From: an uncultured Acidimicrobiia bacterium
Lineage (GTDB): Bacteria; Actinomycetota; Acidimicrobiia; Spongiisociales; JAOTWH01
DNA length: 34,740 nucleotides
Assembly: GCA_964348465.1 (NCBI GenBank)
Contig: CAYGCW010000001.1
Coordinates: 14,336-49,075 of the forward strand
Reading direction: 5' to 3'
Made by a program: the position numbers and the translations under genes. Below are positions 1-34,740 of the stretch, one piece after another (position 1 is the stretch's first letter; the number at the start of each line of letters is the position of its first letter). The notes beneath the pieces are model-generated. The model did no database searches, was not told the DNA's origin, and worked only from the letters and a program-made list of their open reading frames with translations.

Positions 1-721
1 AGCCAAGGTCGCCCAGGACGGCCTGATCCTCACCGAAAGCCAGCTCACGGCGCTGGAAAAGGCCAAGGCCGACAAAGAGGCCCTCACCGCCGCCGCTCAC
101 AGACCCGGCGCCGATCGACCCCCCGAGGGCCGGCCGCATCGGCTCGGTCAGGAGTCGGGCGCCGGCGGCCGCGGCCAGTGCCACTGCGGCAACGACTCCG
201 GCCGGCGGCCGCCTCCGGCGCAGGGCCGCCACGGCCGCGGCCGCCATGACGAGCAGCAGGGCCGCATAGAGCTCGACCGGGTGGCGGGTCACGGCACTGC
301 CGGGAAGCGCGTATGCCCACGGCAGCTCGCTGGCCGTTCCGAGACACGACTCCCGCAGCAGGCATCCGGCGTGCCATCCGGCCAGTCCGGCGAGGACGGC
401 CGCTGCGGCGGCATCGGCCAGGACGGCGACCTCGCCGCGGGCCAGCACGGCGAAAGCGGCCGCGGCGCCGACCACCGCCCAGACGGTGTCGACCCCGCCG
501 CGCACCACGAGCACGTCGGCCGGGTTGGCCACGGGATTGGTACCCGTGAGGACCATGGCCGCCAGCCGTCCGACGATCAGGCCGGCGATGCCTGCCGTCA
601 GCGCGGTGTCCCACACGCTGCGGGTGCAGTCGGCGGCGTTGCCGCGGCGCGCCTCAACGTACAGCACTGCATACATCGAAGCGATGCCGACGAGGGCCGC
701 TCCGAGGAGCGAGAACTCCAT
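1..721 (-). CDS. Divergent Lgt-family-like polytopic membrane protein (start in window; 3' end unresolved, frame stays open to the window edge)
   Basis: Absent from the ORF track because this frame has no stop before position 1. The ATG at 721..719 shares one nt with the TGA of the upstream TlpA-like gene (TGATG). My translation reads MEFSLLGAALVGIASMYAVLYVEARRGN..VRGGVDTVWAVVG..LAGWHAGCLL..ELPWAYALPG..TRHPVELYAALLL..GARLLTEPMRP. By eye it is collinear with E. coli Lgt blocks WLATRRAN / WDGGMSFHGG / GRLGNF / PRHPSQLYE / FRIIVEFFR. In the last ~35 codons (1..100) third-position GC is poorer than in the antisense frame, so the true 3' end is uncertain. Confidence 0.4.
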   Translation of the reverse strand, partial: MEFSLLGAALVGIASMYAVLYVEARRGNAADCTRSVWDTALTAGIAGLIVGRLAAMVLTGTNPVANPADVLVVRGGVDTVWAVVGAAAAFAVLARGEVAVLADAAAAAVLAGLAGWHAGCLLRESCLGTASELPWAYALPGSAVTRHPVELYAALLLVMAAAAVAALRRRRPPAGVVAAVALAAAAGARLLTEPMRPALGGSIGAGSVSGGGEGLFVGLGLFQRRELAFGEDQAVLGDLG

Positions 722-1209
722 CAACCGCTGCGCAGCAGCTCGTCGATGCGCAGCGCGAGGCTGCGTTCGTCGATCACGCCGGTGTGCAGCGTATCGAGGT
801 CGCCTCCGGGCCGGAAGAAGAACGTCAGCGGCACCCCCCGTCCGCCGAGCGCCGCGGGCACGGCACCGGGCGGGTCGAAGAAGTGCTCGAACGCGCCGAG
901 CCGGAACTCGTCGATGAACTCCGCCGCCGCCCTCTCGGAGTCGCGCACGGCCACCGACACGAAGCGCACCCGGTCGTCGAACTCGCGGGCGGCGGCGCGG
1001 AGGAGAGGGGCCTCGGACCGGCAGGGGATGCACCACGATCCCCACACGTTGAGCACGACCGGCCGCTCGGAGGTGGCGAGCAGGACGCGCATCTGGTCGG
1101 GATCCGTGGGCGCGAGGACGGAGGGCGGGGAGCCGGCCCCGCTCCCGCCGCACGCGGCAGCCGTGATCGCAAGTGCGGCGACCGCCACCAGCAGCCGTGG
1201 GAACAGCAT
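721..1209 (-). CDS. TlpA/ResA-like thiol:disulfide oxidoreductase lipoprotein (thioredoxin fold)
   Basis: 162-aa ORF. It has a lipoprotein signal with lipobox (LAITAAAC) and a WCIPC CxxC active site in a thioredoxin-like context (VVLNVWGSWCIPCRSEAP). Third-position GC is high. Confidence 0.85.
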   Translation of the reverse strand: MLFPRLLVAVAALAITAAACGGSGAGSPPSVLAPTDPDQMRVLLATSERPVVLNVWGSWCIPCRSEAPLLRAAAREFDDRVRFVSVAVRDSERAAAEFIDEFRLGAFEHFFDPPGAVPAALGGRGVPLTFFFRPGGDLDTLHTGVIDERSLALRIDELLRSG

Positions 1210-1276
1210 CCGGCGACTCTACGGGCCGGACGGCCCAACGGGTAGGCTTCGGGCCGGTCTCCGCATCGGGGGAGCG

Positions 1277-4200
1277 ATGGGACGTGCCTGGTCCGGCCTG
1301 CTGAGGCGCCTCGGAAGCCTGGTCGATTGGGCAGCACGATGGGGCAGGCAGCTGCTGGGGGCCATCTCCTCCGTGGTCGCCCGGCGGCTCGCCGGGCTGC
1401 GCCATCGGGCGTGGCGGGTGACCCGCCGAATCGTTGGGCTGCTCGCGGCACCACCCGGGTCTGTGAGCTCGGAGGTGTGCGGCCCGCCTCCGGATCCCGC
1501 CGCCATCCGCCCGGAGTGCCGCCGCTACCCGGGCGTGGCGGCGATCGTGGTCGTCATGCTGGCCGCCTTCGTGGTTCTCCAGCAGCTCGACGCCCTTCTC
1601 GAGGGCATGCGGACCACCGGCGGCCAGGGCTACGGCATGGGACGGGCGCTCCGGGATCTGCCGGGCGCGTTCGACGCCTGGCAGGAGTGGCACGCAGGAA
1701 ACGAGCGGCTGCTGTCCCCGGGGTGGGTGGTGGGCGCGTACGTGCTCGTCGACACGTTCGCATTCGTTCCCACCGTCACCGCGTTGATCGCCTTCGTCCT
1801 GGTCACGATGGTGCGGCGCATGCGGCCCGGGTGGGCTCGCTCCGGCCCCAGGGTCGAAGCCCGCTACCGGGAGCGGCTCGCCGAGATCCGGCGTCGCAAC
1901 GCTGAGACGGTGGCCGCCAACGACGCCGCCCGGCGCGCCTTCGAAGAGGAGAGTGCGCTGCGGCCCGCCGAGGATCGGCGAGGTCCGCCGCCCGCCGTGC
2001 CGCTCATCCCCGAGCCGCCTTCACCCGACGGCCGATCCCTGGCCGCGTACACCGGGCGGTGGGCGAAGACGCTGCGCTGGACGGCGCCGTTGCTGGTGGT
2101 GTTCTTCCTGACGGACGTCGCAGAGAACCTGCTGTTCGGAATCTCCTATGCCGCAGGGTGGACGGGCCTCGGCTCTCCGATCGGAGTCCTGACCTCCGTC
2201 AAGTGGCTCTCGGTGGGCTTCCTGGCCGCAACGGTGGTCTACGTGCGGGTGGCGGCTCAGCCGGCCGAGTCCCGTCTCGACGGCCGCGGCCTGAGCGAAG
2301 ACGCCCGCGCCGTCTTCAGGGGCCTGGTGGCGATGCGGGTGCCGCTGGTCATCTTCCTCTTGGTGGCCGGAGCGCTGGCGCTGGGCCTGCTCGACCAGAT
2401 CCCGGACGCCATCCGGCGCTGGAGCGTCGTGCAGCTGGCGGCGGCCTTCTACTTCGTCGCCGGCCTCTCGGTGGCGCTGTGGATGTTCGGGCTGTGGGTG
2501 TATCGGCGGGTCACCGAGGGCTTCCGGCGTTACGAGGTGGACGCCCCTGCGGCACTCAAGCTGCGCCGCAGGGTCGGGGCGTCGTTCCTGGCGGCAGCCG
2601 CCGGCCAGACCATCGTGTGGGCGGTCCTTCCCGACCGGGTGGGCCTCGGCCTCCTCGTGCCGGCGGCGATCGTGCTTCTCTTCTTCGTGACGTCGGCGGC
2701 GCTGCCGACGCCAGACCCGCCGGAGGATCCGCCGCCGCCGCGCTGGCCGAGACGGATCATTCCGCACTTCCTGCCTCGGTTCCTGGCTGCGGCGGCCGTG
2801 GGCGCCCTGGGCCTGGCGGCGCTGAACGCCGCCATCCCGACGATGGTCGTGAAGCGAGAGCGCGCGGCCACCACCGCCGCCGTGGTCGGCGACATCATCT
2901 TGCCGGTGCTGCTCATCGTCGCAACGGTCGCCACCGGCCTCTTCGCCGTGGTGAGGTCCCTGCGGGTGGATCCGACGGCGCCGGGTCACCATCGGGCGAG
3001 CACGCAGCACGAGCGGAGGCGGGCGTTCACCGTTCTCCTCGCCCTGGCGGTCGTCCCTCCGGTGGCCCTCTGGACAGCCTGGATGACCGGCCTCGGCGAC
3101 GAACTCCGGGATCTCCCTGCCATCTCGGCCAACTGGCTGCTGCTGGCCGCCACGCTGGCGCTGGTCGCCTCGGCGGCGGCCTACTACCTCTACGACGCGG
3201 ACTACTTCCCGTTGCGGTGGGGCGGCGGCTGGTTCGCAGGCCTGAAGGAGTTCGCCTTCGACAAGTCGCGCGGCGGCCTCGATTGGTCGCGGGAGGCCAA
3301 ACAGCTCGGCTCGGTCTCGGCGGTGGTGTATCTCCTCATGGGGCTCTGGTTGGTGTGGAAGCCGCTCGCAGCGGCGCCGCTGCTGGGCACGGTGGGCGTG
3401 GCGAGCCTATGGGTGACCTCGTTCGCCGCCGTCGCTCTCGTCGCCACGATCTTCGCCGAGCGCACCCGCCCGCCCCGGCTCCTGAGCCACCTGGGGGTGA
3501 ACCGGCTCCCGGTCTTCGCGTTGCTGGCCGTCTGGGTTCTCGCTGCCCAGATTCCCGTCCTGCGGGAGCCGACCTACCACGACGTCCGGATCGCAGCCGC
3601 AGGCGACTTGGCGGCCACGGCTGCCGCCCCGTTCGACGCGCACGCCGGGCAAGTCCCGGGGCTGTGCGACGCGGCGCTGCCGTCCGGCCCCAGCCGCATC
3701 GACATGGAGGATGCTCTGTGCCGGTGGCTGGCGGCCAACGACCTGCTCGACGGCCGGCGCCGCGGCGCCGTTCCGATGGTCTTCGTATCGGCGTGGGGCG
3801 GCGGCATCAGGGCGGGGGCGTGGACCGCTTTGGCGATGGACTGCATCTTCGAGCCGGACGGCTACGTGGAGGCCCCGGCGACCGTCGACGGCACCGCGGT
3901 CGATCTCTGCCGGCGCAACGGCGCCCTGGGCGGCGACCCGTACGAGTTCAGCGACTCGCTGTTCGCCCTCTCGGGGATCTCCGGCGGCTCTCTCGGTTTC
4001 GCCGAGTACGCCGCCTACCTCAGCGGCAAGGAGCACCACGAGATCGCCCCGAAGTGGGTGCGGGCGGCCTTCGGCGCCGACTTCCTGGCTCCCACCGTCA
4101 GCCAGCTCCTCTTCGTCGACGTGCCGCTGAGTCTGTTCGGCTACGTCGACGGGCCCGACGACCGGGCCATTGTGACCGAGCGGGCCTGGGAAGCGGCGTG

Positions 4201-5146
4201 GGCCGGCTCCGGTGCCGATGGCCTGCTCAGACAGGGACTGTTCCGATCCTGGCGGGACAACCGTCACGTGCCGCTGCTGGTCCTCAACGGGACCAGTCAC
4301 ACCGATGCGTGCCGTTTCAACGCGTCGGTCCTCGACGCCGGCGTCGAGGTGGTCGTGGAGGACGACGGCGGCAAGTACATATTCGACGACTGCACGTCGC
4401 TGGACGCTTTCGAGGCGGACTACCGGCCGGCGCCGACCACGCTCGCCGTGCCGCGGGGCGCCTGGGCGCTGGCGCAGACCCGCGATCTCGTCGACTTCCT
4501 GTGCGAGGACCAGGATGTTCGGCTGTCCACGGCGGCGCTGCTCTCGGCGCGGTTTCCGGCAGTCAGCCCGCCGGGTCGGATCGACCGCTGCGCCGGGTCG
4601 GCGCTGCGGCCACCACAAGGAGAGCAGGCCTACGTGACTGATGGAGGCAACCTGGAGCTGTCGGGCACGCTGACCGCGTTTCAGCTCTGGGACGCGGTGG
4701 CGCCGATGATCGAGACGTACAACCGGCATGCGGCAGGTTCGGCGTGCATCGTGCCGTTCATGATCCACCTCGAGAACGGGTACCGGCCACCGGGTGCGCA
4801 GAGCCTCGACCCGTCCCTGCCGAACGAGTGGCTGGCGCCGGCGCGGAGCGACGCCCGGGACGGCCTCGTCAAGAATGCCCGCATCAACGCCGCGCTGCCA
4901 TTCGACGACCCGCTCGGTCTCCCCGGCGGGACCGTGACCGTGGGCGAGGACAAGCCGCGCGAGTTCCGGTACTCGGTCGACCAATACGCGTTCCTCACCA
5001 CCCGCGCCCACCCGGGGGTCCAGGCGCCGTTCGGATGGGCGCTGTCGGAGCAGGCGATCGAGGACCTGGAGAATCAGCTCCTCGAGAACGCCGCGCAGCT
5101 CGCCGAGATAGGGGCCTGGTTCTCCGGCGGCCTCAGCTGCGGCTGA
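1277..5146 (+). CDS. Large polytopic membrane protein with C-terminal patatin-like phospholipase domain
   Basis: This is the in-frame part of track ORF 281..5146. The ORF's 5' part overlaps the TlpA-like gene, so I chose the ATG at 1277 (MGRAWSGLL..), giving 1289 aa. About 770 aa carry many hydrophobic helices. These are followed by patatin blocks: GGGIRAG (3797..3817), nucleophile elbow GISGG (3974..3988), LSARFPAVSPP, and DGG-N (4640..4651). Confidence 0.7.
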   Translation: MGRAWSGLLRRLGSLVDWAARWGRQLLGAISSVVARRLAGLRHRAWRVTRRIVGLLAAPPGSVSSEVCGPPPDPAAIRPECRRYPGVAAIVVVMLAAFVVLQQLDALLEGMRTTGGQGYGMGRALRDLPGAFDAWQEWHAGNERLLSPGWVVGAYVLVDTFAFVPTVTALIAFVLVTMVRRMRPGWARSGPRVEARYRERLAEIRRRNAETVAANDAARRAFEEESALRPAEDRRGPPPAVPLIPEPPSPDGRSLAAYTGRWAKTLRWTAPLLVVFFLTDVAENLLFGISYAAGWTGLGSPIGVLTSVKWLSVGFLAATVVYVRVAAQPAESRLDGRGLSEDARAVFRGLVAMRVPLVIFLLVAGALALGLLDQIPDAIRRWSVVQLAAAFYFVAGLSVALWMFGLWVYRRVTEGFRRYEVDAPAALKLRRRVGASFLAAAAGQTIVWAVLPDRVGLGLLVPAAIVLLFFVTSAALPTPDPPEDPPPPRWPRRIIPHFLPRFLAAAAVGALGLAALNAAIPTMVVKRERAATTAAVVGDIILPVLLIVATVATGLFAVVRSLRVDPTAPGHHRASTQHERRRAFTVLLALAVVPPVALWTAWMTGLGDELRDLPAISANWLLLAATLALVASAAAYYLYDADYFPLRWGGGWFAGLKEFAFDKSRGGLDWSREAKQLGSVSAVVYLLMGLWLVWKPLAAAPLLGTVGVASLWVTSFAAVALVATIFAERTRPPRLLSHLGVNRLPVFALLAVWVLAAQIPVLREPTYHDVRIAAAGDLAATAAAPFDAHAGQVPGLCDAALPSGPSRIDMEDALCRWLAANDLLDGRRRGAVPMVFVSAWGGGIRAGAWTALAMDCIFEPDGYVEAPATVDGTAVDLCRRNGALGGDPYEFSDSLFALSGISGGSLGFAEYAAYLSGKEHHEIAPKWVRAAFGADFLAPTVSQLLFVDVPLSLFGYVDGPDDRAIVTERAWEAAWAGSGADGLLRQGLFRSWRDNRHVPLLVLNGTSHTDACRFNASVLDAGVEVVVEDDGGKYIFDDCTSLDAFEADYRPAPTTLAVPRGAWALAQTRDLVDFLCEDQDVRLSTAALLSARFPAVSPPGRIDRCAGSALRPPQGEQAYVTDGGNLELSGTLTAFQLWDAVAPMIETYNRHAAGSACIVPFMIHLENGYRPPGAQSLDPSLPNEWLAPARSDARDGLVKNARINAALPFDDPLGLPGGTVTVGEDKPREFRYSVDQYAFLTTRAHPGVQAPFGWALSEQAIEDLENQLLENAAQLAEIGAWFSGGLSCG

Positions 5147-5780
5147 CCGGGCCGGCGGACCCGGCCCGGCGGCCGAGCTCGCCGAGCACCGCAGCCGGCT
5201 CGATGGCGCGCTCGGCGAGCAGCACCAGCAGGTGGTAGACGAGGTCGGCGGCCTCGCCGGCGACCCGGTCGGCGGGCTCGCCGCCCGCGGCGTGGTTCTT
5301 GGCGGACAGCACCACCTCGGCGGCCTCCTCGATGAGCTTGCGAGCGGCGGCGTCGACGCCGCCGTCGATCAGCTCTGCGGTGTAGCTGCCTGCGGGGCGC
5401 TCCGCCGCCCGGCTGCGGATCGTGTCCCAGAGCGGCTCGAGCCGGGCGAAGCCCTGGCCGCGGACCTCGTCCGGACGGCCGAAGCAGGAGACCCTTCCGG
5501 TGTGGCAGGTCGGGCCGGCGGGCCGGGCAGTGATCAGCACGGCGTCGCCGTCGCAGTCGGCTGCCATGTCGACGACCTCGAGGGTGTTGCCGCTGGTGGC
5601 GCCCTTGCGCCACAGCTCCTGGCGGGACCGGGACCAGAAATGCACCTGTCGCGTCTCGATGGTGGCGGCCACCGCCTCCCGATCGAGATAGCCGAGCATG
5701 AGGACCCGGCCCGTGACCCAGTCCTGGACCACGGCGGGCACGAGGCCCCCGGCTCCGTATGAGAGGTCGTCGGGCGTCAT
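5133..5780 (-). CDS. hisIE: Bifunctional phosphoribosyl-AMP cyclohydrolase / phosphoribosyl-ATP pyrophosphatase
   Basis: 215 aa starting at internal ATG 5780 of track ORF 5133..6521 ([20 protein letters not shown]..). HisI motifs are HFWSRSR..LW.KG.TSGN and C.GD..L..A.P.GP.CHTG. The HisE-like tail reads YTAELI..G......KL.EEA.E. ATGA overlap with the hisF stop. Confidence 0.92.
5147..5169. terminator. 9-bp GC hairpin immediately after the patatin-gene stop, inside the 3' end of convergent hisIE
   Basis: CCGGGCCGG-cggac-CCGGCCCGG. The two convergent CDSs overlap by 14 nt (5133..5146). Confidence 0.3.
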
Positions 5781-6544
5781 GAGGGTTCCAGCCGCACCGG
5801 GAGACCGGCGGCGGCCAGGCCTTCCTTGAGCGAGGCGATGGAGACCTCGGAGCGGTGGAAGATCGACGCGGCCAGCACGGCGTCCGCCCGGCCGTCCTGG
5901 AGCGCCGCGACGCAGTCGGCCACCGTGCCGGCCCCCCCGGAGGCGATCACGGGAACGGTGACCGCGCCGGACACCGCCGCCAGCAGCGTGGTGTCGTACC
6001 CGTCCTTGGTGCCGTCGCGGTCCATCGACGTGAGCAGGATCTCGCCTGCCCCGAGCGCGGTGCCGCGCCGGGCCCACTCCACGGCATCCAGCCCGGTGGG
6101 CGTGCGACCGCCGTTGACGACCACCTCCCATGAACCGGTGCCGTCGGAGCGGGCGTCGACGGCGAGGACCACGCACTGGGTGCCGAACGCCGCTGCGCAG
6201 CGCGCGATGAGGTCCGGGTCCCTGACAGCGGCGGTGTTCAGCGAGACCTTGTCGGCTCCCGCCCGCAGGACCGCCCGCATGTCGTCGACGCTGCGGACTC
6301 CGCCCCCGACGGTGAGCGGCACGAACACCTGGGAGGCGGTGCGGCGGACGACGTCGAGCATCGTGTCTCGTCCCTCGGGGGAGGCGCCGATGTCCAGGAA
6401 GACGATTTCGTCGGCACCTTCGGCGGCGTAGCGACGCGCCAGTTCGACGGGGTCGCCCTCGTCGACGAGGTCCACGAACCGCACGCCCTTGACGACCCGG
6501 CCGGCGGTGACGTCGAGGCACGGAATCACGCGTTTGCGCAGCAT
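5777..6544 (-). CDS. hisF: Imidazole glycerol phosphate synthase cyclase subunit
   Basis: 255 aa from ATG 6544 ([12 protein letters not shown].. GRVVKGV.F). Typical HisF blocks are [13 protein letters not shown] and [15 protein letters not shown]. The start shares one nt with the hisH stop. Confidence 0.93.
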
Positions 6545-7161
6545 CAGGCCACTCCCACCGGCTCGCGGCACAGGGCCACGAAATTGGCGAGCACGGCGAG
6601 GCCGGCGCGGCCGCTCCGCTCGGGGTGGAACTGCACGCCTACCAAGTTGCCTGACCGCACGGCCGCCGTGAAGTCGGTGCCGTGGTGGGCCCTGCCCAGC
6701 ACGACGGCAGGATCGACGGGGTCCGGGGCGAAGCTGTGGACGAAGTAGAACGGGGTGCCGTCGGGGATGCCTGCGAAGAGGGGGTCTGGGCGGGTCATCT
6801 CGACGTCGTTCCAGCCGATGTGGGGGAGGCGGGGGGCGGCTGCGAGCTTGCGAACCCGGCCGGGAATGAAGCCCAGGCAGGGCTCGGAGTCCTCGTCGCT
6901 GCCGTCGAAGAAGAGCTGCAGCCCCACGCAGATCCCGAGCAGGGGCACGTCGAGGGCGGCGAGAGGCTCGGGAAAGCCGGCCGTGGTCAGCCGGGCCATC
7001 GCGGCCCCCGTGGCACCCACGCCGGGCAGGACGACACCGTGGGCCCCGGCGAGACCCTCCGGCGTCTCCGCCACGGCCACGTCGGCGCCGGCCGCCGCCA
7101 GCCCTTGCGCCACCGACACGAGGTTCCCGGCGCCATGATCGATCACCACCACGCGGGTCAT
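6544..7161 (-). CDS. hisH: Imidazole glycerol phosphate synthase glutamine amidotransferase subunit
   Basis: 205 aa, [17 protein letters not shown].. Class-I GATase triad context is present (GICVGLQ nucleophile Cys, VQFHPERS). Confidence 0.93.
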
Positions 7162-7742
7162 GCCGTCCCTTTCGTGGACGGCACGCCCGCCCGGCGCGGG
7201 TCGGGGGCGACGGCGGCGCGCAGCGCGCGGGCGAGGGCCTTGAAGGCCGCCTCGGCCACGTGGTGGTCGTTGCGGCCCGTTGCCTCGACGTGCAGCGTTA
7301 TCCCGGCGGACCTCGCCAGCGCCTCGAGTGCGTGCGGGATCATCTGGGTGGAGAGGGTGCCGATGCGGTCGCCGCGGAACTCCATGGCGATCACTGCGTA
7401 GGGTCGCCCGCCGGCATCCACGACGACCCTGGCGACGGCTTCGTCCATGGGAACGGCGGCGTCGCCGAAGCGCTGGATGCCGGCCCGCTGGCCGAGGGCG
7501 TCGGCCACCGCCGCGCCCAGCACGAGCGCCGTGTCCTCGACGGTGTGGTGGTCGTCGACCTGGAGGTCGCCGGTGGTGGCCACCGTCAGGTCGAACAGGG
7601 CGTGATGGGCGAGGGAGGTCAGCAGGTGGTCGAAGAACCCCACTCCGGTGGCGACGTCGGCCCGCCCGGTCCCGTCGAGGTCGACCGTCAGCCGCACCTC
7701 GGTCTCGGCGGTCTTGCGGTGCTGCTCGGACGTGCGGCTCAT
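7158..7742 (-). CDS. hisB: Imidazoleglycerol-phosphate dehydratase (monofunctional)
   Basis: 194 aa from internal ATG 7742 of track ORF 7158..8768 ([24 protein letters not shown].. GFFDHLL.. DDHHTVED.. GRNDHH). ATGA overlaps at both ends. Confidence 0.93.
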
Positions 7743-8791
7743 GTCAGGTTCCTTTCCAGGGCTGCGACGAGGCGGTCGTCCTCGTCGGGGCTGCGCACCG
7801 TGAAGCGCAGGTACTCGGCGAGCGGCCCGGTCGCGAACGAGCGCACGACGAGACCCTCGGCCATGAGGCGAGCCTCGACCTCGGCGGCGCCGGCACCGAC
7901 CTCGCACAGCAGGAAGTTGGTCTCGGAAGGCAGGACCCGCAGGCCCAGGTCGGCCAGGCGCGTGGCGAGCCGGGCTCGCTCCGCGACGACCTGATCGACG
8001 GGCAGGCCGGGGAGGTCGGGGTCCTGGAGCGCTCGGACGGCCAGCGCGGCCGATACGGTGGAGATGCTGCCCGGGGGGCGGACGCCGTGGAGGCGAGCGG
8101 CCAGCTCGGGGCTGGAGAGCGAGTAGCCGACGCGGATGCCGCCCAGGCCGAAGCCCTTGGACAGAGTGTGCAGCACGACGAGGTTGGCGTGCCGCTCGAG
8201 CCACGGTGCCCAGCGGTCGGCGATGAACTCGGCGTAGGCGGCGTCGACGACCGCAACGCCCCGGGTGGCGGTGATCAGGACGTGGAGGTCGTCGTCGAGA
8301 TCGCGGCGGCCCGACGGGTTGTGGGGCTGGCACAGCCACAGGACGTCGGCGGTCGCGGCCAGCGCCTCCAGCTCGGCTACGGGCAACTCGAAGTCGGGAG
8401 CTCGCCGTTCCACCGTGCGGTACTCGGCGTCCCGGTGCAGGCTGGCTATCCGGTACAGCGTGTAGGTGGGGGAGTCGGCAACGGCGGTGGCTCCGGGTTC
8501 GAGGAAGGCGGCGGCGGCGAGGATGATCAACTCGTCGGCGCCGGCGCCGGGCACCACCTGCTCGGGCCGTACGCCGGCGCGGGCCGCGGCGGCTTCCCGC
8601 AGCGGCGTGTAGTCGGCGGCCGGGTATTCGTTGAGGCCTCCGGCGGCGCGGCCGGCCACGCTCGGGGCCCAGTCCGGCGGATAGGGCGACGTGTTGTGGT
8701 CGAAGCGGACGACGTCCTCCTCGGGGATCCCGGCCCGGCGGGCGATCTCCGCCGTGCTGGGCTGCCACTGGTAGACCGGAACCCCGGTCAC
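7739..8791 (-). CDS. hisC: Histidinol-phosphate aminotransferase
   Basis: 350 aa from GTG 8791 (VTGVPVYQWQPS..), which overlaps the hisD stop (GTGA). Class-II aminotransferase features include a PLP-lysine context (HTLSKGFGLGGIRVGY), NEYP and PHNPSG. Confidence 0.9.
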   Translation of the reverse strand: MTGVPVYQWQPSTAEIARRAGIPEEDVVRFDHNTSPYPPDWAPSVAGRAAGGLNEYPAADYTPLREAAAARAGVRPEQVVPGAGADELIILAAAAFLEPGATAVADSPTYTLYRIASLHRDAEYRTVERRAPDFELPVAELEALAATADVLWLCQPHNPSGRRDLDDDLHVLITATRGVAVVDAAYAEFIADRWAPWLERHANLVVLHTLSKGFGLGGIRVGYSLSSPELAARLHGVRPPGSISTVSAALAVRALQDPDLPGLPVDQVVAERARLATRLADLGLRVLPSETNFLLCEVGAGAAEVEARLMAEGLVVRSFATGPLAEYLRFTVRSPDEDDRLVAALERNLT

Positions 8792-10077
8792 GGGCCTGCT
8801 CCGAACCGGACCTCGACGGCGAGCCGGTGGGCGGTGAGGCCCTCGGCGGTCGCCAGCGCCCCGATCGTGGGCCGCAGCGCCGCCAGGCCGGCTTCGGTGA
8901 GCGTCTGCACCTGGCGCCACGAACCGAAGCTCTCCACGCCCAGCGGGCTCATCGCCGCCGCCAGCCCCCCCGTGGGCAGGACGTGGTTGGCGCCGCTGGC
9001 GTAGTCGCCGACCGGCTCGGGAGCCCACGCCCCGGCGAAGACCGATCCGGCCGCCGTCAGGGCGCCGGCATCACCCGCGGCGTCTTCGGTCAGCAGTGTG
9101 AGATGCTCGGGGGCGTATTCGGCGGCGAAGCGGAGGGCGGCCTCGTGGTCGGGGGCGAGTACGGCGAGCCCGTGATCGGCGAGGGCCTTCGCCAGCACCA
9201 CCCGTCGCTCCAGCGCCGGGAGCAGCCGCTCGATCTCGGCCAGCACGGCGTCCAGCAGGTCCGGGTCTGCCGTCACGAGCACAGCGGGCGAGTCGGGCCC
9301 ATGCTCGGCCTGGGAGAGCAGGTCTGCGGCCGCCAGCGTGGGATCGGCGCTGCCGTCGGCGACCACCACCACCTCGCTCGGTCCGGCCGGCAGGTCGATG
9401 TCGACCTCTCCGAACACGGCCAGCTTGGCGGCCGTCACCCAGGCGTTCCCCGGCCCGACCACCTTCTGGACGGCCGGGATCGTTTCGGTGCCGAGCGCCA
9501 GCGCCGCAACCGCCTGAGCGCCGCCCATCACATACATCTCCTCGACGTCGAGGTGTGCCGCGGCGCCCAGGAGGGCGGGGGAGAGCCGTCCGGAGGCATC
9601 GGCCGGGCTCGCCACCACGACGTCGGCGACTCCGGCGATGCGGGCCGGGATGACCGTCATCAAGAGCGTCGACGGGTAGGCGGCGGCGCCTCCCGGTACG
9701 TAGGCGCCGACTCGTCGCAGCGGCGCCCACCGCCGGGCGACGGTGACGCCCGGCTCCACTTCCATCTCGAAGTCGGCAGGCTGCTGGGCCTCGTGGAAGC
9801 GGCGGATGTTGCCGGCGGCGTGTTCGACGGCCGCACGCAGGTCGTCGTCGAGCGACGCCCACGCCTCTTCCATCTCGTCGCGGGCGACCCGGCGGGGCCC
9901 TTGTCGGCCGCCTCCGTAGCGGTTGGCGGCGTCGTCGACGGCGGCGTCGCCGCGGGCCCGGACGTCGGCGACGATGCTGGTGGCGCCCGCCCGGACGTCG
10001 GGGTCGGGCACCGCGGAGCGGCGCAGCAGCCCCCGGAGCCCGGCGGCGTCGAGTTCGGCGAGCACGACGCGCCGCAT
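8788..10077 (-). CDS. hisD: Histidinol dehydrogenase
   Basis: 429 aa from ATG 10077 (MRRVVLAELD..). HisD blocks are VGAYVPGG.AAYPS, GGAQAVAALA.GT, GPGNAWV..AK, DLLSQAEHGPDS and GDY.SG.NHVLPT. The start shares one nt with the hisG stop. Confidence 0.93.
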   Translation of the reverse strand: MRRVVLAELDAAGLRGLLRRSAVPDPDVRAGATSIVADVRARGDAAVDDAANRYGGGRQGPRRVARDEMEEAWASLDDDLRAAVEHAAGNIRRFHEAQQPADFEMEVEPGVTVARRWAPLRRVGAYVPGGAAAYPSTLLMTVIPARIAGVADVVVASPADASGRLSPALLGAAAHLDVEEMYVMGGAQAVAALALGTETIPAVQKVVGPGNAWVTAAKLAVFGEVDIDLPAGPSEVVVVADGSADPTLAAADLLSQAEHGPDSPAVLVTADPDLLDAVLAEIERLLPALERRVVLAKALADHGLAVLAPDHEAALRFAAEYAPEHLTLLTEDAAGDAGALTAAGSVFAGAWAPEPVGDYASGANHVLPTGGLAAAMSPLGVESFGSWRQVQTLTEAGLAALRPTIGALATAEGLTAHRLAVEVRFGAGP

Positions 10078-10934
10078 CACGGGATCATCTGCTCGATGGC
10101 CAGCACCAGTATCCCGCTGGCGCCGGCAGCCTTCAGCTCGGGCAGCACCGCCCACAACTCGCCGGCGTCGACCACCGAATGGACGGCGACCATGCCGTCG
10201 TGGGCGAGCGGGACGACGGTCGGAGCTTCGAGGCCCGGGATGATGTGCTCGATGGCCGGGACGGCCGCGGCGGGAGCGTTCATCAGTAGGTACCGCTTGC
10301 GGCGGCCGGCCGTGACCGCCTGGAACATGGTGACGACCTGGGCGACCCCGGCGTCCCGGGCGGCGCCAGGTCGGGTGACGAGCACGGCCTGCGATTCCAG
10401 CAGGGTCGTCACCGGGCGCAGGCCGTTGACCAGCAGAGTGCTGCCGCTGGACACCAGGTCCACGATGGCGTCGGCCAAGCCCAGCTTGGGCGCCACCTCC
10501 ACCGAGCCGCGCAGCGGCACGAGCGTGACGTCGACGCCCTTGCGGGCGAAGAAGCCCGCCGTAGCGTTGGGATGGGCGGTGGCGACCCGCAGCCCGGCCA
10601 GGTCCTCGATGCTTGCAGCCGCCGACGACTTGGGGACCGCCGCCACCAACCGGCACCTACCGAACCCGAGCTCGGCGGTGGTCTCGAGGTCGAGGCCGGC
10701 CTCCTCGAGGAGATCGACGCCGGTGATGCCCAGGGCGGCGGCCCCGTCGGCGACGATCTCGTCGACGTCCTCGGTGCGGACGAACAGCAGTTCCAGGCTG
10801 ACGTTGGCCACCGGCACGGTCAGCGCGCGGTCGGTCTTCTCGAACCGCAGCCCGGCGTCGCGTAGCATCGCCAGCGTCGGCTCCTGGAGGCGGCCCTTGT
10901 TGGGGACAGCGAGGCGAAGCGCCGGACCGCTCAC
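10077..10934 (-). CDS. hisG: ATP phosphoribosyltransferase, long form with C-terminal regulatory domain
   Basis: 285 aa from GTG 10934 (VSGPALRLAVPNKGRL..). It contains DLVSSGSTL, and the length fits long-form HisG. GTGA overlap with the upstream regulator stop. Confidence 0.9.
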   Translation of the reverse strand: MSGPALRLAVPNKGRLQEPTLAMLRDAGLRFEKTDRALTVPVANVSLELLFVRTEDVDEIVADGAAALGITGVDLLEEAGLDLETTAELGFGRCRLVAAVPKSSAAASIEDLAGLRVATAHPNATAGFFARKGVDVTLVPLRGSVEVAPKLGLADAIVDLVSSGSTLLVNGLRPVTTLLESQAVLVTRPGAARDAGVAQVVTMFQAVTAGRRKRYLLMNAPAAAVPAIEHIIPGLEAPTVVPLAHDGMVAVHSVVDAGELWAVLPELKAAGASGILVLAIEQMIP

Positions 10935-11248
10935 GACTCCTCCTCGGGGATGAGCCCGAGCCGGTCGAGCAGCAGGCGGTACCCGCCGGTGCCGTGCTGC
11001 AGCCACTGGTTGATCCGGGTGACGGTTGCCGTGGACGAGCCGGCCTCCTTGGCGATCTCGCGGTACGGGAGACCTCGTGCGAGGAGCCGGGCCACGGCCC
11101 AGCGGTGCGCGAACTCGTCCAGCTCGCGCAGCGTGCACAGGTCGCGGAAGAATGCTTCGGCCTCCTCCTGCGTTTCCAACGCCAGGATCGCCTCGAACAG
11201 GGCGTCGGTGTCTTCGTTGGTCCAGTCTTCGGTTGCGGCCGTCGTCAT
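10931..11248 (-). CDS. yerC: YerC/YecD-family TrpR-like DNA-binding protein, first gene of the his operon
   Basis: 105 aa. LFEAILAL.T.EEA..FF.DLCT..EL...A.RW.VA.LL..G..YREIA...G.STATVTRIN..L..G.GGY matches B. subtilis YerC nearly block for block from memory. The helix-turn-helix is STATVTRIN. Confidence 0.85.
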   Translation of the reverse strand: MTTAATEDWTNEDTDALFEAILALETQEEAEAFFRDLCTLRELDEFAHRWAVARLLARGLPYREIAKEAGSSTATVTRINQWLQHGTGGYRLLLDRLGLIPEEES

Positions 11249-11393
11249 GTTCTTGCTCTCGTATCGGTGGTTCGGTCTGTCGATCGGTTTTTACGTATTA
11301 TTGTTTTAGCCTGCTAAAACGTTAGCAAGGTGAACCATAGCGTAGGGGCCGGCGGGCCCGTGCGCAAGACTCGATTCTCTCTGGAGGGACCGC
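11249..11393. promoter_or_regulatory. Divergent control region between yerC-his operon and hisA, locally AT-rich
   Basis: This 145-nt spacer is the only conspicuously AT-rich stretch in the window (ggtttttacgtattattgttttagcctgctaaaacgttagc). A GGAGGGA RBS lies 4 nt before the hisA GTG. Confidence 0.6.
11303..11326. promoter_or_regulatory. Candidate operator: overlapping inverted repeats built from TTAGC/GCTAA half-sites
   Basis: GTTTTAGC-ct-GCTAAAAC (11303..11320, 8-bp perfect arms) overlaps GCTAA-aacg-TTAGC (11313..11326). This gives three half-sites in alternating orientation next to a TrpR-family regulator gene. Confidence 0.4.
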
Positions 11394-12107
11394 GTGCAGA
11401 TCATCCCGTCCGTGGACGTGCTCGACGGCCGCGTCGTACGCCTGCTGCGCGGCGACTACGACACGGTCACCGACTATGGCGCGGATCCTGTCGCGGCCGT
11501 GCGCCGTTGGGGGGAGGCAGGCGCGTCGCTGGTGCACGTCGTCGACCTGGCGGGGGCCCGCTCCGGAGTGGTCGACGACGGCCTGTGGCCCAGGCTGACG
11601 GGGGCCGGGGTGCCGTTTCAGGCCGGCGGGGGCCTGCGGACCGTGGCGGCGGTGGCATCCGTGCTCTCCGCCGGAGCGGCGCGGGCCGTTGTCGGGACGG
11701 CCGCGGTGTGGGAGCCGGACTTGCTGGCGGCAATGGTCGCCGCGGCCGGCGCCGGCCGGATCGTGGCGGCCGTGGACGTGCGATCCGGGCGGGCCGAGGG
11801 GGCAGGATGGCGGGACGGCGGGCGGGATCTCGCGACCGTGCTTGCCGGCCTGAGAGCCGCCGGGGTCGCGCAGGCACTGGTGACCGCGATCGCCCGCGAC
11901 GGGACCGGCGCCGGGCCCGACTACGGCCTGCTGGCGGAGGTGGCGGCGGCGACTCCCGGCATGGCCGTGATCGCCTCCGGGGGCGTGGGCAGCCTCGATC
12001 ACGTCCGGGAGCTCGCCGCTCTCGGGGTGGAGGCGGCAATCGTGGGGCGGGCTCTCTACGAAGGTGCGTTCACCCTCGCCGAGGCGCAGGCGGCGGCCGC
12101 CGGGTAG
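11394..12107 (+). CDS. hisA: ProFAR isomerase HisA (possibly PriA-type, untested)
   Basis: 237 aa with a GTG start (MQIIPSVDVLDGRVVRLLRGDYD.. VHVVDLAGA.. GGG.R.. ASGGV). This is the (beta/alpha)8 HisA pattern, distinct from the HisF copy. Confidence 0.9.
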   Translation: MQIIPSVDVLDGRVVRLLRGDYDTVTDYGADPVAAVRRWGEAGASLVHVVDLAGARSGVVDDGLWPRLTGAGVPFQAGGGLRTVAAVASVLSAGAARAVVGTAAVWEPDLLAAMVAAAGAGRIVAAVDVRSGRAEGAGWRDGGRDLATVLAGLRAAGVAQALVTAIARDGTGAGPDYGLLAEVAAATPGMAVIASGGVGSLDHVRELAALGVEAAIVGRALYEGAFTLAEAQAAAAG

Positions 12108-12175
12108 GTGGTCTGTGGCGCGGCGGCGCCATCTGACGAGATCGCCGCTTCATGCCGTAGCCTCCTGTCCAGGAG

Positions 12176-14293
12176 GTGGCCGTGGACCGGATCGCCGGGA
12201 TCATCGTGAGGCATGCGAGGCGCATCCTGGCCGTGACCGCGGTGATCACGGTTGCCAGCCTGGCGATGCTGCTGCGGATGGACTTCAACGCCGACGTGGC
12301 CTCGTTCGTGCTCGAGGGCAACCCGACGGGAGAGGCGTTCAAGGAGCTTCAAGAGAAGTACGCATCGGCAGACCCCATCAACGTGATCGTGTCGCTGACC
12401 TCCGGGTCGACTTTCGCCGAGCCCGCGGGGTTGGCGGCACTGGCCGAGCTGCGCGACGAGCTCGCTGCCGTGGACGGTGTCGCCGCAGTGGCTTCGGTGG
12501 TTCCCGACGCCAACCCGCTCACCGGTGAGCCGCTGACGCCGGAGACGCTCCGGTCCGCCTCGCCCGAGGTGATCGCCCAGGCGGCCGCCGCCAGCCCGCT
12601 CTCCGGCCTGCTCCTCAGCGAGGACAAACGTCATGCCCTCATGCTCGTCACCCCGGCGGGCGACAGCACCGCGGTGGCGCGCCGGGTGGCGGACGTCACG
12701 GCCCCCACCGGCACCGAGGTCACGCTGTCGGGCAACCCGGTGGTGTTCGCCTCCGTGCTCGACAAGCTCTCGCTGTTCATCCTCGTCATACCGCCGGCGG
12801 TGATGATCCTGCTCGTGCTCACCTTCACCGCCACCATCGGGGACCGGCGGCTGAGCGTGCTGGCGCTGATCCCGGCCGCCCTCGGAGCCATCTGGACCTT
12901 TGGGCTGCTGTTCGCGCTGGGGCGGGAGGTCGACATCGTCACCGTGATCGTGCCGATCTTCGTGATCGTGATGGGCTCGGCGGACGGCCTGCACTTCGTC
13001 ACCCATTTCCAGGAGGAGGCGGCTCACGACGACCCGGTGGCGCGGGTCAGCACGGCGCTCTCCCACGTGGGCGTGCCGATGATCCTCACCACGGTCTCCA
13101 CCGCAGCCGGGTTCCTGTCCCTGGTGGCCACGGGCGTCCAACCGATACAGCAGCTCGGCCTGTTCACCGCCATCGGCATCTCCTTCGCAGGCGTCATCTC
13201 GTTCTTCTCGCTCCCCGCTCTGCTGAGCCGTCTCCACATCGAGCCGCACCATCACCAAGCGCTGATCGGACCCCGGATCACCCGGGCGCTCAAGATGCTG
13301 GTGCGCACGCGGGTGCCTGCCGCCCTGCTCGTCGTGGGACTCGTGGCCTTCGCAGCCGTGTCGCTGCCCCGGCTCGACGTGAACCCCGATCAGCTCTTCT
13401 TCTTCAAACAGGGAGATTCGGTCCGTGCCGCCTTCGAGCGAACGGAGGAGCTGTTCGGCGGAGCCACTCCGCTGATGGGGGAGTTCGCCTACGACCCGAA
13501 CGGCGGGCCGGACCAGCTGGCGGCCATCGCCGCGCTGTCGGAGCGCTTCGAAGCACAGCCCGGCGTGCGGGAGGTCTTCTCGGTGGCGGATCTCGTGGAG
13601 GCCCTGCCGCCCGGCCAAGCCGCCGGCGTGCTCGGCGGCGGTGCCCGGCTTCCGATCGGCGAGATGGTCAGCGGCGACGGCCTGCGCTTCATGCTTCTGC
13701 CGTCGGACTTCTCGACGGCCGATCTCCAGGGGTGGCTCGCGTTCGCCGAGGAAGCGCCGGAGATCCGGGTTCTCACCGGCATGCCGGTGGTGTGGGACGA
13801 GATCGCCCGGCTGGTCCTGGAAGCCCAGGTCGTGTCGCTGTTGGTGGCGTTCGCGCTCGTCACGGCCATGCTGCTGGGCTCCTACCGCCGCCTGCGCCAG
13901 ACGCTCGTCTCGCTCGTTCCGATCGCCCTCACCGTCGCCACCATGCTCGGCTTCATAGCGGTGTCGGGCATCCAGCTCAACCTGCTGACGGCCGTGATTG
14001 GCGGAATCGTGATCGGCGTCGGCATCGACTACGCCATCCACTTCGTGGCGGCCATCGACCACGCCCGGCACAACGGTGCCGGCTACGTGCTGCGGGCCAT
14101 CGACCGCGCCGGCCGACCGATCGTCGCCAATGCTCTCGGGATAGCCGTGGCCCTGAGCGCGTTGTGGCTGTCGCCGCTGGCGATCCACCCGCAGGTGTCG
14201 ATGATCATGTGGGTGGCGATGATCACCGGTGCCCTGACGGCGTTGGTGGTCATCCCGGCGCTGCTGCCGTCCGACGGCGTACGGGAGCGCTGA
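12176..14293 (+). CDS. MMPL/RND-superfamily transporter (two 6-TM halves, SSD-like)
   Basis: 705 aa. The architecture is duplicated: a soluble loop followed by a TM bundle, twice. Typical MMPL blocks are FVIVMGSADGLHF and GIVIGVGIDYAIHF. The AGGAGG at 12171..12176 favours the in-frame GTG at 12182 as the true start. Confidence 0.8.
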   Translation: MAVDRIAGIIVRHARRILAVTAVITVASLAMLLRMDFNADVASFVLEGNPTGEAFKELQEKYASADPINVIVSLTSGSTFAEPAGLAALAELRDELAAVDGVAAVASVVPDANPLTGEPLTPETLRSASPEVIAQAAAASPLSGLLLSEDKRHALMLVTPAGDSTAVARRVADVTAPTGTEVTLSGNPVVFASVLDKLSLFILVIPPAVMILLVLTFTATIGDRRLSVLALIPAALGAIWTFGLLFALGREVDIVTVIVPIFVIVMGSADGLHFVTHFQEEAAHDDPVARVSTALSHVGVPMILTTVSTAAGFLSLVATGVQPIQQLGLFTAIGISFAGVISFFSLPALLSRLHIEPHHHQALIGPRITRALKMLVRTRVPAALLVVGLVAFAAVSLPRLDVNPDQLFFFKQGDSVRAAFERTEELFGGATPLMGEFAYDPNGGPDQLAAIAALSERFEAQPGVREVFSVADLVEALPPGQAAGVLGGGARLPIGEMVSGDGLRFMLLPSDFSTADLQGWLAFAEEAPEIRVLTGMPVVWDEIARLVLEAQVVSLLVAFALVTAMLLGSYRRLRQTLVSLVPIALTVATMLGFIAVSGIQLNLLTAVIGGIVIGVGIDYAIHFVAAIDHARHNGAGYVLRAIDRAGRPIVANALGIAVALSALWLSPLAIHPQVSMIMWVAMITGALTALVVIPALLPSDGVRER

Positions 14294-14326
14294 AAGGACG
14301 GGGTTCGGGACGTTTGCCCCTGGCCG

Positions 14327-14596
14327 ATGGGTGGGGGCTCGGTGGATGATCGGAGCGTGAAGGACGTGCAGCCGCCCCGCCTCCCACCGGGCCGCCAGCT
14401 CTACGATCCACTCAACGGCTTCCGGGTCGGCGGCTTCACCGGGGCCATCGTGGGGACGCTCGCCGCCGTCGCTGCCGGCGTCGCCTACCTGTGGGTGGCG
14501 TTCGCGGGCGCCGCCGTCGGTGGGGCGATCGGCTACTGGTCGGAGCGGCGGAAGCTCCATCGCGTACCGCCGGATGGGAGTGCGGCGCGGCGCTAG
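14327..14596 (+). CDS. Small hypothetical membrane protein (Gly/Ala-rich 2-TM)
   Basis: 89-aa ORF with high GC3. Two hydrophobic Gly-zipper-like segments are present (GGFTGAIVGTLAAVAAGVAYLWVAFAGAAVGGAIGYW). I recognise no homology, and the start is uncertain. Confidence 0.4.
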   Translation: MGGGSVDDRSVKDVQPPRLPPGRQLYDPLNGFRVGGFTGAIVGTLAAVAAGVAYLWVAFAGAAVGGAIGYWSERRKLHRVPPDGSAARR

Positions 14597-14612
14597 CCGG
14601 GGAGGTGGCGCC

Positions 14613-15362
14613 GTGTCCGAGATCATCACCGAGCCGGGCGTGTTCGAGGTCATGTACGGCTGCCGCGCCATGCGCCGGTTGAGCCCGCGTCCGGTGCCCG
14701 ACGAGGTGCTGGTTCGGCTCGTCGAAGCGGGAACGAGGGCCCCCTCGGCCGGCAACGCTCAGAACTGGCGGTTCGTGATCGTCCGGGATCGTGACCGGTT
14801 GGCCGAGATGGCGGGCCCCTGGCGGCGCGGCATCCGCCTCATGCAGGACGTCGCGGCGCGGGCGCCAGCCCGCCCCGGGGAGGACCTCGAAGCTCGTCGC
14901 CGGACGATGCGTGCGGTGGCCTACCTGGCGGAGAACTTCGAGAGCACTCCTGCCGTGATCGGCGTATGCGTGCAGCGCGATGCCGCGGCCGAGGCGGAAG
15001 CTCGCCGTCCGGCGACGCTGCGGTCGGCGATCCGGCATCTGGGATTGTGGGGAACCCTGCGCATGAGCCGGCACGGGCGCCGCAACGCTGAGCGGGAGCT
15101 GCTGGCCAATGCCTACACCGCAGCCCAGAACGTCCTGCTGGCGGCGCGCGCCTCCGGTCTGGGCGCCGTGCTCACGATGCCGCAGGTGCTGGCGCCGCCG
15201 GGGACGTACGAGACGATCCTCGGCCTGCCCGCCGACGTGATCCTGGCCGCGCTCATACCGATCGGTTACCCCCTCGGCGAGTTCGGCCCGGTGGCGCGCG
15301 CCCCGGTCGAGCATTACCTGAGCTGGGACCGCTACGCCCCGGCGCCGGCGCGATCCACCTAG
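14613..15362 (+). CDS. Nitroreductase-family oxidoreductase
   Basis: 249 aa from GTG 14613, with GGAGG 6 nt upstream, inside track ORF 14520..15362. Nitroreductase N-terminal signature is R.MRRL....VP.E.L..L.EA...APSAGN.Q.WRF..V. Confidence 0.8.
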   Translation: MSEIITEPGVFEVMYGCRAMRRLSPRPVPDEVLVRLVEAGTRAPSAGNAQNWRFVIVRDRDRLAEMAGPWRRGIRLMQDVAARAPARPGEDLEARRRTMRAVAYLAENFESTPAVIGVCVQRDAAAEAEARRPATLRSAIRHLGLWGTLRMSRHGRRNAERELLANAYTAAQNVLLAARASGLGAVLTMPQVLAPPGTYETILGLPADVILAALIPIGYPLGEFGPVARAPVEHYLSWDRYAPAPARST

Positions 15363-15432
15363 CGCACGGAGCGGACAGCGATCCGTCGAGTCGGACGGCG
15401 TCCCCCGGAATCGTCGCGCCGCGCCGGCGCCG

Positions 15433-15897
15433 CTATCCGGGCGAGCCCGGGTACCGGTGAGCGGCCGGCAGATCTCGGGTGAGATCGCAGCGGTACCACG
15501 CCGCCGGCCGGTGGGGATGGCCGGTCGTGGCCCAGAAGTCGGCTTCGAACTCGCGCGGCACGTCGTCGATGGTGATCTCGACGTGTGACTTCCCGGCGCC
15601 GGGATCGCCGAGGACCACCACCGGCGACCCGGCGACGGCCAGCATCGCCCGATCCAGCAGCGCCTGGTCCTCATCGCCCTGAGCGGTGACCACGTAGCGA
15701 AGCGTCACTCGTTCGCCGTCGCGGCCTCGATCGCCGCCGGTCGTCGGCCACTCGACGCTGTACAGGTAGACGCTCACCCAGCGGCCCGGCTCGTCGGGCA
15801 GCAGCTCGGGCGTGACCCCGGCGTGGATCCCGGCGGCCGCCAGCTTCCCGCCGATCGTGGCGAGCAGGGCTTCGGTCACGTCTTCGATCCCGGTCAT
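15433..15897 (-). CDS. DUF4255 / Pvc16_N-like protein (Afp16-type tail-tube terminator homologue), short form
   Basis: 154 aa from ATG 15897 (MTGIEDVTEALLATIGGKL..), with ATGA overlap to the tube gene stop. DUF4255-like blocks are VSVYLYSVEW, VTLRYVVTA and FWATTGHPHRPAAWYRCDL. Confidence 0.7.
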   Translation of the reverse strand: MTGIEDVTEALLATIGGKLAAAGIHAGVTPELLPDEPGRWVSVYLYSVEWPTTGGDRGRDGERVTLRYVVTAQGDEDQALLDRAMLAVAGSPVVVLGDPGAGKSHVEITIDDVPREFEADFWATTGHPHRPAAWYRCDLTRDLPAAHRYPGSPG

Positions 15898-16394
15898 GAC
15901 TCCTCCGGCTCCGTTACCGACATGTCCCGCTCCCATCCCTCGTGCTCGAGTTTGATGGACTGAATCGCCACCGCGTTCCCCCCGGCATCGAGGTCGGGGA
16001 GCGCCTGGTACTCCGACACCCAGGCACGACGCACCAGGTAGCGCAGCACGGTCTGGCCCTGGAGGTTCAACAGCTCGATGGCGATGTCCTTCCGGTAATT
16101 CTTGAGCGAGCCGGGCTCACCGGTGCTCGGGTCGAATGCGAGACGGGCCCACTCCTCGAAGACCGGGTCGTGCGTGACGCCGCGCTCCAGCGTGATCGGC
16201 TCGAACCTGGTCGGGCCGGGGGCGGTGCGGTTGGCGGCGGGCTCCGTACCGGTCCGGTATTCGACGGCTTCGGTCATCCGGCGGAGCGCTGACACGTGGG
16301 ATACCCCGGCGACGACCTCGCCGTCGATGATCACCCTGAACCTGCAATTGCGGTACGGGTCGCGGCGGTGGGTATTCACGACGAAGTCGGCCAC
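15894..16394 (-). CDS. Phage T4 gp19 / Afp1-type tail tube protein homologue
   Basis: 166 aa with a GTG start, preceded by GGGGGA. Blocks are YRNCRFRVIIDGEVVAGVSHVSAL....EAVEYRTG......RTAPGPTRFEPITLERGVTHD..FEEW, then RKDIAIELLN.QGQ...RY.VRRAWVSEY.ALPDLDA.GN.VAIQSIKLEHEGWE. This is the pattern of contractile-tail or eCIS tube proteins. Confidence 0.8.
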   Translation of the reverse strand: MADFVVNTHRRDPYRNCRFRVIIDGEVVAGVSHVSALRRMTEAVEYRTGTEPAANRTAPGPTRFEPITLERGVTHDPVFEEWARLAFDPSTGEPGSLKNYRKDIAIELLNLQGQTVLRYLVRRAWVSEYQALPDLDAGGNAVAIQSIKLEHEGWERDMSVTEPEES

Positions 16395-16424
16395 GTTTCC
16401 CCCAATCGTCTGCTGGGTGCAACT

Positions 16425-17171
16425 CTATCGGTCCGGCCGGGCCGCGTAGAGGGCGACGGCCACCGCCGTGGCCAGGTTGAGGCTCGACACACCCGGTCGC
16501 ATCGGGATCGCCACGCGCCGGGCGGCTCGCGCGAGCAGGGCCGGGCTGAGGCCCCGGCGCTCGGACCCGAACGCCAGCACAGCGCGCTCCGGTACCGGGT
16601 CGCGGTCGAACCGCGCGCCTCGCGGGTCGAGGGCCACGATCGGTCGGTCGGTGGCGGCCAGCTCGCCGATGGCTGCGACCGGCACTGCGAAGTGGAGCCC
16701 GGCGGCGCCGCGCACGGCGTTGGGGTGCCACGGGTCGAGTGGTCCGGTGCTCAGCACCCCCGCCGCCGTGGCGGCCGCCGCCACCCGGACGGTGGCGCCG
16801 ACGTTGCCATGGTGAGTGGGGGCCTCCAGCAGCACCACCGGCGCCGGGCCGGGGTCGGCGAGCACCGCAGCCGGGTCGACGGCGGGACGCTCGGCGATGG
16901 CCAGCACTCCGGTGGCCGGCGGGGATGGGGCGAGCCGGGCGAAGACCTCGGGCGCCACGCCGGAGAGGAGCGCCGCGAGCCGTTCGGCCAGGTCGGGCGC
17001 CAGCTCGGCGGCCAGGCCGGCCGGCCCGGTCGGGTCGGCCGCGACCGCCAGCCGGACCACTGCGCCGAAGCGGACGGCGTGCTTGAGAGCGTGGAAGCCT
17101 TCCAGGACGACCAGGCCGGGGTCCGAGCGAGCCGCGGCGAATTCGGCGGGCAGATCCTGCGCGCCCGTCAC
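16425..17171 (-). CDS. SpoU/TrmH-family (SPOUT) RNA 2'-O-methyltransferase
   Basis: 248 aa from GTG 17171, with GTGA overlap to the AAA+ gene stop. All three SPOUT knot motifs are intact: LLEAPTHHGNVGATVRVAAA, LAFGSERRGLS and VAIPMRPGVSSLNLATAVAVALY. Confidence 0.85.
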   Translation of the reverse strand: MTGAQDLPAEFAAARSDPGLVVLEGFHALKHAVRFGAVVRLAVAADPTGPAGLAAELAPDLAERLAALLSGVAPEVFARLAPSPPATGVLAIAERPAVDPAAVLADPGPAPVVLLEAPTHHGNVGATVRVAAAATAAGVLSTGPLDPWHPNAVRGAAGLHFAVPVAAIGELAATDRPIVALDPRGARFDRDPVPERAVLAFGSERRGLSPALLARAARRVAIPMRPGVSSLNLATAVAVALYAARPDR

Positions 17172-19159
17172 CCCTGGCTCGCGTACCGGGCCACGGCGGC
17201 CTCGAAGTCGGCCTTGGTCACCTCGATGGCGCTCGGATCTCGCCGCAGGGCGTTGAGCGCGGCTTCCCGCAGGGCCCCGGTGAGGTCGGCGAAGGAGAGG
17301 CCCGCGGTCTCCTCCGCAACCTCGTCGAGGTCCACGTCCGCGGCGAACGGCACGTCGGTGATGCCGAGGAGCGCCCGGCGGGCTTCGACTGCGGGCAGTC
17401 CCAGCTCCAGGTGCACCTCGAAGCGTCCGGCCCGGAGGAGCGCAGGATCGATGAGGTCGCGGCGGTTGGTGGCGCCGATGATCACGATGTCGCCGCGATC
17501 GGCGACGCCGTCCATCTCCGTCAGCAGCGCCGCCACCACCGAGTCGGTGACCGAAGTCGTGGAACGACCGCGCACCGGAGCGAGCGCGTCCAGTTCGTCG
17601 AAGAACAGGATCGCCGGCGCGGCCGCCCGCGCCCTGGCGAATACCTCCCGCACGCCCCGCTCCGACTCGCCGACGAACTTGTCGAGGAGTTCGGCGCCCT
17701 TCACTGCGAAGAACGCCGCTCCGGACTCGTGGGCCAGAGCCCTGATCACGAACGTCTTGCCGGTGCCGGGCGGGCCGTGGAGGAGGATGCCGCGGGGCGG
17801 GTCGATGCCGAGCCGCTCGAAGCGCCCCGGGTCCGTCATCGGCCAGATCACCGCCTCGGTGAGCCGCTGCTTCACGTCGTCCAGGTTCGCCACCCGCTCG
17901 AATCCGTACGAGGGCACTTCCCCGAGCTGAACCGTCCCCAGCGAAGGCACCGTCTCCTCGACGGCCCTCAGCAGCAGCTCCTGGCCGACGTGGCCGCCGG
18001 AATGAGCGACCAGCGCCGAGGCGTGAACGACCGCCGCCAGGATGTCGGCTCCCGAGAAGCCGGCGGTACGGGCCGCCAGCAGCGCGTAGTCGACCTCGCC
18101 GATGGGGACCCTGGCCAGCGCCGCCTCGAAAAGCAACCCTCGCCGCTCGCCGTCGGGCGGCGGGATCGACAGATGGCGGGGCACCAGCGGCGACGACGTG
18201 ATCGACCGGTCGAGCGCCCCCAGCGACGAGACCCCGAGGACGCAGGCGAGGCGGGGCTTCTCGGCGACGGCGTCGAGGAACCAGCGCAGGATGGCGCCGA
18301 CCTGGGCCCGGAACATGCCCTCTTCCCCGGCCACGGCCTCGAGGCGGTCGACGAAGATCACCCCAGGAGTGGAGGTGGTCTTGAGCGCGCCGTCGAGCAC
18401 GTCGATGAGACGCTCCGGCTTGAACACCAGCCCGAGCGACACTTCCTTGACGGTGGCACCGGCCCCGGAGGCGGCGGCCGCCACCAGCTCCGACTTGCCG
18501 CACCCTGCCGGGCCCTCCATCAGGACCCCGGCGACCGCCGGCAAGCCCCATGCCTTGGGCAGATCGCGGGGCGACGTCAGCAGCGCCAGCCAGCCGGTGA
18601 GCATCTCCAGTTCGTCGTCGAGCCCTGCCAGCAGCGCCTCGGCCTGCGTCGGCGCCACCCGGGCCGGCCGGCCGGGGGCGACTGCTGCCGGCGGCGCCGG
18701 CGCCGTGTCGCCCGGGGCCGACACCACGGTGGCGCTGCCGACCAGCCCGGCCGGGCCGGGCACGACCTCGAGCACCCGCAGCCGCACCGGCCCGTCACCC
18801 TCGCCCACATAGGCCGGGTCGAACTCGACGTGGTCGCCGGGCGTCACCGCCCGGCCCTGGAGAGCCCTGGCCAGGGACTGGGCGTCGGCCGGCAGTTCCT
18901 CGCAGTCGAGCACGATCCGATGCGCCTGGGGAACCATGGCCCGCTTGGCTTCGACCACGTCGCCGTCGCCGACGGCGGCGTTGGCCATCGTCAGCGGTCC
19001 CAGGGTCACGGCGGTGGGTTGGGGCACCTCGCCCGGGTGGACCACAACGTGGGTGCGGCCGATGCTGATCGTTCCGCCCCCGGGCAGGCCCATCGCCGCC
19101 AGCAACGTGGCGTCGGCGCGGGCAAAGGGGTCGAAGCCGGGACGGACGGTGAAGCGCAT
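17168..19159 (-). CDS. Cdc48/VAT-like double-ring AAA+ ATPase (N-D1-D2; Afp15/Pvc15-like or Cpa-like)
   Basis: 663 aa. The N-terminal ~145 aa look like a CDC48_N double-psi barrel (GLPGGGTISIGRTHVVVHPG..VTLGPLTMANAAVGDGDVVE). D1 has Walker A GPAGCGKS (18491..18514) and a degenerate Walker B VIFVDRLE (18338..18361). D2 has Walker A GPPGTGKT (17753..17776), Walker B ILFFDELD (17588..17611), sensor GATN and Arg finger ALLRAGRF. Confidence 0.88.
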   Translation of the reverse strand: MRFTVRPGFDPFARADATLLAAMGLPGGGTISIGRTHVVVHPGEVPQPTAVTLGPLTMANAAVGDGDVVEAKRAMVPQAHRIVLDCEELPADAQSLARALQGRAVTPGDHVEFDPAYVGEGDGPVRLRVLEVVPGPAGLVGSATVVSAPGDTAPAPPAAVAPGRPARVAPTQAEALLAGLDDELEMLTGWLALLTSPRDLPKAWGLPAVAGVLMEGPAGCGKSELVAAAASGAGATVKEVSLGLVFKPERLIDVLDGALKTTSTPGVIFVDRLEAVAGEEGMFRAQVGAILRWFLDAVAEKPRLACVLGVSSLGALDRSITSSPLVPRHLSIPPPDGERRGLLFEAALARVPIGEVDYALLAARTAGFSGADILAAVVHASALVAHSGGHVGQELLLRAVEETVPSLGTVQLGEVPSYGFERVANLDDVKQRLTEAVIWPMTDPGRFERLGIDPPRGILLHGPPGTGKTFVIRALAHESGAAFFAVKGAELLDKFVGESERGVREVFARARAAAPAILFFDELDALAPVRGRSTTSVTDSVVAALLTEMDGVADRGDIVIIGATNRRDLIDPALLRAGRFEVHLELGLPAVEARRALLGITDVPFAADVDLDEVAEETAGLSFADLTGALREAALNALRRDPSAIEVTKADFEAAVARYASQG

Positions 19160-19252
19160 CGCACCGGCGAGGCTACCCCCACCGAGGCCGGAGGGCGCCG
19201 CCCCGTGCGCACGTCCGGGGGACTGCCCTCCAGGCTCCGGCGGGGCGAGGTG

Positions 19253-20734
19253 TCACGACGCGGCCGGGGGTTCCTCGAGATCGAGATTCTGGGCCTTGAA
19301 GTTGCCCTTGCCGCGCTTACCGTTGATCGCCTCGGTGTTCATGCCGTAGGTGAGCACGGCGGCCGCCACGGCGTCCGAGTTGACGTCGAGCGCCTGCAGG
19401 CTGACGTTGCCCAACGTGTCGCACGCCAGGTGGTAGCAGGGGTCGTACTGTGCTCCGGAGGTGCCTCCCCACGTCGCCGCCTCCGCCGCGGTCTTGATCC
19501 CTTCTGCGCCTGTGAACAGGCCGCCGGCAGGGATGCCGACCTCGATGAACGGTCCGTAGTCGGAGCGACCGGAGAGGTCCGTGCCCTTGAAGGGCAGGCC
19601 GCGAGCGGCGTAGAACGCCTCGAACAGCTTCTCGATGTCGGCCGAACCGGCCGGGCCCGGGCCGGCGCCCACGGCATCGGAGTCGTCGCCGTCGAGGATG
19701 AAGTACACGAAGTTGGGCGAGCCAATCATGTCGAAGTTCAGGTACAGCGCGATCTTGTCACGCTCGGCCTGGCTCAGGTTGGCCACGTAGTGCCGCGAGC
19801 CGACGAGCCCCGACTCCTCGGCGCCCCACCACGCGAAGCGGACCTTGTTCTTCGGCCTCACCTTGGCCATCTGCTCTGCAACCTCCAAGATCGCCGCGCT
19901 CCCCGAACCGTTGTCCTGGATGCCGGGGCCCTGGTTGACCGAGTCGAGATGGGCGCCGGCCATCACGACGTTGGTGGGATCGCCCGCGGTCGATTCGGCG
20001 ATCACGTTGGACGTGGTGGCGATGCCGCGGAAGGTGTCGGTCTCGAGGCGCATGATCAAGCCCGGGGTGGCCGCCAGCTGCTCGCCGAGGTCCTTGGTGA
20101 CGGACGTGACGCCGATGTCCAGAGTGAAGGTGCTGGTCAAGGTGCCGTTGAGCGTGCCCGGGATGTTGTTGTAGATCACCACCCCCGACGCTCCGGCGTT
20201 GAAGGCGTTGGTGGCCTTCGTCGCGAACGTGCACGTCCCGCGGCTGATCAGCGCGATGTTCCCTGCGGGAAAGCCGGCGAAGTCGGCCGGCGAACAGCCC
20301 CGACTGTCGGAAACGGTGCTCACCGGTGCGGTCACGTCGCCGCTTCCCGAGTACTGCATGATGTTGTTGACGAGCGGCCCGGCGGGCGGTGGCGCCACCT
20401 GCTCCAGAACGGCCGGGGTCAGCGAGATGAACGTCTGGAACTGGAACTCCTGCACGGTCACCTGGTACCCGGCCGCCTCCAGCCGCTCTTTCACGTAGGC
20501 CGCCGACCGGTCGTAGCCGACGGTGCCCGACGTGCGGATCCCGTTGCTGGCGTCGGCGATGGCCTGGAACGCCGCCTGGTGCTCGCGCACCCCCTCGATC
20601 GTGACGCATTCGAGAAGCTTGGCAATGGTGTTGTTGACCCTGGTGTCGCAGGCCGCCGGCCCGGCGCTGGCCACTGCCGGGAGGCTCGCCACGACGAACA
20701 CGACGACGAAGAACGCAGCCCTCGCTCTGCGCAT
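19253..20734 (-). CDS. Secreted M28-family aminopeptidase with PA domain
   Basis: 493 aa from ATG 20734 (MRRARAAFFVVVFVVASLPAVASA signal), inside track ORF 19253..20848. M28 metal-ligand blocks are AGAHLDSV, DNGSGSAAILE, WWGAEESGLVGS and NFDMIGS. A PA-like insert is present (NIALISRGTCTF..K..NA.NAGASGVVIYNN). Confidence 0.85.
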   Translation of the reverse strand: MRRARAAFFVVVFVVASLPAVASAGPAACDTRVNNTIAKLLECVTIEGVREHQAAFQAIADASNGIRTSGTVGYDRSAAYVKERLEAAGYQVTVQEFQFQTFISLTPAVLEQVAPPPAGPLVNNIMQYSGSGDVTAPVSTVSDSRGCSPADFAGFPAGNIALISRGTCTFATKATNAFNAGASGVVIYNNIPGTLNGTLTSTFTLDIGVTSVTKDLGEQLAATPGLIMRLETDTFRGIATTSNVIAESTAGDPTNVVMAGAHLDSVNQGPGIQDNGSGSAAILEVAEQMAKVRPKNKVRFAWWGAEESGLVGSRHYVANLSQAERDKIALYLNFDMIGSPNFVYFILDGDDSDAVGAGPGPAGSADIEKLFEAFYAARGLPFKGTDLSGRSDYGPFIEVGIPAGGLFTGAEGIKTAAEAATWGGTSGAQYDPCYHLACDTLGNVSLQALDVNSDAVAAAVLTYGMNTEAINGKRGKGNFKAQNLDLEEPPAAS

Positions 20735-20873
20735 GAGTAAGACCCCCTCGCTCGAACGAACCTGATTGCCGCAGAAAGTAGCGGTAACGGCCCGTCCCGA
20801 ACGGTTCCGAGTTTTCGCGTTTCTCTCCGGCGCCGGAGGGCGCCGCAACGGTACGGCGGGCGCAACCGGCCGG

Positions 20874-22499
<1,626 letters not shown>

Positions 22500-22613
22500 G
22501 CGGGGCCTCCGTCCCGGGCCCGCCAGCGTACATCGAACACATGTTCGGGGTCAAGGACCCTGGCGCGGGAGGTCCGCAGGCCGCAGGGCCTCGGCTCCTA
22601 CACTGCCCGCCGC

Positions 22614-22841
22614 GTGAGCCCCGACGGACCATTCCGCTGTACCCACTGCGGCAACCGGACCCGTTTCGACGTGGACGAGACGATCCGCCGCCGCCGCTAC
22701 CTGCGCCTCACCCTGTCCGGCGACGCGGAGACGGAGGGCGAGGAGATCGTCGCGCGGCACGTCGTCCGGGTGGTGTGCCGTTACTGCGAGCGCTCGGATG
22801 GGGTCGAAAGCCCTCGAGGCGAGCGAGCGGCAGGCGCATAG
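22614..22841 (+). CDS. Small zinc-ribbon protein (CxxC...CxxC)
   Basis: This is the terminal 75 codons of track ORF 20766..22841; the rest of that ORF is antisense to the exonuclease gene. The first plausible start is GTG 22614 (VSPDGPFRCTHCGNRTRFDV...VVCRYCERSD). I see no clear RBS. Confidence 0.5.
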   Translation: MSPDGPFRCTHCGNRTRFDVDETIRRRRYLRLTLSGDAETEGEEIVARHVVRVVCRYCERSDGVESPRGERAAGA

Positions 22842-22850
22842 CCTGAGCAC

Positions 22851-24254
22851 GTGAGGCTGCGCGCCCTGCTCGTGCTGGCCGCGGTGGCGGCGTCTGCTTG
22901 CGCCGGCGGTGCCGACCGGGCGCGGGGTGAGACGGTGCGGCTCCTCTTCGCAGGGGACGTGATGCTGGGGCGGGGCGTCGCCCGCGTGTTGGAGGCCGAC
23001 GGGCCGGAAGCCCTCGAGGCCATTCGGTTCGCGGTCGGCGCCGCCGACCTGGCCGTCGCCAATCTCGAGTCCCCACTCACGACCCGGCCGTATGCCGGCG
23101 GCGGACACGACCTGCGCGCCGACCCGGGAGCCGCGGGCATGCTGGCCGGCGCCGGGTTCGACGCGCTGGCGATCGCCAACAACCACGCCGGCGACGGCGG
23201 TCCGGGGACCGTGGCCGACACCGTTGCGGCGCTGGAGCAGGCGGGCGTCGCCGCCCTGGGGGAGCCATCCGGCGTCGTCACGCTGGACCGGAAGGGGCTG
23301 CGGGTGGCGCTCCTGGCATACGATCTGACCGGGGGCGGACCGCCGGACGACGTGGCCGTGTGGAGCGCCGCGGCCGCCCGGGAGTCGATCGGCGCCGCCC
23401 GGGCGGCAGCAGACATCGTCGCAGTCGGTATCCACGGCGGTGTCGAGGGCCTTCCCGGGCCGGACCCGGCCCTCGTCCGCGCGGTTCGCGACGCGGCCGG
23501 ATGGGGTGCCGACGTCGTGTGGGCGCATGGTGCCCACGTTGCCTACCAGGTCGAGGTCATCGATGCCGAAGGTGACGGCCGGCCGACGGTGGCGGCCTTC
23601 GGGCTCGGAGATCTCGTCTTCGACCGGTCCGGCACCGGGCTGCTGCTGGAGGTCATCGCCGGCGAGGCCGGCATCGAGGCCTGGCGGGTGGGGGAGTCGG
23701 CCCACGCCGACGGCCGTCCCGGCCCCCCGCGCTGGCGCGATCCCTCAGGTCCCGCGGCGGCCGTGGGGGGTGGCTGGTGGGCGCTCACCGATCGCCCGCG
23801 CGTCCGGCGGGCGCCGCCGGCGCCGATCATGGAGGTTGGCGGCGAAGTGCTGGCGGCAGCTCGCGGCGACCTCGACGGCGACGGCGCGGACGAGGCGCTC
23901 GTGTCCTTCCTCCGGCCGTTCCGGGAGACCCTCGTCAACCAGGCGTTCGAAGGCATCTGGGTGGACGACCGGGGCCGCAGCGCCCACCTCGGCGTGTACC
24001 GGTGGCCGTCGCTGGAGCCGGTGTGGATCGCCGGGACGTTGCCCCGCCCCGTCCTCGCTCTTGCGGCGTGCGACGGTGGCCTGGCAGTCGCCTACGGGGA
24101 GCCCGGGGCGCCGCCTGAGGCGGCCGGCGCCTGGCAGTGGAACCGCTTCGGCTTCACGGTCACCAGCGACCTGCCGGGAGCGGGCCGGCCCGGCTGCGCC
24201 GACGTAGACCGGGACGGCCGGGCCGATGCCGTGATCTGGGAGCGGACGCCGTGA
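22851..24254 (+). CDS. CapA/PGA_cap-family metallophosphatase-like lipoprotein with C-terminal FG-GAP/VCBS-like repeats
   Basis: 467 aa with a GTG start and lipobox AAVAASAC. CapA N-terminal signature is LLFAGDVMLGRGV...NLESPLT...IANNHAGD. C-terminal Ca-binding-like repeats are GDLDGDGADEALV and DVDRDGRADAVIW. Confidence 0.75.
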   Translation: MRLRALLVLAAVAASACAGGADRARGETVRLLFAGDVMLGRGVARVLEADGPEALEAIRFAVGAADLAVANLESPLTTRPYAGGGHDLRADPGAAGMLAGAGFDALAIANNHAGDGGPGTVADTVAALEQAGVAALGEPSGVVTLDRKGLRVALLAYDLTGGGPPDDVAVWSAAAARESIGAARAAADIVAVGIHGGVEGLPGPDPALVRAVRDAAGWGADVVWAHGAHVAYQVEVIDAEGDGRPTVAAFGLGDLVFDRSGTGLLLEVIAGEAGIEAWRVGESAHADGRPGPPRWRDPSGPAAAVGGGWWALTDRPRVRRAPPAPIMEVGGEVLAAARGDLDGDGADEALVSFLRPFRETLVNQAFEGIWVDDRGRSAHLGVYRWPSLEPVWIAGTLPRPVLALAACDGGLAVAYGEPGAPPEAAGAWQWNRFGFTVTSDLPGAGRPGCADVDRDGRADAVIWERTP

Positions 24255-24287
24255 CCAGGGTCTTTGGACCCTGGCCGGCGTCGCCGG
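24255..24287 (+). terminator. Two tandem GC hairpins directly after the CapA-like stop
   Basis: CCAGGGTC-tttg-GACCCTGG (24255..24274, 8-bp stem) is followed by the CCGGCG-t-CGCCGG palindrome (24275..24287). There is no U-tract, which is common in high-GC actinobacteria. Confidence 0.4.
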
Positions 24288-24346
24288 CAGGCGTAGCGTC
24301 GCGATAGGCAGAAGCCCTTTCCGTGTGAGGCCTGAAGGAGCCGAAC

Positions 24347-26569
24347 ATGCACCGCGCCGCCATCCTCGCCGTCGGCCTCGCCCTGGCCCTGACCGCCTGC
24401 ACCGATTCCGCAACCGACACCACGGCGACGTCGGCCACGACCACTCGCCCGGTCACCTCCACCGCCGAACCGGCGCCTGCTACCACGGCGCCGCCGACCG
24501 TCACCACCACGACGACGACCATGCCGCCGCGGCCCGCGGCGGTGCTTGCCTCGTTGCCGAGACCGGGAGCGATGCCGGCGTTCGCCGGGTTCCCGGAGGT
24601 GCCGCTGCTCGGCGACGAACCGCCATACGCAGGGCCGCAGACACCGGCCAGCCTGGACGACGTCTTCATCGCCCCGGTCCTCGCCGACGAGCTTGCCGAC
24701 CGGGCGCTGCGTGCCGCCCTCGAGGCGGAGGGGTTCGCAGTGGTGCCGTCCGACCTCCCGCTGTTCCAGCAGGCCTACGAGCTGGCCGAATACGACCCCT
24801 ACCCCGTATTCGTCACGGTCGACGCGATCTTCCACGCCTGGCACCTCGTGTTCTCGAAGGCGCTGCGCACCGTGGAGGAAGAGCGCCTGCTGCCGGTCCT
24901 CGAAGAGCTGACGACCGGCCTGCTGGCGGCGGCCGGCGCTCAGCGCGCCGAGCTCGCCGGCACCCCGCTGGAGGACTCTGCCGGGCGCGTCGAAGCCTGG
25001 GCGCAGGCTGCGGCCACTCTGCTCGAGCTGGACGTCGGCCCGATCGACCCACGGGCCGCCGACGAGGTGCGTCTCGCTCTCGACGCGGCCGAGCTGACCG
25101 AGTCGCCGATCACCAGCCTCGGCCCGTGCGCAGCCGGCGTCTCACCGGCCAATTGCGTCGACTACACCCTCTTCAAGCCTCGCGGCCATTACACGCGTAG
25201 CGAGGCGCTTTCCCGGTTCTTCCGGGCCATGTCGTTGTACGGCCAGTCCGGCTTCTTCGTGGACACCCCCGCGTCCCTGCGGCTCGGCGCCCTGGTCGCC
25301 AGGCTGCTCGCCGCCGACGCCGATCTGGCCGCCCGCTGGCAGGCGATCTACGAGCCGACCGCCTTCCTGGTGGGTCTCGCCGACGACTACACGCCGTTCG
25401 AGGTGGCGATGGCGGTTGACGAAGAGGCGCCGGGCGCCCTTGCCGATCCGCAGCTGCTGGCCGACGACGGCCTGATACGCGCCGTCGGCGAGCGCCTGGT
25501 CGAGATGCGCAAGGTCCGCATCAATGAAGAGGCGGCGTCCAGCCGGGTGATGGGCGCCCGGTTCGTGATCGACTCGTATGTGCTCGACCAGATGTCGTGG
25601 CCGTTCGTGGGCGAGGAGTTGCCTATCACCGCCCGCCGGGTCAACCCGTCGCCGCTCGACCTGGCGGCCGCGCTCGGGTCCGAGTTCGCGTACCGCATCC
25701 AGGACGAGGCGGGCGAGACGAACTACCAGAACTACGACGAGCAGCTGGAGAAGATGCGGGCGGAGCTGGCGGACCGCACGATCGACGACTGGGCCGCCAC
25801 CGTGTACGACGCCTGGCTCTATGCCCTGCAACCGTTGTGGGCGCCGTACGGTCTGGCCCATCCCGACTTCATGCGTTCCGAGGCGTGGACGGCCAAGGCC
25901 CACCAGTCCGGCTTCGGCTCCTACACGGAGCTGAAGCACGACACGATCCTCTACGCCAAGCAGGGGTTCGCCGCGGAGGGCGGCGGAGACCCTCCGCCGT
26001 TCGTGCCGCGGCACTGGGTGGAACCCGACCCGGTGGCGTTCACGCGGCTCGCCAACGCGGTAGTGCTCGCCAGGGACGGCCTCGCTTCCCGGGGCCTGCT
26101 GCCCGACGACATCCGCAACCTGTTCGACGACATCGGCGCGTTGTCTTCGAAGCTGGCCATGCTGGCTGCCGACGAGCTGCAGGGGCGGCCGATCAGCGAG
26201 GAGGACAACTACCTGCTCCAGGCGATCGGGGGCTGGCTGGAGTTCATCTGGCTGCGTTCGTCCGACGTCGACGACGAGACCGGCACGCCCAGCCCGGAGG
26301 ACCAGGAGGACGCGCTGATCGCCGATGTGTTCCGCTCGACGTTCGACGTCTTGGAGCTGGGAACCGGCCGGATCGACCGCATCTACGTGCTCGTTCCCGA
26401 CGACGACGGCGGGTTCCAGGTGGCCAGGGGCGGCGTCTACAGCTACTACGAGTTCTGGCGTCCCGCCGACCTGGGCCGCCTCACCGACGAGGAGTGGCGC
26501 GACATGCTCCGCACCGGCGCGGCGCCGGCCCGCCCCGAGTGGCAGCGAGCGTTCTTGGCCGGGGGGTGA
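24347..26569 (+). CDS. DUF3160-family lipoprotein with Thr/Pro-rich linker
   Basis: 740 aa with a GGAG RBS, lipobox LALALTAC and a TTTRPVTSTAEPAPATTAPPTVTTTTTT linker. The body carries the FKPRGHYTRS..LSRFFRAMS block that I associate with DUF3160. Confidence 0.75.
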   Translation: MHRAAILAVGLALALTACTDSATDTTATSATTTRPVTSTAEPAPATTAPPTVTTTTTTMPPRPAAVLASLPRPGAMPAFAGFPEVPLLGDEPPYAGPQTPASLDDVFIAPVLADELADRALRAALEAEGFAVVPSDLPLFQQAYELAEYDPYPVFVTVDAIFHAWHLVFSKALRTVEEERLLPVLEELTTGLLAAAGAQRAELAGTPLEDSAGRVEAWAQAAATLLELDVGPIDPRAADEVRLALDAAELTESPITSLGPCAAGVSPANCVDYTLFKPRGHYTRSEALSRFFRAMSLYGQSGFFVDTPASLRLGALVARLLAADADLAARWQAIYEPTAFLVGLADDYTPFEVAMAVDEEAPGALADPQLLADDGLIRAVGERLVEMRKVRINEEAASSRVMGARFVIDSYVLDQMSWPFVGEELPITARRVNPSPLDLAAALGSEFAYRIQDEAGETNYQNYDEQLEKMRAELADRTIDDWAATVYDAWLYALQPLWAPYGLAHPDFMRSEAWTAKAHQSGFGSYTELKHDTILYAKQGFAAEGGGDPPPFVPRHWVEPDPVAFTRLANAVVLARDGLASRGLLPDDIRNLFDDIGALSSKLAMLAADELQGRPISEEDNYLLQAIGGWLEFIWLRSSDVDDETGTPSPEDQEDALIADVFRSTFDVLELGTGRIDRIYVLVPDDDGGFQVARGGVYSYYEFWRPADLGRLTDEEWRDMLRTGAAPARPEWQRAFLAGG

Positions 26570-26590
26570 GCAAGCCGGAACTGTGATCGA

Positions 26591-27475
26591 TCAAGCCGCC
26601 GCGGCGGCGAACAGAATGTCGGCGACTTCCGCCGGGAACGATTCGCCGACGCCGATGAACACTGCGTAGACGGTGCAGTCGTCGATCAGCGTGGCGGCGA
26701 TGTCGATCAGGATCGAGAAGTCCGCCAGCGCCAACGTGAACCGAACGGCGACTTCGGCCCCGGCGATGTCGATCACCTCGACTGCGAACGTCACCCCGTC
26801 GGTGCCTTCGTTCTCGATCGCCTCGGACACCGTGGCGGCCAGGCAATCTCGGCCTTCGGGAGTGCCGAGCACCTTCTGCAACACCGCAAAGGCGTCGCCG
26901 GCGATCTCCCGGCTCTGGAACACGCGAGCCTCGATCGTGGCGTTGGCGGGCCCGAGCACCCCGCTCCCCGGAGGTCCTTCCACGTCGACCTCGGAGGTGG
27001 CCAAGCTGAACGCGTCGAGATTGTCGAGATCGAAGTCGTCCTCGTCGAGACAGGGCGAGAAGACGATGGCGTCGCCCGTGCCGGTGTCCGCGACCAGCGT
27101 CCCTTTCCAACCCTCCGGTACGGCGGCCAGCAGGGCTTCCGCCTTGGCCTCGGCCACCCCCGCGGCACCGGGCTCCCCGCCGGAGGTGGTCGTGGTCGTC
27201 GGCGGCTGGGTGGTGGTAGAAGAAGTGGTCGGCGGCGTTGTGGTGGTGGTCGGCGGCTGCGTGGTGGTGGTCGGCGGGTGGGTGGTGGTCGGGGCCGCCA
27301 CGGTGGTGGCCGGACTCGTATCCGGCGGCGGCACGATCGACGTGCCATCCCGGGGCGCGGTGGTCGTGGTCGCCTCCCCGGAGTCGCCGCAGGCGGTGCT
27401 CAGCAAGCAGAGCGCCAGCAGTGCGGCGGCGACGCGGGCCGGGGGTGGGATAGGCATGGGGACGACTCTACGCAT
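26591..27475 (-). CDS. Hypothetical lipoprotein with long Thr/Pro linker
   Basis: 294 aa with lipobox CLLSTAC. About 60 aa of (P)PTTTT repeats precede a ~190-aa acidic domain with no homology I recognise. An alternative start is ATG 27457 (MPIPPP..). Confidence 0.7.
   Translation of the reverse strand: MRRVVPMPIPPPARVAAALLALCLLSTACGDSGEATTTTAPRDGTSIVPPPDTSPATTVAAPTTTHPPTTTTQPPTTTTTPPTTSSTTTQPPTTTTTSGGEPGAAGVAEAKAEALLAAVPEGWKGTLVADTGTGDAIVFSPCLDEDDFDLDNLDAFSLATSEVDVEGPPGSGVLGPANATIEARVFQSREIAGDAFAVLQKVLGTPEGRDCLAATVSEAIENEGTDGVTFAVEVIDIAGAEVAVRFTLALADFSILIDIAATLIDDCTVYAVFIGVGESFPAEVADILFAAAAA
27182..27373 (-). repeat. Coding low-complexity Thr/Pro repeat (GGTGGTGGTCGGCGG-type units on the + strand)
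   Basis: Imperfect ~15-nt units encode PPTTTT(T/Q) inside the lipoprotein linker. Confidence 0.8.
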
Positions 27476-28268
27476 CGCGCCCGGCGGCTCGGGGATTGCG
27501 CTGCCGGACGGCTTCGAACAACAGGAGAGCGGCAGCCACCGACGCGTTGAGACTGGCCACCGGCCCTGGGGTGGGGATCACGACGGTCCGCTCCGGATCG
27601 GCGAGCCAACCTGGCGACAACCCGGACTGCTCACTGCCGACGACGACCGCCGCGGCCGCGGTCAGGTCGGCGTCCCAGTACGGCCGGCGCCCGTGAACGG
27701 ACGCGGCGTGCCACCCGACGCCGGCCTCGTCGAGGAAGGACCTCACGGAAGTGGGCGCGGCGACGGCGACGGGCAGCAGGAACAGCGCCCCGAGCGACGC
27801 GCGCACCACGTTCGGGTTGAACACGTCGGCGACCGGGTTCGCCACGACCACTCCGCCGGCGCCGGCGGCGGCCGCGGTGCGCAGCATCGCGCCCAAGTTG
27901 CCGGGTTTCTCGACGGCCTCCGCCACGAGCAGCAGCGGTGCTCCGGCGAGCGCGATCCGGTCGAGGCCGAGCGGGAACTGGCGCGCCACCGCCAGCACCC
28001 CCGTCGCGGCATCCCGGTACGACGCTTTCGCGAAGGCAGCCTCGCTCATCTCGAAGCCGGCGGTCTCCGTCTCGGCGGCCGCGGCGGCGCCGGCCGTTCC
28101 CGAGTAGTAGACCTCCGCGATCTCGATCCCGCCGGCGACCGCCCGCGCCAGCTCCCGCTCGCCTTCGATGACGAATGAGCCGGTGTCGTCCCGCTCCCGG
28201 CGGCTGGTGCGCAGCCGTACCAAAGCCTTGACACGCGGATTGGCCGGCGACGAGATCGGAGCGCTCAC
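27468..28268 (-). CDS. SpoU/TrmH-family RNA methyltransferase (second copy in the window)
   Basis: 266 aa from GTG 28268, with GTGA overlap to the TPM gene stop. N-terminal NPRVKALVRLR....R...G.FVIEGERE is present. SPOUT motifs are AVEKPGNLGAMLRTAAAAG, VVVGSEQSGLS and VVIPTPGPVASLNASVAAALLLFE. Confidence 0.85.
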   Translation of the reverse strand: MSAPISSPANPRVKALVRLRTSRRERDDTGSFVIEGERELARAVAGGIEIAEVYYSGTAGAAAAAETETAGFEMSEAAFAKASYRDAATGVLAVARQFPLGLDRIALAGAPLLLVAEAVEKPGNLGAMLRTAAAAGAGGVVVANPVADVFNPNVVRASLGALFLLPVAVAAPTSVRSFLDEAGVGWHAASVHGRRPYWDADLTAAAAVVVGSEQSGLSPGWLADPERTVVIPTPGPVASLNASVAAALLLFEAVRQRNPRAAGRDA

Positions 28269-30622
28269 CAGCCGGAGCCGCCGCCGCCACCGCCGAAGCC
28301 GCCGCCGCCCCCGAAGCCCCCGAAGCTGCCGCCGCCGAAGCCTCCGCCCCACGACGATCCGCCCCCGCCGCCGCCGAAGCCGCCCCCGCCCCCGAAGCCG
28401 CCGAACCCCCGCGAGCCTCCCCACCACGAGTCCCGGTCGTTGGACCAGGAATGGTCCCGGTAGATGGGCTCCCAGCCGTAGCTGCCGCCGTGTCCCCTGG
28501 TGATGACCCAGTGGTAGAAGAGCAAGGTGAACGGGTCGAACGAGCGCAGCGCGGTCGGGAGGCGCTGGCCCGTCCAGGTGTCGGTCTGGCGCCGGGTGCC
28601 TTCATGGGCCAGCTCGGGAGCGAAGCGGTCGGCGTCGTCGATGGCCGACTCGGCGAGCGCCTCCCGGGTGGCGGCGTAAGACAGCGCGAAGCGACGCGGC
28701 CCGCGCGGATCGCTGGCGCCGAAGGCCGCGGCGACGTCGGCATACGCCCCTTCGAGCCCGAGCTCGGCGAGCGCCGCCCTGGCTTCTTGCCATCGCCGCA
28801 CGGCCTGGGCTGGTTCCAGGGAGATGGCGAGCAGCGCTGCGATGGTCTTGCGAGACTCGGCGCCGGGCACCGTCGCCGCCAGCTCCCTCTGGAGCGCCTC
28901 GTAGACTTCGGGGCCGTCGTCACGCCGGCGCAGCAGCGCCGCGGTGATCGACACCGGCAGCCCGAGCCGTCGGGCCTCCCGGCGCACCACCTCCACCTCG
29001 CCGCGGTCTCGCAGACCGGCGAGAGCGAACTCCACGGCCTCGTCCGGAGCGAAGTTGCGGGCGCGGTTGGCTCGGTAGGCGTCGAGGAACTCGCCGATCT
29101 CGCCCTCGTCGCGGTTCATCAGCAACAGCGCCGCGATGGCGGGGATCGACAGGCCGTCGCTCTCCAGCACCGATCCCTCCTGCTCCAGTGTGCGCCGCAC
29201 CGCCTCGTACCGGTCGGCAGCCGAGTCGGGGTCGTCTTCGACGTCGGCCAGGGCGGCGGCGACCGCGGGCCGGGCGGTGGTCGACGGCAACTGCTTGTAG
29301 AGCCGGTCGAGCACGTCGGTCTTGGCGCGGGCAGTCAGGTACGCCGCATCCAGCTCCGCGACCGACTCCGAAAGAGGTTGCTCGGCGTCGAGGGCGGGGC
29401 CGGCCCGCAGCATCCGCTGTCCGCGGTCGGTGATCGCCGCAGGCCCGATCGGTGTCTCGACGAGGGACGCCGCCAAGGCCACCCCGGCCCGGCGGCGGGC
29501 GGCGGCCACCCGGTGCGGGCGCAGCGCCGCGACCACCGTGCCCAGCTCGCCGAGCTTCACCTCGAACGTCTCGAAGCCGGTCACCGGCGCGGCGAGGCAT
29601 TCGCGCGCCGTGGCCTGAACGGACTCCTCGAGGATCGCCCGCTCGTCGGCGACCCGCAGCTCGAGGGGCACCGCCGTGGCCGCCTCGAGGCGGTCCCGGT
29701 CGATCACCAGGATGGCGCCGGCGCCCCACAGCGCCGCGGCGGCGTCGGCCGCGGGCGGCGATCCGTCCGCAACGGCCCGCAGCGCAGCGAGCGCGGCCGC
29801 CGTCGGGACGTCCGGCCCCGGGGGACGCTCGGCGGCGAAGTCCTCGAGTCGGGGCAGCTCGTGGCCGGCGACGTCGAGCCGGCCGAGGACGTCGTCGACG
29901 AGCCGTTCCCGGCGGCTCGCCTTGCGTTCGCGGCGCTTGCGCTCGGCGGCCACCCCGCCGATGACGGCGCCCACGACGCCGGCGCCGAGGAGAACGACGA
30001 GCGCGCCGCCTCCCGGCGCCGCGTCGGGTTCCCGCGCCGTCGGCTGCGTCACGGCGGGGGCGACCGGGCCGGAGGTGGCCGGCGGCGCGTCCGTGGTGGA
30101 CGGGCCGCCGTCGGGGAGACTTCCGAGCCAGGCGTCGAGGCTGCCGAGGATGGCGGTCAGGCCGGCGTCGTAATCGCCCCTTCCGAAGAACGAGTTCCCA
30201 GCGGCGGCGACTTCGTCGAGCCCGGCGTCGGGGAGACCGGGGCCTACCCTGATCTCGGTGCGCCGCTCCGCGAGCGCCACGAGCACCACGATGCCGTCCT
30301 GGCGTTCGGCATCGCCCACCCCCCAGGTGTTGCCGAGATCGTCGGCATACTCCACGGGCTCGCGGCCCCCGGTGGTCGGGATGACGACGACGGCGATCTG
30401 GGTCCCGTGGCGAGCCACGACGGTGCCGGCGGTCTCCTCGACGGCGGCTGCGTCGGCAAGCACGCCGGCCACGTCGGTCACCCAGCCCGCGCAGGTGTAC
30501 CCGTCGAACTCGGGACAGAGCGCCAGCTCCTCCGGCGCCTCCTCCTGGGCGAACGCCGGCGGCGCCGCCAGCAGCAGCAGCAGCAGCAACGCGCCGGTCA
30601 GGAGCGAGATCAGGGCCCTCAT
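28265..30622 (-). CDS. Large TPM-domain membrane protein with ~500-aa helical cytoplasmic region and Gly-rich C-terminal tail
   Basis: 785 aa. It has a signal peptide (LLLLLLLAAPPAFA) and a TPM/TLP18.3-like block (VTDVAGVL....E......H..QIAVV.I....G......A..L...WGVG....DGIV.LVA...R...I.VG.G). One TM follows (ALVVLLGAGVVGAVIGGVAA), then a long Ala/Arg/Glu-rich region. The tail reads GGFGGGGGFGGGGGGSSWGGGFGGG...GGGSGW, typical of TPM/YgcG-type proteins. Confidence 0.75.
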   Translation of the reverse strand: MRALISLLTGALLLLLLLAAPPAFAQEEAPEELALCPEFDGYTCAGWVTDVAGVLADAAAVEETAGTVVARHGTQIAVVVIPTTGGREPVEYADDLGNTWGVGDAERQDGIVVLVALAERRTEIRVGPGLPDAGLDEVAAAGNSFFGRGDYDAGLTAILGSLDAWLGSLPDGGPSTTDAPPATSGPVAPAVTQPTAREPDAAPGGGALVVLLGAGVVGAVIGGVAAERKRRERKASRRERLVDDVLGRLDVAGHELPRLEDFAAERPPGPDVPTAAALAALRAVADGSPPAADAAAALWGAGAILVIDRDRLEAATAVPLELRVADERAILEESVQATARECLAAPVTGFETFEVKLGELGTVVAALRPHRVAAARRRAGVALAASLVETPIGPAAITDRGQRMLRAGPALDAEQPLSESVAELDAAYLTARAKTDVLDRLYKQLPSTTARPAVAAALADVEDDPDSAADRYEAVRRTLEQEGSVLESDGLSIPAIAALLLMNRDEGEIGEFLDAYRANRARNFAPDEAVEFALAGLRDRGEVEVVRREARRLGLPVSITAALLRRRDDGPEVYEALQRELAATVPGAESRKTIAALLAISLEPAQAVRRWQEARAALAELGLEGAYADVAAAFGASDPRGPRRFALSYAATREALAESAIDDADRFAPELAHEGTRRQTDTWTGQRLPTALRSFDPFTLLFYHWVITRGHGGSYGWEPIYRDHSWSNDRDSWWGGSRGFGGFGGGGGFGGGGGGSSWGGGFGGGSFGGFGGGGGFGGGGGGSGW
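28268..28429 (-). repeat. Coding GCC/GCCGCC-rich low complexity (Gly/Phe/Ser/Trp tail)
   Basis: The last 54 codons of the TPM protein are almost all GGN plus Phe, Ser and Trp. Confidence 0.8.
30569..30586 (-). repeat. (CAG)6 / (CTG)6 perfect trinucleotide run encoding the poly-Leu core of the TPM protein signal peptide
   Basis: The six perfect cag units at 30569..30586 can be read directly from the sequence. Confidence 0.9.
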
Positions 30623-30770
30623 CGCCCGTCACGCTAGTGAGCTGCGGCCCGGTCGCCGGGCGCTCTGGGGCGGTGGCCACGGGGCGCAGCAACCGGGCAG
30701 GCGATGCGTGCGGTGTCGCCGAGCACGGCCGGCGCCGTCGGAGCGTTCCCCGCGCCCTAACCTCAGCCCC

Positions 30771-31076
30771 ATGATCGGCTTCGTTCCCTGGATGATCATC
30801 AGCATCGCCGTGATCCTCGTGGTGGCCGCCTGGGGCTACACCCGCGGCACGCTCGGCAGGGTGGTGCCGCCGGACCTCGAGCGCCTGCCGGAGGCGGAGC
30901 GGGCCTTCGCCGAGTGCATGGAGGAGCGCGGGGTCCGGCCGCCGCGGCTGGCGATCTACCGCGACCCGGACGGCGACGGCCTCGTGATCGTCGGCCCCGA
31001 CGAGCTGGACGACCGCACCCGGGCCGTGCTCGGCGACTGCGACGGGCTGCTCGCGCCGCGCTTCGCCAGGGACTGA
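30771..31076 (+). CDS. Small hypothetical membrane-anchored protein
   Basis: 101 aa from ATG 30771 within track ORF 30258..31076 (MIGFVPWMIISIAVILVVAAWGY.. then an acidic soluble part). I recognise no homology. Confidence 0.45.
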   Translation: MIGFVPWMIISIAVILVVAAWGYTRGTLGRVVPPDLERLPEAERAFAECMEERGVRPPRLAIYRDPDGDGLVIVGPDELDDRTRAVLGDCDGLLAPRFARD

Positions 31077-31086
31077 GGGGCCGGCG

Positions 31087-31539
31087 CTACCCGTAGGGAT
31101 TGCCGTAGACGAGCAGGGGCCTGACCAGCACGGCCAGGCGCCGTTGCTCGGCCATCACCCGGTCGTACTCCTCCCAGTCGTCGTGCCGACCACCGGCGGC
31201 CCAGTACACCTCCCTCAGCAGCTGGGGGAGGCCGGCGGGGTCGAAGCCGGGGAAAGGGTCGTCGGGCCCGATGAGGTCGGCCCGCCCCTCGACCGTCACC
31301 CACTCCCACCCGACCCGCACGGTCACGGTCACTTCGGGGTCCTTCCTGAGGTAGCCGCGCTTCTTGGACCCCCCGAAGATCACCGAGCCCACCACCTCCT
31401 CCGCGGTGACGGGGTGGTCGACGACGCCCACGTTGACGACGGTCGCCTGCACCGTGCGGTCCGGGCGCCGGACCGCCAGCGTGGCGAGGCCGTGGCCCGC
31501 ACCCACGAGGTGGCGAACGGGCGCGAGGCGAGACGTCAC
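31087..31539 (-). CDS. PPOX-class (pyridoxamine 5'-phosphate oxidase-like, probably F420/FMN-dependent) protein
   Basis: 150 aa from GTG 31539, with GTGA overlap to the HIT stop. Split-barrel pattern is LATLAV.RPD...QATVVN.G......K..YLRKDPEVTVTV..GWEWVTVEGRADL. Confidence 0.7.
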   Translation of the reverse strand: MTSRLAPVRHLVGAGHGLATLAVRRPDRTVQATVVNVGVVDHPVTAEEVVGSVIFGGSKKRGYLRKDPEVTVTVRVGWEWVTVEGRADLIGPDDPFPGFDPAGLPQLLREVYWAAGGRHDDWEEYDRVMAEQRRLAVLVRPLLVYGNPYG

Positions 31540-31976
31540 GAGGCTGACGGTCCCGAAGCCAGCGCATCCCGGAGCAGCGTGGCGTTGGCGTCCAATTCGC
31601 CTCGGTCCGGCGGTCGCGTCCATCCCTCGGCCGCGATGCGAAAACCGTCGCCGCGGTACCGGGGGAAGACGTGCAGGTGGTGGTGGAACACCTCTTGGAA
31701 CGCCGCCGCCCCGTCGGCGAGGAACATGTTCACGCCTTCGCACCGCAGGCCAGAGGACCGCAGCGCCGCCCCGATGCGGGCAGCCACGCTGTAGAGGTGG
31801 GCGGCTGTTGACCGCGGCACGTCGGACAGATAGGGGAGGTGCTCACGGGGCACGACCAGGGTGTGGCCGGGCGTGACGGGCCGGATGTCCATGAACGCCA
31901 CCGCCACGTCGTCCTCGTGGACGAAGCTGGCGGGCGCCTCGCCCGCCACGATCTCGCAGAAGACGCATGCCGCCAT
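31536..31976 (-). CDS. HIT-family nucleotide hydrolase/transferase
   Basis: 146 aa. CVFCEIV.GE.P..FV.ED....AFMDI.P...GHTLV.P is present, with histidine triad HHHLHVFP. Confidence 0.9.
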   Translation of the reverse strand: MAACVFCEIVAGEAPASFVHEDDVAVAFMDIRPVTPGHTLVVPREHLPYLSDVPRSTAAHLYSVAARIGAALRSSGLRCEGVNMFLADGAAAFQEVFHHHLHVFPRYRGDGFRIAAEGWTRPPDRGELDANATLLRDALASGPSAS

Positions 31977-32014
31977 CGGGTAGACGGTAGCCGCGGCCCC
32001 GGTAGCGTTGCCGG
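31977..32014. promoter_or_regulatory. 38-bp divergent intergenic region with TANNNT boxes placed for leaderless transcripts in both directions
   Basis: TAGCGT (32003..32008) ends 6 nt before the ATG at 32015. On the other strand, TACCGT (31989..31984) ends 7 nt before the ATG at 31976. There is no room for SD sequences. GGTAGC is directly repeated (31986..31991 and 32001..32006). Confidence 0.3.
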
Positions 32015-33052
32015 ATGGCCCGCCGTCCGTTCGAGACGCTCACCGAAGCCGGCCAGGTGCGTCGGTTGCGCCGGTCCGCCGAAAAGGCGGCGGACCGCTT
32101 CGGCCTCGACGGTGCCCGGCTGACCCCGGTGCAGCACGGCGAGAACACCATCTGGCGGGCCGATCTGCCCGGATCGGGCGCCGCCGATGGGCGCTTCGTG
32201 ACGGGCCGGTACGCGATTCGGGTCCACGGCATCGACTACCAGTCTCCGCCCGAGATCCGCTCCGAGCTGGCGTGGCTCACGGCCCTGGCGGCGGCCGGCC
32301 ACCCGGTCCCCGAGCCGGTGGTGGCCGGTGACGGCAACCCGATCGTGGAGGTGGCGGCCTCGGATGCGCTGGGCCCGCGGTCGGTGTCGGCGCTGAGGTG
32401 GATGCGGGGCCGCCTCATGCACGAGCTGCCCCCGCCGGCCCGCTACCGCAAGATCGGCGCCATGCTCGCCGGCCTCCACGAGCACGCCGCCTCGTGGCAG
32501 CCGCCGGCCTGGTTCACCGCCAAGACGTGGGACTGGGACGGGCTGCTGGGTGGGACGATCCGCTTCGCAGGAACCACCACCGCCGAGTCGTGGCCGCAGG
32601 TGCCGGTGGCGCGCCGCCGGCGGTGGGCAGCGGCTGCCGAGGAGTTCCGGGCGGCGCTCGCGCAGCTCGGCCGCGGGCCGGAGGTGTTCGGGCTCATCCA
32701 CGCCGACCCTCATCCCGGCAACCTGCTGTACGGGGACGGCGAGATCAGACCGCTCGATTTCGACGACAGTGGCCACGGCTGGTTCCTGTACGACTTCGCC
32801 GTAGCGCTGGGGGCGGGCCAGCGCCGCAGCGAGCGGTGGCCCGCCGTGCGGGACGCTTTCTTCGGAGGCTACGAGGGGCGGCGGCCGGTGGCCGCGGGCA
32901 GCCTGAACCACCTCGACGTCTTCTTCGCAGCCCGCGCGATCTCCATCGCCCTCTGGGTGCTGGGCATGGTCCGCATCAACCCGGCGTTCGCGGACTACCT
33001 GCCCGGGGTCTACGAGCGTGCCGACCATCTGTTCGACCTGATGGGGATGTAG
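32015..33052 (+). CDS. APH/ChoK-fold phosphotransferase (aminoglycoside phosphotransferase family)
   Basis: 345 aa. The catalytic loop is IHADPHPGNLL (HxDxxxxN) and the metal-binding motif is LDFDDSG. Confidence 0.8.
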   Translation: MARRPFETLTEAGQVRRLRRSAEKAADRFGLDGARLTPVQHGENTIWRADLPGSGAADGRFVTGRYAIRVHGIDYQSPPEIRSELAWLTALAAAGHPVPEPVVAGDGNPIVEVAASDALGPRSVSALRWMRGRLMHELPPPARYRKIGAMLAGLHEHAASWQPPAWFTAKTWDWDGLLGGTIRFAGTTTAESWPQVPVARRRRWAAAAEEFRAALAQLGRGPEVFGLIHADPHPGNLLYGDGEIRPLDFDDSGHGWFLYDFAVALGAGQRRSERWPAVRDAFFGGYEGRRPVAAGSLNHLDVFFAARAISIALWVLGMVRINPAFADYLPGVYERADHLFDLMGM

Positions 33053-33130
33053 CGCCGGCGGCGGCGTTCAGGGTCTTTGGTCCCTAGCGGCGACCTCGGT
33101 GGCGGCAGAACCTTCGTGGAGAGGACCAAC

Positions 33131-34348
33131 ATGGGCCGATACCTGGCAATCGCCGTCGTGCTGCTCATGGGAGCCTGCGGGGACGCGGGTAGTCCGGCGT
33201 CGCCGAACACGACCGCGGCCTCCTCCACCCTGCCGCCCGGCACGACCGTGGCGGCCGCGAGCACCACGACCGCCTCGGTTCCGGCGTCGACGACGACGAC
33301 GGTGGCACCCCAGCGGACCACGACCGGCGCGGCAGCAGCCGACTTCCCCGCCCTGCTGGTGGCCGGCCCCGGCGGTGTCGAGATCGTCGCCGCGGGAGGC
33401 CGGACGGTCCTGTGGGAGGGCGCGGCGCGGGCCGCCTACCCCGACGGATCGGGGGGCGCGCTCGTCGACCCCGACGACGGCGCCGGATTCTGGTGGGACG
33501 CCGATTTGGAACGATACGTGCTGCGGCCGGCAGATACGGCCGGGGTGATGCAGGTCGACGCCGCAGGGCGGGAAACGGTGTTCCTGGCGAACACGTCCGC
33601 AGGCGTGCATCGTCTCGTCGGCGTTGCGGATGTCGCCGGGCGGCCCACCGCCGTGCTCTGGCGGACCGTGGTGGGACCACCGTGCTGCGACGGCGACCCC
33701 GATGCGGCCCAGGTCGAATTCGCCAGCATCCGCACCCTGCTCGTGCTCGTCGACGTGGCGACGGGCGCCGAGACCACGTACGGCGTCGTTGCGGGCTACG
33801 AGACCGACCTCACGGTGGCGTCGTTCGGGGGCGACGTGGTCGCACTCGGCACCCACGAGTACGCAGGTGGGATGGGACCTCTGTGGTGGGGGCCGCTCCG
33901 CCTGTTCGCCGAGGTCGACACCGCCACCATCGCCTCCGGCAACATCCCGTGGATCGAGGCGTCCTGCCTGGATGGTGCCTGCGCCATCGCCGGACCGGTC
34001 GCCCCCTGCGAGGCAGAGGGAACCTGCTGGAACGTGATGCGCACGCCGAGCGTCGCCCGCGACGGATCGGCCGTGGCCTACGTCGAGGCGTTCGAGGGAA
34101 CCGGGCTCAGCGGGAATCCCGAGGTCGTGGCCGTGGACTTGCCCTCGGGGAGCGAGCGCTGGCGGGCGAGTCTCGACGTGGCGCGGCCCGGCAGCTACGT
34201 GTGGGCGGCGGCGGTCGACTTCGACGGCGAAACCGTGCTCGTCTCGCTGGACTCCCCGACCCAGATGGCGGTGCTGGTCGGCGCGGCCGGGGAGCTGGGA
34301 CGAAGGCCCGTCGACGGCGTCGCCGTTCGCTGGCGGGACGGCAACTGA
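33131..34348 (+). CDS. Hypothetical Cys-rich lipoprotein with Thr-rich linker (paralogue 1)
   Basis: 405 aa from ATG 33131, with GGAGAGG upstream, within track ORF 33077..34348. Lipobox is LLMGAC, with linker TTVAAASTTTASVPASTTTTVAP, then FPALLVAGPGGVEIVAAGG. Confidence 0.8.
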   Translation: MGRYLAIAVVLLMGACGDAGSPASPNTTAASSTLPPGTTVAAASTTTASVPASTTTTVAPQRTTTGAAAADFPALLVAGPGGVEIVAAGGRTVLWEGAARAAYPDGSGGALVDPDDGAGFWWDADLERYVLRPADTAGVMQVDAAGRETVFLANTSAGVHRLVGVADVAGRPTAVLWRTVVGPPCCDGDPDAAQVEFASIRTLLVLVDVATGAETTYGVVAGYETDLTVASFGGDVVALGTHEYAGGMGPLWWGPLRLFAEVDTATIASGNIPWIEASCLDGACAIAGPVAPCEAEGTCWNVMRTPSVARDGSAVAYVEAFEGTGLSGNPEVVAVDLPSGSERWRASLDVARPGSYVWAAAVDFDGETVLVSLDSPTQMAVLVGAAGELGRRPVDGVAVRWRDGN

Positions 34349-34424
34349 CGACGGGGCGGCCAACACGGGGCTTTCGCCCCTATCCGACCGCATCGTCCGG
34401 GAGGACGCTGGGCTCGAGGAAGCC

Positions 34425-34740
34425 ATGCGTCGGTGCGTGCTCGTGCTGGTGATGCTCCTACTGGGTGCATGCAGCGACCCGGGCCCCGCCGCGGAGCCGG
34501 ACGTCCCGGGCACGGGCGCTTCCGCCGGGATCCACGACTCATCCACCACGACGGCGGCGACGAGCCCGAGCGAGGAGCCGACGGTCGCTCCGACCGTCAC
34601 CTCCGCCGCCACCACGACGGCGCCGCTCACCAGCATCACGGCCGCCTCGACCACCACGACCTCCGAGGCAATGTTCGGATTCCCGCCGGTGCTGGTCGCC
34701 GGGCCCGGCGGCGTGGAGATCGTCGCCGGCGGCGGGTCCC
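34425..34740 (+). CDS. Hypothetical lipoprotein, paralogue 2 (5' part; runs off the window)
   Basis: Not in the ORF track because there is no stop in the window. My translation from ATG 34425 is MRRCVLVLVMLLLGACSDPGP...SSTTTAATSP...TSAATTTAPLTSITAASTTTTSEAMFGFPPVLVAGPGGVEIVAGGG. It has the same lipobox, linker and FP.(L/V)LVAGPGGVEIVA motif as the upstream gene. Confidence 0.7.
   Translation, partial: MRRCVLVLVMLLLGACSDPGPAAEPDVPGTGASAGIHDSSTTTAATSPSEEPTVAPTVTSAATTTAPLTSITAASTTTTSEAMFGFPPVLVAGPGGVEIVAGGGS

Follow-up and report, generated by a model that had tools for sequence, protein, structure and literature searches.

A divergent patatin-like domain fused to a large multi-helix membrane domain in an uncultured Acidimicrobiia bacterium and its relatives

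The known bacterial patatin-like enzymes are soluble lipases of the cytoplasm, secreted or injected effectors, or surface proteins anchored by a barrel. In the type Vd protein PlpD of Pseudomonas aeruginosa (PDB 5FYA, 5FQU) the patatin-like domain is exposed beyond the cytoplasmic membrane, and a POTRA domain with a 16-strand outer-membrane beta-barrel serves as its membrane-embedded tether, from which it is released; CapV and CapE of CBASS (PDB 8ZR9, 9JEH, 9ION) are soluble proteins of the cytoplasm that cyclic nucleotides activate and whose genes lie beside that of a CD-NTase. Enzymes of the NTE/PNPLA6 type, which deacylate membrane phospholipids, are membrane-anchored patatin proteins; NTE has a single TM helix at its N-terminus and domains that bind cNMP, and its patatin domain faces the cytoplasm. 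Some patatin-fold enzymes, PNPLA1 for example, are transacylases. The combination of a large polytopic lipid-handling domain with a C-terminal soluble lipid-modifying domain is known from MprF, the product of a stand-alone gene of membrane-lipid remodelling, whose soluble domain is a cytoplasmic aminoacyl-PG synthase. The protein described here is a large membrane protein, alpha-helical in build, in which a patatin-like domain appears to be the catalytic head, probably at the outer face of the membrane.

The protein is encoded in a window of 34,740 nucleotides, the whole stretch of DNA that was analysed, by a reading frame of 1289 codons plus the stop codon (Table 1). This frame is uninterrupted from base 2 up to the stop at 5146, the ATG at position 1277 is the earliest in-frame start past the divergent upstream gene and is preceded by GGGGGAGCG, and third-position GC from approximately position 1500 to 5100 is 0.88-0.94, as expected of a real gene in DNA of 72% GC. 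Frame, start and third-position GC thus confirm the 1289-residue protein proposed in the initial annotation, and its divergent transcription from the TlpA/Lgt-like pair was likewise verified, both of these genes being on the minus strand. In the public annotation of a near-identical twin contig the start is placed at residue 241, giving a product of 1049 residues, which is too short because residues of approximately 95-190, among them L108, W135 and D159, are conserved among homologues. Both the public designation as a 'hypothetical protein' and the twin-contig start, 240 residues too late, could be corrected. The local context is one of housekeeping genes.

Table 1. Features of the patatin-like membrane protein gene and its neighbours, in window coordinates.
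Feature	Residues	Position	Strand	Basis or remark
Lgt-like membrane protein, 228 aa		35..721	-	Pfam LGT on twin contig L081
Thioredoxin/TlpA-like protein, lipoprotein-type signal (…ITAAAC), WCIPC active site		721..1209	-	divergent neighbour
Whole CDS, monocistronic	1-1289	1277..5146	+	upstream neighbour divergent, downstream neighbour convergent
Arg-rich N-terminal tail	1-84	1277..1528	+	predicted cytoplasmic, poorly conserved
Module A, TM1-TM4	85-326	1529..2254	+	conserved L108, W135, D159, E283
Cytoplasmic loop TM2-TM3	183-266	1823..2074	+	R/E-rich helical insert 195-225 and Pro-rich stretch
Core TM domain, TM5-TM15	343-762	2303..3562	+	hydropathy, AF2 model
QIPDAIRRW motif, predicted outer loop TM5-TM6	374-382	2396..2422	+	family alignments
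ERTRPP cytoplasmic loop, TM15, YHDVR exit motif	728-771	3458..3589	+	conserved junction to lipase domain
Divergent patatin-like alpha/beta domain	831-1289	3767..5143	+	AF2, Foldseek, eight conserved Cys
GGGIRAG, oxyanion-hole loop	841-847	3797..3817	+	strand E62-70 precedes and helix H74-89 follows in model
GISGG, nucleophile elbow (Ser902)	900-904	3974..3988	+	between strand E126-132 and helix H134-150
SARFPAVSPP, patatin block III	1090-1099	4544..4573	+	within family motif LSTAALLSARFP
DGG, catalytic Asp1122	1122-1124	4640..4648	+	end of model strand E348-353
HPGVQAPFGW, family-specific C-terminal motif	1245-1254	5009..5038	+	three alignments
hisIE, last gene of his operon reaching about 11138		5133..5762	-	convergent with lipase gene

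The soluble C-terminal part that follows the TM helices comprises roughly 520 residues and contains GGGIRAG, GISGG, SARFPAVSPP and DGG-N in the order initially claimed, between residues 841 and 1125. Patatin/PNPLA proteins (PF01734; Pat17, PDB 1OXW, 4PK9-4PKB) likewise carry GGGxR, GxSxG, block III and DGG in this order, and the longer than canonical spacing between the motifs that had been remarked upon corresponds to about 110 inserted residues. Motif invariance was judged from alignments of 62-132 homologues. G842, S902, G903, G904, R1092, D1122 and G1123 do not vary among 132 sequences (G842 and R1092 in none of the three alignments); D1122 and G1123 belong to a DGGN at residues 1122-1125. 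For G841, G843, S1084, T1085, A1086, F1093 and P1094 conservation is complete or at least 90%. As distinct from patatin, the family has eight conserved cysteines and a C-terminal HPGxxAPLGW motif. In this motif all three alignments show an invariant P1251, W1254 is either invariant or conserved at 90% or more, and H1245, P1246 and G1247 come close to invariance.

A match to the Pfam Patatin profile, which had been predicted, was narrowly obtained: it begins at GGG and ends at DGG (positions 5-180 of the 191 in the profile), with an E-value of 0.0049, but its 17.5 bits are below the gathering score of 27.7. Patatin was the only Pfam family matched in relatives, at E <0.01 in 8 of 20 close ones, and more distant members exceed the cut-off (36.5 bits for L067, 29.3 bits for L072); PDB sequence searches found no patatin, whether the query was the protein by itself or a profile. 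The AF2 model of the lipase domain (pLDDT 82.8, pTM 0.88) was compared with the PDB by Foldseek, and ranks 1-28 were all patatin, CapV, CapE, PlpD, VipD, ExoU or cPLA2 (best E 7.8e-5, probability up to 1.00), the following rank having an E-value of 1.9. Patatin itself gave the best match for the alpha/beta fold, PlpD occupied places within ranks 16-27, and TM-scores were moderate (TMt 0.45-0.59; 0.53-0.59 for CapV and CapE) at 10-13% identity in the fold alignments. As the matches of relatives, the invariant motifs and the fold matches agree, we regard the patatin assignment as settled despite the sub-threshold Pfam score, and the modelled C-terminal domain is supported as a divergent patatin-type lipase. 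The strand-Ser-helix arrangement around Ser902 is present in the model, and from the motifs and their strand contexts a complete Ser902/Asp1122 dyad, with no His, is predicted. A type Vd autotransporter was rejected, as neither POTRA nor barrel accompanies the domain (Patatin being the only Pfam match) and the 165 residues past DGG form helices and short strands; unlike that of PlpD, the anchor is alpha-helical, polytopic and located in the cytoplasmic membrane.

The membrane part, for which at least a dozen TM helices had been claimed, contains 15 TM segments by hydropathy, all within residues 86-762, and the same 15 long helices are present in its AF2 model; the family domain has 13-15. The fusion of a membrane domain of approximately 770 residues with a patatin-like domain, first noticed in the initial annotation, is real and is conserved among relatives. 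The N-terminal tail, with 6 K/R among its last 40 residues, is modelled at low pLDDT and unaligned in homologues. In module A, D159 lies in DTFxFVPxx and E283 in DVAEN (family consensus ADxxEN), and the loop between TM2 and TM3 (19 K/R in 88 residues) is modelled as a long helix, H185-228; the Arg/Glu-rich insert reported earlier does exist, but the 19 homologues of alignment A1, which were aligned in full, all lack this loop. Short forms from other phyla have a 7-TM domain with which the core aligns colinearly (hhalign probabilities 92%, 46% and 95%, and 97% for TM9-15 combined); the TM10-TM11 hairpin of the core is of low occupancy family-wide. Q374 and D377 are the sole invariant residues within the TM domain, R354, D159 and E283 being at least 90% conserved, and the short forms keep an equivalent of QIPDAIRRW, Q-x-x-(D/E)-x-x-R. 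The junction to the lipase domain follows the consensus ExxxPP...RRxPV...HDVR, and even L061, L017 and L047, the shortest of the relatives examined, keep it.

The view that no other domain can be recognised was upheld for this membrane part, which has no significant Pfam or NCBIfam match, no detectable internal repeat, and, when its model (pLDDT 78.5) is compared with the PDB by Foldseek, a best E-value of 0.84 and TM-scores of at most 0.18. Known transporter and membrane-enzyme folds (MFS, GT-C, the MprF flippase, MurJ and others) were rejected, having given no significant profile or fold match. The likeness to MprF is an analogy of architecture only, with no sequence or fold similarity detected and with a Ser/Asp hydrolase type in place of its aminoacyl-PG synthase, and the protein differs from NTE in having no cNMP domain by Pfam.

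On balance we favour an integral membrane enzyme that acts as a lipid acyl-hydrolase or transacylase at the outer face and whose TM domain is more than an anchor; of the functions suggested initially, lipid remodelling fits best, and effector or defence and sensor roles found no support. The Arg-rich N-terminus would remain cytoplasmic, fifteen helices would span the membrane as the four-helix module A followed by a core akin to the 7-TM domain of other phyla, and the chain would exit on the outer face, where the patatin-fold domain would be held. With a complete Ser902/Asp1122 dyad and GGGIR oxyanion loop, cleavage or transfer of an acyl ester is to be expected; the candidate substrate would be an ester-linked acyl chain of an outer-leaflet or cell-envelope lipid, in a reaction that would need no nucleotide or CoA cofactor, and the TM domain (D159, E283, R354 and Q374/D377) probably binds or presents this lipid. 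No characterised member of the family was found, and the substrate, and hydrolysis as opposed to transfer, are guesses. More tentatively, the 7-TM core and the outward patatin domain may together constitute an unrecognised, phylum-spanning lipid-processing machine in a single polypeptide, in which a TM domain of new fold would use the outer-loop motif with its invariant Q and D, together with acidic residues inside the membrane, to extract a bilayer lipid and pass it to a disulfide-locked Ser/Asp site on the outer face, where envelope lipids would be deacylated or transacylated; the 4-TM module would then be an accessory that can join the N- or the C-terminal end and, it seems, sit either way round in the membrane.

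It is possible, though rather doubtful, that the enzyme is mainly a transacylase. Acyl chains of membrane phospholipids would then be handed on, at the outer face and in a place lacking acyl-CoA, to a different lipid or a glycan of the envelope, and the TM domain would hold either donor or acceptor. The large conserved TM domain with its intramembrane acidic residues suits such lipid handling, and in four close relatives (L003, L005, L007 and L013) a gene for an integral-membrane Acyl_transf_3 protein (PF01757) is adjacent, lying either divergently upstream or, in the same direction, 2-26 nt downstream. This neighbour is, however, limited to one clade, being present neither in the window nor at the other 76 loci, and the sequence holds nothing to tell transfer from hydrolysis.

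The membrane topology was derived from hydropathy and the positive-inside rule only. K+R residues number 54 inside versus 11 outside in the query (family means 28 and 9), inside exceeds outside in all 62 homologues, the R-rich loop ahead of the last helix (ERTRPP…NR) is conserved, and the clean short forms have 7 TM helices, the N-terminus inside and the same K/R pattern. The eight cysteines (856, 878, 1012, 1039, 1076, 1105, 1157 and 1288) are dispersed, conserved at 95-99% and without a CxxC motif, and co-loss was seen for the pairs 1012/1039 and 1076/1105. The K/R bias and the conserved cysteines place the lipase domain outside the membrane; as judged from sequence it is probably extracytoplasmic and probably stabilised by four disulfides, an arrangement that the initial annotation had not foreseen. 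Most characterised bacterial patatin-like proteins work in the cytoplasm, their own or that of a host, and a reversed topology, with the domain acting on the inner leaflet in the manner of soluble RssA or CapV, might be read from the conserved RR that the predicted outer TM5-TM6 loop bears counter to the positive-inside expectation. Orientation in the family is also not rigid: in Caulobacter P0144 module A follows the patatin domain in the chain (hhalign probability 82%, E 1e-5) and appears in the opposite membrane orientation. Against the charge distribution in query and homologues, the conserved R-rich loop, the N-in short forms and the pairwise loss of cysteines, we nevertheless consider a cytoplasmic domain improbable.

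A pseudo-enzyme, in which the patatin domain would bind without catalysing and the protein would chiefly be a transporter or structural membrane protein, appears very improbable: the sub-threshold Pfam score, the long insertions and a TM domain unusually large for an anchor would suit it, but neither the nucleophile Ser nor the catalytic Asp nor the oxyanion loop's central Gly varies in the 132 sequences, or in other phyla, which is the signature of retained catalysis. A CapV-like membrane-disrupting suicide or defence effector, or a toxin inactive until triggered, can be virtually dismissed despite the CapV and CapE structures among the fold matches and the presence in the window, at a distance of about 11 kb, of an AAA ATPase and a gp19 tube protein of phage-tail-like type, since PADLOC returned no defence-system match, the gene lies between lgt/thioredoxin and the his operon, no conserved operon or neighbour (cyclase, sensor or immunity gene included) was found across 80 loci, and its spread over many actinobacterial genera resembles that of a core envelope gene. 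On the same grounds of neighbours, PADLOC and the 80 loci a CBASS patatin effector was rejected, and none of the distinguishing properties of CapV and CapE applies to the query.

If the favoured outward orientation and the activity hold true, the family would contribute a further enzyme class to the envelope-lipid turnover of Actinomycetota, together with a membrane domain without a known structural relative. The family is large, and no characterised member was found. A profile of the TM domain alone brought up 1935 clusters (50% identity). Among the best 150, nearly every one has a length of 900-1250 residues, with about 450-500 residues following the domain, and carries the lipase part as well; the domain hardly ever occurs without the lipase. 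The anchor domain occurs mostly in monoderm Actinomycetota, and the 7-TM short form was found in Proteobacteria, Verrucomicrobia and Nitrospirae. Carriers include the cultivable genera Streptomyces, Actinoplanes, Lentzea, Amycolatopsis, Blastococcus and Caulobacter.

The 1289-residue protein encoded in the window was shown to be an integral membrane protein, in which a conserved polytopic domain is joined to a complete and invariant patatin catalytic apparatus. Its frame on the forward strand is open from base 2 to a stop codon at 5146; the DNA upstream of approximately 1210 is occupied by two genes on the minus strand, and the ATG at 1277, preceded by GGGGGAGCG, represents the first in-frame start beyond these, translation from this position yielding the product of 1289 residues. 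Later candidate starts are the GTG codons at residues 33, 48, 63 and 67. From approximately 1500 to 5100 the GC content in this frame is 0.88-0.94 at the third codon position and near 0.5 at the second, a pattern which fits a real gene in DNA of 72% GC. A public contig (L081) carries a nearly identical copy, for which the annotation gives a protein of 1049 residues with its start at residue 241 (window position 1997). This start, which drops the conserved helices TM1 and TM2, was rejected as being 240 residues too late, since the homologues align over residues ~95-190 and conserve this stretch, with L108, W135 and D159.

The motifs on which the initial annotation had based a patatin-like phospholipase assignment were all recovered (GGGIRAG at residues 841-847, GISGG at 900-904, SARFPAVSPP at 1090-1099 and DGGN at 1122-1125), as was an Arg/Glu-rich stretch at residues 195-225. 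By direct profile match alone this assignment was borderline, the Pfam Patatin model matching the query with an E value of 0.0049 and 17.5 bits, below the gathering score of 27.7, in a stretch bounded by the GGG loop (841) and the DGG (1124) that covers profile positions 5-180 of 191; but it was settled by the matches among family members, the distant members, the conservation of the motifs and the structure model. Patatin was the sole Pfam family matched in a scan of 20 close homologues, being detected in eight of these (best E value 3.5e-5), and about a quarter of the relatives from the homologue search carry a precomputed Patatin assignment. Distant members, which matched the query in tblastn at E values of 1e-22 to 1e-28, exceed the Pfam cut-off at two loci (L067, 36.5 bits; L072, 29.3 bits), and another two loci, L058 and L080, lie slightly under it (27.0-27.5 bits). 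In each of three alignments, of 20, 62 and 132 sequences, residues G842, S902, G903, G904, G907, P999, R1092, D1122, G1123 and P1251 are invariant, while G841, G843, S1084, T1085, A1086, F1093, P1094 and W1254 are either invariant or conserved in 90% or more. The motif blocks had been described as more widely spaced than is canonical, and the distance from GGG to DGG indeed exceeds that of the Pfam model by ~110 residues; a C-terminal motif, HPGxxAPLGW (residues 1245-1254), is family-specific. NCBIfam and PADLOC returned nothing usable for the query, and sequence searches of the PDB with the single protein and with the family profile retrieved no patatin, just designed transmembrane proteins at E values above 0.1.

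For residues 770-1289, AlphaFold2 gave from 62 sequences a model (mean pLDDT 82.8, pTM 0.88) in which the GGG joins a strand to a helix, Ser902 occupies a strand-Ser-helix elbow and Asp1122 terminates a strand. When this model was compared with the PDB using Foldseek, ranks 1-28 consisted solely of patatin, CapV, CapE, PlpD, VipD, ExoU and cytosolic PLA2 (best E value 7.8e-5, probability 1.00, TMt up to 0.59), the first match past rank 28 having an E value of 1.9. Judged by motifs and modelled fold, the C-terminal domain is a very divergent patatin fold and the protein belongs to the patatin-like phospholipase superfamily, its failure to reach the Pfam score threshold marking it as a member of an outlying subfamily. 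Family proteins carry the public names 'hypothetical protein', 'Patatin-like phospholipase' and 'PNPLA domain-containing protein'.

Hydropathy analysis indicated 15 transmembrane segments between residues 86 and 762, and the same 15 long helices appear when residues 1-774 are modelled with AlphaFold2 (pLDDT 78.5, pTM 0.79). Thirteen of the segments have an alignment occupancy of 95-100% across the family; the TM10-TM11 hairpin, with an occupancy of 0.24-0.46, appears to be missing from many members, a loss that would not alter the parity. With the N-terminus placed inside, the predicted cytoplasmic loops of the query contain 54 Lys and Arg residues versus 11 in the outer loops; on average the family has 28 and 9, respectively, with an excess inside in all 62 homologues. 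The N-terminus is Arg-rich, the loop preceding TM15 (ERTRPP…NR) is basic and conserved, and the chain leaves TM15 through a conserved …HDVR… segment. Eight Cys residues of the soluble domain (856, 878, 1012, 1039, 1076, 1105, 1157 and 1288) are 95-99% conserved; they are dispersed, form no CxxC motif and, in the few sequences lacking them, 1012 is lost together with 1039, and 1076 together with 1105. Such a pattern would be expected if an exported domain contained four disulfides in sequential order (856/878, 1012/1039, 1076/1105 and 1157/1288). From these two indirect lines of argument, charge and Cys conservation, the lipase domain is predicted, with good confidence, to face outward; the reversed topology, in which it would lie inside, is considered improbable.

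The membrane domain matched no family in Pfam or NCBIfam, hhalign comparisons among four blocks of its helices detected no internal repeat or duplication, and a Foldseek search of the N-domain model against the PDB found no relative (best E value 0.84, TM at most 0.18). It is conserved all the same: Q374 and D377, which belong to the motif QxxD(V/A)IRRW of the loop predicted to join TM5 and TM6 on the outer side, are invariant, and conservation is 90% or higher at L108, W135, D159, E283, R354, G704 and P745. An exhaustive search with an N-domain profile (alignment A6, 45 loci plus the window) matched 1935 clusters at 50% identity with E values up to 1e-3, 573 of them at up to 1e-30. Among the best 150 matches, nearly all are 900-1250 residues long, with the domain in front and ~450-500 residues behind it, which implies that membrane domain and lipase part are nearly always found together in those matches. 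A search for stand-alone N-domains with the N-domain profile yielded only 10 matches, none with another Pfam domain, and the few short matches of 519-760 residues in the exhaustive search may be truncated gene calls.

We propose that a disulfide-locked head on the outer face would act on a lipid of the outer leaflet or the envelope by removing or transferring an ester-linked acyl chain. The membrane domain is probably more than an anchor and would bind or deliver the lipid, as suggested by the invariant Gln/Asp pair of the outer loop, the conserved intramembrane acidic residues and the near-constant association with the lipase. Either a hydrolase or a transacylase would fit the sequence. Acyl-transfer chemistry in the envelope is weakly hinted at by an AT3 (Acyl_transf_3) neighbour in one clade; ordinary lipid deacylation is probably the chemistry involved. 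The effector role considered in the initial annotation, or one in defence, found no support, as there is no PADLOC match or conserved partner and the neighbours are housekeeping genes.

The protein would work like other patatin-like phospholipases, from which its sub-threshold Pfam score sets it apart. It differs from every characterised bacterial patatin known to us or found in having a predicted outward-facing head on a cytoplasmic-membrane protein of 13-15 helices, or seven in the short forms; the likeness to MprF is an analogy of architecture only. A full-text literature search brought up no study of such a polytopic patatin fusion, and the lipocone paper names patatin only as an operon neighbour. 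The family is large and present in culturable bacteria, with Streptomyces fildesensis CGMCC 4.5735, Actinoplanes aureus NEAU-A11, Lentzea nigeriaca DSM 45680 and Caulobacter sp. Root1455 among the carriers, is apparently untouched by experiment, and has a membrane domain without a known structural relative.

The lipase gene is monocistronic, and its divergent arrangement relative to the TlpA/Lgt-like pair was as originally described. The thioredoxin/TlpA-like neighbour is an extracytoplasmic thiol-disulfide oxidoreductase, and the predicted exported domain of the lipase has eight conserved Cys; the pairing was seen only in this genome and the twin contig (L081), and the closest homologue (P0023) has wholly different neighbours. 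All-against-all BLAST and clustering of flanking ORFs at 80 loci revealed no conserved partner, the largest clusters being generic (ABC ATPase, histidine kinase, STAND/TPR, glyoxalase) and covering at most nine loci. One clade, comprising four close relatives, departs from this in having an integral-membrane Acyl_transf_3 (PF01757) gene either on the same strand at 2-26 nt downstream, or upstream and divergent; the window lacks such a gene. Further along the window, an MMPL-family gene lies ~7 kb downstream of the lipase gene, past the his operon. A tail-tube protein and a double AAA+ ATPase may belong either to a prophage remnant or to a contractile injection system of the phage-tail type, and a DUF3160 gene adjoins a capsule synthesis homologue.

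Genes surrounding the lipase gene in the window, and PF01757 genes at related loci
Feature	Locus	Coordinates	Strand	Remarks
Lgt-like gene	window	35-721	-	divergent, upstream; stop/start overlap with thioredoxin-like gene
Thioredoxin/TlpA-like protein	window	721-1209	-	divergent, upstream; lipoprotein-type signal (…ITAAAC), WCIPC active site
his operon hisIE, F, H, B, C, D, G	window	5133 to ~11138	-	convergent, downstream; hisIE fused
Second His_biosynth gene	window	11346-12107		divergent from his operon
MMPL-family (RND-type lipid exporter) gene	window	12176-14293	+	sterol-sensing-like region
T4 gp19-like tail-tube protein	window	15894-16394	-	
Double AAA+ ATPase	window	17168-19159	-	
PGA_cap (capsule synthesis) homologue	window	22851-24254		
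DUF3160 protein	window	24347-26569	+	740 aa; Pfam 498 bits, very strong
PF01757 gene	L003	3162-4517		
PF01757 gene	L005	11092-12972		
PF01757 gene	L007	2019-3107		
PF01757 gene	L013	4472-6040		

A scan of one genome per species identified at least 481 loci, the best 80 of which are mostly from Actinomycetota (Acidimicrobiia, Gaiellales, Thermoleophilia, Mycobacterium MAGs, Streptomyces, Actinoplanes, Lentzea, Amycolatopsis, Blastococcus and Planctomonas among them), with short forms in other phyla. Relatives of 700-860 residues occur in Verrucomicrobia, Nitrospirae, Alpha- and Gammaproteobacteria, and the clean short forms have seven helices with a predicted N-terminus inside and lipase outside. 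Their membrane domain is colinear with TM5-6, TM9 and TM13-15 of the long, actinobacterial form (hhalign 92%, 46% and 95%, respectively; probability 97% for the TM9-15 block), and they retain the motif R-TM-Q-x-x-(D/E)-x-x-R. At one locus (L061), where two helices precede the lipase in the frame read, the PP loop is kept along with the final pair of helices. Profile alignment further indicates that TM1-TM4 (module A, window 1529-2254), with the motifs LxQLDxLLxGMH, W, DxxxFxPAY, ADxxEN and KW, is a separable unit, as it aligns to residues 814-981 of a 990-residue protein of Caulobacter sp. Root1455 (P0144; hhalign 82%, E value 1e-5), where it is placed behind the patatin domain. In P0144 the Lys/Arg pattern of the module's loops mirrors that of the actinobacterial form, so that the module apparently has the opposite membrane orientation and seems to be both permuted and inverted.

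What the first reader, a model, noticed from the sequence alone, without database searches (positions are those of the whole stretch)
15433..19159. Stand-alone operon of CIS ATPase, SPOUT methyltransferase, tail-tube protein and DUF4255 terminator, with no sheath, spike, baseplate or tape measure nearby
Four same-strand genes sit at the centre of the window:
- a Cdc48-like N-D1-D2 AAA+ ATPase (17168..19159);
- a SpoU/TrmH methyltransferase (16425..17171), whose start overlaps the ATPase stop (GTGA);
- a 166-aa T4 gp19/Afp1-type tube protein (15894..16394), 30 nt downstream with its own RBS;
- a 154-aa DUF4255/Pvc16_N protein (15433..15897), whose start overlaps the tube stop (ATGA).

In described contractile injection systems (Afp, PVC, Streptomyces CIS), the Afp15-type ATPase, Afp1/5 tube and Afp16 terminator are encoded together with sheath, VgrG/PAAR spike, gp25/gp6/gp7-like baseplate and tape-measure genes. 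I recognise none of those in the ~15 kb on either side. The flanks are nitroreductase, MMPL and his genes on one side, and M28 peptidase and exonuclease on the other.

All four ORFs are intact and tightly coupled, and their codon style matches the neighbours. There is no integrase, tRNA or border repeat. This argues against a decaying prophage or eCIS fragment.

Possible readings are a tube-only capped assembly with an unfoldase/loader and an RNA methyltransferase as cargo or effector, or a host decoy that interferes with phage tail assembly. A less interesting alternative is that the ATPase is simply the housekeeping actinobacterial Cdc48-like protein (Cpa) and the tube/terminator pair is an unrelated neighbour.
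Basis: partly seen in the sequence, partly recalled or inferred. Interest (0 to 1): 0.88.

Follow-up and report, generated by a model that had tools for sequence, protein, structure and literature searches.

The report
Orphan injection-system tube and cap genes
Two genes left over from a phage-tail-like injection machine (its inner tube and a shortened tube cap) sit, still under selection, among ordinary housekeeping genes of an Acidimicrobiia bacterium; the neighbouring ATPase and RNA methyltransferase are resident genes, not parts of the machine.

Summary
The four minus-strand ORFs, their overlaps and their domain calls are real, and nothing else in the 34.7-kb window resembles a CIS gene. 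The four-gene "CIS operon" reading does not hold.

- **ATPase:** it is a Cdc48-family N-D1-D2 protein. Orthologues of 55-81% identity occur in eight other Acidimicrobiia MAGs, none with a SPOUT, tube or cap gene nearby. It matches eCIS ATPases only generically (~31-35% over the AAA core).
- **SPOUT:** it belongs to a very common actinobacterial TrmH family (60-68% identity, thousands of members). Two members examined lie in contexts without a tube.
- **Tube and cap:** only these two genes are eCIS-derived. The tube is 57-64% identical to tubes that sit directly after a sheath gene in 64 of 66 assessable canonical loci. It keeps 54 of 56 near-invariant family residues.
- **Cap:** it is a 154-aa DUF4255 N-domain without the sheath-binding part.
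- **Conservation:** a 903-bp contig from a diverged relative keeps SPOUT-tube-cap with the same spacing. Tube identity is 77% and dN/dS about 0.3.
- **Other orphans:** orphan tubes recur independently in other lineages.

Verdict: a rare, selected orphan tube-cap pair. Its function is unknown, and a complete eCIS elsewhere in the genome could not be excluded. Moderate interest.

The parts
15894..16394 (-). eCIS-type inner tube protein (Afp1/Pvc1/Cis1-like), 166 aa, an orphan copy
   Evidence: Pfam Phage_T4_gp19 scores 135 bits and TIGR02241 scores 138 bits. The AF2 model (pLDDT 77) best matches AlgoCIS, Anabaena CIS, PVC, AFP and Streptomyces CIS tubes with probability 1.0. It is 57-64% identical to tubes of canonical sheath-tube loci. 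It keeps 54 of 56 near-invariant family columns. dN/dS against L108 is 0.31.
15433..15897 (-). Short tube-cap protein with only the DUF4255/Pvc16 N-domain, 154 aa; its start overlaps the tube stop (ATGA)
   Evidence: Pfam Pvc16_N scores 25.7 bits, below the cut-off of 27, over profile 2-169/180. hhalign against 16 canonical caps gives E 1e-4 with motifs in register. The fold search puts CIS and phage tail caps on top. Solved CIS caps are 192-295 aa, so this one lacks the stretch after the YRPS..Y motif. Exhaustive phmmer finds no relative other than itself. GC3 is 0.88.
16395..16424 (-). 30-nt spacer between SPOUT and tube, carrying a GGGGG ribosome-binding site
   Evidence: The length is the same, and the AGTTG...TTGGGGG elements are shared, in the relative L108.
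16425..17171 (-). TrmH/SpoU-family RNA methyltransferase: a resident-type gene and conserved upstream neighbour of the tube, not a CIS part
   Evidence: Pfam SpoU_methylase scores 91 bits. There are 7445 homologues below E 1e-10, the best listed ones 60-68% identical and mostly actinobacterial. Contexts L109-L111 have no tube. The N-terminus and motifs align with homologues. The C-terminal 90 aa are about 60% identical in L108, directly upstream of its tube.
17168..19159 (-). Cdc48-family N-D1-D2 AAA+ ATPase (Cpa/VAT-like): a resident chromosomal gene and probable operon neighbour only
   Evidence: PDB matches are VAT at 1e-127 and Msm0858 (5e7p), co-linear over residues 19-654. Orthologues of 55-81% identity occur in 8 Acidimicrobiia MAGs without SPOUT, tube or cap. 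D1 Walker B reads D-R instead of D-E, while the D2 motifs are intact (read from the translation).

Best explanation
The eCIS-derived feature is a two-gene module: an inner-tube gene and a truncated cap gene. It was left behind by, or split from, an Afp/PVC-type extracellular contractile injection system. It now sits in a variable stretch of an Acidimicrobiia chromosome, downstream of two resident genes: a Cdc48-family ATPase and a TrmH-family RNA methyltransferase.

**Shown:**
- The ancestry of the two genes.
- The absence of every other CIS gene from the window.
- The resident status of the ATPase and the housekeeping character of the SPOUT family.
- Persistence of SPOUT-tube-cap, with unchanged spacing, in a diverged relative.
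- Purifying selection on the tube.

**Inferred mechanism:** the tube protein still forms Hcp-like hexameric rings, or short stacks of rings. The 154-aa cap, which keeps the tube-binding N-domain but not the sheath-handshake part, closes one face. Without sheath, baseplate or spike, the pair cannot contract or inject. It would act as a small capped ring or tube, for example as a chaperone or container. All four genes are probably co-transcribed simply because they are packed on one strand.
For: **Ancestry**
- The tube is 57-64% identical to tubes of canonical loci ordered sheath-tube-tube2-..-Pvc16-AAA-..-gpD-baseV-gp25.
- 64 of 66 assessable metagenome loci have a sheath gene directly upstream of the tube.
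- The tube fold matches solved eCIS tubes.
- The cap is called by Pfam, hhalign and fold search.

**Isolation**
- No other eCIS gene is found in the window.
- The tube family is almost absent from viral contigs.

**ATPase is resident**
- Eight orthologous loci lack SPOUT, tube and cap genes.
- L008 and L010 place the ATPase directly against the hisA-like gene. L007 has OsmC, sortase and sigma-factor genes there instead.

**SPOUT is housekeeping**.

**Conservation and selection**
- L108 keeps SPOUT, the 30-nt spacer, a 77%-identical tube and the ATGA overlap into the cap.
- Tube dN/dS is 0.31. That lies inside the 0.08-0.38 range of 252 canonical pairs with high GC3 and similar identity.
- 54 of 56 near-invariant tube residues are kept.

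**Cap domain logic**
- In PVC, the Pvc16 N-domain binds two tube subunits. The middle strand and the C-domain bind the sheath (bioRxiv 10.1101/2025.04.20.649488).
- Solved caps are 192 aa or longer.

**Orphan tubes recur elsewhere:** L002/L003, L114 and L033/L062.
Against: - The source genome could not be scanned, so a complete eCIS elsewhere that uses these two genes is not excluded.
- The cap call rests on sub-threshold or low-confidence evidence.
- The cap has no detectable relative by phmmer.
- Its first 33 codons give dN/dS of about 1.2 against L108 (a tiny sample), so the cap may be decaying.
- Tube polymerisation normally needs a baseplate initiator. Autonomous assembly is pure inference.
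- Only two lineages carry this arrangement, among 5.8 billion protein clusters searched.
- The upstream end of L108 is missing, so a link to the ATPase in that relative is untested.
Confidence: 0.6

Rival explanations
1. Split locus. The genome carries a complete or nearly complete eCIS elsewhere. This tube and cap are spare or specialised parts that assemble with it in trans, as orphan hcp genes do with T6SS clusters.
For: The tube keeps 54 of 56 family-invariant residues, and its dN/dS lies within the canonical range, as expected if it still meets the full set of partners. eCIS loci are common in Actinobacteria (PMC6899500).
Against: The cap lacks the sheath-binding part. The tube is among the most divergent of the 120 listed homologues. 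There is no CIS gene in 34.7 kb. This could not be tested further: the source MAG is not in the genome collection and its contig could not be retrieved.
Confidence: 0.2
2. Decaying relic. The pair is a non-functional remnant of a deleted eCIS locus that has not yet accumulated disabling mutations.
For: The cap is truncated and has no detectable relative. Its N-terminal dN/dS is about 1.2. The tube evolves roughly 1.5 times faster than the canonical median. Orphan tubes elsewhere are also unusually divergent.
Against: The tube ORF is intact in two lineages separated by dS of about 0.6, with dN/dS 0.31. The RBS, spacer length and start/stop overlap are conserved. Codon usage is fully native. There are no pseudogene scars: the intergenic gaps are 30 and 70 nt.
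Confidence: 0.12
3. The four genes form one functional CIS-derived system: the AAA+ ATPase loads or unfolds substrates into a sheath-less capped tube, and the SPOUT methyltransferase is cargo or effector. A variant is a decoy that poisons phage tail assembly.
For: The genes are packed on one strand with overlapping stop and start codons, and no terminator-like sites were found. SPOUT-tube-cap is conserved in L108. A different mini-cassette, a tube plus a 263-aa eCIS-type AAA, exists in L033/L062, so tube-ATPase pairs can persist.
Against: The ATPase is orthologous to genes in eight relatives that have no SPOUT, tube or cap gene nearby, and it is not of the eCIS ATPase type. SPOUT belongs to a mass housekeeping family found without tubes. 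There is no PADLOC hit for the tube, cap or SPOUT. The tube model matches phage tail-tube structures at only about 13-18% sequence identity, which makes co-assembly with phage tails unlikely.
Confidence: 0.07

Closest known systems
Extracellular contractile injection systems (Afp, PVC, AlgoCIS, Streptomyces CIS): tube Afp1/Pvc1/Cis1 and cap Afp16/Pvc16
   Same: The tube belongs to the same Pfam/TIGRFAM family and has the same fold as these tubes. It is 57-64% identical to tubes inside complete loci. The cap shares the DUF4255 N-domain that binds the last tube ring.
   Different: There is no sheath, VgrG/PAAR spike, gp25/gp6 baseplate, tape measure or eCIS-type ATPase in 34.7 kb. The cap is 154 aa, against 192-295 aa in solved systems, and lacks the sheath handshake part. 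Published eCIS censuses would not list this locus: one requires at least 4 linked CIS genes and the other an Afp11 homologue (PMC8213781, PMC6899500).
Orphan hcp genes of type VI secretion systems (from general knowledge)
   Same: A tube-fold protein is encoded away from the main machine. Hcp rings also serve as chaperones for small proteins.
   Different: Orphan Hcp works with a T6SS present elsewhere in the genome. Here no partner machine is known, and a cap gene travels with the tube.
Cpa / Msm0858 (Rv0435c), the Cdc48-like protein of actinobacteria (PMC6017811)
   Same: The window ATPase has the N-D1-D2 layout and is co-linear with the 5e7p structure over residues 19-654. D1 is degenerate and the D2 motifs are intact, as described for Cpa.
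   Different: Its score is higher to archaeal VAT than to Msm0858 (430 against 288 bits). Clade membership and co-occurrence with the proteasome were not tested.
TrmH/SpoU (SPOUT) RNA 2'-O-methyltransferases
   Same: The SpoU_methylase domain and its motifs are conserved, with 60-68% identity to a large actinobacterial family.
   Different: No equivalog model reaches its cut-off, so the RNA target is unknown. Adjacency to a tube gene was seen only here and in L108.

Membership tests
eCIS locus (Afp/PVC type) | Afp1/5-type inner tube gene | tested here: met
   Pfam 135 bits and TIGR02241 138 bits; the fold matches eCIS tubes.
eCIS locus (Afp/PVC type) | Sheath gene (Afp2/3/4) adjacent to the tube | tested here: not met
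   No sheath match in the window. SPOUT occupies the position that a sheath gene holds in 64 of 66 related loci.
eCIS locus (Afp/PVC type) | Baseplate and spike genes (Afp7, Afp8/VgrG, Afp9/gp25, Afp11) | tested here: not met
   No Pfam or tblastn match anywhere in the 34.7-kb window. The rest of the genome was not available.
eCIS locus (Afp/PVC type) | Afp15/Pvc15-type AAA ATPase | tested here: not met
   The window ATPase is Cdc48-type with Acidimicrobiia orthologues that lack CIS neighbours. It shares only about 31-35% identity over 160-190 aa with the eCIS ATPases of this tube family, and it has no WHD domain.
eCIS locus (Afp/PVC type) | Afp16/Pvc16 cap with a tube-binding N-domain plus a sheath-binding part | tested here: inconclusive
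   The N-domain is supported. The sheath-binding part appears absent: 154 aa against at least 192 aa.
DUF4255 / Pvc16_N (PF14065) | Score at or above Pfam's gathering threshold | tested here: not met
   25.7 bits against 27. It is rescued only by hhalign (E 1e-4, probability 57%) and by fold matches from a model of pLDDT 63.
Cdc48 family / actinobacterial Cpa | N-domain plus two AAA modules, with D2 carrying Walker A/B, sensor Asn and Arg finger | tested here: met
   Two AAA stretches and a weak CDC48_2 hit. Co-linear with 5e7p. The motifs were read from the sequence. TIGR01243 scores below its cut-off (312 against 803 bits).
Cdc48 family / actinobacterial Cpa | Placement in the Cpa clade and co-occurrence with prcAB proteasome genes | not tested
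   No phylogeny with Cpa references was made, and the genome was not available.
SpoU/TrmH methyltransferase (PF00588) | SpoU_methylase domain above threshold with conserved motifs | tested here: met
   91 bits against a cut-off of 29.7. 44 columns are invariant across the 8 aligned sequences (the window SPOUT, six homologues and the window's second SpoU paralogue).
Prophage or tailocin remnant | Integrase, tRNA target, border repeats, other phage genes, and relatives in phage collections | tested here: not met
   No tRNA genes, no border repeats, no phage genes in the flanks, and only two distant hits in IMG/VR.
Known anti-phage defence systems (PADLOC) | Match of the tube, cap or SPOUT to a defence-system model | tested here: not met
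   No hits for these three. The ATPase gives only generic AAA matches to IetA and TRIP13.

The most novel reading that the evidence does not exclude
A sheath-less, baseplate-less tube-plus-cap module has been exapted from an eCIS for an intracellular role. It would form an Hcp-like capped ring or short tube that holds or chaperones a client, possibly handed over by the co-transcribed Cdc48-like unfoldase.
Probability: 0.2. Interest if true: 0.7.

Novelty: new variant of a known kind. Interest (0 to 1): 0.3.

Why it matters
eCIS surveys define loci by many linked core genes, so isolated parts are invisible to them. If orphan tube genes, some with a cap or an ATPase, are repeatedly kept under selection outside any injection machine, the tube fold would have a second life in bacteria, as Hcp does as a chaperone. 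Such minimal modules could also be simple self-assembling containers for engineering. If the pair instead serves a distant eCIS, it documents split eCIS loci in Acidimicrobiia, a class with almost no studied cell biology. Either way, the case warns against reading a nearby AAA+ ATPase as a CIS component without checking its orthologues.

Tried and rejected
- **Cap homologue searches.** The word-indexed search found only a truncated copy of the protein itself. Exhaustive phmmer over 1.84 billion representatives found that copy plus two repetitive proteins that look eukaryotic by eye; their multi-stretch matches I regard as spurious.
- **Reaching the rest of the source contig or genome.** Exact-protein look-ups of the ATPase and of a gene near the window's right end were not on record. 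Cluster look-up gave no accession or organism name. The genome collection does not hold the source genome; the best ATPase match is 81%. The split-locus test could therefore not be run.
- **A single clade of orphan tubes.** This was rejected. The window tube and P0002 group in 100% of bootstraps, but adding P0005 and/or P0011 gets only 1.5-29%.
- **Promoter and terminator scan** of 15000-21000: nothing found, which is uninformative in a genome of 72% GC.
- **PADLOC and PHROGs:** no defence-system membership, and only generic tail-tube families.
- **Viral contigs:** two distant tube hits and no cap hit.
- **Border repeats and tRNA genes:** none of note.
- **SPOUT as imported cargo.** This was rejected because of its close similarity to a mass housekeeping family, whose two examined members lie in ordinary contexts.

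Full report
**1.

| Gene | Coordinates | Length |
|---|---|---|
| ATPase | 17168-19159 | 663 aa |
| SPOUT | 16425-17171 | 248 aa |
| Tube | 15894-16394 | 166 aa |
| DUF4255-like | 15433-15897 | 154 aa |

The junctions are as described. The ATPase stop overlaps the SPOUT start (GTGA). A 30-nt spacer with a GGGGG ribosome-binding site precedes the tube start. The tube stop overlaps the cap start (ATGA), behind GGAGGAG.

Pfam gives:
- two AAA stretches, AAA_lid_3 and a weak CDC48_2 hit for the ATPase;
- SpoU_methylase at 91 bits;
- Phage_T4_gp19 at 135 bits;
- Pvc16_N at 25.7 bits, just below its cut-off of 27 but spanning profile positions 2-169 of 180.

GC3 is 0.88-0.91 in all four genes and in their neighbours. 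There are no tRNA genes and no border repeats.

The flanks are a his operon, a hisA-like gene, MMPL, nitroreductase, M28 peptidase, an exonuclease-GIY protein, PGA_cap, DUF3160, a second SpoU methylase and others. tblastn with every gene of two complete eCIS loci finds only the tube, plus a generic AAA match.

**2. The tube is a genuine eCIS tube that has lost its locus**

The tube has more than 8000 homologues.

- Homologues of 62% identity on long contigs lie in complete loci ordered sheath-tube-tube2-..-Pvc16-AAA-..-gpD-baseV-gp25.
- A metagenome scan returned 79 loci from other organisms. In 64 of the 66 with enough upstream sequence, a sheath gene sits directly before the tube. None has a SPOUT gene or a window-like cap.
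- An AF2 model built on 43 homologues (pLDDT 77) best matches the tubes of AlgoCIS, the Anabaena CIS, PVC, AFP and the Streptomyces CIS.
- The window protein keeps 54 of the 56 columns that are at least 95% conserved among 115 homologues.
- The family is almost absent from IMG/VR: two hits at 44-49%. It is an eCIS lineage, not a phage lineage.

**3. The cap is a minimal DUF4255 N-domain**

Sequence searches find no relative other than itself. Three independent weak tests nevertheless agree:
- the Pfam hit;
- hhalign against 16 canonical Pvc16 N-domains, at E 1e-4, with the LNLFxY..LITA.G.., LW and YRPS..Y motifs in order and the invariant Trp and Tyr kept;
- a single-sequence model (pLDDT 63) whose best PDB matches are the PVC cap, the lambda tail cap, the Streptomyces CIS cap, the monocin cap, the pyocin collar and the T5 terminator.

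In PVC, the Pvc16 N-domain binds two tube subunits. A middle beta-strand and the C-domain dock onto the sheath (bioRxiv 10.1101/2025.04.20.649488). Solved CIS caps are 192-295 aa. The window protein ends 15 residues after the YRPS..Y-equivalent motif, so it appears to keep the tube-binding part and to lack the sheath-binding part. That fits a sheath-less context, but it is an inference.

**4. The ATPase is a resident gene, not a CIS ATPase**

- It matches archaeal VAT and p97 (E 1e-127). It is co-linear, N-domain included, with the Msm0858/Cpa structure 5e7p.
- Cpa is described as N-D1-D2 with a mildly degenerate D1 and a strictly conserved D2 (PMC6017811). Here the D1 Walker B reads D-R, and D2 is intact.
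- A scan of species-representative genomes found eight Acidimicrobiia loci with orthologues of 55-81% identity. None has SPOUT, tube or cap genes within the flanks retrieved.
- In L008 and L010 the ATPase abuts the hisA-like gene. In the window that gene lies 5 kb away, beyond SPOUT, tube, cap, nitroreductase, a small ORF and MMPL.
- In L007 (81% identity) the downstream genes are OsmC, sortase, DUF4397 and a sigma factor.
- The backbone is therefore exonuclease-GIY / ATPase / ... / hisA-like, with variable filling.
- The eCIS ATPases that accompany this tube family share only about 31-35% identity over the AAA core.

**5. SPOUT is a housekeeping-type gene**

It has 7445 homologues below E 1e-10, and the best listed ones are 60-68% identical. 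Many are labelled Solirubrobacterales or are unnamed actinobacterial MAG proteins. Two long-contig contexts show no tube. The N-terminus and motifs align well, which supports the GTG start that overlaps the ATPase stop.

**6. The trio SPOUT-tube-cap is nevertheless inherited as a unit**

The only close tube relative in 5.8 billion protein clusters is P0002, at 77% identity. It lies on a 903-bp contig (L108) that shows:
- the last 90 residues of a SPOUT protein, about 60% identical;
- the same 30-nt spacer;
- the tube;
- an overlapping start of a cap-like ORF (33 residues, about 36% identical).

| Comparison with L108 | dN/dS | Note |
|---|---|---|
| Tube | 0.31 | dS 0.63 |
| SPOUT tail | 0.30 | |
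| Cap, first 33 codons | about 1.2 | too few codons to weigh |

For 252 canonical tube pairs of similar identity and high GC3, the median is 0.20 and the range 0.08-0.38. The tube is therefore under purifying selection, perhaps somewhat relaxed.

**7. Orphan tubes recur elsewhere**

- L002/L003: a tube whose stop overlaps an M20 peptidase gene, with no CIS gene within 10 kb.
- L114: a lone tube among metabolic genes.
- L033/L062: a tube followed by a 263-aa eCIS-type AAA, in housekeeping flanks that differ between the two contigs.

These orphans do not form one clade with the window tube; bootstrap support is 29% or less. The confirmed orphans are among the most divergent of the 120 listed homologues, although that list is biased towards the query.

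**8. Interpretation**

The best-supported account is an orphan eCIS tube-cap pair embedded among resident genes and kept by selection. I infer that it forms Hcp-like rings or short stacks closed by the N-domain-only cap. It cannot contract or inject.

Rivals:
- **Split locus.** These genes serve a complete eCIS elsewhere in the genome. This could not be tested because the source genome could not be reached.
- **Dead relic.** This is unlikely for the tube and possible for the cap.
This is disfavoured by the orthology of the ATPase, the ubiquity of the SPOUT family, and the absence of PADLOC matches for the tube, cap and SPOUT.

**9. Novelty and score**

No described system consists of a CIS tube and cap alone. 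Published eCIS censuses exclude such partial loci by design (PMC8213781, PMC6899500). The arrangement is known from only two lineages, has no functional data, and may simply be a satellite of a distant locus. I rate it a new variant of a known kind, of moderate interest (0.3).

Noticed in passing
window 914-5146 (+): A 1410-aa multi-pass membrane protein with no Pfam, NCBIfam or PADLOC match. Its C-terminal soluble part carries patatin-like phospholipase motifs read by eye (WGGGIRAG ... GISGGSLG ... DGGN).
   Followed up: partly
L033 4271-5237 and L062 573-1883: A different mini-cassette in organisms of about 0.57 GC: an eCIS-type tube directly followed by a 263-aa single-domain eCIS-type AAA with intact Walker motifs. 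There is no sheath upstream. The two contigs share 85% nucleotide identity over about 1 kb, but their flanks are unrelated housekeeping genes.
   Followed up: partly
L002 10001-11637 (also L003) and L114 10001-10501: Further orphan tube genes, 66% and 64% identical to the window tube, with no CIS gene within 10 kb on either side. In L002 the tube stop overlaps the start of an M20 peptidase gene. In L114 the tube sits alone between an alcohol dehydrogenase gene and an MFS transporter gene.
   Followed up: partly
window 10931-11248 (-): A TrpR-family repressor gene (Pfam Trp_repressor, E 1e-24) sits at the head of the hisG-hisD-hisC-hisB-hisH operon. An ORF of similar size (107 aa, not compared by sequence) occupies the same position in the related locus L010.
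   Followed up: no
window 27468-28268 (-): A second SpoU methyltransferase in the window. It is RlmB-like, has an MRM3-like substrate-binding domain, and is only 34% identical to the SPOUT next to the tube.
   Followed up: no
window 19253-20734 (-): The M28 peptidase gene between the exonuclease-GIY gene and the ATPase has no tblastn match in the two related loci that show the exonuclease-GIY/ATPase junction (L007, L009; a 0.6-kb gap in L009 was not examined). Both sides of the ATPase therefore appear to be variable insertion points in this lineage.
   Followed up: partly
L053 7466-8029 and L071 12735-13316: Short (188 and 194 aa) Pvc16-type caps occur inside otherwise canonical sheath-bearing loci, matching the 192-197 aa caps of several solved CIS. 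Cap length alone therefore does not indicate a sheath-less system; the window cap is shorter still.
   Followed up: partly

Follow-up and report, generated by a model that had tools for sequence, protein, structure and literature searches.

The window (the whole 34,740-nt stretch of DNA analyzed) carries a gene for a SpoU/TrmH-family RNA 2'-O-methyltransferase between a Cdc48/VAT-like ATPase gene and an orphan tail-tube gene. We hold with considerable confidence that its product is a cellular rRNA-type 2'-O-methyltransferase, probably co-transcribed with its neighbors and functionally independent of them. The protein would be an active, dimer-type, SAM-dependent RNA ribose 2'-O-methyltransferase that combines a putative L30e-like RNA-binding N-domain with a predicted knotted SPOUT C-domain, and it most likely methylates a single nucleotide in the 23S rRNA of its own cell. 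Its gene sits in a variable block that separates the core ATPase gene from the his operon, beside a presumably stranded tube gene and a truncated cap-like gene. Adjacency to the ATPase and tube genes would thus amount to co-location and putative co-transcription in one lineage rather than to a role in a contractile injection system (CIS). The features concerned are as follows.

12108..17167, strand unspecified: variable block from hisA to the ATPase gene, missing in two collinear relatives (L162 and L164)
15433..15897, minus strand: Pvc16_N/DUF4255-like ("cap-like") gene, 154 aa, weak PF14065 match
15894..16394, minus strand: orphan T4-gp19-type tail-tube gene, 166 aa, PF06841 E 2e-39 and TIGR02241 E 2e-40
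16425..17171, minus strand: SpoU/TrmH-family RNA 2'-O-methyltransferase gene, 248 aa, assigned from PF00588, family-invariant residues, the AF2 model and fold matches
17168..19159, minus strand: VAT/p97/Cdc48-like double-ring AAA+ ATPase gene, 663 aa, assigned from NCBIfam CDC48, CDC48_2, PDB matches and orthologue synteny

Results

An intact SpoU methyltransferase gene

The original prediction of a SPOUT methyltransferase at 16425-17171 is borne out by the SpoU_methylase profile PF00588, which matches residues 112-242 (E 8e-26; 91.3 bits, cut-off 29.7). The match takes in positions 3-142 of the 142 in the profile and places the protein within this family. Translation of the minus strand yields 248 codons with no internal stops, and independent gene callers picked the same 248-aa product and the same start on two other near-identical public contigs. 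Its homologues are 244-255 aa long and cover 91-100% of the protein in alignments. Its GTG start (17171-17169) and the TGA stop of the ATPase gene (17170-17168) overlap as GTGA, in the reading GGG GTG ACG, as had been predicted.

All three SpoU motifs are intact: N123, G125 and R129 in motif 1 (N-x-G-x-x-x-R); G202, E204 and G207 in motif 2 (G-x-E-x-x-G); and I222-P223-M224...S229-S230-L231-N232 in motif 3 (I-P-M...S-L-N). An alignment with 36 relatives, in which all 62 of the 62 family-invariant columns are kept, motif residues included, confirms the earlier claim of intact motifs. In the same alignment the N-terminus is collinear, with no extension relative to non-CIS homologues; consequently, the protein offers no candidate N-terminal packaging signal. 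PADLOC and PHROG searches with the methyltransferase gave no match, and PADLOC assigned neither it nor the tube or cap-like gene to a defense system. A promoter and terminator scan of 15.2-19.5 kb returned nothing, such a scan being uninformative at the 72% G+C of the window.

A two-domain fold resembling 23S rRNA methyltransferases

The AF2 model of the methyltransferase (pLDDT 93.7, pTM 0.90) comprises an L30e-like N-terminal domain (approximately residues 1-105) and a SPOUT catalytic domain (approximately 110-245). Foldseek aligned this model over its full length to AviRb, RlmR, NHR, RlmP and RlmB with TM values of 0.72-0.81. The alignments span 244-270 columns for the 248-aa model and include the N-domain, establishing the two-domain architecture, and the SPOUT fold, with its presumed knot, is recognized from these matches to knotted SpoU structures. 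Tsr is also among the fold matches. By sequence, the closest solved structures are Thermus thermophilus RlmR (4x3l, 9h1k), RrmA, Bacillus subtilis RlmP, AviRb, MRM3 and NHR, and PF08032 (SpoU_sub_bind) is annotated on some homologues.

Enzymes of the RlmR, RlmP, RlmB, AviRb and NHR groups are dimeric, with an L30e-like N-domain and a SpoU C-domain, and each 2'-O-methylates a single 23S rRNA nucleotide, namely Um2552, Gm2553, Gm2251, Um2479 or Am1067 (PMC12123411). Likeness to these enzymes in both sequence and fold suggests that the window protein is a 23S rRNA 2'-O-methyltransferase as well. No NCBIfam equivalog cut-off was reached: the RlmB model TIGR00186 scored 44.4 bits against 160.15, the second-best family, NshR/TsnR (NF000477), 42.1 bits against 425, and the TrmH tRNA Gm18 model NF008295 27 bits against 227, the last matching motif 3 only.

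Relatives of the methyltransferase in a fixed neighborhood

The protein database holds thousands of homologues of the methyltransferase, the best of them 59-68% identical. They are mostly annotated as "TrmH family RNA methyltransferase", and the named organisms are Solirubrobacterales. At least 402 loci in species-level genomes encode a relative. The neighborhood survey covered the best 80 of these at least 402 loci (56-65% identity, mostly Solirubrobacterales), with flanks of up to 8 kb, shorter at contig ends, that were searched by tblastn with the window genes. Homologues of the window ATPase, tube, Pvc16-like, nitroreductase, MMPL, M28, DnaQ-GIY-YIG and hisA genes were found in the flanks of none of the 80.

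These relatives have a neighborhood of their own. Among the 63 loci with full flanks, an unnamed 434-aa gene was present in 58, the acetyl-CoA synthetase gene Acs in 57, PBP1 in 43 and a multicopper oxidase gene in 37. Such a fixed neighborhood is typical of a housekeeping-type gene that is inherited vertically. The orthologous family, which is without a characterized member, is present in nearly all Solirubrobacterales at a fixed syntenic position and occurs sporadically in other groups.

A maximum-likelihood tree placed the window methyltransferase outside the Thermoleophilia clade (77 rows, SH-aLRT 96), not within it, and a recent transfer from Solirubrobacterales was rejected on this ground. 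Placement among the SpoU enzymes, proposed with the original prediction as a check, yielded a likeness to the two-domain 23S rRNA type and a position outside that clade, but no named equivalog. The neighbors of the window protein in the tree are labeled Acidimicrobiia (L079), Geminicoccaceae (L069) and Longimicrobiales (L027). The gene is flanked in L079 by genes for an SDR and a solute-binding protein, and in L069 by those for an MscS-type channel, a ribonuclease and a chemoreceptor. No CIS genes lie beside it in the long flanks of these two loci; L027 is a 1.1-kb contig without flanks.

A variable block in an ordinary chromosomal region

Pfam scans gave the gene order hisIE, hisH, hisC, hisG, hisA, MMPL transporter, nitroreductase, cap-like gene, tube, methyltransferase, ATPase, M28 peptidase, DnaQ-GIY-YIG protein, PGA_cap, DUF3160, a second SpoU methyltransferase, a TPM-domain protein, HIT and APH. 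The window is thus an ordinary chromosomal his-operon region. Among the scanned ORFs of the entire window, Pfam detected no sheath (PF04984), baseplate, spike or tape-measure genes. The methyltransferase gene does lie between an AAA+ ATPase gene and a tube gene, as originally stated, but the CIS locus that this position implied is missing.

Two further features of the region were recorded. The second SpoU gene (27468-28427, minus strand, 319 aa) encodes an MRM3-like substrate-binding domain (PF22435 together with PF00588) and is the likely housekeeping enzyme of RlmB/RlmP type in this genome. At the opposite end, a plus-strand frame at 2-5143 (1714 codons, 5' end open) has a coding-like GC3 of 0.88 and no Pfam match at E 1e-4; it represents either a very large uncharacterized protein or a high-GC artifact.

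In L162 and L164, which are collinear with the window by tblastx, the ATPase gene is followed directly by a convergent hisA, with hisG and hisD/C beyond it. Since the ATPase gene abuts hisA there, the 12.1-17.2 kb segment of the window is a variable insert beside a conserved ATPase gene. It contains the MMPL transporter gene, a small ORF, and the nitroreductase, Pvc16_N-like, tube and methyltransferase genes. Direct and inverted repeats flanking the block were GC-rich chance matches only, with no mobile-element signature.

The four-gene arrangement of cap-like, tube, methyltransferase and ATPase genes was found only in near-identical DNA, namely contigs L182 and L183 (99.5-99.9% identity). Additionally, the methyltransferase-tube junction is present on one sediment metagenome contig of approximately 96% identity. 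Contigs from sediment and marine metagenomes that matched 11-21 kb were short, low-depth pieces only, and the apparent joints in them were discarded as noise, with sides of at most 66 letters and most below 50. Metagenome and protein searches with the cap-like protein revealed no more distant copy of the arrangement. Retention of the same-strand four-gene unit, with its 4-nt overlap and 30-nt gap, in near-identical strains counts against functional independence. This tight spacing is the sole evidence for a functional link between the methyltransferase and its neighbors, and it is confined to one lineage.

The upstream gene encodes a core Cdc48/VAT-like ATPase

The ATPase matches the NCBIfam CDC48 subfamily (E 9e-93, 312 bits, under the model cut-off of 803 bits) and has a CDC48_2 N-domain match. 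In the PDB it matches VAT (5g4g, E 2e-127) and Mycobacterium smegmatis Msm0858 (5e7p, E 2e-84), and its PADLOC matches are to generic AAA proteins. The closest relatives in species-level genomes are full-length, 55-81% identical and encoded in eight MAGs, of which seven are labeled as Acidimicrobiia or as one of its orders or families and the eighth as Actinomycetota only. In these MAGs the gene neighbors hisA and the his operon or the DnaQ-GIY-YIG gene. Homologues of the methyltransferase, tube and Pvc16 genes are absent from all eight loci.

In L161 and L163, the ATPase gene follows the DnaQ-GIY-YIG gene as it does in the window, but without the M28 peptidase gene; in the window, an M28/PA-domain aminopeptidase gene (19253-20848, minus strand) lies between the two. 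The flanks of the ATPase gene are accordingly variable on both sides, M28 being missing at the matching position in these two loci. Downstream of the ATPase gene are OsmC, sortase and sigma factor genes in L161, cyclophilin, PAP2 and PPDK genes in L163, and DnaJ and RF3 genes in L165. Alignment to the ATPase of a genuine eCIS locus, L117, gave only 34% identity over 145 aa of one AAA core. Given this limited similarity, its VAT/Cdc48-like character and its core synteny, the window ATPase is a core chromosomal gene product and not a CIS-type (Afp15/Pvc15/Cis15-like) ATPase. It may be the counterpart, in Acidimicrobiia, of mycobacterial Msm0858.

The tube and cap-like genes resemble a stranded remnant

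The tube ORF, which begins 30 nt after the methyltransferase stop, is intact, and its stop is overlapped by the ATG of the cap-like gene (ATGA). The cap-like protein scores 25.2 bits with PF14065, under the cut-off of 27, and has 154 aa against approximately 440 aa in canonical loci. Its only homologue among 5.8 billion proteins was itself, and in JGI metagenomes only its own contig was recovered. In L182, a public metagenome contig from the same strain, 59 nt are missing near the 3' end of the tube gene (L182:1933-1942, corresponding to window 15962-16030). This loss fuses the tube and cap-like ORFs into one encoding a 300-aa product and may be either a strain variant or an assembly artifact.

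The best relatives of the tube protein are 55-63% identical and come from many phyla. Canonical eCIS clusters with a sheath gene directly upstream of the tube gene account for 76 of the 80 tube-homologue loci. The canonical order is sheath, tube, a baseplate-like gene, a Pvc16-type gene where detected (443 aa in L117) and a single-ring ATPase gene. A SpoU gene was present in none of the 80. The four sheath-less loci are L092, L094, L157 and the short L114. Stand-alone tube genes with no CIS neighbor were observed in a Pseudomonadota MAG (L092:4668-5216) and in the MAG of an uncultured actinobacterium, where urease and malate dehydrogenase genes flank the tube gene (L094:9959-10522), so orphan tubes recur. 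The longest terminal branches of the tube tree (1.15, 0.85, 0.53 and 0.39, against a median of 0.05) are those of the window tube, which has the longest of all, and of the L092, L094 and L157 tubes. This pattern suggests that constraint was relaxed or altered once the partners (sheath, baseplate) were lost, and that these tubes decayed or changed function. The most plausible interpretation of the tube and cap-like genes is that they are stranded remains of an eCIS locus, possibly exapted, and not an apparatus.

Discussion

The original prediction offered three roles for the methyltransferase: a payload, a self-protection or regulatory enzyme, or a passenger housekeeping gene. The evidence favors the passenger housekeeping gene, and membership in a CIS or tail-like locus is unsupported. 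The linkage of orthologues to the ATPase or tube gene that had been proposed as a check failed to appear, with no case among the best 80 methyltransferase loci, the 8 ATPase loci or the 80 tube loci. Housekeeping-type orthologues, together with adjacency to the ATPase gene in one lineage, constitute the outcome that the prediction itself had named as refuting it, and this is essentially what was found.

Several other explanations merit consideration. The enzyme could be an accessory, resistance-type rRNA methyltransferase of the AviRb, Tsr or NHR kind, gained with the MMPL transporter and the nitroreductase and shielding the ribosome from a thiopeptide- or orthosomycin-like antibiotic. AviRb is indeed the top fold match, NHR and Tsr are matched as well, NshR/TsnR ranks second among the NCBIfam families, and a transporter and a nitroreductase gene accompany the methyltransferase gene in a block that relatives lack. 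However, the NshR/TsnR score of 42 bits falls far below the cut-off of 425, no biosynthetic cluster lies nearby, and the family is fixed beside housekeeping genes in dozens of Solirubrobacterales genomes, a distribution that better fits a constitutive rRNA modification enzyme; we therefore regard a resistance function as unlikely. Alternatively, the methyltransferase could act together with the Cdc48/VAT-like ATPase, perhaps in quality control or in the assembly of ribosomes; the translational coupling suggested by the GTGA stop/start overlap would then reflect a stoichiometric pairing. The PDB matches of the window ATPase include Rix7 and Afg2, two eukaryotic Cdc48-like AAA proteins that function in ribosome biogenesis. 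Nevertheless, a SpoU gene is adjacent in none of the 8 ATPase orthologue loci and the ATPase gene occurs in none of the 80 methyltransferase loci, so the pairing is confined to one lineage, which makes this partnership more improbable still.

The remaining explanations invoke the tube. The ATPase, methyltransferase, orphan tube and cap-like protein could together form a sheath-less tube module, an exapted CIS remnant with a new cargo, in which the unfoldase loads, or the tube carries, the methyltransferase; we consider this very improbable. Least probable of all is a CIS or tail-like apparatus assembled from the ATPase, tube and cap, for which the methyltransferase would serve as payload, self-protection factor or regulator. 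The methyltransferase gene does lie, tightly spaced, between the ATPase and tube genes and shares their strand, and the tube ORF is intact. Against such an apparatus stand the absence of sheath, baseplate, spike and tape-measure genes from the window, an ATPase that is not of CIS type, and the absence of SpoU genes from the 80 tube loci, 76 of which are canonical eCIS clusters. Furthermore, the methyltransferase shows no additional N-terminal region for packaging, the truncated cap-like gene has a sub-threshold Pfam score and lacks relatives, and the window tube shows the accelerated divergence seen in other orphan tubes. For an eCIS payload in particular, the result was negative on both counts, with no CIS-gene linkage in the 160 loci of relatives (80 methyltransferase and 80 tube) and no N-terminal packaging extension.

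A cellular rRNA methyltransferase has little consequence for CIS biology, in that a "methyltransferase inside a CIS locus" amounts to three adjacent genes read as one system. Its modest value lies elsewhere: its SpoU family, which has relatives encoded in at least 402 species-level genomes and no characterized member, may act at a new rRNA 2'-O-methylation site in Actinomycetota. The locus also calls for caution in annotation, as VAT/Cdc48-like ATPases encoded beside orphan tube genes are not to be annotated as CIS ATPases.

Comparison with known systems

With eCIS of the Afp, PVC and Streptomyces CIS types, the window shares a tube gene of the sheath-following type and a weakly Pvc16_N-like gene adjoining the methyltransferase gene. 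In contrast to these systems, it lacks genes for a sheath, a baseplate, a spike and a CIS-type ATPase, and a SpoU gene occurs in no described or sampled eCIS locus. The literature on SPOUT enzymes retrieved by our search likewise nowhere mentions contractile injection systems.

The closer parallels are individual rRNA methyltransferases. RlmR of Thermus thermophilus (TTC1712/TTHA0275; PDB 4X3L, 9H1K, 9MUK), the 23S Um2552 2'-O-methyltransferase (PMC12123411), is the top sequence match among solved structures (E 4e-13) and shares the L30e-like N-terminal domain, the SpoU SPOUT C-terminal domain, a full-length TM of 0.76-0.80 and the residues of motifs 1-3. However, its identity to the window methyltransferase is just 27-28%, and orthology is not supported. 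AviRb of Streptomyces viridochromogenes (23S Um2479, avilamycin resistance; PDB 1X7O/1X7P) ranks first among the Foldseek matches (E 8e-19, TM 0.77) and shares both domains. It differs in showing 27% identity and in being encoded within an antibiotic biosynthetic cluster, whereas the window family occurs mostly in housekeeping neighborhoods. RlmB, RlmP/YsgA and MRM3, which are 23S Gm2251 and Gm2553 2'-O-methyltransferases, have the SpoU subfamily architecture and the dimer-type fold in common with the window protein. The distance from RlmB is evident in the TIGR00186 score (44 bits against 160), and the second SpoU gene at 27468-28427 is the better candidate for an RlmB/RlmP/MRM3-type role.
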